48,446 nucleotides of DNA from an uncultured Erysipelotrichaceae bacterium (lineage in GTDB: Bacteria > Bacillota_I > Bacilli_A > Erysipelotrichales > Erysipelotrichaceae), in the NCBI GenBank assembly GCA_964592705.1, contig CAZQFM010000001.1:1-48446 (forward strand), given 5' to 3'. This document shows positions 1 through 48,446 of this stretch, piece after piece; the first letter of the stretch is position 1, and every line of letters begins with the position of its first letter. The notes beneath the pieces are model-generated. The model was not told the origin of the DNA. It saw nothing but the letters and a program-made list of their open reading frames with translations, and did no database searches. The position numbers and the translations under genes are program-made.

Positions 1-86
1 TCATACTTCCCCAAAATGGGAATCGATATTTTCTCACACTCCAGTGCTCCACGCTTCATCAAAATAGAAACCTTATTCAAGAGCAT
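1..86 (-). CDS. 5' end of an unidentified CDS that runs off the left edge (visible residues: MLLNKVSILMKRGALECEKISIPILGKY...)
   Basis: ATG at 86..84. GGAGG (rc of 93..97) lies 6 nt upstream and a consensus sigma-A promoter lies further upstream. Absent from the ORF track because the window edge truncates it. Confidence 0.4.
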   Translation of the reverse strand, partial: MLLNKVSILMKRGALECEKISIPILGKY

Positions 87-104
87 AACATTCCTCCTCA
101 CTTG

Positions 105-150
105 ACGTAGTTTACTACGATAGTATAACGTAGTTTCCTACGTTTGTCAA
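105..150 (-). promoter_or_regulatory. Sigma-A type promoter (TTGACA-17 nt-TATACT) with two palindromic operator-like sites
   Basis: On the minus strand, the -35 TTGACA is rc of 145..150 and the -10 TATACT is rc of 122..127, with a 17-nt spacer. The spacer is almost entirely the palindrome ACGTAG-TTTC-CTACGT (128..143). A second palindrome, CGTAGT-TT-ACTACG (106..119), lies just downstream of the -10. The two sites form a 15-nt direct repeat with 1 mismatch, 23 bp apart. Confidence 0.55.
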
Positions 151-316
151 TATATAAACACATGATCATAGAGATGAGATTTCCTCTTTATATTAATCGT
201 ATCTTGTGCATCCTTATAGGTTATCCTAATTTACTAACATATAACATGCTTATTTGAAATAGCCTTGATGAACAATATTCTTTTTATATAGTAAAAAAAC
301 ATGAAAATCATGCTTT

Positions 317-1669
317 TTACTTTTTTAGTTTAATAGGTGAACCAAATAAAATCTTTTTACATTCTTTATAAGAGAATGGGATTAAAGGATATAAATATGG
401 GAACTTGATTGTTTTAATACTTAATAAAACGACAACATGAAGCAAAACACCCATACAAAAACCGGTCAACCCAAATAACAAGGATAAAAAACCAATGATG
501 ATACGAAACCCCTTATTAGCAAGAGATAATTCATAACTAGGTGTTAATAAATTCCCAATATTAGAAAGTGCAATCATGACAAGGATTTCGTTTGTATAAG
601 CTCCTAAATCAACGGCCATGTCTCCAAGTACAAATACAGCAATAAATCCCATAATACTTGATAAAACAGTAGGCGTATGAATGAGAGATTGACGTATCCA
701 TTCTACTACAATATCCGCAAAAATAATTTGAAATCCAAATTCAACAACCCGTAAATTTTCCATCAGAGGCAAGTTTAACATCGTTGGATTTTTTTCAATC
801 ATTAGCACAATCCATAGTGGTAACAAATACAAAGAAAATACTATACCGATAAGACGAATAACTCGTGTGAAAGTCGCAATAAGTGTTGTCTGTGTATATT
901 CTTCTATTTGTTTGGTTTGTTCAAAAAAGGTTGTAGGAATAATCATTGCTGTAGGTGTATTATCTACAAGTACAACAAGATATCCTTGTAATAAGTGAAT
1001 AGCACAAATATCAGGACGTTCTGTATAGCGTACATGAGGATATGGATTTAGTGTTTTTCCATATAACTCTTCACATAGATTTTGATCACTTAAAATTTCT
1101 GTTTCATCAAGCATAGTGAGACGATGTTCAAAATCTTGTAAAATATCTGGATCAACTAAATGTTCAATATACATATATGCTATATCTGTTCTTGTTTTAG
1201 CACCTTCTTTATTAATACAAACACGTAATTTTGGATCACGTATACGCCTTCTCACAAGACCAACATTTAAAATAATATTCTCTACAAAGCCATCATGTGC
1301 TCCACGTATACTCTTTTCAACACTAGGTTCAGCAGTACTACGTGATGGATAGTTTCTTGTTTCTAAACAATAGAAAACATCACTTCCCTCTACAATAGCG
1401 ATACTTTGTCCACTCAACATATTCGTAATAGCTTTATGTAAATCATTTTCTTTCTCTACAGATCCAGGATAAAACGTAAGCATAAGCTCATTTCCTGCTG
1501 TAATGACAATACTTTCAATAACATCTGCGATTATCGAACTATCCGATAGTGAGGATAAGAAAATAAGACATACTCTTTGTTCTTTGATAGTTACATTTCG
1601 ATATACGATATCAAAAGAAGGAGATACAACATCCTTAATACTTTGGATTTTTTCTTCAAAAGATAACAT
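317..1669 (-). CDS. spoVAF: Stage V sporulation protein AF (GerA-family spore germination protein)
   Basis: 450 aa. Soluble N-terminal GerA-type domain followed by several C-terminal TM segments. Last gene of a spoVAC-AD-AE cluster. Its start overlaps the spoVAE stop (TAATG). Confidence 0.8.
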   Translation of the reverse strand: MLSFEEKIQSIKDVVSPSFDIVYRNVTIKEQRVCLIFLSSLSDSSIIADVIESIVITAGNELMLTFYPGSVEKENDLHKAITNMLSGQSIAIVEGSDVFYCLETRNYPSRSTAEPSVEKSIRGAHDGFVENIILNVGLVRRRIRDPKLRVCINKEGAKTRTDIAYMYIEHLVDPDILQDFEHRLTMLDETEILSDQNLCEELYGKTLNPYPHVRYTERPDICAIHLLQGYLVVLVDNTPTAMIIPTTFFEQTKQIEEYTQTTLIATFTRVIRLIGIVFSLYLLPLWIVLMIEKNPTMLNLPLMENLRVVEFGFQIIFADIVVEWIRQSLIHTPTVLSSIMGFIAVFVLGDMAVDLGAYTNEILVMIALSNIGNLLTPSYELSLANKGFRIIIGFLSLLFGLTGFCMGVLLHVVVLLSIKTIKFPYLYPLIPFSYKECKKILFGSPIKLKK

Positions 1670-2022
1670 TACGATTTAGGTTTACATACAACGGCTACAA
1701 GAAAAGCAAATAAAATAGCACTTGTTATTCCACTTGTTGTTAAATCAAACATACCAGATAAAATACCAAGTAATCCATTTTTTTCTGCTGCCTCTAATGC
1801 ACCATGTATGAGCGAATGTCCAAAACTGGTAATTGGTAAAGAAGCACCCGCTCCAGCAAATTCTATTAATTGATCATATAATCCAAAAGTATCTAATGCT
1901 GCTCCTATTACAACAAATAAACTTGTAATATGACCTGCAGTTAATTTCGTATTATCATAAATGATTTGTCCAATAGCACAAATCAATCCACAAACAATAA
2001 AAGCATTTACATACATCATCAT
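1669..2022 (-). CDS. spoVAE: Stage V sporulation protein AE (SpoVAEb-type membrane protein)
   Basis: Small polytopic membrane protein with the SpoVAC/AE signature ...AGAGASLPITSFGHSLIHGA.... I place the start at ATG 2022, which is preceded by AAAGGAGTG. The ORF-track start at 2052 would overlap spoVAD. Confidence 0.85.
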   Translation of the reverse strand: MMMYVNAFIVCGLICAIGQIIYDNTKLTAGHITSLFVVIGAALDTFGLYDQLIEFAGAGASLPITSFGHSLIHGALEAAEKNGLLGILSGMFDLTTSGITSAILFAFLVAVVCKPKS

Positions 2023-2023
2023 A

Positions 2024-3016
2024 TTACGCACTCCTTTCGTATACAATTGCATGTGCTATACAAGGTATACTTTCTTTTTGTTGGATTGCTACAGGAGATA
2101 ATAAAGCTCCTGTTGCGATAATCATAATTCTTTTATATGTCCCATCTTCAATACCTTCTAATAGTTTTGCTAAGGAGACACACATACTACATGCACATCC
2201 ACTTCCTCCACAAAAAGCATCTTGCTTTGAAAAGTCATAAATCATTAATCCACAATCATGAAGTCGATTATCAATATCATAACCATCTTGTACACACAAA
2301 TCCATTAAGAAAGAATATCCTAATTTTGATAAATCTCCTGTTGCGATTAAATCATAATCTTTAAACGTAGTATTGGTTTGTTGGAAATGTGTTTTTAATG
2401 TATCGTAAGCAGCTGGAGCCATCGCTAATCCCATATCATTAGCATCTTTATGATCCCAATCTACAATTTTTCCAGGTGTAAATGCTGTAACTTTGATTTT
2501 GGTTTTCTTTCTACCTAAAATCAAAGCACCACTACCTGTAACGGTAAGTGTCGTTGTTGGTTTTTTCTGAATTCCATATTCATTAGGATAACGAAATTGA
2601 CGCTCTGCTGTCGCTACATGAGAACTCGTAAAGGCAAGTGCATGATCTGCCATATTATGTTCTACTAACATAGCTGCCTGCCCAATAACTAAAGAACTAG
2701 TAGCACATGCTGCATACATTCCTATAAAAGGAATATTCATATCACGTGCAAAGTAATGGGAGCTTGTTAATTGATTGATTAAATCTCCCCCTACAATAAC
2801 ATCTAAATCACTTACTTTCATATTCAACTTTCGAATAGCATGATCACATGCTTGATAAATAAGTGCTCTTTCAGCCTTTTCAAATGTCTTCTCATGACAA
2901 TAATTATCATCAAAGGTCTTATCAAATAATGACCCAAGGGGTCCTTCTTTCTCCATTTTCCCTACTGCTGTTGCTCTTGATTGTACATAAACATTTTGAA
3001 ATTTTATCGTTTTCAT
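2024..3016 (-). CDS. spoVAD: Stage V sporulation protein AD (thiolase-fold, dipicolinate-binding SpoVAD)
   Basis: 330 aa, recognisably similar to SpoVAD over its whole length (N-terminus MKTIKFQNVYVQSRATAVGKMEKEGPLG...). Sits between spoVAC and spoVAE. Confidence 0.9.
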   Translation of the reverse strand: MKTIKFQNVYVQSRATAVGKMEKEGPLGSLFDKTFDDNYCHEKTFEKAERALIYQACDHAIRKLNMKVSDLDVIVGGDLINQLTSSHYFARDMNIPFIGMYAACATSSLVIGQAAMLVEHNMADHALAFTSSHVATAERQFRYPNEYGIQKKPTTTLTVTGSGALILGRKKTKIKVTAFTPGKIVDWDHKDANDMGLAMAPAAYDTLKTHFQQTNTTFKDYDLIATGDLSKLGYSFLMDLCVQDGYDIDNRLHDCGLMIYDFSKQDAFCGGSGCACSMCVSLAKLLEGIEDGTYKRIMIIATGALLSPVAIQQKESIPCIAHAIVYERSA

Positions 3017-3018
3017 TG

Positions 3019-3465
3019 CTATGCACCAAATAATAGAAAGCGTATCGCTCCAAATACAAAGGCTGATACGATACCATAAGTAATAACAGATCCTGCCAAT
3101 TTAAACATATTTGATCCTATTCCATAAATAGGTCCTTCACTACGACACTCAAGAGCACTTGACGTTAATGAATTGGCAAATCCTGAAATCGGGATAAACA
3201 TACCTGCACCAAAAAATTGCGCAAACTTATCATAAATACCCAATCCCGTACATACCGAAGTAACAAAAATAAAGGTTACAATCATCAAAGATAATGCTTC
3301 CTTTTCATCCATGCTTAACATATTCATATAAACATGTAATAAAGCTTGTCCAATAATTGCGAATACACCACCACATAAAAAAGCTACGATTACATTTCGT
3401 AATTTATTATGCTTGGGGGTATGTTTTTTCGCTGTATCTTTTATTTGCTTTTGATCCATATACAT
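3019..3465 (-). CDS. spoVAC: Stage V sporulation protein AC
   Basis: 148-aa four-TM protein with the motif ...FGAGMFIPISGFANSL.... First gene of the cluster, with a GGAGGA RBS. Confidence 0.9.
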   Translation of the reverse strand: MYMDQKQIKDTAKKHTPKHNKLRNVIVAFLCGGVFAIIGQALLHVYMNMLSMDEKEALSLMIVTFIFVTSVCTGLGIYDKFAQFFGAGMFIPISGFANSLTSSALECRSEGPIYGIGSNMFKLAGSVITYGIVSAFVFGAIRFLLFGA

Positions 3466-3540
3466 TCCTCCTGCTCATAGTATGTACTTTATTCTTTAGA
3501 TTATGAAAGGAATCGATACATATCTTTACAAAACAATATA

Positions 3541-3565
3541 AAAAGCATTCCCTTTAAGAAATGCT
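3541..3565 (-). terminator. Probable intrinsic terminator after the MutS-related gene
   Basis: Stem AGCATT (3544..3549) pairs with AATGCT (3560..3565) around a 10-nt loop. A short U-tract follows on the minus strand. Confidence 0.45.
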
Positions 3566-3601
3566 CATTTTCCATATATTTCGATGAATAAGCTTGAGAT
3601 G

Positions 3602-5374
3602 CTAAGAATCTAAAAGACCTGCAAGCTTCATAAGTGCTCTTGCATTCGTTGTTGTACACTTACCTTCTTTCAATACATAATCAAAACAAATCTGATCCTT
3701 TTCATAATATTCTTCAAAATGATAATTTACTGCCTGTACAAAAGTATCTTTATCTAAATCACATAACTCAAAATCATGTGTCGAAACAAAAGCTATAATC
3801 CAAGGACAATGTAATTTACGTATTACTTCTTTTGCACAATAAATACGATCGATACTATTAGTTCCTTTAAATATTTCATCAATCAAGACAATCATTGGAA
3901 TCTTTTTGTTACTATATTCAATCATCTCTTTTATACGTAATAACTCTGCATAAAAAGTGGATATTCCTTTTTGTACCTCATCATGTACTCGCATAGAAGT
4001 GTATAATGCTAAAATAGAAGCATCCATAGATTCAGCACAAACAGGTGCACCTGCTTTCAATAAAACCATATTGACACCTAGCATTCGTAAAAACGTTGTT
4101 TTACCAGACATATTAGAACCAGTAATAACATAACTATTTGTTTCCATCTTCATAGAATTAGCAATCGCTTTTTCTTCTTGAATGAGAGGATGAAACCCTT
4201 CTTCTACTTGTACCATACATTCTTCTGGTTCTTTAACGTTAGGCATACACCACACTTCTTTTACCTGTGCAATTACGCATAAGCTACTCAGACTTTCCAT
4301 TTCTGCAACTGCTGATAACCATTCATTAATCTCATTACCATATTGATCAATCCATCGATTTAATAATGTGTGACACTTAAAATCTAATAAATATAATGCA
4401 TTCACGATAGCATATGTAAGAATGTTATTTCGACATTGCACAAGTATCGCAATACGTGATAATGATTGCATAGCTTTTAGAGCTTCTTGTAATTTCTTTT
4501 GTATACGACATAACGATGGATCTTGAAATGGAGTATGACAAATATGAGAAATCATATCTTCATAATCTCTTAACATAACTTGTATATTTCTAACATTATA
4601 CAATGATTTTTGATGATATGAATAACATAATAAAGATAAACTTATATTGATAAAACATAAAAGATAAAAATAACCAGAAGGAAGCCAATGACATAATGTG
4701 AAAAAACCTATTATTAATGTTAACACACGTAACACTGTTAGAAAGTACTCTATCCATTGATTCGTTTTATTAGCTTTCATATCTAACATATAATCAAAAA
4801 CACTACGTGATAATTTCTTACTATGTTTTGCAAATAATGAACTTTGTACTTGAAACTTATGCAAAAAATCTGTATTCTTCCATAATTCTAAAACTGCTAA
4901 TTGTCTTTCTTTTACTTCCTCTACATGTGGTGTTTGTACTGTTAATAATTGTACCACACGATCTCTTCCTAAGGGAGTATGTGCCATATTGATATATTGA
5001 AAAAGAGATGCATTTCCTAAAATATCTAAGTCAGATGCAACACCTGTCATAGTATCATATTCTGAATATGGCATATCTTCTTTTTTCCATTCATCACTTC
5101 TTCTTACCATTAGTTTTTGTAAAACAGAAATGGATTCCGTATGAAACTCTACTTTCTTTTTTAATGTATTATGCTTTTTCACAGCATATAAAAACATAGC
5201 TAACATAATAATAGCTAAAATATATAAAAAAGAATTATATTCTATAGCATAATATACAAGTGTAAGGATGCATAACATAAGAATACAACGAATAATTGCA
5301 TATTGAAAACTTCTCTTTTTTCCTCTTTGTAATTCATTCTCTATTGCTTTGATAGTACTTCCATAATCCTGCAT
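3602..5374 (-). CDS. MutS-related ATPase (MutS domain III/V only) with N-terminal transmembrane segments
   Basis: Walker A GSNMSGKTTFLR, Walker B MIVLIDEIFKGTN and an STHD motif are typical of MutS domain V. There is no mismatch-binding domain I and no Smr domain. About 4 hydrophobic helices occur in the first ~250 aa. Confidence 0.8.
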   Translation of the reverse strand: MQDYGSTIKAIENELQRGKKRSFQYAIIRCILMLCILTLVYYAIEYNSFLYILAIIMLAMFLYAVKKHNTLKKKVEFHTESISVLQKLMVRRSDEWKKEDMPYSEYDTMTGVASDLDILGNASLFQYINMAHTPLGRDRVVQLLTVQTPHVEEVKERQLAVLELWKNTDFLHKFQVQSSLFAKHSKKLSRSVFDYMLDMKANKTNQWIEYFLTVLRVLTLIIGFFTLCHWLPSGYFYLLCFINISLSLLCYSYHQKSLYNVRNIQVMLRDYEDMISHICHTPFQDPSLCRIQKKLQEALKAMQSLSRIAILVQCRNNILTYAIVNALYLLDFKCHTLLNRWIDQYGNEINEWLSAVAEMESLSSLCVIAQVKEVWCMPNVKEPEECMVQVEEGFHPLIQEEKAIANSMKMETNSYVITGSNMSGKTTFLRMLGVNMVLLKAGAPVCAESMDASILALYTSMRVHDEVQKGISTFYAELLRIKEMIEYSNKKIPMIVLIDEIFKGTNSIDRIYCAKEVIRKLHCPWIIAFVSTHDFELCDLDKDTFVQAVNYHFEEYYEKDQICFDYVLKEGKCTTTNARALMKLAGLLDS

Positions 5375-5416
5375 AATCTCACCTCTTACTTACCATTATA
5401 CATGTTTATAAAAGAA

Positions 5417-5446
5417 AACACCATCTAACGTGGTGCTTTCTCACAT
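5417..5446 (-). terminator. Probable intrinsic terminator after the LRR gene
   Basis: Minus-strand hairpin GCACCA-cgttaga-TGGTGT followed by TTTCTTTT. Confidence 0.5.
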
Positions 5447-5497
5447 AATATCCTTTTCTTTTTATAAAAACAAATATATATTCACATTTTTCTTCTC

Positions 5498-6640
5498 TCA
5501 TAAGGTTAATGTAACATCTAGCCTCTCTGTGCCATTCTTGGAAGTTCCACAATCATATGTATATTTAATAGTACTTCCATTTACATATCCACTGACAATA
5601 CCCTTTTCTTTATCTAGAGTAGCACCATTTATACTCGTGATTCTACTAGGGTCAATACCAGGAAATACTTCTCCTATATTAAATGTTTTTCCAATACTTC
5701 CTAAATCAATAGTACTTTCACTTTTTTCTATAGATAAATTAAGGTTATCACCTATATGTAACCATGTTAAATTAGTACTTAAAACTTGCAAATGTTCCAA
5801 TTTTGTATTCATACTTACATTTAAGCCCGTAATTTTTGACCATCCACATTCCAAATTCTTCAATAATAAATTCTGGCTTACATCTAATTCTGTTATTCCT
5901 GTACCAGAACAATCTAGTACTTCTAATTTATTATTCTGACTTATATCTAATTCCTCTATACCTGTACAAGAACAACCCAGATATTCCAATTTTTTATTAT
6001 TGCTAATATCAAGCTCCGTTATTTCTGTTTTATAGCAGCTCAGCTTATCTAATTCTATATTCTGACTTACATCTAAACTTGTAATTCCTGTGCTATCCAA
6101 CCACAACTCTGTCAATGCTGTATTCTTAGTTACATCTAATTCTGTGATTCCTGTACTCCAACAACTCAAAGATGTCAATGCTGTATTCTTACTTACATCT
6201 AATTCTGTAATTCCTGTGTTACTACAATTTAACTCTGTTAATTCAGGATTGTTACTTACATCTAATTCTGTGATTCCTGCTCCATAACACAACAACTCTG
6301 TCAATGCTGTATTCTTAGTTATATCTAATTCTGTGATTCCTGTCTGAAAATAAGTTAAAGACATAAGATTAGGAAAATGTTCAATTCCTTGTAAACTTGT
6401 TATATTTTGGTTACAAACTACCAATATATTTGTTATATTATTAATCTCATCACTAGATAATATACCATCTCTATCTTTATCAAAATTCTCTTTTATATAC
6501 TTCCTAAAATATCTATCAGGAAAATTTGCTTTCTTAATTTTTATATATCCTGTTTGTCCAACACATTGAATTCTTTTTATACTTCCTAAGAACCTATTTA
6601 CAAAAATATTTAGCCCTTTTTCCTTATGCGTTCTTTTCAT
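5498..6640 (-). CDS. Leucine-rich-repeat protein with about 10-11 units of 21 aa, an N-terminal cap containing a DxDxDG-like loop, and a C-terminal beta-rich domain
   Basis: Repeats of the type GITELDVSKNTALTELxCxxT. The N-terminal FPDRYFRKYIKENFDKDRDGILSSDEINNIT cap is typical of clostridial/Listeria-type LRR proteins. No hydrophobic signal peptide is visible. Confidence 0.85.
   Translation of the reverse strand: MKRTHKEKGLNIFVNRFLGSIKRIQCVGQTGYIKIKKANFPDRYFRKYIKENFDKDRDGILSSDEINNITNILVVCNQNITSLQGIEHFPNLMSLTYFQTGITELDITKNTALTELLCYGAGITELDVSNNPELTELNCSNTGITELDVSKNTALTSLSCWSTGITELDVTKNTALTELWLDSTGITSLDVSQNIELDKLSCYKTEITELDISNNKKLEYLGCSCTGIEELDISQNNKLEVLDCSGTGITELDVSQNLLLKNLECGWSKITGLNVSMNTKLEHLQVLSTNLTWLHIGDNLNLSIEKSESTIDLGSIGKTFNIGEVFPGIDPSRITSINGATLDKEKGIVSGYVNGSTIKYTYDCGTSKNGTERLDVTLTL
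5740..6435 (-). repeat. Tandem 63-bp coding repeats (LRR units), some copies nearly identical
   Basis: 6104..6154 and 6293..6343 match at 50 of 51 positions and lie exactly three units (189 bp) apart. The core acatctaattctgt(g/a)attcctg recurs with a 63-bp period. Confidence 0.85.
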
Positions 6641-6758
6641 AATTTATTTTCCTCTCTATTAGCTTTTCATTATACAAGAAAAGAAATTAGTTTGTATACC
6701 TCTATCAATATTATAATAAAACACCATGATAGATAGTGCTTTATCATAATATCATTCT

Positions 6759-9239
6759 TTATAAATCTAAATTCAATTGTTCATCCACAACACTCTCTTC
6801 AACATCATGATTGGATATTTCTCGATATTCTATTGGTTGTATACCATGTAATACATAACATTCTTTCTTTAATGAAATAGCATTAGAGAATGTTGCGTCT
6901 TTTCCCATGAGTGGAACATCTTTTGCCACAAGTTTTATAACTTCATCTTGAATAATACAAATTTCATCTTGTAAATCACAAATTTGGATATACTTGATTT
7001 GATATGGATTTGATTTTACTTTTTTGCATATCATATTCCCTTTAGTTGGGCGCCCAGTAATATCAATTTCACTTAATTTCATGCGTTTCATAGCACCTGT
7101 TTCACTCATAACGATAAGTTGTCCTTTATCTCCATGATGCATACATGCACTAACAATTTCATCTTGTACCAAATTCATCGCTTTTACACCTTTTGATTTT
7201 GGTGATGTTGTAGGAATGAGAGAAATTGGATAACGTGTTACATATCCATTCTTAGATGCAAGTAAAACTTCATCATATTCATATGCAAGATAGGTACCAA
7301 TAACTTCATCTTGTGCTAGTAAGTTCATATTATTCATTGTTTTATTGTTTCTAGAAACTTCATAATCTTTCACACGTGTTTTCTTAATCATTCCTAGCTT
7401 ACTTACCGTAATCATATAAGCATGTGTATCAAATGTAGAAACAACATAAGCATTCGTGATCTTTTCATCTCCACTAATTTTTATAATGGAATTGATATGA
7501 GATCCTATTTCTTTCCATTTTCCTTCTTCAATCTCATATACAGCAGCATAACCATAAGTTCCACGATTCGTGAAAAATAAAATATTATCTAGCGTATTCA
7601 CTTCACGATATCCAATTAATGCATCGCCTTCTTTAATACCTGTCATTTGATCAGCTGCAGCATAAGACCTCATAGATACACGTTTAAAATATCCATCTCT
7701 TGAAAGTGTAAACATAACTTGCTCACGTTGTATCATGGCTACTTTATCAATAACAATTTCTTCAATATGTTCTTCAATTTTTGTTAAACGATCATTACCA
7801 AAATCTTTTTTAACTTCTTTCAATTCCTTTATAATCACTTTTTTCAATAATTTTTCATCATCTAAAATGTTTTGAAGTTCTGTCATCTGCTGCTTTAAAT
7901 CTTCATATTCTTCTTGTAAAGCTTTTACATCTGTATTCGTTAAACGATATAAACGTAACGTTACAATGGCTTCAGCTTGTGCATCACTAAAGGCAAAAGC
8001 ATCTATTATTTTTGTTTTCGCATCAGCTTTATCACTTGCTGTACGTATTAAATGAATAATCTCATCCAATACTGAAATACATTTAATTAGACCTTCTAAT
8101 ATATGACAACGTTTTCCCATCTTATCTAAGTCAAAACGGCATCTTCTTGTAATAACATCTACACGATGTTGGATAAAAGCATCTAACATTTGTGTAAGAC
8201 CTAATTGCATCGGTCTTTTATTCACAATTGCGACAACATTATAATTATAAGATACTTGTAAATCGGTATTCTTATATAAATAATTCAAAATTAATTGTGC
8301 ATCAGCATCTTTTTTTATATCAACTACAACACGTAAACCATTACGATCAGATTCATCACGAACATCCATGATACCATCAATTTTCTTATTTAGTCGAATA
8401 TCATCGATTTTCTTCACCATATTTGCTTTTACAACTTCATATGGTATTTCATGAACAAGTAATTGTTGATTCGTCTTTGTTTGGACAATCTCCACTTTAC
8501 TACGAATGATAATTTTACCTTTTCCTGTACGATAAGCTTCTTCGATTCCTTCCTTCCCTTGTACAATACCACCTGTTGGGAAATCCGGTCCTTGCATATA
8601 AGCCATTAAGTCCTCTACACCACAATTTGCATGTTGGATACGATAAATAGTCGCATCAATAACTTCACTTAAATTATGAGGTGGAATATTCGTCGCATAA
8701 CCTGCCGCAATACCACTAATTCCATTGACTAACAAATTAGGATAACGTGCTGGTAACACAGTAGGTTCTGTATCTGTATCATCAAAATTCGGTGCAAAAG
8801 CTACCGTATCTTTCTCAATATCCCGTAACAAATTCATGGCAATAGGCGCAAGTCTTGCCTCTGTATAACGCATCGCAGCTGCTGGATCATCATCCATAGA
8901 TCCATTATTTCCATGCATATCAATTTGAGGTTCTCGTGCCTTCCAATTTTGCGACATACGAACCATCGCATCATAAACAGAACTATCACCATGAGGATGA
9001 TAATTACCAATTACTAAACCAACACTTTTAACCGATTTTCGATAAGGTTTATCATGTGTATTCCCATCAGTATACATAGTGTATAAAATACGACGTTGAA
9101 CAGGCTTTAATCCATCACGAGCATCTGGAAGGGCTCTATCTTGTATAATATATTTAGAGTAACGACCAAATCGATCTCCCATAATTTCTTCTAAAGGAGA
9201 AACAATAATTTGTGTATGCTCTTCCACTTGTTTTTTCAT
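6759..9239 (-). CDS. parC: DNA topoisomerase IV subunit A
   Basis: 826-aa GyrA/ParC family protein (...RDGLKPVQRRILY..., catalytic-Tyr region AAMRYTEARL). Called ParC rather than GyrA because of the plsY-parE-parC arrangement typical of Firmicutes. Confidence 0.85.
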   Translation of the reverse strand: MKKQVEEHTQIIVSPLEEIMGDRFGRYSKYIIQDRALPDARDGLKPVQRRILYTMYTDGNTHDKPYRKSVKSVGLVIGNYHPHGDSSVYDAMVRMSQNWKAREPQIDMHGNNGSMDDDPAAAMRYTEARLAPIAMNLLRDIEKDTVAFAPNFDDTDTEPTVLPARYPNLLVNGISGIAAGYATNIPPHNLSEVIDATIYRIQHANCGVEDLMAYMQGPDFPTGGIVQGKEGIEEAYRTGKGKIIIRSKVEIVQTKTNQQLLVHEIPYEVVKANMVKKIDDIRLNKKIDGIMDVRDESDRNGLRVVVDIKKDADAQLILNYLYKNTDLQVSYNYNVVAIVNKRPMQLGLTQMLDAFIQHRVDVITRRCRFDLDKMGKRCHILEGLIKCISVLDEIIHLIRTASDKADAKTKIIDAFAFSDAQAEAIVTLRLYRLTNTDVKALQEEYEDLKQQMTELQNILDDEKLLKKVIIKELKEVKKDFGNDRLTKIEEHIEEIVIDKVAMIQREQVMFTLSRDGYFKRVSMRSYAAADQMTGIKEGDALIGYREVNTLDNILFFTNRGTYGYAAVYEIEEGKWKEIGSHINSIIKISGDEKITNAYVVSTFDTHAYMITVSKLGMIKKTRVKDYEVSRNNKTMNNMNLLAQDEVIGTYLAYEYDEVLLASKNGYVTRYPISLIPTTSPKSKGVKAMNLVQDEIVSACMHHGDKGQLIVMSETGAMKRMKLSEIDITGRPTKGNMICKKVKSNPYQIKYIQICDLQDEICIIQDEVIKLVAKDVPLMGKDATFSNAISLKKECYVLHGIQPIEYREISNHDVEESVVDEQLNLDL

Positions 9240-11170
9240 GATGATTTCACCTCCTCCATATAATTATCTTCTAATGTAAATGATACATGTTCTTCTATCC
9301 AATCACGACGTACATCAGCTTTATCTCCCATCAATACAGAAACTCTACGCTCTGCTAATGCCGCATCATCAATACTTACTTGAATTAGGGTTCTTGTTTC
9401 TGGACACATTGTCGTATCCCATAGCTGATCAGCATTCATCTCACCAAGACCTTTATATCGCTGTAATGTGTATCCTTTCGTAAATTTCTTTTTCACTTCT
9501 TGTAACTCTTCATCACTCCAAGCATACACTACTTCTTTACCTTTGCTTACTTTGTATAATGGAGGTAGTGCAATATATACCATTCCAGCTTTAATTAAAT
9601 CCCTCATATAGCGATAAAAGAATGTTAACAATAATACTTGAATATGAGCACCATCATCATCTGCATCGGTCATTAAAATAACTTTATGATAATTCACATC
9701 TTCCACAGAAAAATTCGCTCCTACACCAGCACCTAAAGCATGGATAATCGTATTTAATTCTTCATTTTTTTCAATATTCGCTATACTTGCTTTCTCTGTA
9801 TTCAACACTTTTCCTCGTAATGGAAGAATCGCTTGATACTTACTATCTCTTCCTTGTTTCGCACTTCCACCGGCTGAATCTCCCTCTACCAAATAGAGTT
9901 CTTTCTTTCTAGCATCTCTTGATTGTGCACTTGCTAGTTTACCAGAAAGTACTTTTTCACTTTTTCCTTTTGTCTTTCCTTTTCTAGCATCTTCTCGTGC
10001 TTTTCTAGCTGCTTCTCGAGCTAAAGAAGCACGTGCCATCTTCTTAATCAATGTCACAGCTAAATCTTTATTTTCTTCTAAAAAGTATGTTAGTTTTTCG
10101 GACACAATATTATCTACAACCGCTTTAGCTTCAATTGTACCTAATTTCCCTTTTGTTTGGCCCTCAAACTGTAATAAATATTCGGGAATCCCTAAAGATA
10201 AGACAAGCGTAAGTCCTTCCCTCACATCGCTTCCTTCAAAGTTTTTATCTTTCTCCTTTAAAAGACCATTTCTTCTTGCATAATCATTAAACACTTTCGT
10301 AAAGGCAGCTCTTGCCCCAGCTTCATGTGTTCCACCATCTTTTGTTCTTACCATATTTACAAATGAAAACATATTTTCTTGATATTCATCTGTATATTGA
10401 AAAGCACATTCCACTTTTATATCATTGATCTCCCCACTAAAGGATACCGGTTTATGAAAGGTTTGTTTATCTTCATGAATGTAGTCAATAAAAGCTTCTA
10501 ATCCATTTTCAAAATGATAAACTTCTTCTTTTTCTTTTCCTTTACGTGTATCCCTTACAATAAGTTTTAACCCTTTTAATAAAAATGCAGATTCTCTTGC
10601 CCTTTCCGCAATTGTCGAAAAGGAAAAGGTCGTTGTTGAAAAAATCGTATCATCAGGCAAAAAACGAACTTTACTACCCGTTTTATTCGTTTTTCCCAAT
10701 TCTTTTAAGGCACCGATTTCACTTCCACCATTGCGAAACTCCATCTGATACATCTTTCCACCAGTACATACACTAACTTCTACCCATTTACACAAAGCAT
10801 TTACAACACTAGCCCCAACACCATGGAGTCCACCTGATGTTTTATATCCTCCATCACTAGAAAATTTACCTCCTGCATGGAGTACAGTAAAAATAACTTG
10901 AAGCGTAGAAACACCACTTGCATGCATCCCTACAGGCATCCCACGCCCCTCATCTTCTATACATATAACACCATGATCTTCAATGGTAATCGTAATAGCT
11001 TTCCCATATCCATTCAGTGCTTCATCTATCGCATTATCTACAATTTCCCAAACTAAATGATGTAATCCTCTTACATCCGTTGAGCCTATATACATACCTG
11101 GACGCTTTCTAACAGCATCCAATCCATCTAATATTTGTATACTACTTGCATCATATGTCTTTTTCGTCAT
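9236..11170 (-). CDS. parE: DNA topoisomerase IV subunit B
   Basis: 644-aa GyrB/ParE GHKL ATPase with a Toprim domain (...LYLVEGDSAGGSAKQGRD..., ...PLRGKVLN...). Overlaps parC by 4 nt. Confidence 0.85.
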   Translation of the reverse strand: MTKKTYDASSIQILDGLDAVRKRPGMYIGSTDVRGLHHLVWEIVDNAIDEALNGYGKAITITIEDHGVICIEDEGRGMPVGMHASGVSTLQVIFTVLHAGGKFSSDGGYKTSGGLHGVGASVVNALCKWVEVSVCTGGKMYQMEFRNGGSEIGALKELGKTNKTGSKVRFLPDDTIFSTTTFSFSTIAERARESAFLLKGLKLIVRDTRKGKEKEEVYHFENGLEAFIDYIHEDKQTFHKPVSFSGEINDIKVECAFQYTDEYQENMFSFVNMVRTKDGGTHEAGARAAFTKVFNDYARRNGLLKEKDKNFEGSDVREGLTLVLSLGIPEYLLQFEGQTKGKLGTIEAKAVVDNIVSEKLTYFLEENKDLAVTLIKKMARASLAREAARKAREDARKGKTKGKSEKVLSGKLASAQSRDARKKELYLVEGDSAGGSAKQGRDSKYQAILPLRGKVLNTEKASIANIEKNEELNTIIHALGAGVGANFSVEDVNYHKVILMTDADDDGAHIQVLLLTFFYRYMRDLIKAGMVYIALPPLYKVSKGKEVVYAWSDEELQEVKKKFTKGYTLQRYKGLGEMNADQLWDTTMCPETRTLIQVSIDDAALAERRVSVLMGDKADVRRDWIEEHVSFTLEDNYMEEVKSS

Positions 11171-11331
11171 ATAGACACCTCACATTTGTTTATTATCTAG
11201 TTATGATACCTCATAATTGCAAGGTTAATATTACCAAATTCTAACTTAATTATCAAGATAACTTTTGCCATACTAATTTCATCTTTTTTAATTTTCATAA
11301 TAATGGTAAAATAAAATATGAGGTGAATAAT

Positions 11332-11931
11332 ATGAACATTTTTTTATATTTATGTATTGGCTATCTATTAGGATCGATTCCTTTTGCCCTTGTTATTGGT
11401 AAAGTCTTTTATCAAACCGATGTAAGAAACCATGGAAGTGGAAATCTAGGAGGTACCAATACCGGTCGTGTATTAGGTAAAAAAGCTGGTCTTGCGGTTA
11501 TCCTTTGTGATGTATTAAAAGTTGTATTAGCAGTTGGTATTGTTGCCTACTTTGATAAAGCTGCAAGTATTTGGGCAGGTCTTGCGGCAGCATTTGGACA
11601 TTGTTACCCTATTTTTGCTAACTTTAAAGGTGGAAAAGCCGTTGCGACAATGTTTGGCTTTCTCTTATCGACAGCTATTTTCACATTCTCTAACATTACT
11701 TATGTACTTATACCATTCCTTACCTTCATTATTCTATTAAAAATATCCAAAATGGTTTCTTTATCGAGTATATGTGCAGCAGCTATTTCTAGTATCTATA
11801 TCCAATTTATGCAAACCAATATCCAGATTAGTATCGCTAGTTGGCTCTTAACGATCCTTGTCATCTATCGCCATCGTTCGAATATCAAACATATAATAGA
11901 AGGAACAGAGCGAAAAATTACATGGATGTAA
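11332..11931 (+). CDS. plsY: Glycerol-3-phosphate acyltransferase PlsY
   Basis: Polytopic membrane protein with the GSGNLGGTN motif. I prefer ATG 11332, which follows AGGTGA at 5-nt spacing, over the ORF-track GTG at 11323. Confidence 0.9.
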   Translation: MNIFLYLCIGYLLGSIPFALVIGKVFYQTDVRNHGSGNLGGTNTGRVLGKKAGLAVILCDVLKVVLAVGIVAYFDKAASIWAGLAAAFGHCYPIFANFKGGKAVATMFGFLLSTAIFTFSNITYVLIPFLTFIILLKISKMVSLSSICAAAISSIYIQFMQTNIQISIASWLLTILVIYRHRSNIKHIIEGTERKITWM

Positions 11932-12025
11932 ATCCCAAACATTTCAAATTAATGTCCTTAATTTTTTATAAAACTTCTCTTTATATCAATTAGGTGTTAG
12001 TAGCTAAGATGCAGTACAAATAACA

Positions 12026-12053
12026 ATGACAAATATATTTATCTTATCATAAT
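12026..12053 (+). promoter_or_regulatory. Candidate sigma-A promoter for the glnN leader (ATGACA-16 nt-CATAAT)
   Basis: ATGACA at 12026..12031 and CATAAT at 12048..12053. This would give a leader of about 150 nt. Confidence 0.35.
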
Positions 12054-12156
12054 CGTACTAGGAGCAGATATTGATGTAGTACTACCTCCAAATTTTATGA
12101 CATAATAAAATCTAGTAACCATTATATTCGTCTACACATATACTAGTATTGACAGC

Positions 12157-12190
12157 AAGGTGCTGTGGAGTGTCCTCAGTACCTTTTTCT
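12157..12190 (+). terminator. Leader terminator/attenuator hairpin immediately upstream of the glnN RBS
   Basis: AAGGTGCTG (12157..12165) pairs with CAGTACCTT (12177..12185), including one G.U pair. An inner GGA/TCC pairing extends the stem. TTTTTCT follows, then AAGGAGGAG and the ATG at 12209. Confidence 0.55.
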
Positions 12191-12208
12191 ATATAAGGAG
12201 GAGCTACT

Positions 12209-14296
12209 ATGAGCAAGATAACGGATGATTTTGCATCTATGGTTTTCCATGATCGTATAATGAAAGAAAAACTTCCTAAAGACATTTACCAAAACTTACA
12301 AAGAGCAATGCATCAAAAGGAACGTTTAGATGAAGATAGTGCCAATGTTATTGCGACAGCTATGAAGAATTGGGCAATTGAAAAAGGGGCTACCCACTAT
12401 ACTCATTGGTTTCAACCTATGACAGGGGTTACAGCAGAAAAACATAATAGTTTTCTATCCCCTGTTCATCATGATCAAGTGATTATGGAATTTGATGGTA
12501 AAGAACTGATTCAAGGAGAATCGGATGCCTCTAGTTTTCCAAGTGGTGGCTTAAGAGCTACGTTTGAGGCAAGAGGATATACAGCATGGGATCCTACTAG
12601 CTATGTATTTATCAAAGATCATGTACTTTGTATTCCTACTATTTTTTGTTCTCATAAGGGAGAATCTCTTGATAAAAAAACACCCTTATTAAAGGCTGAA
12701 GCTGCGATACAGAAACAAGTACAAAGAATCTTAAAACTCTTTCATATAAAAGCACAGCATATTCAAACAATGGTAGGAGCTGAACAAGAATATTTCCTCA
12801 TTGATAAAACATTGTTTCATAAGCGTGAAGATCTACGCTTTTGTGGAAGAACATTATTTGGTTGTAAACCTATGAAAACACAAGAGCTTGATGATCATTA
12901 CTATGGTGTTTTAAAGCCAAGAGTAAAGGACTTCATGAAAGAAGTGAATGAGGAGTTATGGAAACTAGGTATCTTAGCGAAAACACAACATAATGAAGTG
13001 GCGCCAAGTCAACATGAATTAGCTCCTATTCATATGATTAGCAATATCGCAAGTGATCAAAATCAATTAATTATGGAAATATTACAAAAAATAGCAGATA
13101 AGCATCATTTCGTATGTTTACTTCATGAGAAACCATTTGAAGGTTTCAATGGCAGTGGTAAGCATAATAACTGGTCAATCAGCACAGAAGATGGGAAAAA
13201 TTTATTCTCACCTGGAGATACTCCATCCGAAAATGCACAATTTCTTCTCTTTTTATGTGCTGTCATCAAAGCTGTAGATGAACACCAAGACTTATTACGT
13301 CTCAGTGTTGCTTCTGCTGGTAATGATCATCGTTTAGGTGCACAAGAAGCTCCTCCAGCAATCATGTCTATTTTTATCGGAGAAGAATTATATGCTATAT
13401 TAGATGCTATTGAGAAAGATATCCCCTATCAAAACCAAACAAAAAAGGCTATGGAAATTGGAATTGAAAATTTACCTGTCTTTCTTCAAGATACAACGGA
13501 TCGAAATCGAACATCTCCTTTCGCCTTTACAGGTAATAAATTTGAATTTCGTATGCTAGGTTCATCACAAAGTATTGCTAGTGTAAACACGATTTTAAAT
13601 ACGATTGTTGCTGATGCTTTAGATTCCTTTGCGACCATTTTAGAAAATGCTGATGATTTTCAATTAGAGCTACATCAGTTAATTAAAGCCACTATTCGCC
13701 AACATCGACGAATCATATATAATGGAGATAACTATAGCGAACATTGGAAAAAAGAAGCAAAAGAAAGAGGCCTTTTACAACTATCTACAACCCCTGATGC
13801 TTTACAGTATTATATTAGTAAAAAGAATATACACCTCTTTGAAAAACATCAGATTTTCCATGTAAATGAGCTCTTTTCACGTCATGAAATGTTACTCAAA
13901 AAATATGGTAATGTACTTCATATTGAAGCTAAAACCATGTTATACATGATAAAATCCAATATTTTACCTACTCTTCTACAATACCAAAAAGAATTAGCTA
14001 GCACTTGTAATATAAAAAAAGAAGTTCATAAAAAAATAAATATAGATGTAGAAAAAAACTTACTACTATCGCTTAGTGATATTTCACAAAAAATATTTAC
14101 ACAATGTGAACAGCTAACAAAACAATTAGATGAAGCAAATAGCCTTACAAACAGTCAAGAACGTGCTCATTTTTATTGTACACATATGAAACAATCTATG
14201 AGTCATTTACGAGAATGGATTGATTATACAGAACAACAAGTTCCATCTTCTATATGGCCATATCCTACGTATAAAGATTTATTATTTTCAGAATAG
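12209..14296 (+). CDS. glnN: Glutamine synthetase, type III
   Basis: 695 aa. The length and the N-terminus (...ATHYTHWFQPMTG...) are characteristic of GSIII. The catalytic core includes ...QHNEVAPSQHELAP.... Confidence 0.85.
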   Translation: MSKITDDFASMVFHDRIMKEKLPKDIYQNLQRAMHQKERLDEDSANVIATAMKNWAIEKGATHYTHWFQPMTGVTAEKHNSFLSPVHHDQVIMEFDGKELIQGESDASSFPSGGLRATFEARGYTAWDPTSYVFIKDHVLCIPTIFCSHKGESLDKKTPLLKAEAAIQKQVQRILKLFHIKAQHIQTMVGAEQEYFLIDKTLFHKREDLRFCGRTLFGCKPMKTQELDDHYYGVLKPRVKDFMKEVNEELWKLGILAKTQHNEVAPSQHELAPIHMISNIASDQNQLIMEILQKIADKHHFVCLLHEKPFEGFNGSGKHNNWSISTEDGKNLFSPGDTPSENAQFLLFLCAVIKAVDEHQDLLRLSVASAGNDHRLGAQEAPPAIMSIFIGEELYAILDAIEKDIPYQNQTKKAMEIGIENLPVFLQDTTDRNRTSPFAFTGNKFEFRMLGSSQSIASVNTILNTIVADALDSFATILENADDFQLELHQLIKATIRQHRRIIYNGDNYSEHWKKEAKERGLLQLSTTPDALQYYISKKNIHLFEKHQIFHVNELFSRHEMLLKKYGNVLHIEAKTMLYMIKSNILPTLLQYQKELASTCNIKKEVHKKINIDVEKNLLLSLSDISQKIFTQCEQLTKQLDEANSLTNSQERAHFYCTHMKQSMSHLREWIDYTEQQVPSSIWPYPTYKDLLFSE

Positions 14297-14337
14297 TAAA
14301 AGTAGACTTGTACAAATTACACAAGTCTACTCTTTTT
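14297..14337. terminator. Bidirectional intrinsic terminator between convergent glnN and the DUF308-like gene
   Basis: Perfect 11-bp stem: AGTAGACTTGT (14301..14311) with ACAAGTCTACT (14321..14331). A-rich on the 5' side and T-run on the 3' side. Confidence 0.8.
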
Positions 14338-14339
14338 CA

Positions 14340-14960
14340 TTATTCCTTTATTTCATGTTCTATTACATCAACATCGACTACTTCTTGACTAGAAGTGTTG
14401 TTATTAACATATATATTCTCTTGTTTTATGTATCTTGATATGCATAATAACACCCATAGCTCACTCACTCCATTATATAAAAGGGATATTCCAATTACAC
14501 GTATCATTAAGCTTGCAGCAGTAAATGGATTATACAATAAGATAATAGCAATCAGTAAGTTAATCCCTGCCAATACAAGTACAATATTCCATCGAGGATG
14601 TCCTACACTTCGTAATTCTAAAGCATGTTGTAACTTTGTAAAACTCTCTACTACAAACGTTAAACCAATGATAATAGGTAATAATGAAATGATAGATTCA
14701 CTTATAAAGAAAATAAATAAACCTATACTAGATACTATCAAACCAATAATTAAATTCATGTGATATCCACGATCTTGTTCGGCTGTTGAGAAATACATAT
14801 AAATTCTCGATAACCCATAAAATAAAATAACACTCCCTAACATATAACATAAGATTGTTGTTATTTCTAATGGCCATATTGTTAATACCATTCCAAAAAT
14901 AATAAAGATTGCTGATATGATAAAATATCCTTGTTTCATTTCTTTTAATTTTCCGTCCAT
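14340..14960 (-). CDS. HdeD/DUF308-like integral membrane protein
   Basis: 206 aa with six evenly spaced hydrophobic helices showing the paired-repeat pattern typical of DUF308. No other motif found. Confidence 0.5.
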   Translation of the reverse strand: MDGKLKEMKQGYFIISAIFIIFGMVLTIWPLEITTILCYMLGSVILFYGLSRIYMYFSTAEQDRGYHMNLIIGLIVSSIGLFIFFISESIISLLPIIIGLTFVVESFTKLQHALELRSVGHPRWNIVLVLAGINLLIAIILLYNPFTAASLMIRVIGISLLYNGVSELWVLLCISRYIKQENIYVNNNTSSQEVVDVDVIEHEIKE

Positions 14961-15017
14961 ACTTATACCTCACTTTTCTATATTATACCATATAATTTCT
15001 ATATCAAACATACCCTT

Positions 15018-16571
15018 TTATATCACACGCTTTGTCCAATCTTCCAAATTCCAAACTTCATCTACAAGACCTTCATAAAAATCAGGTTCATGTGAAACAA
15101 GAAGTATCGTTCCATGAAACGCTTGGAGAGCACGTTTTAATTCTTCTTTCGCATCCACATCCAAGTGATTCGTAGGCTCATCTAATACTAATACATTACA
15201 TGCTTTATGCATAATCATACATAATCTAACTTTAGCTTGTTCTCCTCCAGATAACACACACATACTAGATTCAATATGATCAGTTGTTAAAGAGCATTTT
15301 GCTAATGCAGCACGAACTTCACCGTTTGTATAACTAGGATAAGCATCCCAAAAAGTATCTAATGCTGATTTAGTAGATGTAGCAGCTTCTTGTTCAAAGA
15401 AACCAATTTCTACAAATGAGTCTATCTCTACTTCTCCACTATAAGATGGAATCATATGTAACAAAGTTTTAAGCAACGTTGTCTTCCCTAAACCATTCAC
15501 ACCTTTTAAGGCAACTTTTTTATTTCTCTCTAAGGATAAAGATAAAGGTGATGTGAGTGGTTCATCATATCCAATCACAAGCTCTTTGGTTTCAAAGATA
15601 ACACGACCTGGAGTTCTACCTTCTTGAAATTGAAAAACAGGTTTTACTTTTGTTTTTGGCTTTGATAACAACTCCATTTTATCTAATTTCTTTTGTCTAG
15701 AAGCAGCTAAGTTTCTAGTCGCTACTCGTGCCTTATTCCTAGCAATAAAGTCTTGTAAATCATCAATTTCTTTTTGTTGACGCTCATATGCGGCTTCCTG
15801 TTGCCTTTTCTTTAATTCATATTGTTGTAAGAAATAATCATAGTCTCCTACATATCTTGTCAATTCACAATTTTCTATATGATAAATAAGATTTGTAACA
15901 TTGTTTAAGAAAGGAATATCATGAGAAACTAAAAGAAAAGCATTTTCATAATTTTTTAAAAATTCAGTAAGCCAAGCAATGTGTCCTTCATCTAAATAAT
16001 TGGTAGGCTCATCTAAAATTAATATCATAGGATTTTGAAGTAGTAATTTACATAATAAAACTTTTGATCGCTGCCCACCAGACAATGCAGTTACTTCTTT
16101 ATCTAAGCCAATATCTAATAATCCTAACCCTTTTGAAACTTCTTGTATTTTCGCATCAATCATATAGAAACCACTATTTTCTAGAATATCTTGAATTTCT
16201 CCAACTTCACGTAGGATTACTTCCATTCTCTCTTCACTACAATCACACATCTCTTCATAATAAGCTAGCATCTCTTTTTCCAAATCAAAAAGATGTAGGA
16301 ATGCATCTTCTAGTACTTGTTTTATCGTTTTTCCTTTTTCTAATACTGTATGTTGGTCTAAATATCCTGTTGTAATGCGATTACACCACTCTACTTTACC
16401 TTGTTCTGGTTCTAGCTTACCAGTAATGATATTTAAAAATGTCGATTTTCCTTCTCCATTTGCCCCAATCAAACCTACATGTTCTTGATTTAATAAACGA
16501 AAAGAGATATTTTCTAATATTTGTCTTCCTCCAAAACTATGTGATACATTAGATACCGTTAAAATACTCAT
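15018..16571 (-). CDS. ABC-F family ATPase (two ABC cassettes, no TM domain)
   Basis: Two Walker A motifs (GANGEGKST, GVNGLGKTT), two LSGG signatures, and a charged inter-domain linker (...KKRQQEAAYERQQKEIDDLQDFIARNKA...). Confidence 0.85.
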   Translation of the reverse strand: MSILTVSNVSHSFGGRQILENISFRLLNQEHVGLIGANGEGKSTFLNIITGKLEPEQGKVEWCNRITTGYLDQHTVLEKGKTIKQVLEDAFLHLFDLEKEMLAYYEEMCDCSEERMEVILREVGEIQDILENSGFYMIDAKIQEVSKGLGLLDIGLDKEVTALSGGQRSKVLLCKLLLQNPMILILDEPTNYLDEGHIAWLTEFLKNYENAFLLVSHDIPFLNNVTNLIYHIENCELTRYVGDYDYFLQQYELKKRQQEAAYERQQKEIDDLQDFIARNKARVATRNLAASRQKKLDKMELLSKPKTKVKPVFQFQEGRTPGRVIFETKELVIGYDEPLTSPLSLSLERNKKVALKGVNGLGKTTLLKTLLHMIPSYSGEVEIDSFVEIGFFEQEAATSTKSALDTFWDAYPSYTNGEVRAALAKCSLTTDHIESSMCVLSGGEQAKVRLCMIMHKACNVLVLDEPTNHLDVDAKEELKRALQAFHGTILLVSHEPDFYEGLVDEVWNLEDWTKRVI

Positions 16572-16610
16572 AAAATCCTTCCTCTCAAAGTTATACAGAA
16601 AGAAAGATGG

Positions 16611-17723
16611 CTATGCCATCTCTTTCACTATTTCAACTAATATGGACGAAACAGCTACCATATCATCAATTTTAATAAACTCTTTTACAGTATGTACTTT
16701 ACTCATTCCCGTTGCTAAATTGACACTTGTAATCCCTTTTTCATTATAAATATTAGCATCACTTGCACCCATACTAAAAGCAAAGTTAGGTTCATATCCT
16801 GCTTTTTCACAAGCAGTCTTAACAACATTACAAATAGAACTATCTAAGCTAATTTTATAACCTGGTGTTTTCACCGTAACTTGATTATCCAGTGTAGCAC
16901 CCCACTCTTTACAAGTTTGTTCAAACGTAGTATGTACTTCTTTTAAAAGAGAAAGCAGTTTTTCTTTTTCTAAACTACGTGCTTCAAATAACATACGTAT
17001 GGAAGGCATAACAATATTAGAAGCTAAACCACCCTCAACTACTCCAACATTACATGTTGTTTCTTCATCAATTCTTCCTATCTTTAATTTAGAAATAGCA
17101 TGGGATGCAACTACAAACGCATTAACCCCTTTCTCAGGTGCAATACCAGCATGTGCTTCTAATCCATGAATGATAATATCTCCACTTGCACTATATGGTG
17201 CTGCATGAATCACTTTTCCAGGATCTCCACTACTATCTAAGATAAAAGCACAATCAATTGGTCCATGTGCATGAACATCAAATGCTTTTGCGCCAAATAA
17301 ACCAGCTTCTTCTGCGATACTAAAAACCATAATGATTTCAGGATGATCTAAATTTTGTTCTTTTATTTGATGAATAAGTTCTAAAATAGCTACAATACCA
17401 CTTTTATCATCTCCACCTAGAACACTTGTTTCATCTGTTTTAATGATACCATCTTCGACAATGGGATGAATACATTCACAAGGAGAAACCGTATCCATAT
17501 GTGCAGATAACATAATTCTCTTCTTACCAGGAGCTCTTAATATCCCTACAACATTCCCACTATTACCATCAATTGTTTCTCCAGCTTTATCTTCATAAAC
17601 TTCAACACCATGTTCTTTTAAATATTTTATAAGAAAATCTGCCATCGCTCTTTCTTTCCCACTAGGAGAAGAAAGGCGTACCATATCTAAAAATGTATTT
17701 GTTAAACGCTCTTTATTTATCAT
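16611..17723 (-). CDS. M20-family metallopeptidase (PepT-like/YqjE-like tripeptidase)
   Basis: 370 aa with metal-ligand contexts ...LSAHMDTV..., ...GGDDKSG... and ...SIAEEAGLFGA.... Confidence 0.75.
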   Translation of the reverse strand: MINKERLTNTFLDMVRLSSPSGKERAMADFLIKYLKEHGVEVYEDKAGETIDGNSGNVVGILRAPGKKRIMLSAHMDTVSPCECIHPIVEDGIIKTDETSVLGGDDKSGIVAILELIHQIKEQNLDHPEIIMVFSIAEEAGLFGAKAFDVHAHGPIDCAFILDSSGDPGKVIHAAPYSASGDIIIHGLEAHAGIAPEKGVNAFVVASHAISKLKIGRIDEETTCNVGVVEGGLASNIVMPSIRMLFEARSLEKEKLLSLLKEVHTTFEQTCKEWGATLDNQVTVKTPGYKISLDSSICNVVKTACEKAGYEPNFAFSMGASDANIYNEKGITSVNLATGMSKVHTVKEFIKIDDMVAVSSILVEIVKEMA

Positions 17724-17778
17724 AAATAGTCCTTCTTTCTTATCGTATATCTATATTCTTCCACAAATGAAAAGAATA

Positions 17779-19098
17779 TTACATTTTCATGCTTTCATCA
17801 TGGATCACTTTATAAATCAATTTCTCTTTTTCTACTTTTTCATCACTAAATACATATGTATGATAAAATTCATCTTTCCAGTCTTGTAATAAATCCATAT
17901 TTGTATGTATTTCTGCTAATATATCTCCTTGCTCAACATAATCTCCTACTTTTTTTCTTAGTACAATACCTACAGCATGATCAATTGTTTCCTCTTTTGT
18001 TCGTCTACCAGCACCTAATTTCATCGCTAATGTCCCTAGTGCTAAAGCATTCATATGCTTTACATAACCAGAAGTAAGAGATGGTAAAGGGATAATATGA
18101 GCAGCTTGTGGCAATTGATCAGGATGTAATATTTGATTAACATCTCCACCTTGTGCACTTACCATTGCTTGTAACTTCTTAAATGCAGAACCATCTTCTA
18201 TACATTTCTTTAACATTGCTTCCCCTTCATGAATAGAAGAAGCAATCTTCGCTTGTACAAGCATAATGCTACCAGCCTCCATACATAACGCTTCAAAATC
18301 CTTAGGCCCTCTTCCACATAAAGTATCAATCGCTTCTTTTACTTCCAATGCATTTCCAATCGCATCACCAAGTGGTTGATTCATATTAGAAATGATAACA
18401 CTTGTTTCCTTTCCTAAGTTTTTACCGATACGAATCATAACACGAGCTAACTCTTCTGCTTGTTCAGCCGTTTCCATAAAGGCACCTGCTCCAAATTTTA
18501 CATCTAACAAAATACTATCAGCCCCTGATGCTAACTTCTTTGACATAATACTTGATGCAATTAAAGGTATAGAATTTACTGTTCCCGTAACATCACGTAA
18601 TGCATATAATTTTTTATCTGCAGGCACAAGAGATCGTGTTTGTCCAATAATAGATAAACCGATATCATTCACTTGCTTCTTGAACTGTGCTTCCTCTAAA
18701 TGAATTTGAAAACCTCGTATAGATTCTACTTTATCCAATGTTCCACCTGTATGTCCTAAGCCACGACCACTCATTTTCGCAATTTTACCCCCGCATGCTG
18801 CTACCATAGGAAGTAAACTTAAACTTGTTTTATCTCCAACACCACCAGTAGAATGTTTATCACACTTTACTCCTTTAATATCTCGTAAATCCATAATATC
18901 GCCACTCTCTAACATGGCTTGTGTTAGATAAGTAGTTTCTTGCTCATTCATACCTTGAAAATATACAGCCATTAGAAAAGCACTTGCTTGATAATCAGGA
19001 ATATCTCCCTTTGTGTATCCTTTGATAAAAAACTGAAGTTCTTCTCTTGATAAAGCATTTCCTTCTTTTTTCTTTTCAATTAAATCAATGAAGCGCAT
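17779..19098 (-). CDS. pdp: Pyrimidine-nucleoside (thymidine) phosphorylase
   Basis: 439 aa with ...DKHSTGGVGDKTSL... and ...SGRGLGHTGGTLDKVE... motifs. Confidence 0.9.
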   Translation of the reverse strand: MRFIDLIEKKKEGNALSREELQFFIKGYTKGDIPDYQASAFLMAVYFQGMNEQETTYLTQAMLESGDIMDLRDIKGVKCDKHSTGGVGDKTSLSLLPMVAACGGKIAKMSGRGLGHTGGTLDKVESIRGFQIHLEEAQFKKQVNDIGLSIIGQTRSLVPADKKLYALRDVTGTVNSIPLIASSIMSKKLASGADSILLDVKFGAGAFMETAEQAEELARVMIRIGKNLGKETSVIISNMNQPLGDAIGNALEVKEAIDTLCGRGPKDFEALCMEAGSIMLVQAKIASSIHEGEAMLKKCIEDGSAFKKLQAMVSAQGGDVNQILHPDQLPQAAHIIPLPSLTSGYVKHMNALALGTLAMKLGAGRRTKEETIDHAVGIVLRKKVGDYVEQGDILAEIHTNMDLLQDWKDEFYHTYVFSDEKVEKEKLIYKVIHDESMKM

Positions 19099-19112
19099 GT
19101 TCCTTCCTCCCT

Positions 19113-19583
19113 TTATTTTCTTATATAATGTATAAGTGTAAATCCATCTTTTCGATCTTTTGACTCTACATTAAAGGCATCTACATCATAAAATGGAAAG
19201 TATGTATCCGCATCATATATTCCATCTACAAGTGAAACCCACATTTCATCTACATATGGTAATGCTTGTTCATAAATAGAAGCTCCTCCACAAATCATAA
19301 GGACTTCTTCTTTCTTTTGATACTCTTTTAATAAGTCATGAAAATCATGTATTACGCAAACATCTGGATGCTGTACATTATATTGTCTATTATTCGTAAC
19401 CACATACGTAAAACGATCGGGTAAAGGTTTTTTTAAAGATGTAAATGTCGTTCTTCCCATCACAATCTTATGATGAAGTGTCAAACGTTTGAAACACTGT
19501 AAATCTTCTGGTAAGTTCCAGGGCATCCAACCTTCATAACCTATACCACGCTTTTCATCATGGGCAACGATTAAAGAGATCAT
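19113..19583 (-). CDS. folA: Dihydrofolate reductase
   Basis: 156 aa with an N-terminal MISLIVA...GIG..G.MPW pattern. Immediately downstream of thyA, with stop and start overlapping. Confidence 0.9.
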   Translation of the reverse strand: MISLIVAHDEKRGIGYEGWMPWNLPEDLQCFKRLTLHHKIVMGRTTFTSLKKPLPDRFTYVVTNNRQYNVQHPDVCVIHDFHDLLKEYQKKEEVLMICGGASIYEQALPYVDEMWVSLVDGIYDADTYFPFYDVDAFNVESKDRKDGFTLIHYIRK

Positions 19584-20455
19584 TAGACACTCACCTTCCC
19601 CGTAATTTTGTCATGACTTTCATAATTTTCTAAAGTAAAATCTTCAAATGTAAAATCATGGATATTCATAATAGCAGGATTTATTTTTAGTGTACAAAGT
19701 TTCATTGGTTTTCTAGAACACTGTAGTTGAATTTGTTCAAGATGATCATGATAAATATGTACATCCCCAAAGGTATGAACAAAATCTTTTACTTCATAAC
19801 CACATACTTGGGCTATCATATGTGTTAACAACGCATAAGAAGCAATATTGAAAGGTACACCTAAAAAGACATCTGCACTTCGTTGATATAATTGACATGA
19901 TAAGTACTTTTTATCAGCACTTACATAAAATTGCATAAAAGCATGACATGGTGGTAAAGCCATATCTTTTATTTGGGCTGGATTCCATGCACTCACAATA
20001 TGTCTTCTAGAAAATGGATTTTCTTTCAATCCTTTTATGAGCTCTTCTATCTGATCTACACCAAAGAAATCTCTCCATTGTTTCCCATACACAGGTCCCA
20101 GTTCTCCATATTGTTTTGCGAATGCATCATCTGTTTTAATCTTATCAATAAATGTTTGCATATCTTCGCCAGCATAATCCTTAGACTGTTTATATTTCTC
20201 AAAAGGCCACTCATTCCATATACGCACATTTTTTTCTACTAATGGACGTATATTCGTATTTCCTGTTAAAAACCATAATAACTCTTCTGCAATCCCTTTA
20301 AAATATACTTTCTTAGTTGTTAGAAGAGGAAAGCCTTCTTGTAAATCAAAACGCATTTGATAACCAAATACAGACTTGGTCCCTGTCCCTGTTCGATCTT
20401 TTCTATCTTCACCATATTCTAAAATATGATGACAAAGCTCTAAATATTGTTTCAT
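19583..20455 (-). CDS. thyA: Thymidylate synthase (ThyA type)
   Basis: 290 aa with ...DRTGTGT..., ...LPPCH.F.QFYV... and ...[20 protein letters not shown].... Confidence 0.95.
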
Positions 20456-20459
20456 ATGC

Positions 20460-21167
20460 TTATTTATCCTTTCTGACCTTTAATTCCTCAATTTCTTGTT
20501 GCGTTAAATAACGATATTCACCTTTAGCCAAAGTTTCATCTAAGGTAAGTGGCCCCATGCGAACTCGTTTTAAATATAGAACCTCATTCCCTAAACATTT
20601 CATCATTCGCTTAATCTGATGATACTTTCCTTCACAAATCGTTAAATAGATTTTCGTATGATGAATTACCTCTACTCTAGCAGGCAAACATTGTTCATGA
20701 TTCCCTATATACATTCCACTCTCAAGAGTACGAATATCACTTTCTTGCAATGCCTGTTTCAAATGGACAAGATATGTTTTTTCAACATGTTTTTTAGGAG
20801 CTAGTAAATCATGTGCCAATGCACCATCATTTGTTATAAGAACAAGCCCTTCTGTATCAATATCTAAGCGACCTACTGGAAAACACCCTTTTGGTAAAGT
20901 ATCTTTTATCAAATCTAAAACAGTCAATCGTTCTCTATCTTTAGTTGCGGAAAGAACACCAGATGGTTTATGAAGCATGATATATACATTACTATCGAAT
21001 GATATGAGCTTATCATCTACATGAAGAATATCTTCTTGTAAATGAATCTTACGATCCATTTGTGTACAAACTTCAGCATTTACTTTCACTCGTTTCTTTC
21101 GTATAATCTCTTTTACCTCTTTTCTCGTGCCTAATCCTGCATGAGCTAATACCTTATCTAGTCTCAC
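20460..21167 (-). CDS. RsuA/RluB-family pseudouridine synthase with an N-terminal S4 domain
   Basis: [17 protein letters not shown] (S4 domain) and the catalytic ...[17 protein letters not shown]... motif. Confidence 0.85.
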
Positions 21168-22798
21168 TTTGCTTTTCTCAACTTTCCTAGGATTTGGGAT
21201 GCATCCATATGAAATATAGTTTGAGGTAACTGAAAGAAATAAGTAATTCCTATATAAGTAGCGATTGCTAAAATACCACCAATAGCTAATTCTACCATAG
21301 CTTGTATTCTTCCAACATCATATCCTTTCCATCCAATAACTTGCATTATCCAAGCAACAACAGCTATACCTAAAGTTCCTATTAACATAAACACTACTTT
21401 TCGTAATGTATATCCCCATTCTATATCATGGTGCTTCCAAATAATATAAGCATCTAAAACAACAAACATTCCCATTGATATAAAACTGGATATAACAGCA
21501 CCTGGATATCCAAACCATGCAATCATAGGATATGTTAACATAACTTTAATCGCAACACTGATCACTTGGTTTTGAATATTCTCCTTCCGTAATCCTGCAG
21601 CCATCATAAGAGCTGTAAAAATAGGCGCAATCGTACCGATAAAAGCTTCTATCGAGTACCAAGATAAAATTTCTGAACATAATTGTAAATTCTCTTTAGG
21701 ATTATACAATACATAGTAAATCGGTTTTGCAAAAGCAAATAAACAAAAAGAAATAGGGATTCCAATATACAAAACAGAATCTACACAATCTCGCATATTC
21801 TTTTGAATCAATTTCCGATTTTTTTGGGCAATTGCTGTTGTAATATAAGGGATAATAGCTGCCGAAAAACCTGGTGCTAAAATCATCGGTATCGACATCA
21901 GTTTATTGACTCCTAACGTAATAGCACCTACAATCGCATCGGATTGTAACACATCTCCATGTGCTGCTAACCCCTTTGGTAAAAACATAAGATTAATCAT
22001 ACTATCACTATATCCTAAAATAGCAACAAGTAAATATGGAAAAGCAATCAATACTAATTCTTGTAAAATGACTTTTACATTATTGTTATGAGCAATCTCT
22101 TGTTTTTTCGCAAGTCTATGTAGATCTTTCATCTTTTTTCGATCATATAACTTAATATGTATAATAGCCAAAATAGCAGAAATACTAGTAGATAACACAC
22201 CGAAATAAACAGCCCATATACGTTGTTGACCAAATACATATATCGCTAAAGCACTTGCACCTAGTAAAAAGATAACACGTGAAATTTGTTCAAGAACTTG
22301 TGATAAAGCATATACTTCCATTTCTTTTAATCCTTGATAAAATCCCCTTATACCACTTAATATAGGCACAAAAAATAAGGCAAACGAAATAATAATTAAT
22401 ACATTTCGCATAATCATAATTTCACTTTCACTAGCATTTTGTGCAATCATCAACGACGCTAATGGTTTAGCAAATAGTATAAGAAACAACATACTGACAA
22501 ACCCTAAGACAACCATAACAGCCGTAGATAATTTTTTTACTAATAAGGATGTTTTATAATCATCACGAGAAGAATATTTCGCAATTAATGTAGCTATCGC
22601 AAAAGGAAAACCTGCAATAGATACATTTAATATATAAGAATAAATTTGATAAGCTACACCATAGTAGGTCTGGTTAGCTGCTGTTTCTAAAATCGCATTA
22701 AAAGGAATCACATAGATAATTCCAATTAATTTAGAAACAAAGATACCGGCAGAACTGATAAGTCCTCCTGTAATAATGGATTGTTTTTTTATTGACAT
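21164..22798 (-). CDS. MOP-superfamily flippase (YtgP/SpoVB/MurJ-like polysaccharide or lipid II flippase)
   Basis: 544-aa protein with about 14 TM segments. Adjacent to the pseudouridine synthase, as ytgP is adjacent to ytzG in B. subtilis. Confidence 0.7.
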   Translation of the reverse strand: MSIKKQSIITGGLISSAGIFVSKLIGIIYVIPFNAILETAANQTYYGVAYQIYSYILNVSIAGFPFAIATLIAKYSSRDDYKTSLLVKKLSTAVMVVLGFVSMLFLILFAKPLASLMIAQNASESEIMIMRNVLIIISFALFFVPILSGIRGFYQGLKEMEVYALSQVLEQISRVIFLLGASALAIYVFGQQRIWAVYFGVLSTSISAILAIIHIKLYDRKKMKDLHRLAKKQEIAHNNNVKVILQELVLIAFPYLLVAILGYSDSMINLMFLPKGLAAHGDVLQSDAIVGAITLGVNKLMSIPMILAPGFSAAIIPYITTAIAQKNRKLIQKNMRDCVDSVLYIGIPISFCLFAFAKPIYYVLYNPKENLQLCSEILSWYSIEAFIGTIAPIFTALMMAAGLRKENIQNQVISVAIKVMLTYPMIAWFGYPGAVISSFISMGMFVVLDAYIIWKHHDIEWGYTLRKVVFMLIGTLGIAVVAWIMQVIGWKGYDVGRIQAMVELAIGGILAIATYIGITYFFQLPQTIFHMDASQILGKLRKAK

Positions 22799-22803
22799 AA
22801 AGA

Positions 22804-23373
22804 TTACTCTGAAGCTGTTTGCTCCGTTGTATCATTTGATGAAGCTTGTAATCCTACTTCTTTTTGTTCATCTTGATACTCATATGTATAATTAAAAAAA
22901 ACTTTCGTCGTCTTTAATTTTGCATAGTCTTTCCAGGTAACCATTACATTTAATGTAAACTTAGGAGAAGAAGATTGTCCACTTAATTGTACACCAGAGT
23001 AATAACCATCTTCTTTTTTAGATTGAAATGGAATCATAGTATATTTTTCATTCATATCATCAGTAAGACCTAAATTAGGCATCCACTCCTTACTCGCATC
23101 AACATTCTTATTTAAAACCATCATCTCAATATCATACATGGCAACTTTTGGATTATGAATCGTAACACTATATTCATACATACCATCTTTGCTTTTGGTA
23201 ACTTCTAAACGATGTTCAAATGGAATATTCGTAGATTCTGCCCCTTTATTATCAATAATCGCTTCCATGAAACTTTTATAATTATTTAACATTTCCTGCT
23301 CTTTCTTCGTTGAACGTTTACACCCACTTAACAATACAACGATCATTATGCAAAAGATTCCTAATTTTCGCAT
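22804..23373 (-). CDS. Lipoprotein of unknown function
   Basis: Signal peptide with the lipobox LLSGC near the N-terminus. No recognisable family. Confidence 0.6.
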   Translation of the reverse strand: MRKLGIFCIMIVVLLSGCKRSTKKEQEMLNNYKSFMEAIIDNKGAESTNIPFEHRLEVTKSKDGMYEYSVTIHNPKVAMYDIEMMVLNKNVDASKEWMPNLGLTDDMNEKYTMIPFQSKKEDGYYSGVQLSGQSSSPKFTLNVMVTWKDYAKLKTTKVFFNYTYEYQDEQKEVGLQASSNDTTEQTASE

Positions 23374-23390
23374 AAAATCACCTCAGCATT

Positions 23391-23420
23391 ATTATAACAT
23401 AATAATGATATGAACGATAA
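23391..23420 (-). promoter_or_regulatory. Candidate extended -10 promoter (TGTTATAAT) for the lipoprotein-flippase-rsuA-thyA gene string
   Basis: TATAAT is rc of 23391..23396, with TG at rc 23398..23399. The -35 is weak. It lies just after the terminator of the upstream small gene. Confidence 0.4.
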
Positions 23421-23430
23421 AAAAGATAAA

Positions 23431-23456
23431 GAAAAAACTTCACATTTGTGAAGTTT
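23431..23456 (-). terminator. Intrinsic terminator after the small Cys-rich gene
   Basis: Minus-strand ACTTCAC-AAAT-GTGAAGT followed by TTTTTT, beginning at the stop codon. Confidence 0.75.
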
Positions 23457-23619
23457 AATTTCCGCAATTACAACGAAATGATTTACATGCCGTCTCATGT
23501 GATTCATTTGGTAATATACAATCATCACAACAAATACTAATGGTTTTTGCACAACATCTATTGTCTTTGTGGAATACACATGAATGTACATTACATAAGA
23601 TTTCAGTTTTATTGTTCAT
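23455..23619 (-). CDS. Small cysteine-rich protein, DUF1540-like (54 aa: MNNKTEILCNVHSCVFHKDNRCCAKTISICCDDCILPNESHETACKSFRCNCGN)
   Basis: Not in the ORF track. ATG at 23619 is preceded by GAGGAGGTG. It contains 10 Cys and the pattern C.V..C.[FY]H....C.A..I seen in DUF1540 proteins of spore formers. A terminator follows directly. Confidence 0.7.
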   Translation of the reverse strand: MNNKTEILCNVHSCVFHKDNRCCAKTISICCDDCILPNESHETACKSFRCNCGN

Positions 23620-23642
23620 ACCAGCACCTCCTCAATAATAGT

Positions 23643-23840
23643 TTAACCAAGACTTTCAGAGCTATCCATATAGATGAGAAGTGCTGAAAAGCAATAAATT
23701 TGTTCATCATTCATAAAACAAGTAGAAGTTGAAAATTTAATATCACACACTTTGATTGTTGGATGATCGCTTATAAAATGGTTCACTGCATCACTAAGAT
23801 CATCTTCATGATCTTCATCAAATACTTTCACTTTTACCAT
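23643..23840 (-). CDS. Cse60-like small sporulation protein (YteV family)
   Basis: 65 aa, MVKVKVFDEDHEDDLSDAVNHFISD...IKFSTS....EQIYCFSALLIY. The pattern matches my recollection of the sigma-E controlled Cse60 family. Confidence 0.55.
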   Translation of the reverse strand: MVKVKVFDEDHEDDLSDAVNHFISDHPTIKVCDIKFSTSTCFMNDEQIYCFSALLIYMDSSESLG

Positions 23841-23868
23841 ATTATCACCAAAAAAATATTATCAAATA

Positions 23869-24732
23869 TTATGATAAAAGATTTTCGAATACTGTCGAAT
23901 CCATATATTCATCTACAATACTTTGTAAATCTTGTGTTAAGGGAACTAATGGTAATCGAACAATATTTTTACATCGATTCAATTTCATTAGGATATATTT
24001 TAAAGTAACAGGTGATCCTCCCATGAATACATAAGCTGCACTACATACAAGTTTTTCCACGAGTTCTTGATTTTCTTCCTCGATACATTCACGCATCTTT
24101 CTTAAATAAATATGAGACATAACAGAAATGATACCACACATTCCTGCTGCCTTCCCTTCCATAAAATAATTATCTTCTCCACTATATATTTGAAAATGAG
24201 GATATTTTTGATGAAGCTTTTGAATACCAGATAAATCATGAGATGCATGTTTTAGTGCAACTATATTGGAACATTCTTGTAAGAGGCGATCAGTTGTACT
24301 CCATTCTAAAGAAACTCCTGTTCTAGATGGTACATCGTACAACATAATCTTTGTTTGTATTTGATTAGCAATTGTTTTGTAATGTGCATACAATCCTTCT
24401 TGGGAAGGCTTATTATAATATGGAGTAACAAGTAATACACCATCAATATCATATCCTTGCGCTTTTTTACAAAGGGATATCGTTGCTTGTGTATCATTAC
24501 ACCCACATCCAAACCATATCTCAACCTGATGCTTTGTTTCCTCTAAAACAAATGCTAATATAGAAAACTTTTCTTCTTCACTTAATGTTGGTGCTTCAGC
24601 TGTTGTCCCACATACAATAAAACCATCCACACCATTTTGTAATTGTTCCTGGATAATACCTTTTAATGCTATAAAGTCGATACTACCATCTTCTTGAAAG
24701 GGTGTGATTAATGCTGTCATAATATTAAACAT
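23869..24732 (-). CDS. dapA: 4-hydroxy-tetrahydrodipicolinate synthase
   Basis: 287-aa DapA/NAL-family TIM barrel (...TALITPF...GTTAE...). Located immediately after dpaAB. Confidence 0.85.
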   Translation of the reverse strand: MFNIMTALITPFQEDGSIDFIALKGIIQEQLQNGVDGFIVCGTTAEAPTLSEEEKFSILAFVLEETKHQVEIWFGCGCNDTQATISLCKKAQGYDIDGVLLVTPYYNKPSQEGLYAHYKTIANQIQTKIMLYDVPSRTGVSLEWSTTDRLLQECSNIVALKHASHDLSGIQKLHQKYPHFQIYSGEDNYFMEGKAAGMCGIISVMSHIYLRKMRECIEEENQELVEKLVCSAAYVFMGGSPVTLKYILMKLNRCKNIVRLPLVPLTQDLQSIVDEYMDSTVFENLLS

Positions 24733-25309
24733 GTAGAGCTCCTAATAATATAGGTTGTATCTGTTTATTTTTTAAAGCTAAATCACATGTTTTTTCAAGA
24801 AGATCCCAATCAGCAACGACACTATATGCTTTACTATGAGGAGCATCCTGGCGAAAAGGAATTACATAGATATATTTTCGATCAATTAAGGAAAAGAAAT
24901 TAGCTGCCGATGCCCCCAATACATCGTTACTCGCAATACCTACAACAACATTTTTCTGATTACGAATCATCGCTTTAGCAGCTAAAGCAACTGGATGATC
25001 ATAAATACCATGACGGATTCTTGCACATACCGTTGCTGTCATAGGCGCAATAATCATCAAATCATAGATATTATCAGGACCAACTGTTTCTGCTTGTACA
25101 ATCGTATGCATGACACTTTGCTTCGTAATATCTTCTAATTGCTTTAAGAAATCTTCACGATTAAAAAAACGTGTAGAATCACGATACACATGATCACTAA
25201 CAACAACTTTTACTTCGTTATGTTCACATAACTTTTGTAATTGTTTCAAAATATGGTGATGATTGCAAAAGGAACCACTAATCCCAAATAATATTTTTTT
25301 ATTCTTCAT
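24725..25309 (-). CDS. dpaB: Dipicolinate synthase subunit B (flavoprotein family)
   Basis: 194 aa with an N-terminal ...ILFGISGSFC... flavoprotein motif. Overlaps both dpaA and dapA. Confidence 0.85.
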   Translation of the reverse strand: MKNKKILFGISGSFCNHHHILKQLQKLCEHNEVKVVVSDHVYRDSTRFFNREDFLKQLEDITKQSVMHTIVQAETVGPDNIYDLMIIAPMTATVCARIRHGIYDHPVALAAKAMIRNQKNVVVGIASNDVLGASAANFFSLIDRKYIYVIPFRQDAPHSKAYSVVADWDLLEKTCDLALKNKQIQPILLGALHV

Positions 25310-26075
25310 GTATATTATCCCTCACAAACTTCGCAATCAAACGACCTGCACTTTTATAAGCGATCATACTAGGTAAATTACCTGCTTTTATAACACGTAT
25401 TCCTAATACTTGTGCTGTATCCATATCAATAACATCTGGAGTTGCTATATCTATAATTAATGGCTTTGATTCCCATGATCCAAGCACTTCTTTCTTTAGT
25501 ATTTTCTGGATGCTCGTATTAATAATCACCGAAGATGGTTCTTCGTGTATCCATGTATCAACACTCATAAACTCTTTTGTTTCTTCTACTTCTCTTCGTA
25601 TCACTCTCACATCAATGCCTAAACCCGTTAACCAATCAACAATAGCTTTCCCACATCTTCCATAACCGATAACATCTACTTGTAACTCTTTAATAGAAGT
25701 AGGAGTATTATCAATTAATAAGAATAAAATGCCTTCTGCTGTCAATTGTGCATTTTCAAGTAATAACTCCTCATCTTGCATATAATACATTACCTTACAT
25801 GGTAAAGCATCAAGAAAAGGATGAGCAAGACCAGCAAACACTATACAGGATGGAGATAAATTCTCCCAAAAAGAAGATGGAATATGAAGTTTTTTACCAT
25901 TTGCTGTAATATTCCCTTCTTCATCAATACCTTTAACTGGTAAAACCAATACATCAATATTTGATACATCATCAAAATTAGTAAATTCATGAATAGCAGT
26001 AACAGCATACTTATGTGATAAAGCAAAGTATACCTCTTGCATTCTTTGATCATTGTTCACAACAGCTATATTCAT
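25299..26075 (-). CDS. dpaA: Dipicolinate synthase subunit A
   Basis: 258 aa. The N-terminus aligns with SpoVFA (NIAVVNNDQRMQEV vs KIAVIGGDARQLEI). Rossmann motif VIGYGRCGKA. Confidence 0.8.
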   Translation of the reverse strand: MNIAVVNNDQRMQEVYFALSHKYAVTAIHEFTNFDDVSNIDVLVLPVKGIDEEGNITANGKKLHIPSSFWENLSPSCIVFAGLAHPFLDALPCKVMYYMQDEELLLENAQLTAEGILFLLIDNTPTSIKELQVDVIGYGRCGKAIVDWLTGLGIDVRVIRREVEETKEFMSVDTWIHEEPSSVIINTSIQKILKKEVLGSWESKPLIIDIATPDVIDMDTAQVLGIRVIKAGNLPSMIAYKSAGRLIAKFVRDNIHEE

Positions 26076-26121
26076 AAGTACCTCCTCACTGTATTGTATG
26101 TAACTCTAGGCATTTGGTACA

Positions 26122-26149
26122 TAAAAAAGAGTGCTTTATACACACTCTT
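26122..26149 (-). terminator. Intrinsic terminator after tyrS
   Basis: Minus-strand AGAGTG-tgtataaag-CACTCT followed by TTTTTT. Confidence 0.8.
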
Positions 26150-26151
26150 GT

Positions 26152-27387
26152 TTATGAATCTTGTAAAATGACATAATAATTCTTTTTCCCTCTTTTAATT
26201 AATGTCATGTTATCACAAATAGCATTCTCTTTAGAAATGATAAAATCTTCTTGCGTAACTTTTTCACCATTTACTTGAATTGAACCTTGTTTAATCCATT
26301 CTCTTGCCTCTCTTTTACTAGATGCAATTCCTGCACTCACAAGCGCATCTACTAGCCTCATATGATCATCAATAGAGCATTTCTCTAATCCTTGTAACAC
26401 TTGTTTAATATCTTCTTGATCGAGCTCTTTGATATTTCCTTTAAAAAGTGCACTTGCAATATTCACAGCTTTTTCATATGCTTCTTCACCATGAAGGAAT
26501 GTAATAACTTCTTTAGCTAATGCTTTTTGTGCTTCTCTTTTAAATGGTGCTGTCTTAACTTTTTCTTCATATTCCTCAATTTCTTCTTTTGTTAAAAACG
26601 TTAACTTTTTCAAATAATCTACAACTTTTTCATCTTCAGCATTAACAAGAAACTGATACATCTCATACACAGATGTTTTCTTTTTATCTAGCCATACGGT
26701 ACCACTTTCTGTTTTACCAAACTTCGTACCATCTGCTTTCGTAATAAGAGGCATAGTCAATCCATAACATTCTGCATCGGTACCGTGTTTCTTACGTATT
26801 AGTTCAAGTCCAGCGGTAATATTCCCCCATTGGTCTTGTCCCCCTATTTGCATCGTACAACCCTTCTTTTCATATAAATGTAAAAAGTCAATCGATTGTA
26901 AAATCATATATGAAAATTCTGTATAACTAATTCCTGTTTCTAAACGACTCTTCACTGTTTCTTTACTTAACATATAGTTAATATTAAAAAGCTTCCCATA
27001 GTCACGTAAATAATCAATAAAATTTAGATTTTCATACCAATCATAGTTATTTACCATTTCATAACCAAATAGTTCCTGTATTTGTTGTTTTAATGCTTCA
27101 TAATTTTTTTGTAGAAAATCCTTACTTATAACATCTCTCTCTTTCGTTGCACGTGGATCACCAATTAAACCTGTTCCACCACCAACTAAGATAATAGGGT
27201 TATGTCCATGATTTTTCAATCTTTTTGCAGTAAGCATACTAGAGAAATGTCCAATATGTAAACTATCTGCTGTTGGGTCTGTACCTATATAAAAAGTTAA
27301 CCCTCCCTGATTAATTTTTTCTTCTAAATCTGAAGATGTAACACTCTCAATAAGCCCTCTCCATTTTAATTCTTCAAAAAGTTTCAT
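26152..27387 (-). CDS. tyrS: Tyrosine--tRNA ligase
   Basis: HIGH motif (DSLHIGH), KMSKS-like KFGKT, and a C-terminal S4 domain. True start is at MKLFEELKWRGL (ATG 27387, RBS GGAAGG). The 18 upstream codons in the track fall inside the T-box terminator. Confidence 0.95.
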   Translation of the reverse strand: MKLFEELKWRGLIESVTSSDLEEKINQGGLTFYIGTDPTADSLHIGHFSSMLTAKRLKNHGHNPIILVGGGTGLIGDPRATKERDVISKDFLQKNYEALKQQIQELFGYEMVNNYDWYENLNFIDYLRDYGKLFNINYMLSKETVKSRLETGISYTEFSYMILQSIDFLHLYEKKGCTMQIGGQDQWGNITAGLELIRKKHGTDAECYGLTMPLITKADGTKFGKTESGTVWLDKKKTSVYEMYQFLVNAEDEKVVDYLKKLTFLTKEEIEEYEEKVKTAPFKREAQKALAKEVITFLHGEEAYEKAVNIASALFKGNIKELDQEDIKQVLQGLEKCSIDDHMRLVDALVSAGIASSKREAREWIKQGSIQVNGEKVTQEDFIISKENAICDNMTLIKRGKKNYYVILQDS

Positions 27388-27404
27388 CGTAGCCTTCCTT
27401 TCAT

Positions 27405-27654
27405 AAAAAAAGCATCCTACATACAAGGACGCATTATTCACGTGGTACCACCTTATTTCATTTCTAATCGAAATGCTCTTTCACCCGTAACATGGATGTC
27501 ATCGACTTTACTTTTCATAAAGTAGCTCCAAGTTGTATTCACTAAGTCCCAATGAGGATTTGCACCTTCCATCCACTCTCTAAAAATGTTTCTTAGTTAC
27601 TCTTTCTCTTCATTGCCATAATCATAAGTATATGCAAATCTATTCTTTTGTCAA
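27405..27654 (-). promoter_or_regulatory. Tyr-specific T-box leader with its promoter
   Basis: Promoter TTGACA (rc 27649..27654)-16 nt-TATACT (rc 27627..27632). Stem I elements are AGAGA... and GTGGA...GGTGCAAATCC. The specifier context is GAA-UAC-A (UAC is rc of 27535..27537). T-box sequence AAGGTGGTACCACG (rc 27441..27452). Terminator GCGTCCT-tgtatgt-AGGATGC followed by U7 (27405..27432). Confidence 0.85.
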
Positions 27655-27664
27655 TGTTTACTCT

Positions 27665-28657
27665 TTATTTTGTTGATTTACGTGGTGTAAAGATATAGCT
27701 TAACTCAATTTCTTTTTCCATTACTTCATCTTCATCATGTAACATCTTTGTTAATAAACGCATAGCAACTGCTCCTAAATCATAATCTGGTAATTTAAAA
27801 CCCGAGATTTGTGGACGAGCCATTGCATTATATTTACTATCTAAAATACAAACAATTTCCATATCTTCTGGTATATGCAGATGATTCTCATGTGCAGTAT
27901 TTAAGACAGCCATAGCCTGTGAATCACGATATGTAATAATCAAATCATGTTTCTTATGTTGAAAATAATCTTTTAAAAATACATAAGATGAGCGATACTC
28001 CTTTGGAATTTGAATAAAGTTTTTAAATTCTAACCCATAATCTTTATAAACACGCTCTAAGCCTTCTTTTAATTGTGCAATAATTTGTGGGTTTTTACGA
28101 TCTTCTACTAAAGCAATATCATTTTTCCCTTTTTCCAAATATCCTTTCACAAAATCAGAAAGTAAGTGTTCATAGTTAACAAATACACTACCCACCGTTT
28201 CATCAGACATCTTATTTCCAATAATAACAATAGGAACATGATAAGTCGTTAATATATTCAATTCTTCTTTATTCAATTTATCATTGAAAATCACAACACC
28301 ATCAACACGTGATTTGATAATATTTTCAATGATCTCATTCATTTCTGTAATGCCTTCTGTTGTCGTGTGTAATGTAATATTATATTTATAAATCTTCGCA
28401 ACATCAATCAAGCCATTTATAATTTGTCCAGTATAGAAGAAACTCGCTTCTGGAACAACAAGAGCAATATTCGTTGTCTTTTGTAGTGCTAACCCTTGCG
28501 CAATAGCATTTGGTTTATATCCCAATCTTTCGATAGCTTCCTGCACTTTTCGTCTTGTATCTTCCCTAACGATATCAGAACCATTGATTACACGTGATAC
28601 AGTAGCTAAAGATACCTCTGCCTCTTTCGCAACATCATATATGGTAATTCGCTTCAT
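27665..28657 (-). CDS. ccpA: LacI-family transcriptional regulator, CcpA-like
   Basis: N-terminal HTH ...TIYDVAKEAEVSLATVSRVINGS... plus a periplasmic-binding-fold core. Lies between murC/ytxG-like genes and tyrS, as ccpA does in B. subtilis. Confidence 0.7.
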   Translation of the reverse strand: MKRITIYDVAKEAEVSLATVSRVINGSDIVREDTRRKVQEAIERLGYKPNAIAQGLALQKTTNIALVVPEASFFYTGQIINGLIDVAKIYKYNITLHTTTEGITEMNEIIENIIKSRVDGVVIFNDKLNKEELNILTTYHVPIVIIGNKMSDETVGSVFVNYEHLLSDFVKGYLEKGKNDIALVEDRKNPQIIAQLKEGLERVYKDYGLEFKNFIQIPKEYRSSYVFLKDYFQHKKHDLIITYRDSQAMAVLNTAHENHLHIPEDMEIVCILDSKYNAMARPQISGFKLPDYDLGAVAMRLLTKMLHDEDEVMEKEIELSYIFTPRKSTK

Positions 28658-28671
28658 AGTACTCCTATTCT

Positions 28672-29247
28672 CTACTGATGAAAATCATCTGTAGTACCCT
28701 TCTCCACGTCTTGATCTTCTAATCTTTTCTTAATTCCTTGATAAGCATTTTCTACAATATGCAAAGTTCCTCGTTTTAACTTTTTCACATTTGTTTTTAC
28801 ACGTTCATCATTACGTACTTGTTCTATAGAATGATGGATATTATCCATCACCTTTTTCACGTTCTCTTGTTGCAAGGCTTCTTGAATACCCTCACTAACT
28901 AAATGTGCTGCATTCATACTCGTTGTCACGACTTTATCTTTTCCTGCCTGAAACATTTCTTTTACATCTTCATTATCACAAAACGCTTTTACATTTTTAG
29001 TTGCCTTCTTTAAAAGAACATCTGTTTCCTGTTTCACCATTTCAATCTTTGATTGTAACTCTTCATTATCTTTCTGTGCTTCTACCCAAGACTTCCATTG
29101 TCCAAATAAATGTTTCATTTCATTCATAGCCCATTTTACATGGTTCTTATCCTGATTACAAGGTTGCTCCTTAAGAGTAAAAACTTGAAACTTTCTTTCA
29201 TGTTCATCTTCTTTCAACTTTTCATTGTTCACTTGCATCATCATCAC
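28672..29247 (-). CDS. Hypothetical charged, helical protein
   Basis: 191-aa ORF, preceded by AGGAGTG at a run of four ATGs. Lys/Glu-rich with predicted coiled-coil character and no TM segment. Occupies the position of ytxH. Confidence 0.5.
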   Translation of the reverse strand: MMMMQVNNEKLKEDEHERKFQVFTLKEQPCNQDKNHVKWAMNEMKHLFGQWKSWVEAQKDNEELQSKIEMVKQETDVLLKKATKNVKAFCDNEDVKEMFQAGKDKVVTTSMNAAHLVSEGIQEALQQENVKKVMDNIHHSIEQVRNDERVKTNVKKLKRGTLHIVENAYQGIKKRLEDQDVEKGTTDDFHQ

Positions 29248-29617
29248 TCCTATTTGTATTTACAATATCACTATCTTCTTTACTTTTCATTTTGAAAGCC
29301 CAATCTTTAATAACACTAAAGTTATCCATAATAGCAACAAAAGCCGAACGAACTGCATGCTTACTAGCTTCATGAACGTTATCTACCGTCTCACTTAATG
29401 CATTTAATGTATTCAAAGGCTTTCCTAATAAATCAAGCTGTTGGCTTGTTAAGTCTATTGTATGTTTCATAGACTTCATAGTTTCCATACTTTCCTTCAT
29501 GAGTTTACATAAATGACGTAAAAAGATAATCAGAAAAATAAGTGATACTACACCTAAAATTGGCAATACCTTATAAGATACAGCACTTGTTAAATCTAAA
29601 AGTTGATCAAGACCCAT
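29222..29617 (-). CDS. DUF948 (YtxG-like) membrane-anchored protein
   Basis: One N-terminal TM helix followed by a helical region (...MKESMETMKSMKHTIDLTSQQLDLLGKPLNTLNALSETVDNV...). Adjacent to murC, as in B. subtilis. Confidence 0.6.
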   Translation of the reverse strand: MGLDQLLDLTSAVSYKVLPILGVVSLIFLIIFLRHLCKLMKESMETMKSMKHTIDLTSQQLDLLGKPLNTLNALSETVDNVHEASKHAVRSAFVAIMDNFSVIKDWAFKMKSKEDSDIVNTNRSDDDASEQ

Positions 29618-29659
29618 TATAACACCTCTTTTTATAGCTCATTGCTTTCTATCATAACA

Positions 29660-30973
29660 CTAATGAAAAGTTTTCACAATATTTTTAAACTTATAAATAT
29701 CTTTACTACTCATAAATAAATAAACACCAGTACCCAATGCAGCTACCATTTTCGCACTTTCTTCATCTTCCTTAACAACAAGAGCTCCAGGACAACATTT
29801 TGCTAAGTCTTCAATCGTAATATCAATTCCTTCTTCTTTCGCTGCATTTTCTGGGAAATGACATAATATGACTTTATCCGCCTCCATCAATGCATCTGCA
29901 AATGCTTGCATGAAGTGATAAATACGAGAGTAACGATCAGGTTTAAAAATCGCAAACACCTTTCGATCTGGATATTTCACTCTTGCAGCTTCAATCATAA
30001 GACGAATAGCTGTAGGATGATGTGCATAATCATCAATATATATATTTTGATGATGTTCTTCTATATGGAACCTTCTTTTCACACCTACGAATGTAGATAA
30101 ACCATCTTGTAAGAGTTGATAAGACAACCCTTCCATAATTCCAATGGCAATAACAGCTAAACTATTCCACAATAATGGCATCCCTACAAAAGGTAGACAA
30201 AAATGTCCAAATACATCACCTTTATATAAGACATCAAATGACATTCCTTGCTCATTTTGATGAATATTTACTGCTTGCACATCATTATGATCTTCAAGAC
30301 CATAATATATACAGCGTGTTCGTAATGATAACTTCTTAATATGCTCATCATCCCCGAATAATACAATTCCTTTTTTCACTTGATTCGCAAAATCTTCAAA
30401 GGCCTGTACATAGTCTTTCATATCATGAAAATAATCTACATGATCCAACTCAATATTCGTTATAATCGCATAATCAGGCTTATATGCCATGAAGTGGCGC
30501 TGATATTCACAAGATTCTACCACAAAATATTTACTATTCTTTGGCATCTTTCCTGTACCATCACCAATAAGATAACCTGTTGGATCAGAAAGTCCCATAA
30601 CATGAGCTAAAAGACCAGTCGTTGTCGTTTTTCCATGTGTACCTGCAACGGAAATAGAGATATAATCTTGTAATAGCTTTCCAAGAAATTCATGATAGTA
30701 GTAACAAGTTACATTAACCATTTCTTTAGCTTGTTTAACTTCTTCATTAGAATCATTAAAAGCATTCCCAATAATTACAATACTATGCTCTTTAATATTC
30801 TTTTTATGAAAGTTTGTAATTTGAATATGCTTTGCCTCTAAAGACTGTTGCGTGAAAATATATTTATCAATATCTGATCCTGTAACATGATGTCCAAGAT
30901 CAACTAGAATTTCAGCTAAAGAAGCCATTCCTGAACCTTTTATTCCGATGAAATGATAATGCATATTGAACAC
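29660..30973 (-). CDS. murC: UDP-N-acetylmuramate--L-alanine ligase
   Basis: Mur ligase motifs HFIGIKGSGMASLAEIL and AGTHGKTTTTGLL. Confidence 0.9.
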   Translation of the reverse strand: MFNMHYHFIGIKGSGMASLAEILVDLGHHVTGSDIDKYIFTQQSLEAKHIQITNFHKKNIKEHSIVIIGNAFNDSNEEVKQAKEMVNVTCYYYHEFLGKLLQDYISISVAGTHGKTTTTGLLAHVMGLSDPTGYLIGDGTGKMPKNSKYFVVESCEYQRHFMAYKPDYAIITNIELDHVDYFHDMKDYVQAFEDFANQVKKGIVLFGDDEHIKKLSLRTRCIYYGLEDHNDVQAVNIHQNEQGMSFDVLYKGDVFGHFCLPFVGMPLLWNSLAVIAIGIMEGLSYQLLQDGLSTFVGVKRRFHIEEHHQNIYIDDYAHHPTAIRLMIEAARVKYPDRKVFAIFKPDRYSRIYHFMQAFADALMEADKVILCHFPENAAKEEGIDITIEDLAKCCPGALVVKEDEESAKMVAALGTGVYLFMSSKDIYKFKNIVKTFH

Positions 30974-30976
30974 CCC

Positions 30977-31735
30977 TTATTCTTTTATTGTATAATCTGT
31001 AGTATCTTCTTTTTCTCTTACTGGTGTATCCTCTCCAAATAATGAAATTTGCATAGTGTCTTCATTACTATTCTCTTCATCTTGTAATAAATCTTCTAGC
31101 GGTATACTCTTTACGAATTCGTTTTCTTCATCATCTAAAGAGACACTTTCTTTATCTTCTTCTGTAACATTCTCAACCCATTGTTCTTCTTCGTATGAAG
31201 CCACTACCTCTTCCTCAATCAAATCTACCTCTTGTTCTTCTTCCTCTTGTATATCAGCTCCATACATAGGAGAAATAATCGAGCTAACAGATGTACTTCT
31301 CTTTTTCGGTCTTGCTTTTAATATCGTTGGTTGCACATTAGAAGTTGTTCTCACAGGTTCATCTTTCGCTCCAAACATAGGTGAGATAACAGGCGCAAAC
31401 TCATAGTCTTTACGATTAATTTCTCTTTTTACACTTTCTGTTTTAGAAGATATTGTACTGCTTGTTTTTTCTTGTACATCTTGAAGATCAATCGATTGGA
31501 AACGTTTCGGTTGAACAGTAACTTTATTTCCTTCTTCCTTTTTAACTGGCTGATTTACCACTTTCTTCTCTATCGAAGCACGCTCTTTCTTAACAGTGCG
31601 TTCACTTTTTACAACTTTTTTTTCTTTCACAGGCTCTTTTGAAAATACAACCTCTTCTAATTCATCTTCTGCATAAACTTCAGTATCTTCTTCAAATAAA
31701 AATGACCCGATCTTTTTTAGAATATTCATTTTCAT
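30977..31735 (-). CDS. Acidic low-complexity protein with an N-terminal amphipathic helix
   Basis: 252 aa. The MKMNILKKIGSFLFEEDTE start resembles the SepF-type membrane-targeting helix. The motif (V/I)ISPM(F/Y)GA occurs twice. The C-terminus is highly acidic. No globular domain recognised. Confidence 0.5.
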   Translation of the reverse strand: MKMNILKKIGSFLFEEDTEVYAEDELEEVVFSKEPVKEKKVVKSERTVKKERASIEKKVVNQPVKKEEGNKVTVQPKRFQSIDLQDVQEKTSSTISSKTESVKREINRKDYEFAPVISPMFGAKDEPVRTTSNVQPTILKARPKKRSTSVSSIISPMYGADIQEEEEQEVDLIEEEVVASYEEEQWVENVTEEDKESVSLDDEENEFVKSIPLEDLLQDEENSNEDTMQISLFGEDTPVREKEDTTDYTIKE

Positions 31736-31744
31736 CTTTCCTTT

Positions 31745-32080
31745 CTAATACGATTTTAAATCTTGTAAAAATGCATCTATTTCTGCTTCCGTTTTTCTGA
31801 GTTTAGATACAAAACGACTAACCTCTTTACCATCTTTAACTGCCACAAAGCTTGGAATTCCCATAATCATAAGTCTTTGACAAATAGGCATCCATTTATC
31901 ACGGTCAATATAATAAAAATGATACGTATGATATTTTTGAATAAGTGTAGGCATAAATGGCTCTATAAAATGACAATCTGGACACCAATTAGCACTAAAC
32001 GTAAAAACATGTATCCCTTCACTTTGATAAGCTTCTTCAAATTCCTGAATAGATGTTATTTCTTTCATATATGATTTCAT
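31745..32080 (-). CDS. Thioredoxin-like protein (YtpP-like)
   Basis: 111 aa with the WCPDC active-site motif. Confidence 0.75.
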   Translation of the reverse strand: MKSYMKEITSIQEFEEAYQSEGIHVFTFSANWCPDCHFIEPFMPTLIQKYHTYHFYYIDRDKWMPICQRLMIMGIPSFVAVKDGKEVSRFVSKLRKTEAEIDAFLQDLKSY

Positions 32081-32094
32081 ATTTCTCTTCCTTT

Positions 32095-32868
32095 CTAGTG
32101 ACGAATATCATCTGGTTTTGTATTATTTGAAGGCTCTAATAATTCAGATAGCGAACCACTTGATGAAAGATTTGATTGTATAGATTGTAAGTTCTCTTTT
32201 TGTATTTCATTTATACTTTTTATAGAAAAGCTTTGTAAAACCGTTTTCTCATGATAATCAATACATTTCGCTAACATCATCATTGTCTGTATCATATATT
32301 CAACCTCTATCGCTGGAACAATACTACAAATACTTACAATACTACTATGTAAATATAAAAAATATTGTTTTCCATTAGGCACAAGTATCAATTGATAGGA
32401 ATATACTCTATCTTTAATATCTCGATAATATCCTTCAAATGTTCTCTTTCCTACAGTCTTATCATCTTCTAACACATTTACCTTCTGCAATACATCTTCA
32501 CTTATATCACTTACGTGCAATACTGATTTCTGAGCTTCTGTATTCTCTTCTTCTTTCGCATCCGAGGATACAGTTGTTGTATAATGCTCATTTATAACAA
32601 TTGCACTTGGATCAAAATTCATAACAATAGGATAACCATCTTTTATAAACACTTCACTTGTTTGCGTACTTTTCTGTCTTCCAATCCCTTTGGGTAGATA
32701 ATAGCTATAATATTGCTTATTCATATTCGTATAAGAAGGCATAGGTGAAGAATAAAGACTTTCTAATGTTTTCACAACAGAATTAGATTCTACACTTCTA
32801 GCACTACATCCACACAAAAATAGGATACTGATTAATAAAATACGTAACCTCTTCATGACTATCCTCAC
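32095..32868 (-). CDS. Lipoprotein of unknown function
   Basis: Signal peptide with the lipobox FLCGC. No recognisable family. Confidence 0.6.
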   Translation of the reverse strand: MRIVMKRLRILLISILFLCGCSARSVESNSVVKTLESLYSSPMPSYTNMNKQYYSYYLPKGIGRQKSTQTSEVFIKDGYPIVMNFDPSAIVINEHYTTTVSSDAKEEENTEAQKSVLHVSDISEDVLQKVNVLEDDKTVGKRTFEGYYRDIKDRVYSYQLILVPNGKQYFLYLHSSIVSICSIVPAIEVEYMIQTMMMLAKCIDYHEKTVLQSFSIKSINEIQKENLQSIQSNLSSSGSLSELLEPSNNTKPDDIRH

Positions 32869-32920
32869 TTTCTAATATACTTCCATTATAATAACATTTA
32901 TCACATGAAATTCATAAAAC

Positions 32921-33589
32921 TTAAGCTTTACTATTTCCTTCATTTGGTATCCCAAACTTCTTCCAAACAGCTCGATATATCGGCTGTCCAAGTTTCATGA
33001 ACCGTGATTCGTATTCACTGATGACATCTTCAGGATGATCTTCTCTTCTAAAATCCACACTTACATCGTGTAAAAACCATCCTGCTTTTTGAAATTCTAA
33101 TAACGAATATTCAAATAATGAAGCATTATCGGTTTTCATTTGAATTTCACCTTCTGGATGTAATACTTGAGCATACTGTTGGATAAAACTTTGATTCGAT
33201 AAACGCTTTTTATGTGCTCTTTTCTTAGGCCAAGGATCTGAAAAGTTTAAATGAATAACATCAATTTCTTCCCTATCAAACCAAGAAGATATAACCTCTG
33301 CATCATCATTAATAAATAACATATGCTCAGCATCAGGACATTGATTGGTAAATTTTCGAACAGCAAGTGCTGCCACATTGTTGTTTTTCTCAATACCAAT
33401 CCAACCAATTTCTGGATATTGTTGCCCCATTTTTACCCAATAATCACCTTTTCCAGAACCAATTTCAACATGTAATTGTGCTCTTTTTAATAATTCTTTC
33501 CATTTTCCCTTATAAGAAGCAGGATCTTTCACGACAACTGTTTGTTGTTCTAAAAAAGGCTCCGCCCAAGCTAACTTACGCATTCTCAT
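32921..33589 (-). CDS. trmB: tRNA (guanine-N7)-methyltransferase
   Basis: ...HVEIGSGKGDY... SAM motif and ...LNFSDPWPKKRH.KRR... signature. Confidence 0.9.
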   Translation of the reverse strand: MRMRKLAWAEPFLEQQTVVVKDPASYKGKWKELLKRAQLHVEIGSGKGDYWVKMGQQYPEIGWIGIEKNNNVAALAVRKFTNQCPDAEHMLFINDDAEVISSWFDREEIDVIHLNFSDPWPKKRAHKKRLSNQSFIQQYAQVLHPEGEIQMKTDNASLFEYSLLEFQKAGWFLHDVSVDFRREDHPEDVISEYESRFMKLGQPIYRAVWKKFGIPNEGNSKA

Positions 33590-33598
33590 ATTCTACAC

Positions 33599-34987
33599 CT
33601 ACTTTGTTAATTCTTCAAGAGCAGCAGCATAAATAGCTACTGATAACAATAAACCATCAAGCTTTACAGCCTCATCTTTTTGATGTGGTCCACCAATATA
33701 CATATCGGTATCTTTTTCTTGTTTTGGAAACTCTGGTCCATATGCCACAAAATTAGGTAGCTTCTTGGCATAAGTTCCTCCTCCCATCGTCATAATGGGT
33801 GTAAACATATCGTTTGTATATTCACGATATACATTTTCTAATGTTGTAATTAACTCTGATTTTGGATCTACGAATAATGGCTCTGTATTACTTTGTAAAA
33901 TCACTTCTAAATCATAGGATATCTCTTTCACTTTTGAGTGAAATGCTTGCATAATATTCTCTACCTTTGCATCATTTGGATAACGAATATCAATCACAAT
34001 TTCAGCATTTCCATTCTCAATGCTCACAATTCCCGTATTCATGGTAAGAAAGCCCATATATGCCCCTTCCATCTGAATTCCTAGCGGTTTACCTTGCCAA
34101 TCTTTCAACATTTCATACGTATCTTTCGCAAACTTATCATCATATGTAGAGCCAACAAAGTTTAATAAATGCAATGCTGCATTGACTCCATTATAAGGCC
34201 AAGCTGCATGGGCAAAAGCACCTTTGATAAATAAAGTAGCTTTGTCACCATGAACTTCCACATGTCCTTCCAATTGATTCGCACGTAAATAAAATTGAAA
34301 TAAATTAGTATAGGAAGCATCCCAAGTCGATACCGTAGCACTTGCTTCTCCAATGACAATATTTGCTCTCTCTCCTGCGTGCATAGATTGAATAACAGTA
34401 TTTGTTTTACCTTTTAGTACGACATGCAACCCTCCCTTTTCACCATATATCAAAGGGAAATTAGCATCAGGTACAAATCCTTTTTGTGGAATTGGGGCAT
34501 GTTTCACATAATAATCCATACATTCCATTCCACTTTCCTCATCACAACCATAAATTAACATAATCTTTTTATTCAATTGAATACCTTGATCTTTCAACAT
34601 TTTCAAAGCATAAAAAGCTGCCATACTTGGTCCTTTATCGTCAATAGTACCACGTCCAAACATGTAACCATCTATTATCTCTCCACCAAATGGATCTTTT
34701 GTCCACCCTTCACCAATCGGTACGATATCTAAATGACCTAATACACCAACACTTTCTTCTCCTTCTCCATACTCGATAATACCTGCATATCCATCTACAT
34801 CTGTCACTTTAAAGCCTTCACGCTCACCTAAAGCTAACATATAATCTAAAGCAGCTCTTAGTCCTTTTCCAAAGGGAGCTTTTTCGCATATCTCATCATT
34901 ATTTCTTAAAGAAGGTATGGCGATTAATCCTTTTAAATCGTTGATAAACATCTCTTTATACTGATTTGTTTTATTAAGCCATTTCAT
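33599..34987 (-). CDS. pepV: Dipeptidase PepV (M20 family)
   Basis: 462 aa with ...GHLDIVP..., ...GRGTIDDKGP... and ...GCDEESG... motifs. Confidence 0.8.
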   Translation of the reverse strand: MKWLNKTNQYKEMFINDLKGLIAIPSLRNNDEICEKAPFGKGLRAALDYMLALGEREGFKVTDVDGYAGIIEYGEGEESVGVLGHLDIVPIGEGWTKDPFGGEIIDGYMFGRGTIDDKGPSMAAFYALKMLKDQGIQLNKKIMLIYGCDEESGMECMDYYVKHAPIPQKGFVPDANFPLIYGEKGGLHVVLKGKTNTVIQSMHAGERANIVIGEASATVSTWDASYTNLFQFYLRANQLEGHVEVHGDKATLFIKGAFAHAAWPYNGVNAALHLLNFVGSTYDDKFAKDTYEMLKDWQGKPLGIQMEGAYMGFLTMNTGIVSIENGNAEIVIDIRYPNDAKVENIMQAFHSKVKEISYDLEVILQSNTEPLFVDPKSELITTLENVYREYTNDMFTPIMTMGGGTYAKKLPNFVAYGPEFPKQEKDTDMYIGGPHQKDEAVKLDGLLLSVAIYAAALEELTK

Positions 34988-35108
34988 ACAATCACCTCTT
35001 CTTTCATTTTAACACAAACACAAAGTATTACCTATAAAATTTTCATTATTTTTCATTTATCTTTAAATTTCTTTCAAACATCATGATACATGTGGATATT
35101 CTAAACTA

Positions 35109-35140
35109 TAAAAAAGAGAACTTGCATACACAAATCCTCT
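35109..35140 (-). terminator. Intrinsic terminator after pnp
   Basis: Minus-strand AGAGGATTTG-tgtatg-CAAGTTCTCT (two G.U pairs) followed by TTTTTT. Confidence 0.7.
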
Positions 35141-35147
35141 TTCCTCT

Positions 35148-37277
35148 TTATTCTGCTTTTCCTTCTTCTTTAGGTTTTGGTAATAAATCTTTAGCAGACA
35201 CATTTACACGACCTTTATCGTCTACTTCCATAACTTTTACCTTAATAATATCTCCTACTTTTAAAGCATCTTCTACTTTTTCAATACGTTCATGACGGAT
35301 TTTGGATATATGTAATAATCCATCTGTTCCTGAAAATAAATTAACAAAGGCACCAAACTTTTCGATTCGTGTTACTTTCGCATCGTATATTTCTCCTACT
35401 TTTGCTTCTTTTACAATAGCACGAATCATATCTGCAGCTTTTTCTATAGATGAGCGATCCATATGATAAATAACAACTTTACCATCATCATCAATATCAA
35501 TTTTCACATCATTACTCGCTTCAATAATCTGATTAATCATTTTTCCATTTGGCCCGATTACATCACGAATTTTCTCTGGTTCAATATATAACACTTCTAT
35601 TTTAGGTGCATACGCTGCCACTTCTTTTCTTGGTTCATGAATAGCAGACATCATATTTTCCATAATTTCAATACGACCAATCTTCGCTTGTGTCAGAGCT
35701 TCTTTAAATATCTCTTCCGTAATTCCATCTACTTTAATATCCATTTGTAAAGCTGTAATTCCTTTTGGCGTCCCTGCAACTTTAAAGTCCATATCACCTA
35801 AATGATCTTCCATTCCTTGAATATCTGTTAGAACTGTATAGTGATCATCATCTTTTACAAGTCCCATCGCGATTCCAGCTACAGGTGCACTAATAGGAAC
35901 ACCAGCACTCATCAATGCCATCGTACCGGCACATATAGATGCCTGTGAACTTGATCCATTCGATTCTAAAACTTCCGCAACCAAACGAATCGTATACGGA
36001 AACTCTTCTAAAGAAGGTAATACTTGCGATAAGGCCTTCTCTCCTAACGCTCCATGCCCAATTTCACGTCTTCCTGGTGCCCCCATTCGACCAACCTCTC
36101 CAACAGAATATGGTGGGAAATTATAGTGATGTAAAAAACGTTTTGTTTCAACATCTGTTAAATCATCAATAATTTGATTATCGTTCATTGCCCCAAGTGT
36201 ACACACTGATAATACTTGTGTTTCTCCACGTGTAAATAATGCCGAACCATGTACCCTTGGCAAGATATCTACTCTTGATGCTAATGGACGAATTTCTGTA
36301 ATGTGGCGACCATCTGGACGTACTTTATCTTCGGTAATTAATCTTCTTACTTCTTCTTTTACAATATTATGACAAATTTCCTTCACAAACTTAACCGTCT
36401 GTTGCTTTAACTTATCATCAGCATATTCCTTTTCTTCATACAAAGATACCATTTCAGCTTCTAGCTCATCAATCGCTCCATAACGTTCTAATTTATTATG
36501 TATACGCACAGCTTGAATTGTTCTCTCTTCTACAAGATCACGAACTTCTTTATTTAATTCTGAAGGTATTTCATATAATACTATTTCACGTTTTTCTTTC
36601 CCTACAGCTTCTACGATTTCTTCTTGAAACTTACATAACATCTTAATATGTTCATGTCCAAATAAAAGCGCTTCTAGCATCGCTTCTTCACTTACTTCTT
36701 TTGCACTGGACTCTACCATATTAATCGCATCTTTTGTACCTGCAACTGCTAAATGAATATCACTTTTCTCTAACTCTTCTACTGTTGGATTAATCACATA
36801 TTTTCCATCTACACGTCCAACGTATACACCAGCAATAGGACCATTAAATGGAATGTCACTAATACATAAAGCTAAGGAAGCTCCAAACATCGCTGTCATT
36901 TCTGGTGTGCAATCTTGCTCAACAGACAATACTGTATTCACAACTTGCACTTCATTACGAAACCCTTCCGCAAATAAAGGTCGGATAGGGCGATCAATCA
37001 TACGAGCAGATAACGTTGCATGCTCACTCGGTCTTCCTTCTCTTCTCAAAAATCCCCCAGGTATTTTCCCAACAGAATATAATTTCTCTTCAAATGTTAC
37101 TGTTAATGGAAAAAAATCAATCCCCTCTTTTGCTTGTTTACTAGCAGTTGCGGTTGATAAAACCACCGTATCACCATAAGTAACAAGAGCAGATCCAGCT
37201 GCTTGTTTTGCAAGTTCACCAGTTTCAACGGTTAATAATCGACCACAAAAATCAAATTTAAATGTTTGTTTCGCCAC
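35148..37277 (-). CDS. pnp: Polyribonucleotide nucleotidyltransferase (PNPase)
   Basis: 709 aa with two RNase PH domains, a KH domain and an S1 domain. GTG start preceded by GAGGTGA. Confidence 0.95.
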
Positions 37278-37862
37278 GTTTTTTCACCTCTTCATTTATG
37301 TTATGTGCTAATAATACCATATTTTATTAGGAAATGAAATGTCTATTACATCTCTTTTATTATACACTAGAAATATATCATATATCCTCATACTCTGTAT
37401 ATCCACCCATTTTTACTTTTTAATCATCTAAGAAGAACCATTTCATAAATCCAATGAATATATCATTTCTCCTCTATTATCTGCATATTTGTTTACATAT
37501 AGATAAAATTTTATCACTATGTTAACGATATCTTTAATACCTTTTGATTTCGCATTATAATTTTTGAGAAAATCAGCAATGAAAGAAATAACATAATAGA
37601 TATATTCATATTTTTATGGTATTATATGTTCAACAAATTGATATTGATAAAGGAGAGGATTGAATAATAAAAGTATAGTTTATAATAGAAATAAGTCCTT
37701 GAATGAGATGAGAGATAGCAATTATACAAATACTAAATAATATAGTTACAAGCAATAAATATAAGGATAAACTTTTAACTTACAATTAGATATTGCAAAT
37801 GATAAACAAGAATAAGTAAATGAAATAGTTAAAAGGATTTAGAAAAATGGAGGAATAAATCA

Positions 37863-38114
37863 ATGTTAGAGTTTAAGTATGATACACAATTATTAATTGA
37901 TGGTAAAAACCTTGATGAAGATACAATAAACGATTATTTTACAAATAATTTTGAAGGAGATTGTTTGTTAGCAGTTGGAGATGATGAGTTAATAAAGATT
38001 CATTTCCATACAAACGAACCTTGGAAAGTTCTTGAGTATTGTGCTTCTTTAGGTGAAATCTATGATATTGTCATTGAAGACATGGATAGACAATCAAGAG
38101 GTTTAAAAGGTTAG
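37863..38114 (+). CDS. Stand-alone 83-aa ORF homologous only to the central domain of FakA/YloV (DAK2-domain fatty-acid kinase); either a mini-protein or a gene remnant
   Basis: GDCLLAVGDDELIKIHFHTNEPWKVLEYCASLGEIYDIVIEDMDRQS aligns by eye with FakA [53 protein letters not shown] RBS lies 8 nt upstream. Opposite strand to all neighbouring genes. Confidence 0.5.
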   Translation: MLEFKYDTQLLIDGKNLDEDTINDYFTNNFEGDCLLAVGDDELIKIHFHTNEPWKVLEYCASLGEIYDIVIEDMDRQSRGLKG

Positions 38115-38139
38115 ATTCCAGCTTATTTATCGATAAAAT

Positions 38140-38180
38140 ATCCCCTGTTGGTATATTCGCCATAGGGGATTTATATTTTT
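38140..38180 (+). terminator. Possible terminator after the 83-aa ORF
   Basis: ATCCCCT (38140..38146) pairs with AGGGGAT (38164..38170) around a 17-nt loop, followed by TTATATTTTT. Confidence 0.45.
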
Positions 38181-38301
38181 ATTACCCCTATACTTAAGCA
38201 ATCAAATTTTCGCGTTTCTTCCAATTATATATAAATTAGCAATTTTATTTTAGAATCATTCACAATTATCAGCTAATACTTCACATCTAATATACTTAAA
38301 T

Positions 38302-38336
38302 AAAAAAAAGAACTCCATAAAGGAGTGCCTTTTTTC
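38302..38336. terminator. Bidirectional terminator downstream of rpsO
   Basis: An A8 run, then the ACTCC/GGAGT hairpin, then a T-run. On the minus strand it reads hairpin followed by U8. Confidence 0.6.
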
Positions 38337-38395
38337 ATACGTATTCCTACAGAATATTTATTATCCGATAACGTACTATAGAAAATGATTATTTT

Positions 38396-38662
38396 TTATT
38401 TACGTAATCCAAGACGAGAAATTAAATCTTTATAACGATTTAAATCTTCACGTTTTAAATATGTTAATAAGTTACGACGACGTCCAACCATTTTCATAAG
38501 TCCACGTTGAGAATGGAAATCATGTTTATGCACTTTAAAGTGTTCTGTTAAACGATTAATTTGTGCAGTTAATACAGCTACTTGAACTTCTACTGAACCT
38601 GTATCTCCTTCAAAACGTGCGTATTCTTTCATAATAGATTGTTTTTCTGATTTTAATAACAT
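38396..38662 (-). CDS. rpsO: 30S ribosomal protein S15
   Basis: ...[38 protein letters not shown].... I prefer the second ATG (38662; AGGAGG at 8-nt spacing) over the track start at 38668. Confidence 0.9.
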
Positions 38663-38746
38663 TTTCATTTCCTCCTGTTTGTATTTATGTTCTGCACCGA
38701 GAAAATCGACGAGGATATCGGAAAAACCCAGTACAAAATCAAATGT

Positions 38747-38775
38747 ATTATAGCATACTCACCATATAATAGCAA
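38747..38775 (-). promoter_or_regulatory. Candidate rpsO promoter (TTGCTA-17 nt-TGcTATAAT)
   Basis: TATAAT is rc of 38747..38752 with an extended TG. The -35 TTGCTA is rc of 38770..38775. A leader of about 70 nt follows and may contain hairpins. Confidence 0.5.
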
Positions 38776-38955
38776 ATATTTATATCGAATTTAGTATTTA
38801 ATAATTTTAATATTTCGTAATTAAAATTTCTCCATTTATTCTGGATCATAAATTATTGAATCTTTTATTTTCTCTTTTAAGCTTTCTGAAATGGTCATTT
38901 TTCTCACTACAAAACTACCATTAATCCAAATAATCATGTCAATCAAATGTTAAAT

Positions 38956-39627
38956 TTAAGCTTCATTGAAAGTGAATTTAATTGTAATTACTTTCTTTTT
39001 ATGATATGTTTCAATATTTATATTTCCTATTTCACTAAGTTTATCTACATGGACTCCACCACATGGGACTTTATAATTCATACATTCCCACCATCTATAA
39101 TGCTCCTTTTCTAAATCTGGATATGTTTTTACTTGATTATCTGTTTTTATTAAATCATAAAACATTTCATTAACTTTATCCAAAATAGACATATCAAAAC
39201 TATTTTCATCATATTTGTTATAGGCAAAGCCATCTTCAATATTTGATGCTAATGGATAATCTACTGCACTACCTTTAATACTTTCAATAGTATAATGATA
39301 TAAATGTAAAGCCGTGTGTAATCTCATTTGTCTATATCTAAAATTCCAGTCTAAGAAACATGTAACTGCTTGTCCAATATACTTAATATCAATTAATCTA
39401 TCAACAATTAGAATGCTAGTATAATTTTCATCTTTAATTGTATTTATAATATTATATTTTTCATCACCTATTATCAAATATCCTCTATCACCTTTTTGGC
39501 CACCACCTTGAGGATAAAAAATGCTATCTTCAAGTCTTGCAAAGTATTTACCATTTTCTTCAAAAGATTCTAACAATTTTGTTGTTAATTCCTTTTTAGT
39601 TTTATCTTCATAATAATACTTTATCAT
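38956..39627 (-). CDS. AlaX-type alanyl-tRNA editing protein (Thr/Ala-tRNA synthetase second additional domain)
   Basis: FYPQGGGQKGDRG N-terminal barrel motif, the HTALHLYH (HxxxH) motif and the CGGVH zinc motif. Confidence 0.8.
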   Translation of the reverse strand: MIKYYYEDKTKKELTTKLLESFEENGKYFARLEDSIFYPQGGGQKGDRGYLIIGDEKYNIINTIKDENYTSILIVDRLIDIKYIGQAVTCFLDWNFRYRQMRLHTALHLYHYTIESIKGSAVDYPLASNIEDGFAYNKYDENSFDMSILDKVNEMFYDLIKTDNQVKTYPDLEKEHYRWWECMNYKVPCGGVHVDKLSEIGNINIETYHKKKVITIKFTFNEA

Positions 39628-39768
39628 AAATTTATCATTCCTTTCAGTTATAGAATAAACTATTTATCCTTTAATTAATCTATCATAAAAATATAGTATG
39701 AACAAGATACGATAAATAAAAAAGTGCTAACAGACACTTATTGTCTTAAACACTTTCTTGAATCATGA

Positions 39769-40854
39769 TTATAAAAACACTTCTAATACATCATGAAGAA
39801 AGAACATCCCCTTTTTCGTCGTTTTTACATATCCTTCTTCCATGACTAAATACTCTTTCTCTAACATATCCTGTAACGGTTGTTTATAAACTTGATTAAA
39901 GGACTCATGAAACCTATTGTGAAATGACTCTAAACATAATCCCTTTTTCATACGTAAAGACATCATCACCATTTCAAACATTTCATCTCTTTTTGTCAAA
40001 GGAATGAGTTCTGGAGATGGTCCTTCACTTATATAAGTTTGAATATTATTCGTATTATTATATCGTAATTGTAATCGTTTTCCACAAGCTCCACATCCAA
40101 TACCTTCAAAGTCTTCATATTTCCAATACATTTGATTGTGTAAACATTCATAGCCTGGTTTAGCAAAGCTACTAATTTCATATTGAAAGAAACCAGCTTT
40201 TTCTAATGTAGCAATTGCTATATCATACATTTCTCCTTCTAAAGTAGGATCCATAGGCTCAATATTTTCTCTACCAAATGTAGAATTTTTTTCTATGGTA
40301 AGAGCATATAACGAAATATGTTGGATAGGTAATTGAATAGCAACAGAAAGATCATATTCCCATTGTTTCATCGTTTGTCCAGGTAATCCATACATAAAAT
40401 CAAGTGAAATATTATGAATACCTGCGTTATGTAAAGCATCAATTCTATCTTTCACTTCCTCTATTGTATGAAAACGAGCGATTTTATTTAGTAAGTTTTT
40501 ATCAAATGTTTGTACTCCTATAGAAATACGATTTACCCCCATATTTTTCATATCTTGTATTTTTTCATTGCTTAAAGAATCTACATTTGCTTCCACACTA
40601 AATTCTTTTATATTTTTTCGTAAAGGTTGAAGCATATGTAAAACTTTATGAAATTGTGAATCTGATAACGCTGTTGGAGTCCCTCCTCCTATAAATATCG
40701 TCTCTATACTATCTGCTAAATTCTTTTGTTGTAATTCTTTTTGTAATGCAACCAACCATTTATCAGCTACTTCATGATGATAGCGACTTCTTGTAAAATC
40801 ACAATAAGCACAAATATCTTTACAAAAAGGAATATGAACATATAACGCTTTCAT
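39769..40854 (-). CDS. hemW: Radical SAM heme chaperone HemW (HemN-like)
   Basis: ALYVHIPFCKDICAYCDF (CxxxCxxC). 361 aa. Found in the lepA neighbourhood, as in Bacillus. Confidence 0.85.
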   Translation of the reverse strand: MKALYVHIPFCKDICAYCDFTRSRYHHEVADKWLVALQKELQQKNLADSIETIFIGGGTPTALSDSQFHKVLHMLQPLRKNIKEFSVEANVDSLSNEKIQDMKNMGVNRISIGVQTFDKNLLNKIARFHTIEEVKDRIDALHNAGIHNISLDFMYGLPGQTMKQWEYDLSVAIQLPIQHISLYALTIEKNSTFGRENIEPMDPTLEGEMYDIAIATLEKAGFFQYEISSFAKPGYECLHNQMYWKYEDFEGIGCGACGKRLQLRYNNTNNIQTYISEGPSPELIPLTKRDEMFEMVMMSLRMKKGLCLESFHNRFHESFNQVYKQPLQDMLEKEYLVMEEGYVKTTKKGMFFLHDVLEVFL

Positions 40855-40868
40855 CCTATCCTCCTCAT

Positions 40869-41585
40869 TTATGAAAAATTACTAAGTTTTAACCTTTCAC
40901 TAATAATCCTAACAAGTTGTGAATTTGTCGGTTTCATATTATGTATACTTATTTTATCAGGATCTATTCGATAAGCATAGCTAATAGCATTCCGTATAGC
41001 TTTTTCAACACGGGATGCTGTTGTAAAATGTTGTTTTGCTGTTTGGACATAGATACTTTTCATGGATCTGCTACTACCAACAAAGCTTTCTTGAAGCAGA
41101 ATAGCTGCTGTTTTAATATAATGAAAACCACTAAGATGTACTGGTACCCCCATATTAACAAGAATATGAGATACAAAAGATTCCAAATTTTCATATGCAG
41201 AATCTTCAACCTCATTCACTTCTACTTCAACATTAATTGCATGCATAAGCTCTTCCACTGTATAAGGTTCAATAAGATATGTTTGTATATCAAATTTTAA
41301 TAAAGTATGTACACTATCTACATCTAAATCTTTGAAAACATTCAAAACCTTAATATCTTTTAGATTCCTATCTTCTTGTATCATTTCAAGCAGTTGAGTT
41401 GATTTTTCATAGTTAATGGAGTTTTGTAAGACTAAGACTTCTGTTTGAAGTGCTTTTAATTCTTTAATTGTATCTGGTACTGACGTTGCAATTCCTACTA
41501 ATTCAATTGCACTTTTACTAGCTGAATGCTCAATAATTTCATGAATCATTGAGTAATCATTCATACATAAGAAAATTTTAGCCAT
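40869..41585 (-). CDS. Spo0A-like transcription factor with a degenerate (pseudo-)receiver domain
   Basis: The C-terminal domain matches the Spo0A effector domain (HFTTASRVEKAIRNAI..., KPTNSQLVRIISERLKL). The receiver-like N-terminal half has VLVLQ at the acceptor-Asp site and LIEPY at the conserved-Lys site. Confidence 0.75.
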   Translation of the reverse strand: MAKIFLCMNDYSMIHEIIEHSASKSAIELVGIATSVPDTIKELKALQTEVLVLQNSINYEKSTQLLEMIQEDRNLKDIKVLNVFKDLDVDSVHTLLKFDIQTYLIEPYTVEELMHAINVEVEVNEVEDSAYENLESFVSHILVNMGVPVHLSGFHYIKTAAILLQESFVGSSRSMKSIYVQTAKQHFTTASRVEKAIRNAISYAYRIDPDKISIHNMKPTNSQLVRIISERLKLSNFS

Positions 41586-41631
41586 TTTTCCTTCGTGTAA
41601 TGCTTTGGATCATCATTACAACCCCCTTCAC

Positions 41632-42552
41632 TTAGATTACATAATAAACGAATTTCTTCCCCACTTTCTGCTTTTTATACCATTTTTCTTGAACAAGATG
41701 CTCTAAAGAATATCGTGCTGTCTCATAACAAACACCACAAAAATTCATATAATTTTGAATAGTATAATAATGATTACATTCTCTATGTGCAACATAAAAT
41801 TCTATTTGCTCTTTACGTAACATGGGAAAGCGCTCGATAAGGTCTTTCGCATGCATTGTTGTAAGAGATTCCTGATTACCACTTTTTAATAATACCATTA
41901 TATGAAATAATTTCAACTGGATTGTTTCAAGAAAACAAAGAAATCGATACGTTAAATCGTGGTCCTCTTCAATCATAGCCATTTTATGAATACATTCATC
42001 TAGGGGTAGAATATTTGCACAAGGCAAACAACCATTTTTCATGAGTAATGGAAATTGTAAAATATAAGATACTTTAGGAGGTGTAGAAGATACAAGTAAA
42101 AATAATTTTATTAAAAAAGGAAGTTGATGATCCGATAAAATAGATATAATATCGAATGTACAATCTGACTGAAGTCGAAATAATTCAATACATCGAGAAT
42201 ACGTTTCTTTTTCTGGCATCATCGTATTGATTTTCGTTTGTAAAAGGTAAGCTTGTAAAGCTATTTTTTCTTCTTCATCTAAAAGCTCGTCCTGAATATT
42301 GATATTATCATCATGATGATGTATAGCATATTGATAGAGTAGTTCCTGTACTTGTAATATGGTATTAATCACAAGAGGATTCCTTGTTAAATATTCTGTT
42401 TTTTCATGAAAGGTAAACTCATATCGAAAGAAAGAACGATATGTCTCTATTTCTCTCCAAACAGGTTCTAATACATAATAGTCCATTAATTCAGATAATT
42501 CTTTCTTGCTATAGTATTTTAATTCACTATATTTACGCGCTGTTTCATACAT
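41632..42552 (-). CDS. Hypothetical 306-aa protein with a C-terminal winged-helix domain; possibly a Fic-fold protein lacking the catalytic motif
   Basis: The C-terminus YTIQNYMNFCGVCYETARYSLEHLVQEKWYKKQKVGKKFVYYV resembles the wHTH tail of Fic-family proteins. No HxFx(D/E)GNGRxxR motif is present. RBS is GAGGTGA. Confidence 0.4.
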   Translation of the reverse strand: MYETARKYSELKYYSKKELSELMDYYVLEPVWREIETYRSFFRYEFTFHEKTEYLTRNPLVINTILQVQELLYQYAIHHHDDNINIQDELLDEEEKIALQAYLLQTKINTMMPEKETYSRCIELFRLQSDCTFDIISILSDHQLPFLIKLFLLVSSTPPKVSYILQFPLLMKNGCLPCANILPLDECIHKMAMIEEDHDLTYRFLCFLETIQLKLFHIMVLLKSGNQESLTTMHAKDLIERFPMLRKEQIEFYVAHRECNHYYTIQNYMNFCGVCYETARYSLEHLVQEKWYKKQKVGKKFVYYVI

Positions 42553-42616
42553 GATATCACCTCTTCTCCCATTTTAGCATGTATTTGGGAGTTAGCGTTT
42601 CTATTCGCCAAAAATA

Positions 42617-42641
42617 GAAAAAAATAGACATTTCTGCCTAT
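42617..42641 (-). terminator. Intrinsic terminator after lepA
   Basis: Minus-strand ATAGGCA-GAAA-TGTCTAT followed by TTTTTTT, starting 2 nt after the stop codon. Confidence 0.8.
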
Positions 42642-42642
42642 T

Positions 42643-44445
42643 TTAATCTTCATCCATTGATAGTACAGCCATAAATGCTTCTTGTGGTACTTCTACTGAT
42701 CCAACAGATTTCATCCGTTTTTTACCTTCTTTTTGTTTCTCTAATAATTTCTTTTTACGAGAAATATCTCCACCATAACATTTCGCTAATACATTTTTAC
42801 GAAGTGATTTAATATCGGTACGTGCAACTACTTTACCTGATATTGCAGCTTGAATAGGTATTTCAAATTGCTGTCTTGGAATTAATGTTTTCAATTTTTC
42901 ACAAATAGCTTTTCCTCTTGGATATGCAAACTCTTTATGAACAATAGTAGATAAAGCATCTACTACTTCCCCATTTAATAAAATATCCATTTTAGCTAAT
43001 TTATTTACTTGATATCCGATAAGCTCATAATCAAAGGACGCATACCCTTTACTACATGATTTTAAACGATCAAAGAAATCATATACAATTTCCCCTAATG
43101 GAAGTTCGTATATAATGTTCATTCTAGTATCATCAATATAGCGCATATCTTTATATATACCACGTTTCTTTTGACATAACTCCATAATAGGTCCTATATA
43201 CTCAGAAGGTGTCATAATGGTTGCCTTTACAAAAGGCTCTTCTATTCGATCAATTTTTTGTACATCTGGTAACATACTTGGATTGTCAATCTTAAGCATT
43301 TCACCATTTGTCAAATATGCGTGATAAACAACAGAAGGTGCTGTCGCAATTAAATCAATATGATATTCACGCTCAATACGCTCTTGTACAACATCCATAT
43401 GTAATAAACCTAAGAAACCACATCGAAATCCAAACCCTAAGGCTTGCGATGTTTCCGCTTCATAATTCAAGGATGAGTCATTTAATTGAAGCTTATCTAG
43501 TGCATCACGTAAATCATTATACTTACTAGAATCAATTGGATATAAACCACAATACACCATAGGATTTAATACACGATATCCTTCTAGTGGCTCACTTGCT
43601 GCATGATCAACACATGTAATTGTATCCCCAACATGCACATCTGCAATCGATTTAATACTAGCACTTAGCCATCCAACTTCACCACAGCTTAATTTTTGAG
43701 TACGAACTTCTTTAGGTGTTCTTACTCCAAGTTCTAATACTTCATATTCTGCACCAGTTGCCATGAAACGTATCTTATCACCTACTCGTACTTCCCCTTC
43801 TTTTACTCTAATAAAAGCTATTACCCCACGATAAGCATCATAAACAGAATCAAAGACAAGTGCTTGTAGCGGTGCTGTCGCATCCCCTTTTGGTGCAGGT
43901 ACATATTTAACTACCGCTTCTAGAACATCACGAATATTCAATCCATTTTTCGCTGATATTAAAGGAGCTTCATCAGCTGGTAATCCAATAACATCCTCAA
44001 TTTCTTTTTTCACAACATCTGGTTGTGCACTAGGTAAATCAATTTTATTAATAACAGGGATAATCTCCAAATTATTATCTAAAGCTAGATAGACATTCGC
44101 AAGTGTTTGCGCCTCAATCCCTTGTGCAGCATCCACAACTAATACAGCTCCTTCACATGCAGCTAATGATCGAGATACTTCATATGTAAAATCGACATGT
44201 CCTGGAGTATCTATTAAGTGAAAGATATATTCTTGTCCATCGAGTGCAGTATATTTTAATTGCACAGCATTTAATTTAATCGTAATCCCACGTTCTCTTT
44301 CAAGATCCATAGAATCTAATAACTGATCTTTCATTTCTCTATGTTGTACCGTTTCTGTAATCTCAAGAATTCGATCAGCCAATGTAGACTTTCCATGATC
44401 AATATGGGCAATAATCGAAAAGTTTCTAATAAATTTTTGTTCCAT
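42643..44445 (-). CDS. lepA: Translation elongation factor 4 (LepA)
   Basis: 600 aa with [28 protein letters not shown] and NKIDL GTPase motifs, plus the LepA C-terminal domain. Confidence 0.95.
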
Positions 44446-44609
44446 AATAAACTCCTTCCGATATGGCAGAAATATTATATCAAAAAGTATTTCATAAAGA
44501 AAGAAAAAAGGCAGTAATCATTCAGATACTCCCTTTAAAGTATATATTTTTTCAATTAGTAATCATGAAGATCCTACTTAAAAGTATAACATTATAAGTA
44601 AATCTTTCT

Positions 44610-45560
44610 TTATATTACCTCAGATACAAAAATAGCATTTACAAATTGTTTTCCTACTCCGTTATAAAATGCTTTTGCGTCCATTTTGGCCTTACCTTCC
44701 ATTTGTATTTCATAAATTAAGATAAAACCACCTTGGCATGCAATGGCAACTGCATCATCTATTATCCCAACAAAAGTTCCTAATGGATATTCATGATGTT
44801 CATATGTCTTACGTACTTTATGAAATTTTATTTTTTTCGTATTGATTATCCCATATCCTACTGGGAATGGAATAAGTCCTCTTATATGATTATAGACTTC
44901 ATCAATAGGTCTTGCAAAGCTAATAAACTCTTCTTCTTTTGAAATATTATAAGCAAAAGTTGCCTCTTCTTCTACTTGTTCAATAAATTGTGCAGATCCA
45001 TCTATAATTCTTGGTATACTTTCAGATAAAAGCTTAGCACCTGAAATCACTAGCTTATCATGTAAATCAGCAGTTGTATCATTCTCATCAATGATGACCT
45101 TCGCTTGAGACATAACAGCACCTGCATCCATCTTTTTAATCATACGCATAATAGAGATACCACTCACTTCATGTCCATATATGATAGCTTTATGAATTGG
45201 TGCTCCTCCCCTTAACTTTGGTAATAAGGATGCATGGACATTAATACTTCCATATGTAGGTGCTTCTAATACTTTCTCTGGAATAAATTGCCCATATGCA
45301 CATGTTACAATTAAATCAGGTTTCATGTTTATGATTTCATCATATTCTTCTCGAATGGATATTGGTTGTAAAACAGGTATATTATGTTGAAGTGCTAACT
45401 TTTTGACTGGTGTTTCTTGTAGTTCTTGTTTTCTACCTACTTTTTTATCGGGCTGTGAAACAACTGCTATAACATCATAATGATCATCAATAAGTTGTTG
45501 CAAAATACCACATGCAAAATTAGGTGTTCCCATAAATATTACTTTTAAGTTTTTCATCAT
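44610..45560 (-). CDS. fmt: Methionyl-tRNA formyltransferase
   Basis: 316 aa with ...IFMGTPNFA..., ...NVHASLLPKLRGGAPI... and a C-terminal Fmt domain. Confidence 0.9.
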   Translation of the reverse strand: MMKNLKVIFMGTPNFACGILQQLIDDHYDVIAVVSQPDKKVGRKQELQETPVKKLALQHNIPVLQPISIREEYDEIINMKPDLIVTCAYGQFIPEKVLEAPTYGSINVHASLLPKLRGGAPIHKAIIYGHEVSGISIMRMIKKMDAGAVMSQAKVIIDENDTTADLHDKLVISGAKLLSESIPRIIDGSAQFIEQVEEEATFAYNISKEEEFISFARPIDEVYNHIRGLIPFPVGYGIINTKKIKFHKVRKTYEHHEYPLGTFVGIIDDAVAIACQGGFILIYEIQMEGKAKMDAKAFYNGVGKQFVNAIFVSEVI

Positions 45561-45601
45561 ATCACCTCTTGCATATTATATCATGTATTTTGAATATACT
45601 A

Positions 45602-45630
45602 CAAAAAAGTCCTAAGAAAATGGACTTTTA
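45602..45630 (-). terminator. Intrinsic terminator after the yqxA-like gene
   Basis: Minus-strand AGTCC-attttctta-GGACT followed by TTTTTT. Confidence 0.7.
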
Positions 45631-45638
45631 AAAGAATG

Positions 45639-45935
45639 CTATTTGGTAATTCCTTTATAAACCTCAGAAATAATTTGAACACTCGTATCAATCATATCAA
45701 CGATAAACTCACTTGTTCCTTTTGCTATTTGGGATGCCTTATTTTCATGAATTTCATTTAACGTTCCTGGACTTACTTGTGGTTTAACTTCTTTTTTTTG
45801 CGCAATAATATCTTCAAAATTCTCAATTTTTTCATCTACATTTTGTTCTGCTAATTTGGTATCATCAGGCTTTAAATGTGTCCCAAGATAAATGAATATA
45901 AAAATAAAAATGGCATCAATCAAAAGTCGTTTCAT
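45639..45935 (-). CDS. Small membrane-anchored protein, YqxA-like (DUF3679) by position
   Basis: 98 aa with an N-terminal TM helix. Sits between spoIIP and the lepA side, as yqxA does in B. subtilis. Confidence 0.5.
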   Translation of the reverse strand: MKRLLIDAIFIFIFIYLGTHLKPDDTKLAEQNVDEKIENFEDIIAQKKEVKPQVSPGTLNEIHENKASQIAKGTSEFIVDMIDTSVQIISEVYKGITK

Positions 45936-45939
45936 ATAA

Positions 45940-46803
45940 TCACCTCAAATAGTCTGTAATTCCTTGTGCTAATACAGGCAATGAATTTTTCACTTCTTCA
46001 AAACTATTTACATCTCCTCCTAACTCTATTAATACCATATTAGGACTCATCTGTTGATTATAGTACGCTTCACGAACCATCATCGATCGCATAATACCAT
46101 AAACCTGATTGTTAATCATGTCATTTAACGTCGAACTATTTTTGGTTATAGTATCTGCATTAGAGGATAACCCTCCTACTACCATCATCATCTTAGCATA
46201 TCGTTTTCCATTCACATCAATATAGCTGGCTTCCTTTGGTATGGCATCTCTATGTAAGTCAATAACCAAATCAAAGCCACCATAATTAACAAAAGCTTCA
46301 TTTAAGAAGTTATAAGAAATTCTATAACTCTGATTATAATCCATATTGTGTGCTTTTCCATAAGCCACAAAATCATTTGTTTCTAGTACAACTGTATGGC
46401 CTTGTTCTTGTAATAAATTAGCTAAAATAGCTGCTGCATCTACTACTGTTTCTCCACCTTCATATGCCTCGCTTTGATGCGTATTATAAATATAAATACG
46501 CTTTCCTGTTTGTTGCGGTGTTATGGGTTCTTGTGGGATTTCTGGCACAGGCTTAGGATTTTCTTCTGTAGTCTCAAACTGAAAGTCTTCTTTTTTTAAT
46601 GTGAAGTTTGAATTATACGATAGAACATTAAGCTGTTCTTTAATAGAAATCGTTTCATCAATAGAATGTCGTTTATATACTAATGAGTTTAAGAGTTTCT
46701 CTTCATTTCCAATAGCATCCTTTAACTCATCTATAAACGGTGTCATATATAAAAATAAAAATAGAATACAAACTTTACAAATAATTTGAAGTGTAGATTT
46801 CAT
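45940..46803 (-). CDS. spoIIP: Stage II sporulation protein P (engulfment amidase)
   Basis: 287 aa with an N-terminal TM helix. The C-terminal domain contains ...IYIYNTHQSEAY... and ...DLHRD.... Confidence 0.85.
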   Translation of the reverse strand: MKSTLQIICKVCILFLFLYMTPFIDELKDAIGNEEKLLNSLVYKRHSIDETISIKEQLNVLSYNSNFTLKKEDFQFETTEENPKPVPEIPQEPITPQQTGKRIYIYNTHQSEAYEGGETVVDAAAILANLLQEQGHTVVLETNDFVAYGKAHNMDYNQSYRISYNFLNEAFVNYGGFDLVIDLHRDAIPKEASYIDVNGKRYAKMMMVVGGLSSNADTITKNSSTLNDMINNQVYGIMRSMMVREAYYNQQMSPNMVLIELGGDVNSFEEVKNSLPVLAQGITDYLR

Positions 46804-46852
46804 AAAAAAACACCACCTTGCTACATCTTATGTAGTTAGATGGTGAATCATT

Positions 46853-47731
46853 CTATAGTCGATCATAATCGGGATGAAGTACTTTATTTAGACTTTCTGC
46901 GACAATATAAGTCAAATGCTTAAGTTCATCATCCATTGATTTAGGTGTGACAACTAAATCCAAATTACTATCATCATATATTTTCTGTAAAATTTCTTCT
47001 TTTTCAATTTCTACTTTATCTAAACTTTCCTTTAAGATGGCACCAATACTTGTAACGGTAGCTACTCCTATCGCAAGAACAGGAATCCCTAGTGACTCTT
47101 CATTCAAAGCCATACGATGATTCCCAACACCACTACCTGGTTGAATTCCTGTATTATTAATTTGTACAACACGATTAATACGTGATGTATTACGAGTTGC
47201 TAAAGCATCGACAGCTATAATTAAATCTGGTTGATACGATTGGGCAACACTCTTCACTATATGAAAACTTTCAAGTCCTGTTTGCCCCATAACACCTGGC
47301 TGTATGACAGCTACATTACGTGTACCTTCTAATAGCTCTTTCTCTTCATTCTCATATAAATGTGCTGTTACCATAATTTCATCTGCTACACCTGGTCCTA
47401 AGGCATCAGAAGTTATAAAACGATTTCCTAATCCAACAACTAGTATTTTAGATAATGATAGTTCCATCTTATCAATAATAGTTTGTAAACTTTCGTAAAT
47501 AGCTTCAATAATTTGTTCTCGATCATCATGATCAAATAAATTCTTAAACTCTATGGATACATATTCACCTTTCTCTTTGCCTAATTCATTTTCATCGGTA
47601 AGTATACTTATAGCATTACATTTAAGAAAATCATTCTTTTTTTCAATATGATGATACGTCTTTGACTGAATGTTTTGCGTAATTAATTCATCTGCAAAAT
47701 CGGTACGTATCTGAAATATTTTATTTCCCAT
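46853..47731 (-). CDS. gpr: Germination protease GPR
   Basis: ...IRTDFADE... N-terminus and ...VVGLGN...T.DALGP... motif. I place the start at ATG 47731, preceded by GAGGTGA. The track start at 47767 lacks an RBS. Confidence 0.9.
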   Translation of the reverse strand: MGNKIFQIRTDFADELITQNIQSKTYHHIEKKNDFLKCNAISILTDENELGKEKGEYVSIEFKNLFDHDDREQIIEAIYESLQTIIDKMELSLSKILVVGLGNRFITSDALGPGVADEIMVTAHLYENEEKELLEGTRNVAVIQPGVMGQTGLESFHIVKSVAQSYQPDLIIAVDALATRNTSRINRVVQINNTGIQPGSGVGNHRMALNEESLGIPVLAIGVATVTSIGAILKESLDKVEIEKEEILQKIYDDSNLDLVVTPKSMDDELKHLTYIVAESLNKVLHPDYDRL

Positions 47732-47775
47732 GATATCACCTCTCATGAATAGTATGGTTTTTTTCACGGTTATTA

Positions 47776-47804
47776 TTGCTTTTTAATTTCACTTTTGATA
47801 TAAT
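47776..47804 (+). promoter_or_regulatory. rpsT promoter (TTGCTT-17 nt-TGaTATAAT)
   Basis: TTGCTT at 47776..47781 and TATAAT at 47799..47804 with an extended -10 TG at 47796..47797. Confidence 0.6.
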
Positions 47805-47836
47805 TTGATGGCAATTAGAAACTAGGAGGTGCAAAT

Positions 47837-48100
47837 ATGCCACAAATCCAATCACAGAAAAAACGTGTATTAACAAACAACAAAAGAAATTTAGCTGTAT
47901 CTGCAAGAAAATCAGCTATTAAGACTGCAATTAAAGCAGTATTAGCTGCAGTAGAAGCAAAAGATAAAGAAGCTGCAACTGTAGCATATAATGTTGCTAG
48001 TTCTAAATTAGATAAAGCTGTAGTAAAAGGAATTCACCACAAAAACTACGCAAAAAGACAAAAATCACGTTTAAGCAAAGCAGTAAATTCAATTGCTTAA
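47837..48100 (+). CDS. rpsT: 30S ribosomal protein S20
   Basis: 87-aa basic protein, MPQIQSQKKRVLTNNKRNL... AGGAGGTG RBS. Divergent from gpr, as in B. subtilis. Confidence 0.95.
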   Translation: MPQIQSQKKRVLTNNKRNLAVSARKSAIKTAIKAVLAAVEAKDKEAATVAYNVASSKLDKAVVKGIHHKNYAKRQKSRLSKAVNSIA

Positions 48101-48103
48101 TAG

Positions 48104-48129
48104 AAAAAAACAGGATATCCTGTTTTTTT
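48104..48129. terminator. Bidirectional terminator between rpsT and sdaAA
   Basis: A7, then ACAGGAT/ATCCTGT, then T7: a perfect palindrome. Confidence 0.85.
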
Positions 48130-48162
48130 ATTTCTATATCATTCATTATAATAAAATATATA

Positions 48163-48446
48163 TTATTCATCCATAGGCACAACAGTAGCTAATCCTCCTA
48201 ATGATGTTTCTTTTAATTCAATAGCAAGCTTTTTCCCTGTATAGTTCATAGTATTTACAACCATATCAAAGGAAACTCTATTTTTCTTAACTTCTGAGAT
48301 AAATTGTGCCAATACAGCAGCATCCATAGCACGTAATGCCGCAACAGCATTTCGCTCAATACATGGTATCATTACATATCCACCAACAGGATCACAAGTT
48401 AATCCAAGGTGATGTTCAATTCCCATCTCTGCTGCATATTCGATTT
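48163..48446 (-). CDS. sdaAA: L-serine dehydratase, iron-sulfur-dependent, alpha subunit (C-terminal part; the gene continues beyond the right edge)
   Basis: ...IEHHLGLTCDPVGGYV.IPCIERNA... is a characteristic SdaAA C-terminal region. The reading frame is open to the window end. Confidence 0.85.
   Translation of the reverse strand, partial: IEYAAEMGIEHHLGLTCDPVGGYVMIPCIERNAVAALRAMDAAVLAQFISEVKKNRVSFDMVVNTMNYTGKKLAIELKETSLGGLATVVPMDE

Follow-up and report, generated by a model that had tools for sequence, protein, structure and literature searches.

Endospore formation is regarded as universally triggered by Spo0A~P, and genomic surveys predict sporulation in gut bacteria from the mere presence of spo0A. 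In C. difficile, the spo0A gene carries a 0A box at -75 that is bound by the DNA-binding domain of its own product, and G2, C4 and G5 of the 0A box are the bases specifically contacted by Spo0A (PMC3485338). Receivers without the phospho-accepting aspartate are described for aspartate-less receiver (ALR), or atypical, response regulators such as ChxR, HP1043 and AmiR, the last being controlled by AmiC (PMC4395418). Additional Spo0A copies are described from Clostridia, where 10 Clostridiales genomes carry two spo0A genes and Anaerostipes hadrus carries three (10.1101/2022.02.25.481979). A literature search for a pseudo-receiver or ALR-type Spo0A, or for Spo0A receivers of Erysipelotrichaceae, found no description. 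Here we analyse a stretch of 48,446 nucleotides (the window) from an uncultured Erysipelotrichaceae bacterium, which encodes a protein with a Spo0A-type effector domain behind such a receiver. The genes and domains concerned are as follows.

40869..41585, minus strand: Spo0A-like gene, 238 aa with an ATG start, encoding a pseudo-receiver and Spo0A_C
41220..41585, minus strand: N-terminal pseudo-receiver (residues 1-122), a receiver fold with its signature residues replaced
40869..41192, minus strand: Spo0A_C DNA-binding domain (residues 132-238 plus stop)
41632..42552, minus strand: co-conserved 306-aa gene, with a suggested Fic-like helical core lacking the Fic motif and a C-terminal winged helix-turn-helix (wHTH)
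39769..40854, minus strand: hemW, 14 nt downstream of the Spo0A-like gene (TIGR00539, 308 bits)
42643..44445, minus strand: lepA, the usual upstream neighbour
45940..47767, minus strand: spoIIP and gpr (TIGR02867, 124.7 bits; TIGR01441, 272.5 bits), part of the same conserved block

The effector domain of ORF 40869-41585 is genuinely of Spo0A type. Pfam Spo0A_C (PF08769) matches residues 138-232 over its full profile (positions 1-104) at 63.2 bits (E 2.5e-17; cut-off 25 bits), and the same profile is matched by 23/23 family members. In a phmmer search of the PDB, residues 132-235 align to the Spo0A C-domains 1fc3 (E 6e-13) and 1lq1 (E 2e-12), to which the AlphaFold2 model (pLDDT 87.3) is also paired by Foldseek with a TM of 0.79-0.83 and an rmsd of about 2.5 Å. 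The recognition helix TTASRVEKAIR is retained, with R changed to K where it aligns to 'ERAIR', and the motif TTxSRVEKAIR is nearly invariant throughout the family. Relative to 1fc3 and 1lq1, 8-9 residues are deleted between the recognition helix and KPTNS, a shortening common to the family, at the place where canonical Spo0A has a helix. We take this region to be helix alpha-E, the sigma-A activating region; owing to the shortening, the contact of the Spo0A-like protein with RNA polymerase may differ from that of canonical Spo0A. The score against the Spo0A equivalog TIGR02875 is 78.2 bits (E 6e-22), the highest among 23 family members and below the cut-off of 200 bits. Within the window, SpoVAD, SpoVAE, DpaB, SpoIIP and GPR pass their cut-offs, while DpaA (118 of 320) and a SpoVB-like protein (107 of 372) fall below theirs; given these further sub-cut-off proteins, the low TIGR02875 score fits a lineage-wide divergence.

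The N-terminal half is an aspartate-less pseudo-receiver, with a receiver fold and a residue other than Asp at the phospho-acceptor position. Pfam Response_reg (PF00072) matches it at 20.3 bits, below the gathering threshold of 30.2 bits yet end to end, with residues 6-118 on profile positions 2-111; across the family, E < 0.01 is reached by 6/23 members and the threshold by 0/23. The domain is predicted as a five-strand beta-alpha CheY-like receiver fold (pLDDT about 82-95 over residues 1-120) in the order E2-7/H11-23/E27-33/H41-45/E50-54/H59-71/E79-84/H89-97/E102-105/H110-. Foldseek pairs the domain model with the Spo0A receiver 1qmp (TM 0.79, rmsd 2.4 Å), 5wq0 (TM 0.78) and DesR (TM 0.72), and AmiR (1qo0) is among the matches to the model of the Spo0A-like protein. 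In the HMMER alignment to CheY (3h1g), the acceptor Asp is replaced by Q54, the conserved Thr by F84 and the conserved Lys by E106, and the DD pair falls on N9-D10, of which D10 is the sole acidic residue left. The codons were read directly: Q54 is encoded by CAA at 41424-41426, which reads ttg on the plus strand, and E106 lies at 41268-41270, F84 at 41334-41336 and D10 at 41556-41558. Because the acceptor Asp, the Thr, the Lys and one acidic residue are lost, classical phosphotransfer to the canonical site is excluded for the window protein.

The wider family repeats this pattern. Among 38 members the acceptor position holds Asp in 19, Gln in 10, Glu in 5 and Asn, Arg, His or Thr in one each. 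The conserved Lys is present in 3/38, none of which has the Asp, and the Thr position holds Ser in four members and Thr in none. Almost none of the 19 Asp-bearing members has both acidic metal ligands, most members keep an acidic residue where beta-1 ends (D10 here), and the complete phosphorylation signature is found in 0/38. Canonical comparators have the Lys and the Ser/Thr in 17/17 and the Asp in 14/17. An earlier note on this DNA, made from the letters alone, had read the C-terminal ~100 aa as Spo0A effector-like and the N-terminal half as a receiver that keeps its spacing with key residues replaced, one acidic residue left of the DD pair, and no means of control by a phosphorelay or kinases. 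The Spo0A_C match, the matches to 1fc3 and 1lq1, the CheY alignment with the predicted fold and the family tally bear out the description of the two domains, and profile alignment recovered neither the Asp nor the Lys. The neighbours lepA, the 306-aa ORF and hemW also lie where it had placed them.

The Spo0A-like family comprises at least 38 sequence clusters, and all named members are Erysipelotrichaceae; the name 'Clostridiaceae bacterium DONG20-135' presumably stands for Copranaerobaculum intestinale. The gene order [~306 aa]-[Spo0A-like]-hemW is found in 10/10 lineages examined, even at 25-33% protein identity, usually downstream of gpr-spoIIP-(fmt)-lepA, with the same gpr/spoIIP block in L013, L017, L019 and L026. 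The locus is thus ancient and vertically kept. The Spo0A-like protein is only 28-33% identical where LepA is 77-84% identical and evolves much faster than canonical Spo0A. Its ORF is intact in all lineages, and the N-domain (dN/dS 0.07-0.28) and the C-domain (dN/dS 0.03-0.10) both evolve under purifying selection. A scan of the genome collection with family peptide patterns returned only Spo0A loci of Oscillospiraceae and Ruminococcus. The nearest canonical-type match, P0031, lies on a 1.4 kb contig.

The 306-aa gene is immediately upstream of the Spo0A-like gene in every lineage examined. Its product has 36 homologues, of which the two with organism names are both Erysipelotrichaceae, and no Pfam (including Fic) or NCBIfam profile matches it. 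The best Foldseek match of its AlphaFold2 model (pLDDT 87.9) is SoFic 3zec/3eqx, at E 4e-4 and probability 1.0 but with a TM of 0.25, and C. burnetii Fic2 is also paired with it (TM 0.33). The C-terminus matches that of a Fic-annotated relative, P0290, with an hhalign probability of 99.2%, and this family-to-relative comparison confirms the C-terminal wHTH only; a Fic-like core is therefore a suggestion at the level of the predicted fold. The motif HxFx(D/E)GNGRxxR is found in 0/33 members of the family, and consequently no AMPylation chemistry is expected. That the upstream protein might control the Spo0A-like protein had been proposed in the earlier note, a suggestion that gains support because the 306-aa gene is co-conserved in every lineage examined. 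The 306-aa protein is thus the leading candidate for a partner or co-regulator of the pseudo-receiver, a presumed role. The region between it and lepA contains the following elements.

42604..42610, minus strand: putative 0A box TGGCGAA, matching TGNCGAA and 58 nt ahead of the start codon (ATG) of the 306-aa gene
42624..42630, minus strand: degenerate 0A-like half-site TGTCTAT, whose start lies 20 nt upstream of that of the main box
42571..42579, minus strand: extended -10 TGCTAAAAT, 24 nt downstream of the 0A box, with no good -35
42621..42644, minus strand: hairpin and T-run right after the lepA stop, the likely lepA terminator

The arrangement of 0A box and extended -10 is conserved. The window, L021, L022, L013, L015, L017, L025 and L026 each have TGNCGAA upstream of TGNTAAAAT, at a distance of 24 nt or, in one locus, 23 nt, and alignment of the related loci shows no indels between box and -10. 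Variant boxes occur in L024 (TGTCGAG) and L012 (TGTCGCC), and G2, C4 and G5 are invariant in all loci. The TGTC core of the upstream half-site is kept in most relatives examined, and L026 has a perfect TGTCGAA further upstream. A single copy of the composite TGNCGAA-N24-TGNTAWWHT is present in the window, where 0.03 are expected, and related loci have it at the homologous place. Plain TGTCGAA is not enriched in the window (5 found, 4.3 expected), so only the composite, position-conserved element is informative. A sigma-H-type promoter noted by eye in the intergenic region was dropped, its -10-like GAAT not being conserved among the loci. The conserved 0A box upstream of an extended -10 suggests autoregulation, and from the sequence we infer that the Spo0A-like protein may bind this putative box in its own promoter.

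The pair of 306-aa and Spo0A-like genes is likely its own transcription unit, set apart by the lepA terminator. The post-lepA hairpin folds as RNA with -12.1 kcal/mol (z = -4.25), and the promoter of the pair is retained in L021 and L024, which have a gene other than lepA upstream. hemW, which overlaps the Spo0A-like gene by 4 nt in L015 and L025, is probably co-transcribed with it. A generic scan for promoters and terminators gave nothing above the chance level and, between the Spo0A-like gene and hemW, no terminator on the minus strand; the same scan overlooked the weak lepA terminator as well as the extended -10.

Our results are best explained if the Spo0A-like protein is the Spo0A orthologue of the Erysipelotrichaceae, acting independently of phosphorylation, rather than an extra copy, and on balance we consider this probable. 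We infer that its gene is the only Spo0A gene of the genome, and sporulation in the lineage is probably initiated independently of the classical phosphate signal. In such a mechanism the C-terminal domain would still bind 0A-box DNA, while the pseudo-receiver would keep its fold and accept no phosphoryl group, so that activity would be set without a phosphorelay. One route could be the protein level, set by an autoregulated promoter whose 0A box lies immediately before the -35 position and whose -10 is extended; another could be protein-protein contacts of the pseudo-receiver, for which the ~306-aa protein would be the leading candidate partner. A more specific proposal, that an autoregulated pseudo-receiver Spo0A and a catalytically dead Fic-like partner, which binds it or senses a signal, form a two-gene module that starts sporulation family-wide, is tentative, and we would sooner doubt than expect it.

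The principal alternative is an auxiliary Spo0A paralogue beside a canonical, phosphorylatable Spo0A encoded elsewhere, with which it might compete, form a heterodimer or serve as a phosphorylation-independent back-up. The gene lies outside the spoIVB-spo0A context, which is absent at this locus, its 78 bits against the TIGR02875 cut-off of 200 are few, and Spo0A paralogues, Spo0A_C-only and multi-Spo0A_C proteins exist in other Firmicutes. The conserved 0A box fits control by a separate canonical Spo0A equally well, and could be read by that protein instead. The survey of spo0A copies, however, assigns C. innocuum, E. ramosum and A. intestinale one spo0A apiece and finds paralogues only in Clostridiales (10.1101/2022.02.25.481979); at E 6e-22 to TIGR02875, the present family would have shown up there as an additional copy. 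With one spo0A per Erysipelotrichaceae spore-former in such surveys, the family, provided that the genes counted in C. innocuum and E. ramosum belong to it, is most likely the lineage's Spo0A orthologue. The earlier note had argued from the lepA-hemW location for a paralogue, an argument that loses its force where the same locus is kept throughout a very deep family with all named members in Erysipelotrichaceae, other sporulation proteins of the window are equally diverged and far below their equivalog cut-offs, and the operon, like canonical spo0A genes, has a conserved 0A box (PMC3485338). Because of this deep fixed locus, the diverged sporulation proteins, the 0A box and the single-spo0A survey, its own alternative, in which the only spo0A-like gene of a sporulating genome is an atypical master regulator, becomes the more likely outcome, and we regard a paralogue as unlikely.

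Phosphorylation could also persist, either at a non-canonical site (D10, another Asp, or a Ser, Thr, His or Cys) or through loss of the acceptor in some clades only. The Asp of 19/38 members and the acidic residue conserved at the beta-1 end in most would accord with this, but those 19 members are without Lys and Thr and almost none has both metal ligands, the acceptor position can be any of D, Q, E, N, H, R and T, the free variation expected once selection is gone, and the window protein itself has Gln there; continued control of this kind is improbable. A decaying, functionless spo0A remnant in a lineage losing sporulation would be consistent with the many sporulation genes lost in Erysipelotrichaceae and with the fast evolution of the protein. 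This reading is already largely refuted by dN/dS values of 0.03-0.28 over both domains; no lineage has a disrupted ORF, the recognition helix hardly varies, promoter and partner gene have both been conserved, and spoVA, dpaAB, spoIIP and gpr are intact within the window. We give it hardly any credence.

If the Spo0A of Erysipelotrichaceae does work without phosphorylation, entry into sporulation is wired differently in common human and animal gut commensals, a group that includes C. innocuum- and T. ramosa-like organisms, and searches for sporulation kinases, phosphatases and phosphorelays in this family would be misdirected. The protein would then be a natural, evolutionarily stable example of a master response regulator rewired to phosphorylation-independent control. 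The two-gene module, if true, would give the best-studied developmental switch of bacteria an input logic of a new kind, in which phosphorylation was given up long ago. The candidate partner, a Fic-like protein without the Fic motif, and a defined promoter element provide concrete handles on these proposals.

Set against known systems, the Spo0A-like protein resembles canonical Spo0A (B. subtilis, C. difficile; 1qmp, 1fc3, 1lq1; TIGR02875) in joining a receiver fold to Spo0A_C with a conserved recognition helix, in a 0A box, here putative, in its own promoter, and in belonging to a genome with sporulation genes. It differs in lacking the acceptor Asp, Thr and Lys and retaining one acidic ligand, in a predicted helical connector instead of a long flexible linker, and in a gene placed between the Fic-like gene and hemW rather than after spoIVB. 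With ALR regulators it shares a receiver fold without a phosphorylatable Asp, Gln and Glu being typical ALR acceptor substitutions, and an activity that has to arise by constitutive dimerisation, through a bound ligand or through a partner protein; unlike the known ALR regulators, its output is Spo0A_C and its receiver is too degenerate for Pfam Response_reg. Like the Spo0A paralogues of Clostridia and the short or tandem Spo0A_C-only proteins, it carries Spo0A_C outside the canonical gene. The clostridial paralogues coexist with a canonical spo0A, whereas the present family is probably single-copy and, unlike them, keeps a fixed locus, partner gene and promoter across a whole bacterial family. 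The 306-aa protein resembles SoFic-type Fic proteins (3eqx, 3zec; PF02661, PF21248) in a suggested helical Fic-like core followed by a wHTH, and clear homology links its C-terminus to that of Fic-annotated proteins; it differs in lacking HxFx(D/E)GNGRxxR and in being about 60-170 residues shorter, and homology of its core to Fic is suggested solely by Foldseek (E 4e-4, TM 0.25-0.34) and weak collinear BLAST segments.

Judged from sequence, the feature is real: a putative aspartate-less Spo0A whose partner gene and putatively autoregulatory promoter appear fixed, conserved across a bacterial family. The features concerned are:

317-3465: spoVAC, spoVAD, spoVAE and a GerA-type gene
21164-22798: SpoVB/MurJ-like gene
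24725-26075: dpaA, dpaB
40869-41585, minus strand: Spo0A-like ORF, 238 aa
41632-42552, minus strand: 306-aa gene, candidate partner
42571-42579, minus strand: extended -10, TGCTAAAAT
42604-42610, minus strand: putative 0A box, TGGCGAA
45940-47767, minus strand: spoIIP, gpr

The entire Pfam Spo0A_C profile is matched by residues 138-232 of the Spo0A-like protein (63.2 bits, E 2.5e-17; cut-off 25 bits), and the C-terminal part aligns with the Spo0A effector-domain structures 1fc3 (E 6e-13) and 1lq1 (E 2e-12). The N-terminal part matches Pfam Response_reg end to end at 20.3 bits, under the cut-off of 30.2, and the full-length Spo0A equivalog TIGR02875 is matched with E 6e-22 at 78 bits, short of its cut-off of 200. 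In an AlphaFold2 model built from 23 family sequences (mean pLDDT 87.3), a five-strand beta-alpha receiver fold leads into a helical domain. By Foldseek, the C-terminal domain superposes on 1fc3/1lq1 with TM 0.79-0.83 and rmsd of about 2.5 A, and the N-terminal domain on the Spo0A receivers 1qmp and 5wq0 with TM 0.78-0.79. In the HMMER alignment to CheY the acceptor Asp is replaced by Q54, the conserved Thr by F84 and the conserved Lys by E106, and only D10 is left of the acidic pair; all four codons were confirmed in the raw sequence of the window. The earlier note had described a Spo0A-type effector domain behind a receiver layout with its key residues replaced, and profile, alignment and codon checks bear this out in every particular; proper alignment restores neither the acceptor Asp nor the Lys.

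Signature positions were tallied in 38 family members and in 17 Spo0A proteins of canonical type that the same search returned. The acceptor position of the family holds Asp in 19 members, Gln in 10, Glu in five and Asn, Arg, His or Thr in one each, and appears to vary freely, as would be expected of a site out of use. Lys is found at its position in three of the 38, all lacking the acceptor Asp, with Ala, Glu, Gln, Gly or His in the others; the Thr/Ser position is never Thr and is Ser in four. By comparison, Lys and Ser/Thr are present in all 17 canonical-type proteins and Asp in 14. Because no family member (0/38) has a complete phosphorylation site and none of those scored reaches the Pfam receiver threshold, the phosphorylation machinery must have been lost long ago, throughout the family. 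Acceptor loss alone is also seen outside the family, in three otherwise canonical-looking Spo0A homologues (P0046, P0058, P0064) that keep Lys and Ser and carry Glu, Ser or Asn for the acceptor Asp.

An exhaustive profile search returned 21 representative clusters with E < 1e-30, all of 230-250 aa and aligned over their full length, to which a word-indexed search added further members. NCBI names them 'Spo0A C-terminal domain-containing protein' or 'hypothetical protein'. Organism-named members are all Erysipelotrichaceae except the unclassified 'bacterium c-19' and 'Clostridiaceae bacterium DONG20-135', the latter presumably Copranaerobaculum intestinale, an Erysipelotrichaceae species. Selection acts on the gene: in comparisons with two relatives, at 91% and 76% identity, dN/dS comes to 0.07-0.28 in the pseudo-receiver and 0.03-0.10 in the DNA-binding domain, similar to hemW (0.06-0.14) and the 306-aa gene (0.12-0.15). 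At long range the protein evolves fast, with 28-33% identity where LepA retains 77-84%, HemW 46-51% and the upstream protein 34-42%. Four database proteins of 394-454 aa (P0015, P0024, P0026, P0029) consist of Spo0A_C domains repeated in tandem three or four times (Pfam 311-399 bits, in 3-4 stretches) and have no receiver, an arrangement unfamiliar to us.

A gene of about 280-315 aa, the Spo0A-like gene and hemW are adjacent, in this order, in all 10 lineages for which DNA was fetched (the window type, which includes L010 and L019, and L021, L022, L012, L013, L015, L017, L024, L025 and L026). Most share the block gpr-spoIIP-x-(fmt)-lepA-~306-aa gene-Spo0A-like gene-hemW-rpsO-pnp. L021 and L024 have an upstream neighbour other than lepA and still keep the pair and hemW together, so the tight unit is the two-gene pair plus hemW.

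About 5.5 kb of extra genes lie between fmt and lepA in L010/L011 (2014-6948; window 44446-44609). Their products are a DUF4176 protein, several small ones (about 100 aa each) and three further ones (380, 229 and 233 aa); the Spo0A-like protein of this strain is 99% identical to the window's. As the window has only 164 bp there, this stretch is a strain-variable island. The hemW-rpsO slot holds a 223-aa AlaX-like alanyl-tRNA editing protein in the window (38956-39627, minus strand; NF040865 95 bits, cut-off 300), is empty in L013, L015, L017 and L025, and contains an opposite-strand NAD-binding dehydrogenase in L012, L021, L024 and L026. Between rpsO and pnp a lone ORF of 83 aa (37863-38114, plus strand) encodes a FakA-like middle domain (PF21645), and similar ORFs of 71-83 aa occupy this place in distant relatives (L015 8329-8544, L010 13494-13745). 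The 267-aa Spo0A-like ORF called in L017 seems to begin about 30 codons too early. Elsewhere, a 380-aa protein (5498-6640, minus strand) consists mostly of ~22-residue repeats ('TGITELDVSxNxxLxxLxC') and looks like a leucine-rich-repeat surface protein.

The 306-aa protein has no match in Pfam or NCBIfam. It has 36 homologues, and both organism-named ones are Erysipelotrichaceae. Its structure model (pLDDT 87.9) finds its best PDB matches in SoFic, a Fic protein of Shewanella (E 4e-4), and in Coxiella Fic2; TM is low (0.25-0.34), as multi-domain superpositions lead one to expect. Its last 74 residues form a winged helix-turn-helix with clear homology to the C-terminal end of a Pfam Fic-domain protein of 478 aa (hhalign probability 99.2%), and the Fic catalytic motif is absent from every family member. 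Our reading is a Fic-like protein that lacks the catalytic motif and bears a DNA-binding wing, the Fic-like fold of the core being only moderately supported. The 315-aa homologue in L022 (199-1146) is called from an ATG that lies within the conserved -10 element ('CATGCTAAAAT'); a downstream ATG, giving about 306 aa, is probably the true start.

This family is most economically read as the Spo0A of Erysipelotrichaceae. The earlier note had taken the gene for a paralogue rather than the master regulator, from its location alone, and this argument is not supported: the lepA-hemW location is the conserved home of the gene across Erysipelotrichaceae. A survey counting spo0A genes found a single one in the Erysipelotrichaceae C. 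innocuum, E. ramosum and A. intestinale, and paralogues in Clostridiales only (10.1101/2022.02.25.481979); given its E value to the Spo0A model, the present family would have been counted. An auxiliary paralogue beside a canonical Spo0A is therefore unlikely, if still the strongest competitor. Nor do weak scores signal paralogy: several sporulation proteins of the window fall far below their NCBIfam equivalog cut-offs (DpaA 118/320, SpoVB-like 107/372, GerXA 160/850 bits), which makes such scores a lineage trait and suggests sporulation machinery that is divergent lineage-wide. That the protein is phosphorylated in a non-canonical way is improbable, and a decaying spo0A remnant hardly credible, contradicted by dN/dS of 0.03-0.28 in both domains. 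Our literature search found no publication noting the missing phosphorylation site in Erysipelotrichaceae Spo0A-like proteins, and a review of aspartate-less receivers does not cover outputs of Spo0A type; as far as we found, this aspartate-less Erysipelotrichaceae Spo0A is undescribed.

A hairpin with a T-run follows lepA (-12.1 kcal/mol, z = -4.25). Downstream of it the loci share TTCTATyTTTG-N-CGAA, 24 nt (23 in one locus) and TGnTAAAAT, then about 20 nt, a ribosome-binding site and ATG; six aligned loci show no indel between box and -10. The 48-kb window contains one copy of this composite, where 0.03 would be expected; across roughly 300 kb from the fetched loci, its other copies are all at homologous sites save one. 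A further TGTC element, itself degenerate, is found 20 nt upstream of the main box. TGNCGAA is the classical 0A-box form, which the heptamer fits, with a perfect TGTCGAA in four lineages; G2, C4 and G5 are invariant in 10/10 and position 3 is variable. The core 0A box is TGTCGAA, and these three bases are those contacted specifically by Spo0A (PMC3485338). These features suggest that the operon regulates itself from an activator-dependent promoter with a poor -35 and an extended -10.

The pair, probably with hemW, would be transcribed from this promoter, and the Spo0A-like protein would use its conserved recognition helix to bind the 0A box and would feed back on its own synthesis. Its pseudo-receiver, not phosphorylatable at the canonical site, may serve instead as a dimerisation or docking module. 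Because the Fic-like winged-helix protein strictly co-occurs with the Spo0A-like protein and evolves at a similar rate, it is the leading candidate for a docking partner or co-regulator. In B. subtilis the segment after the recognition helix contacts sigma-A; a deletion of 8-9 residues there removes part of it from the Spo0A-like protein, so activation may differ from the B. subtilis mode. The strongest site of the C. difficile Spo0A DNA-binding domain lies upstream of spo0A itself, with its box at -75 (PMC3485338). The box of the scored loci lies at -57 to -75, counted from the first gene's start codon.
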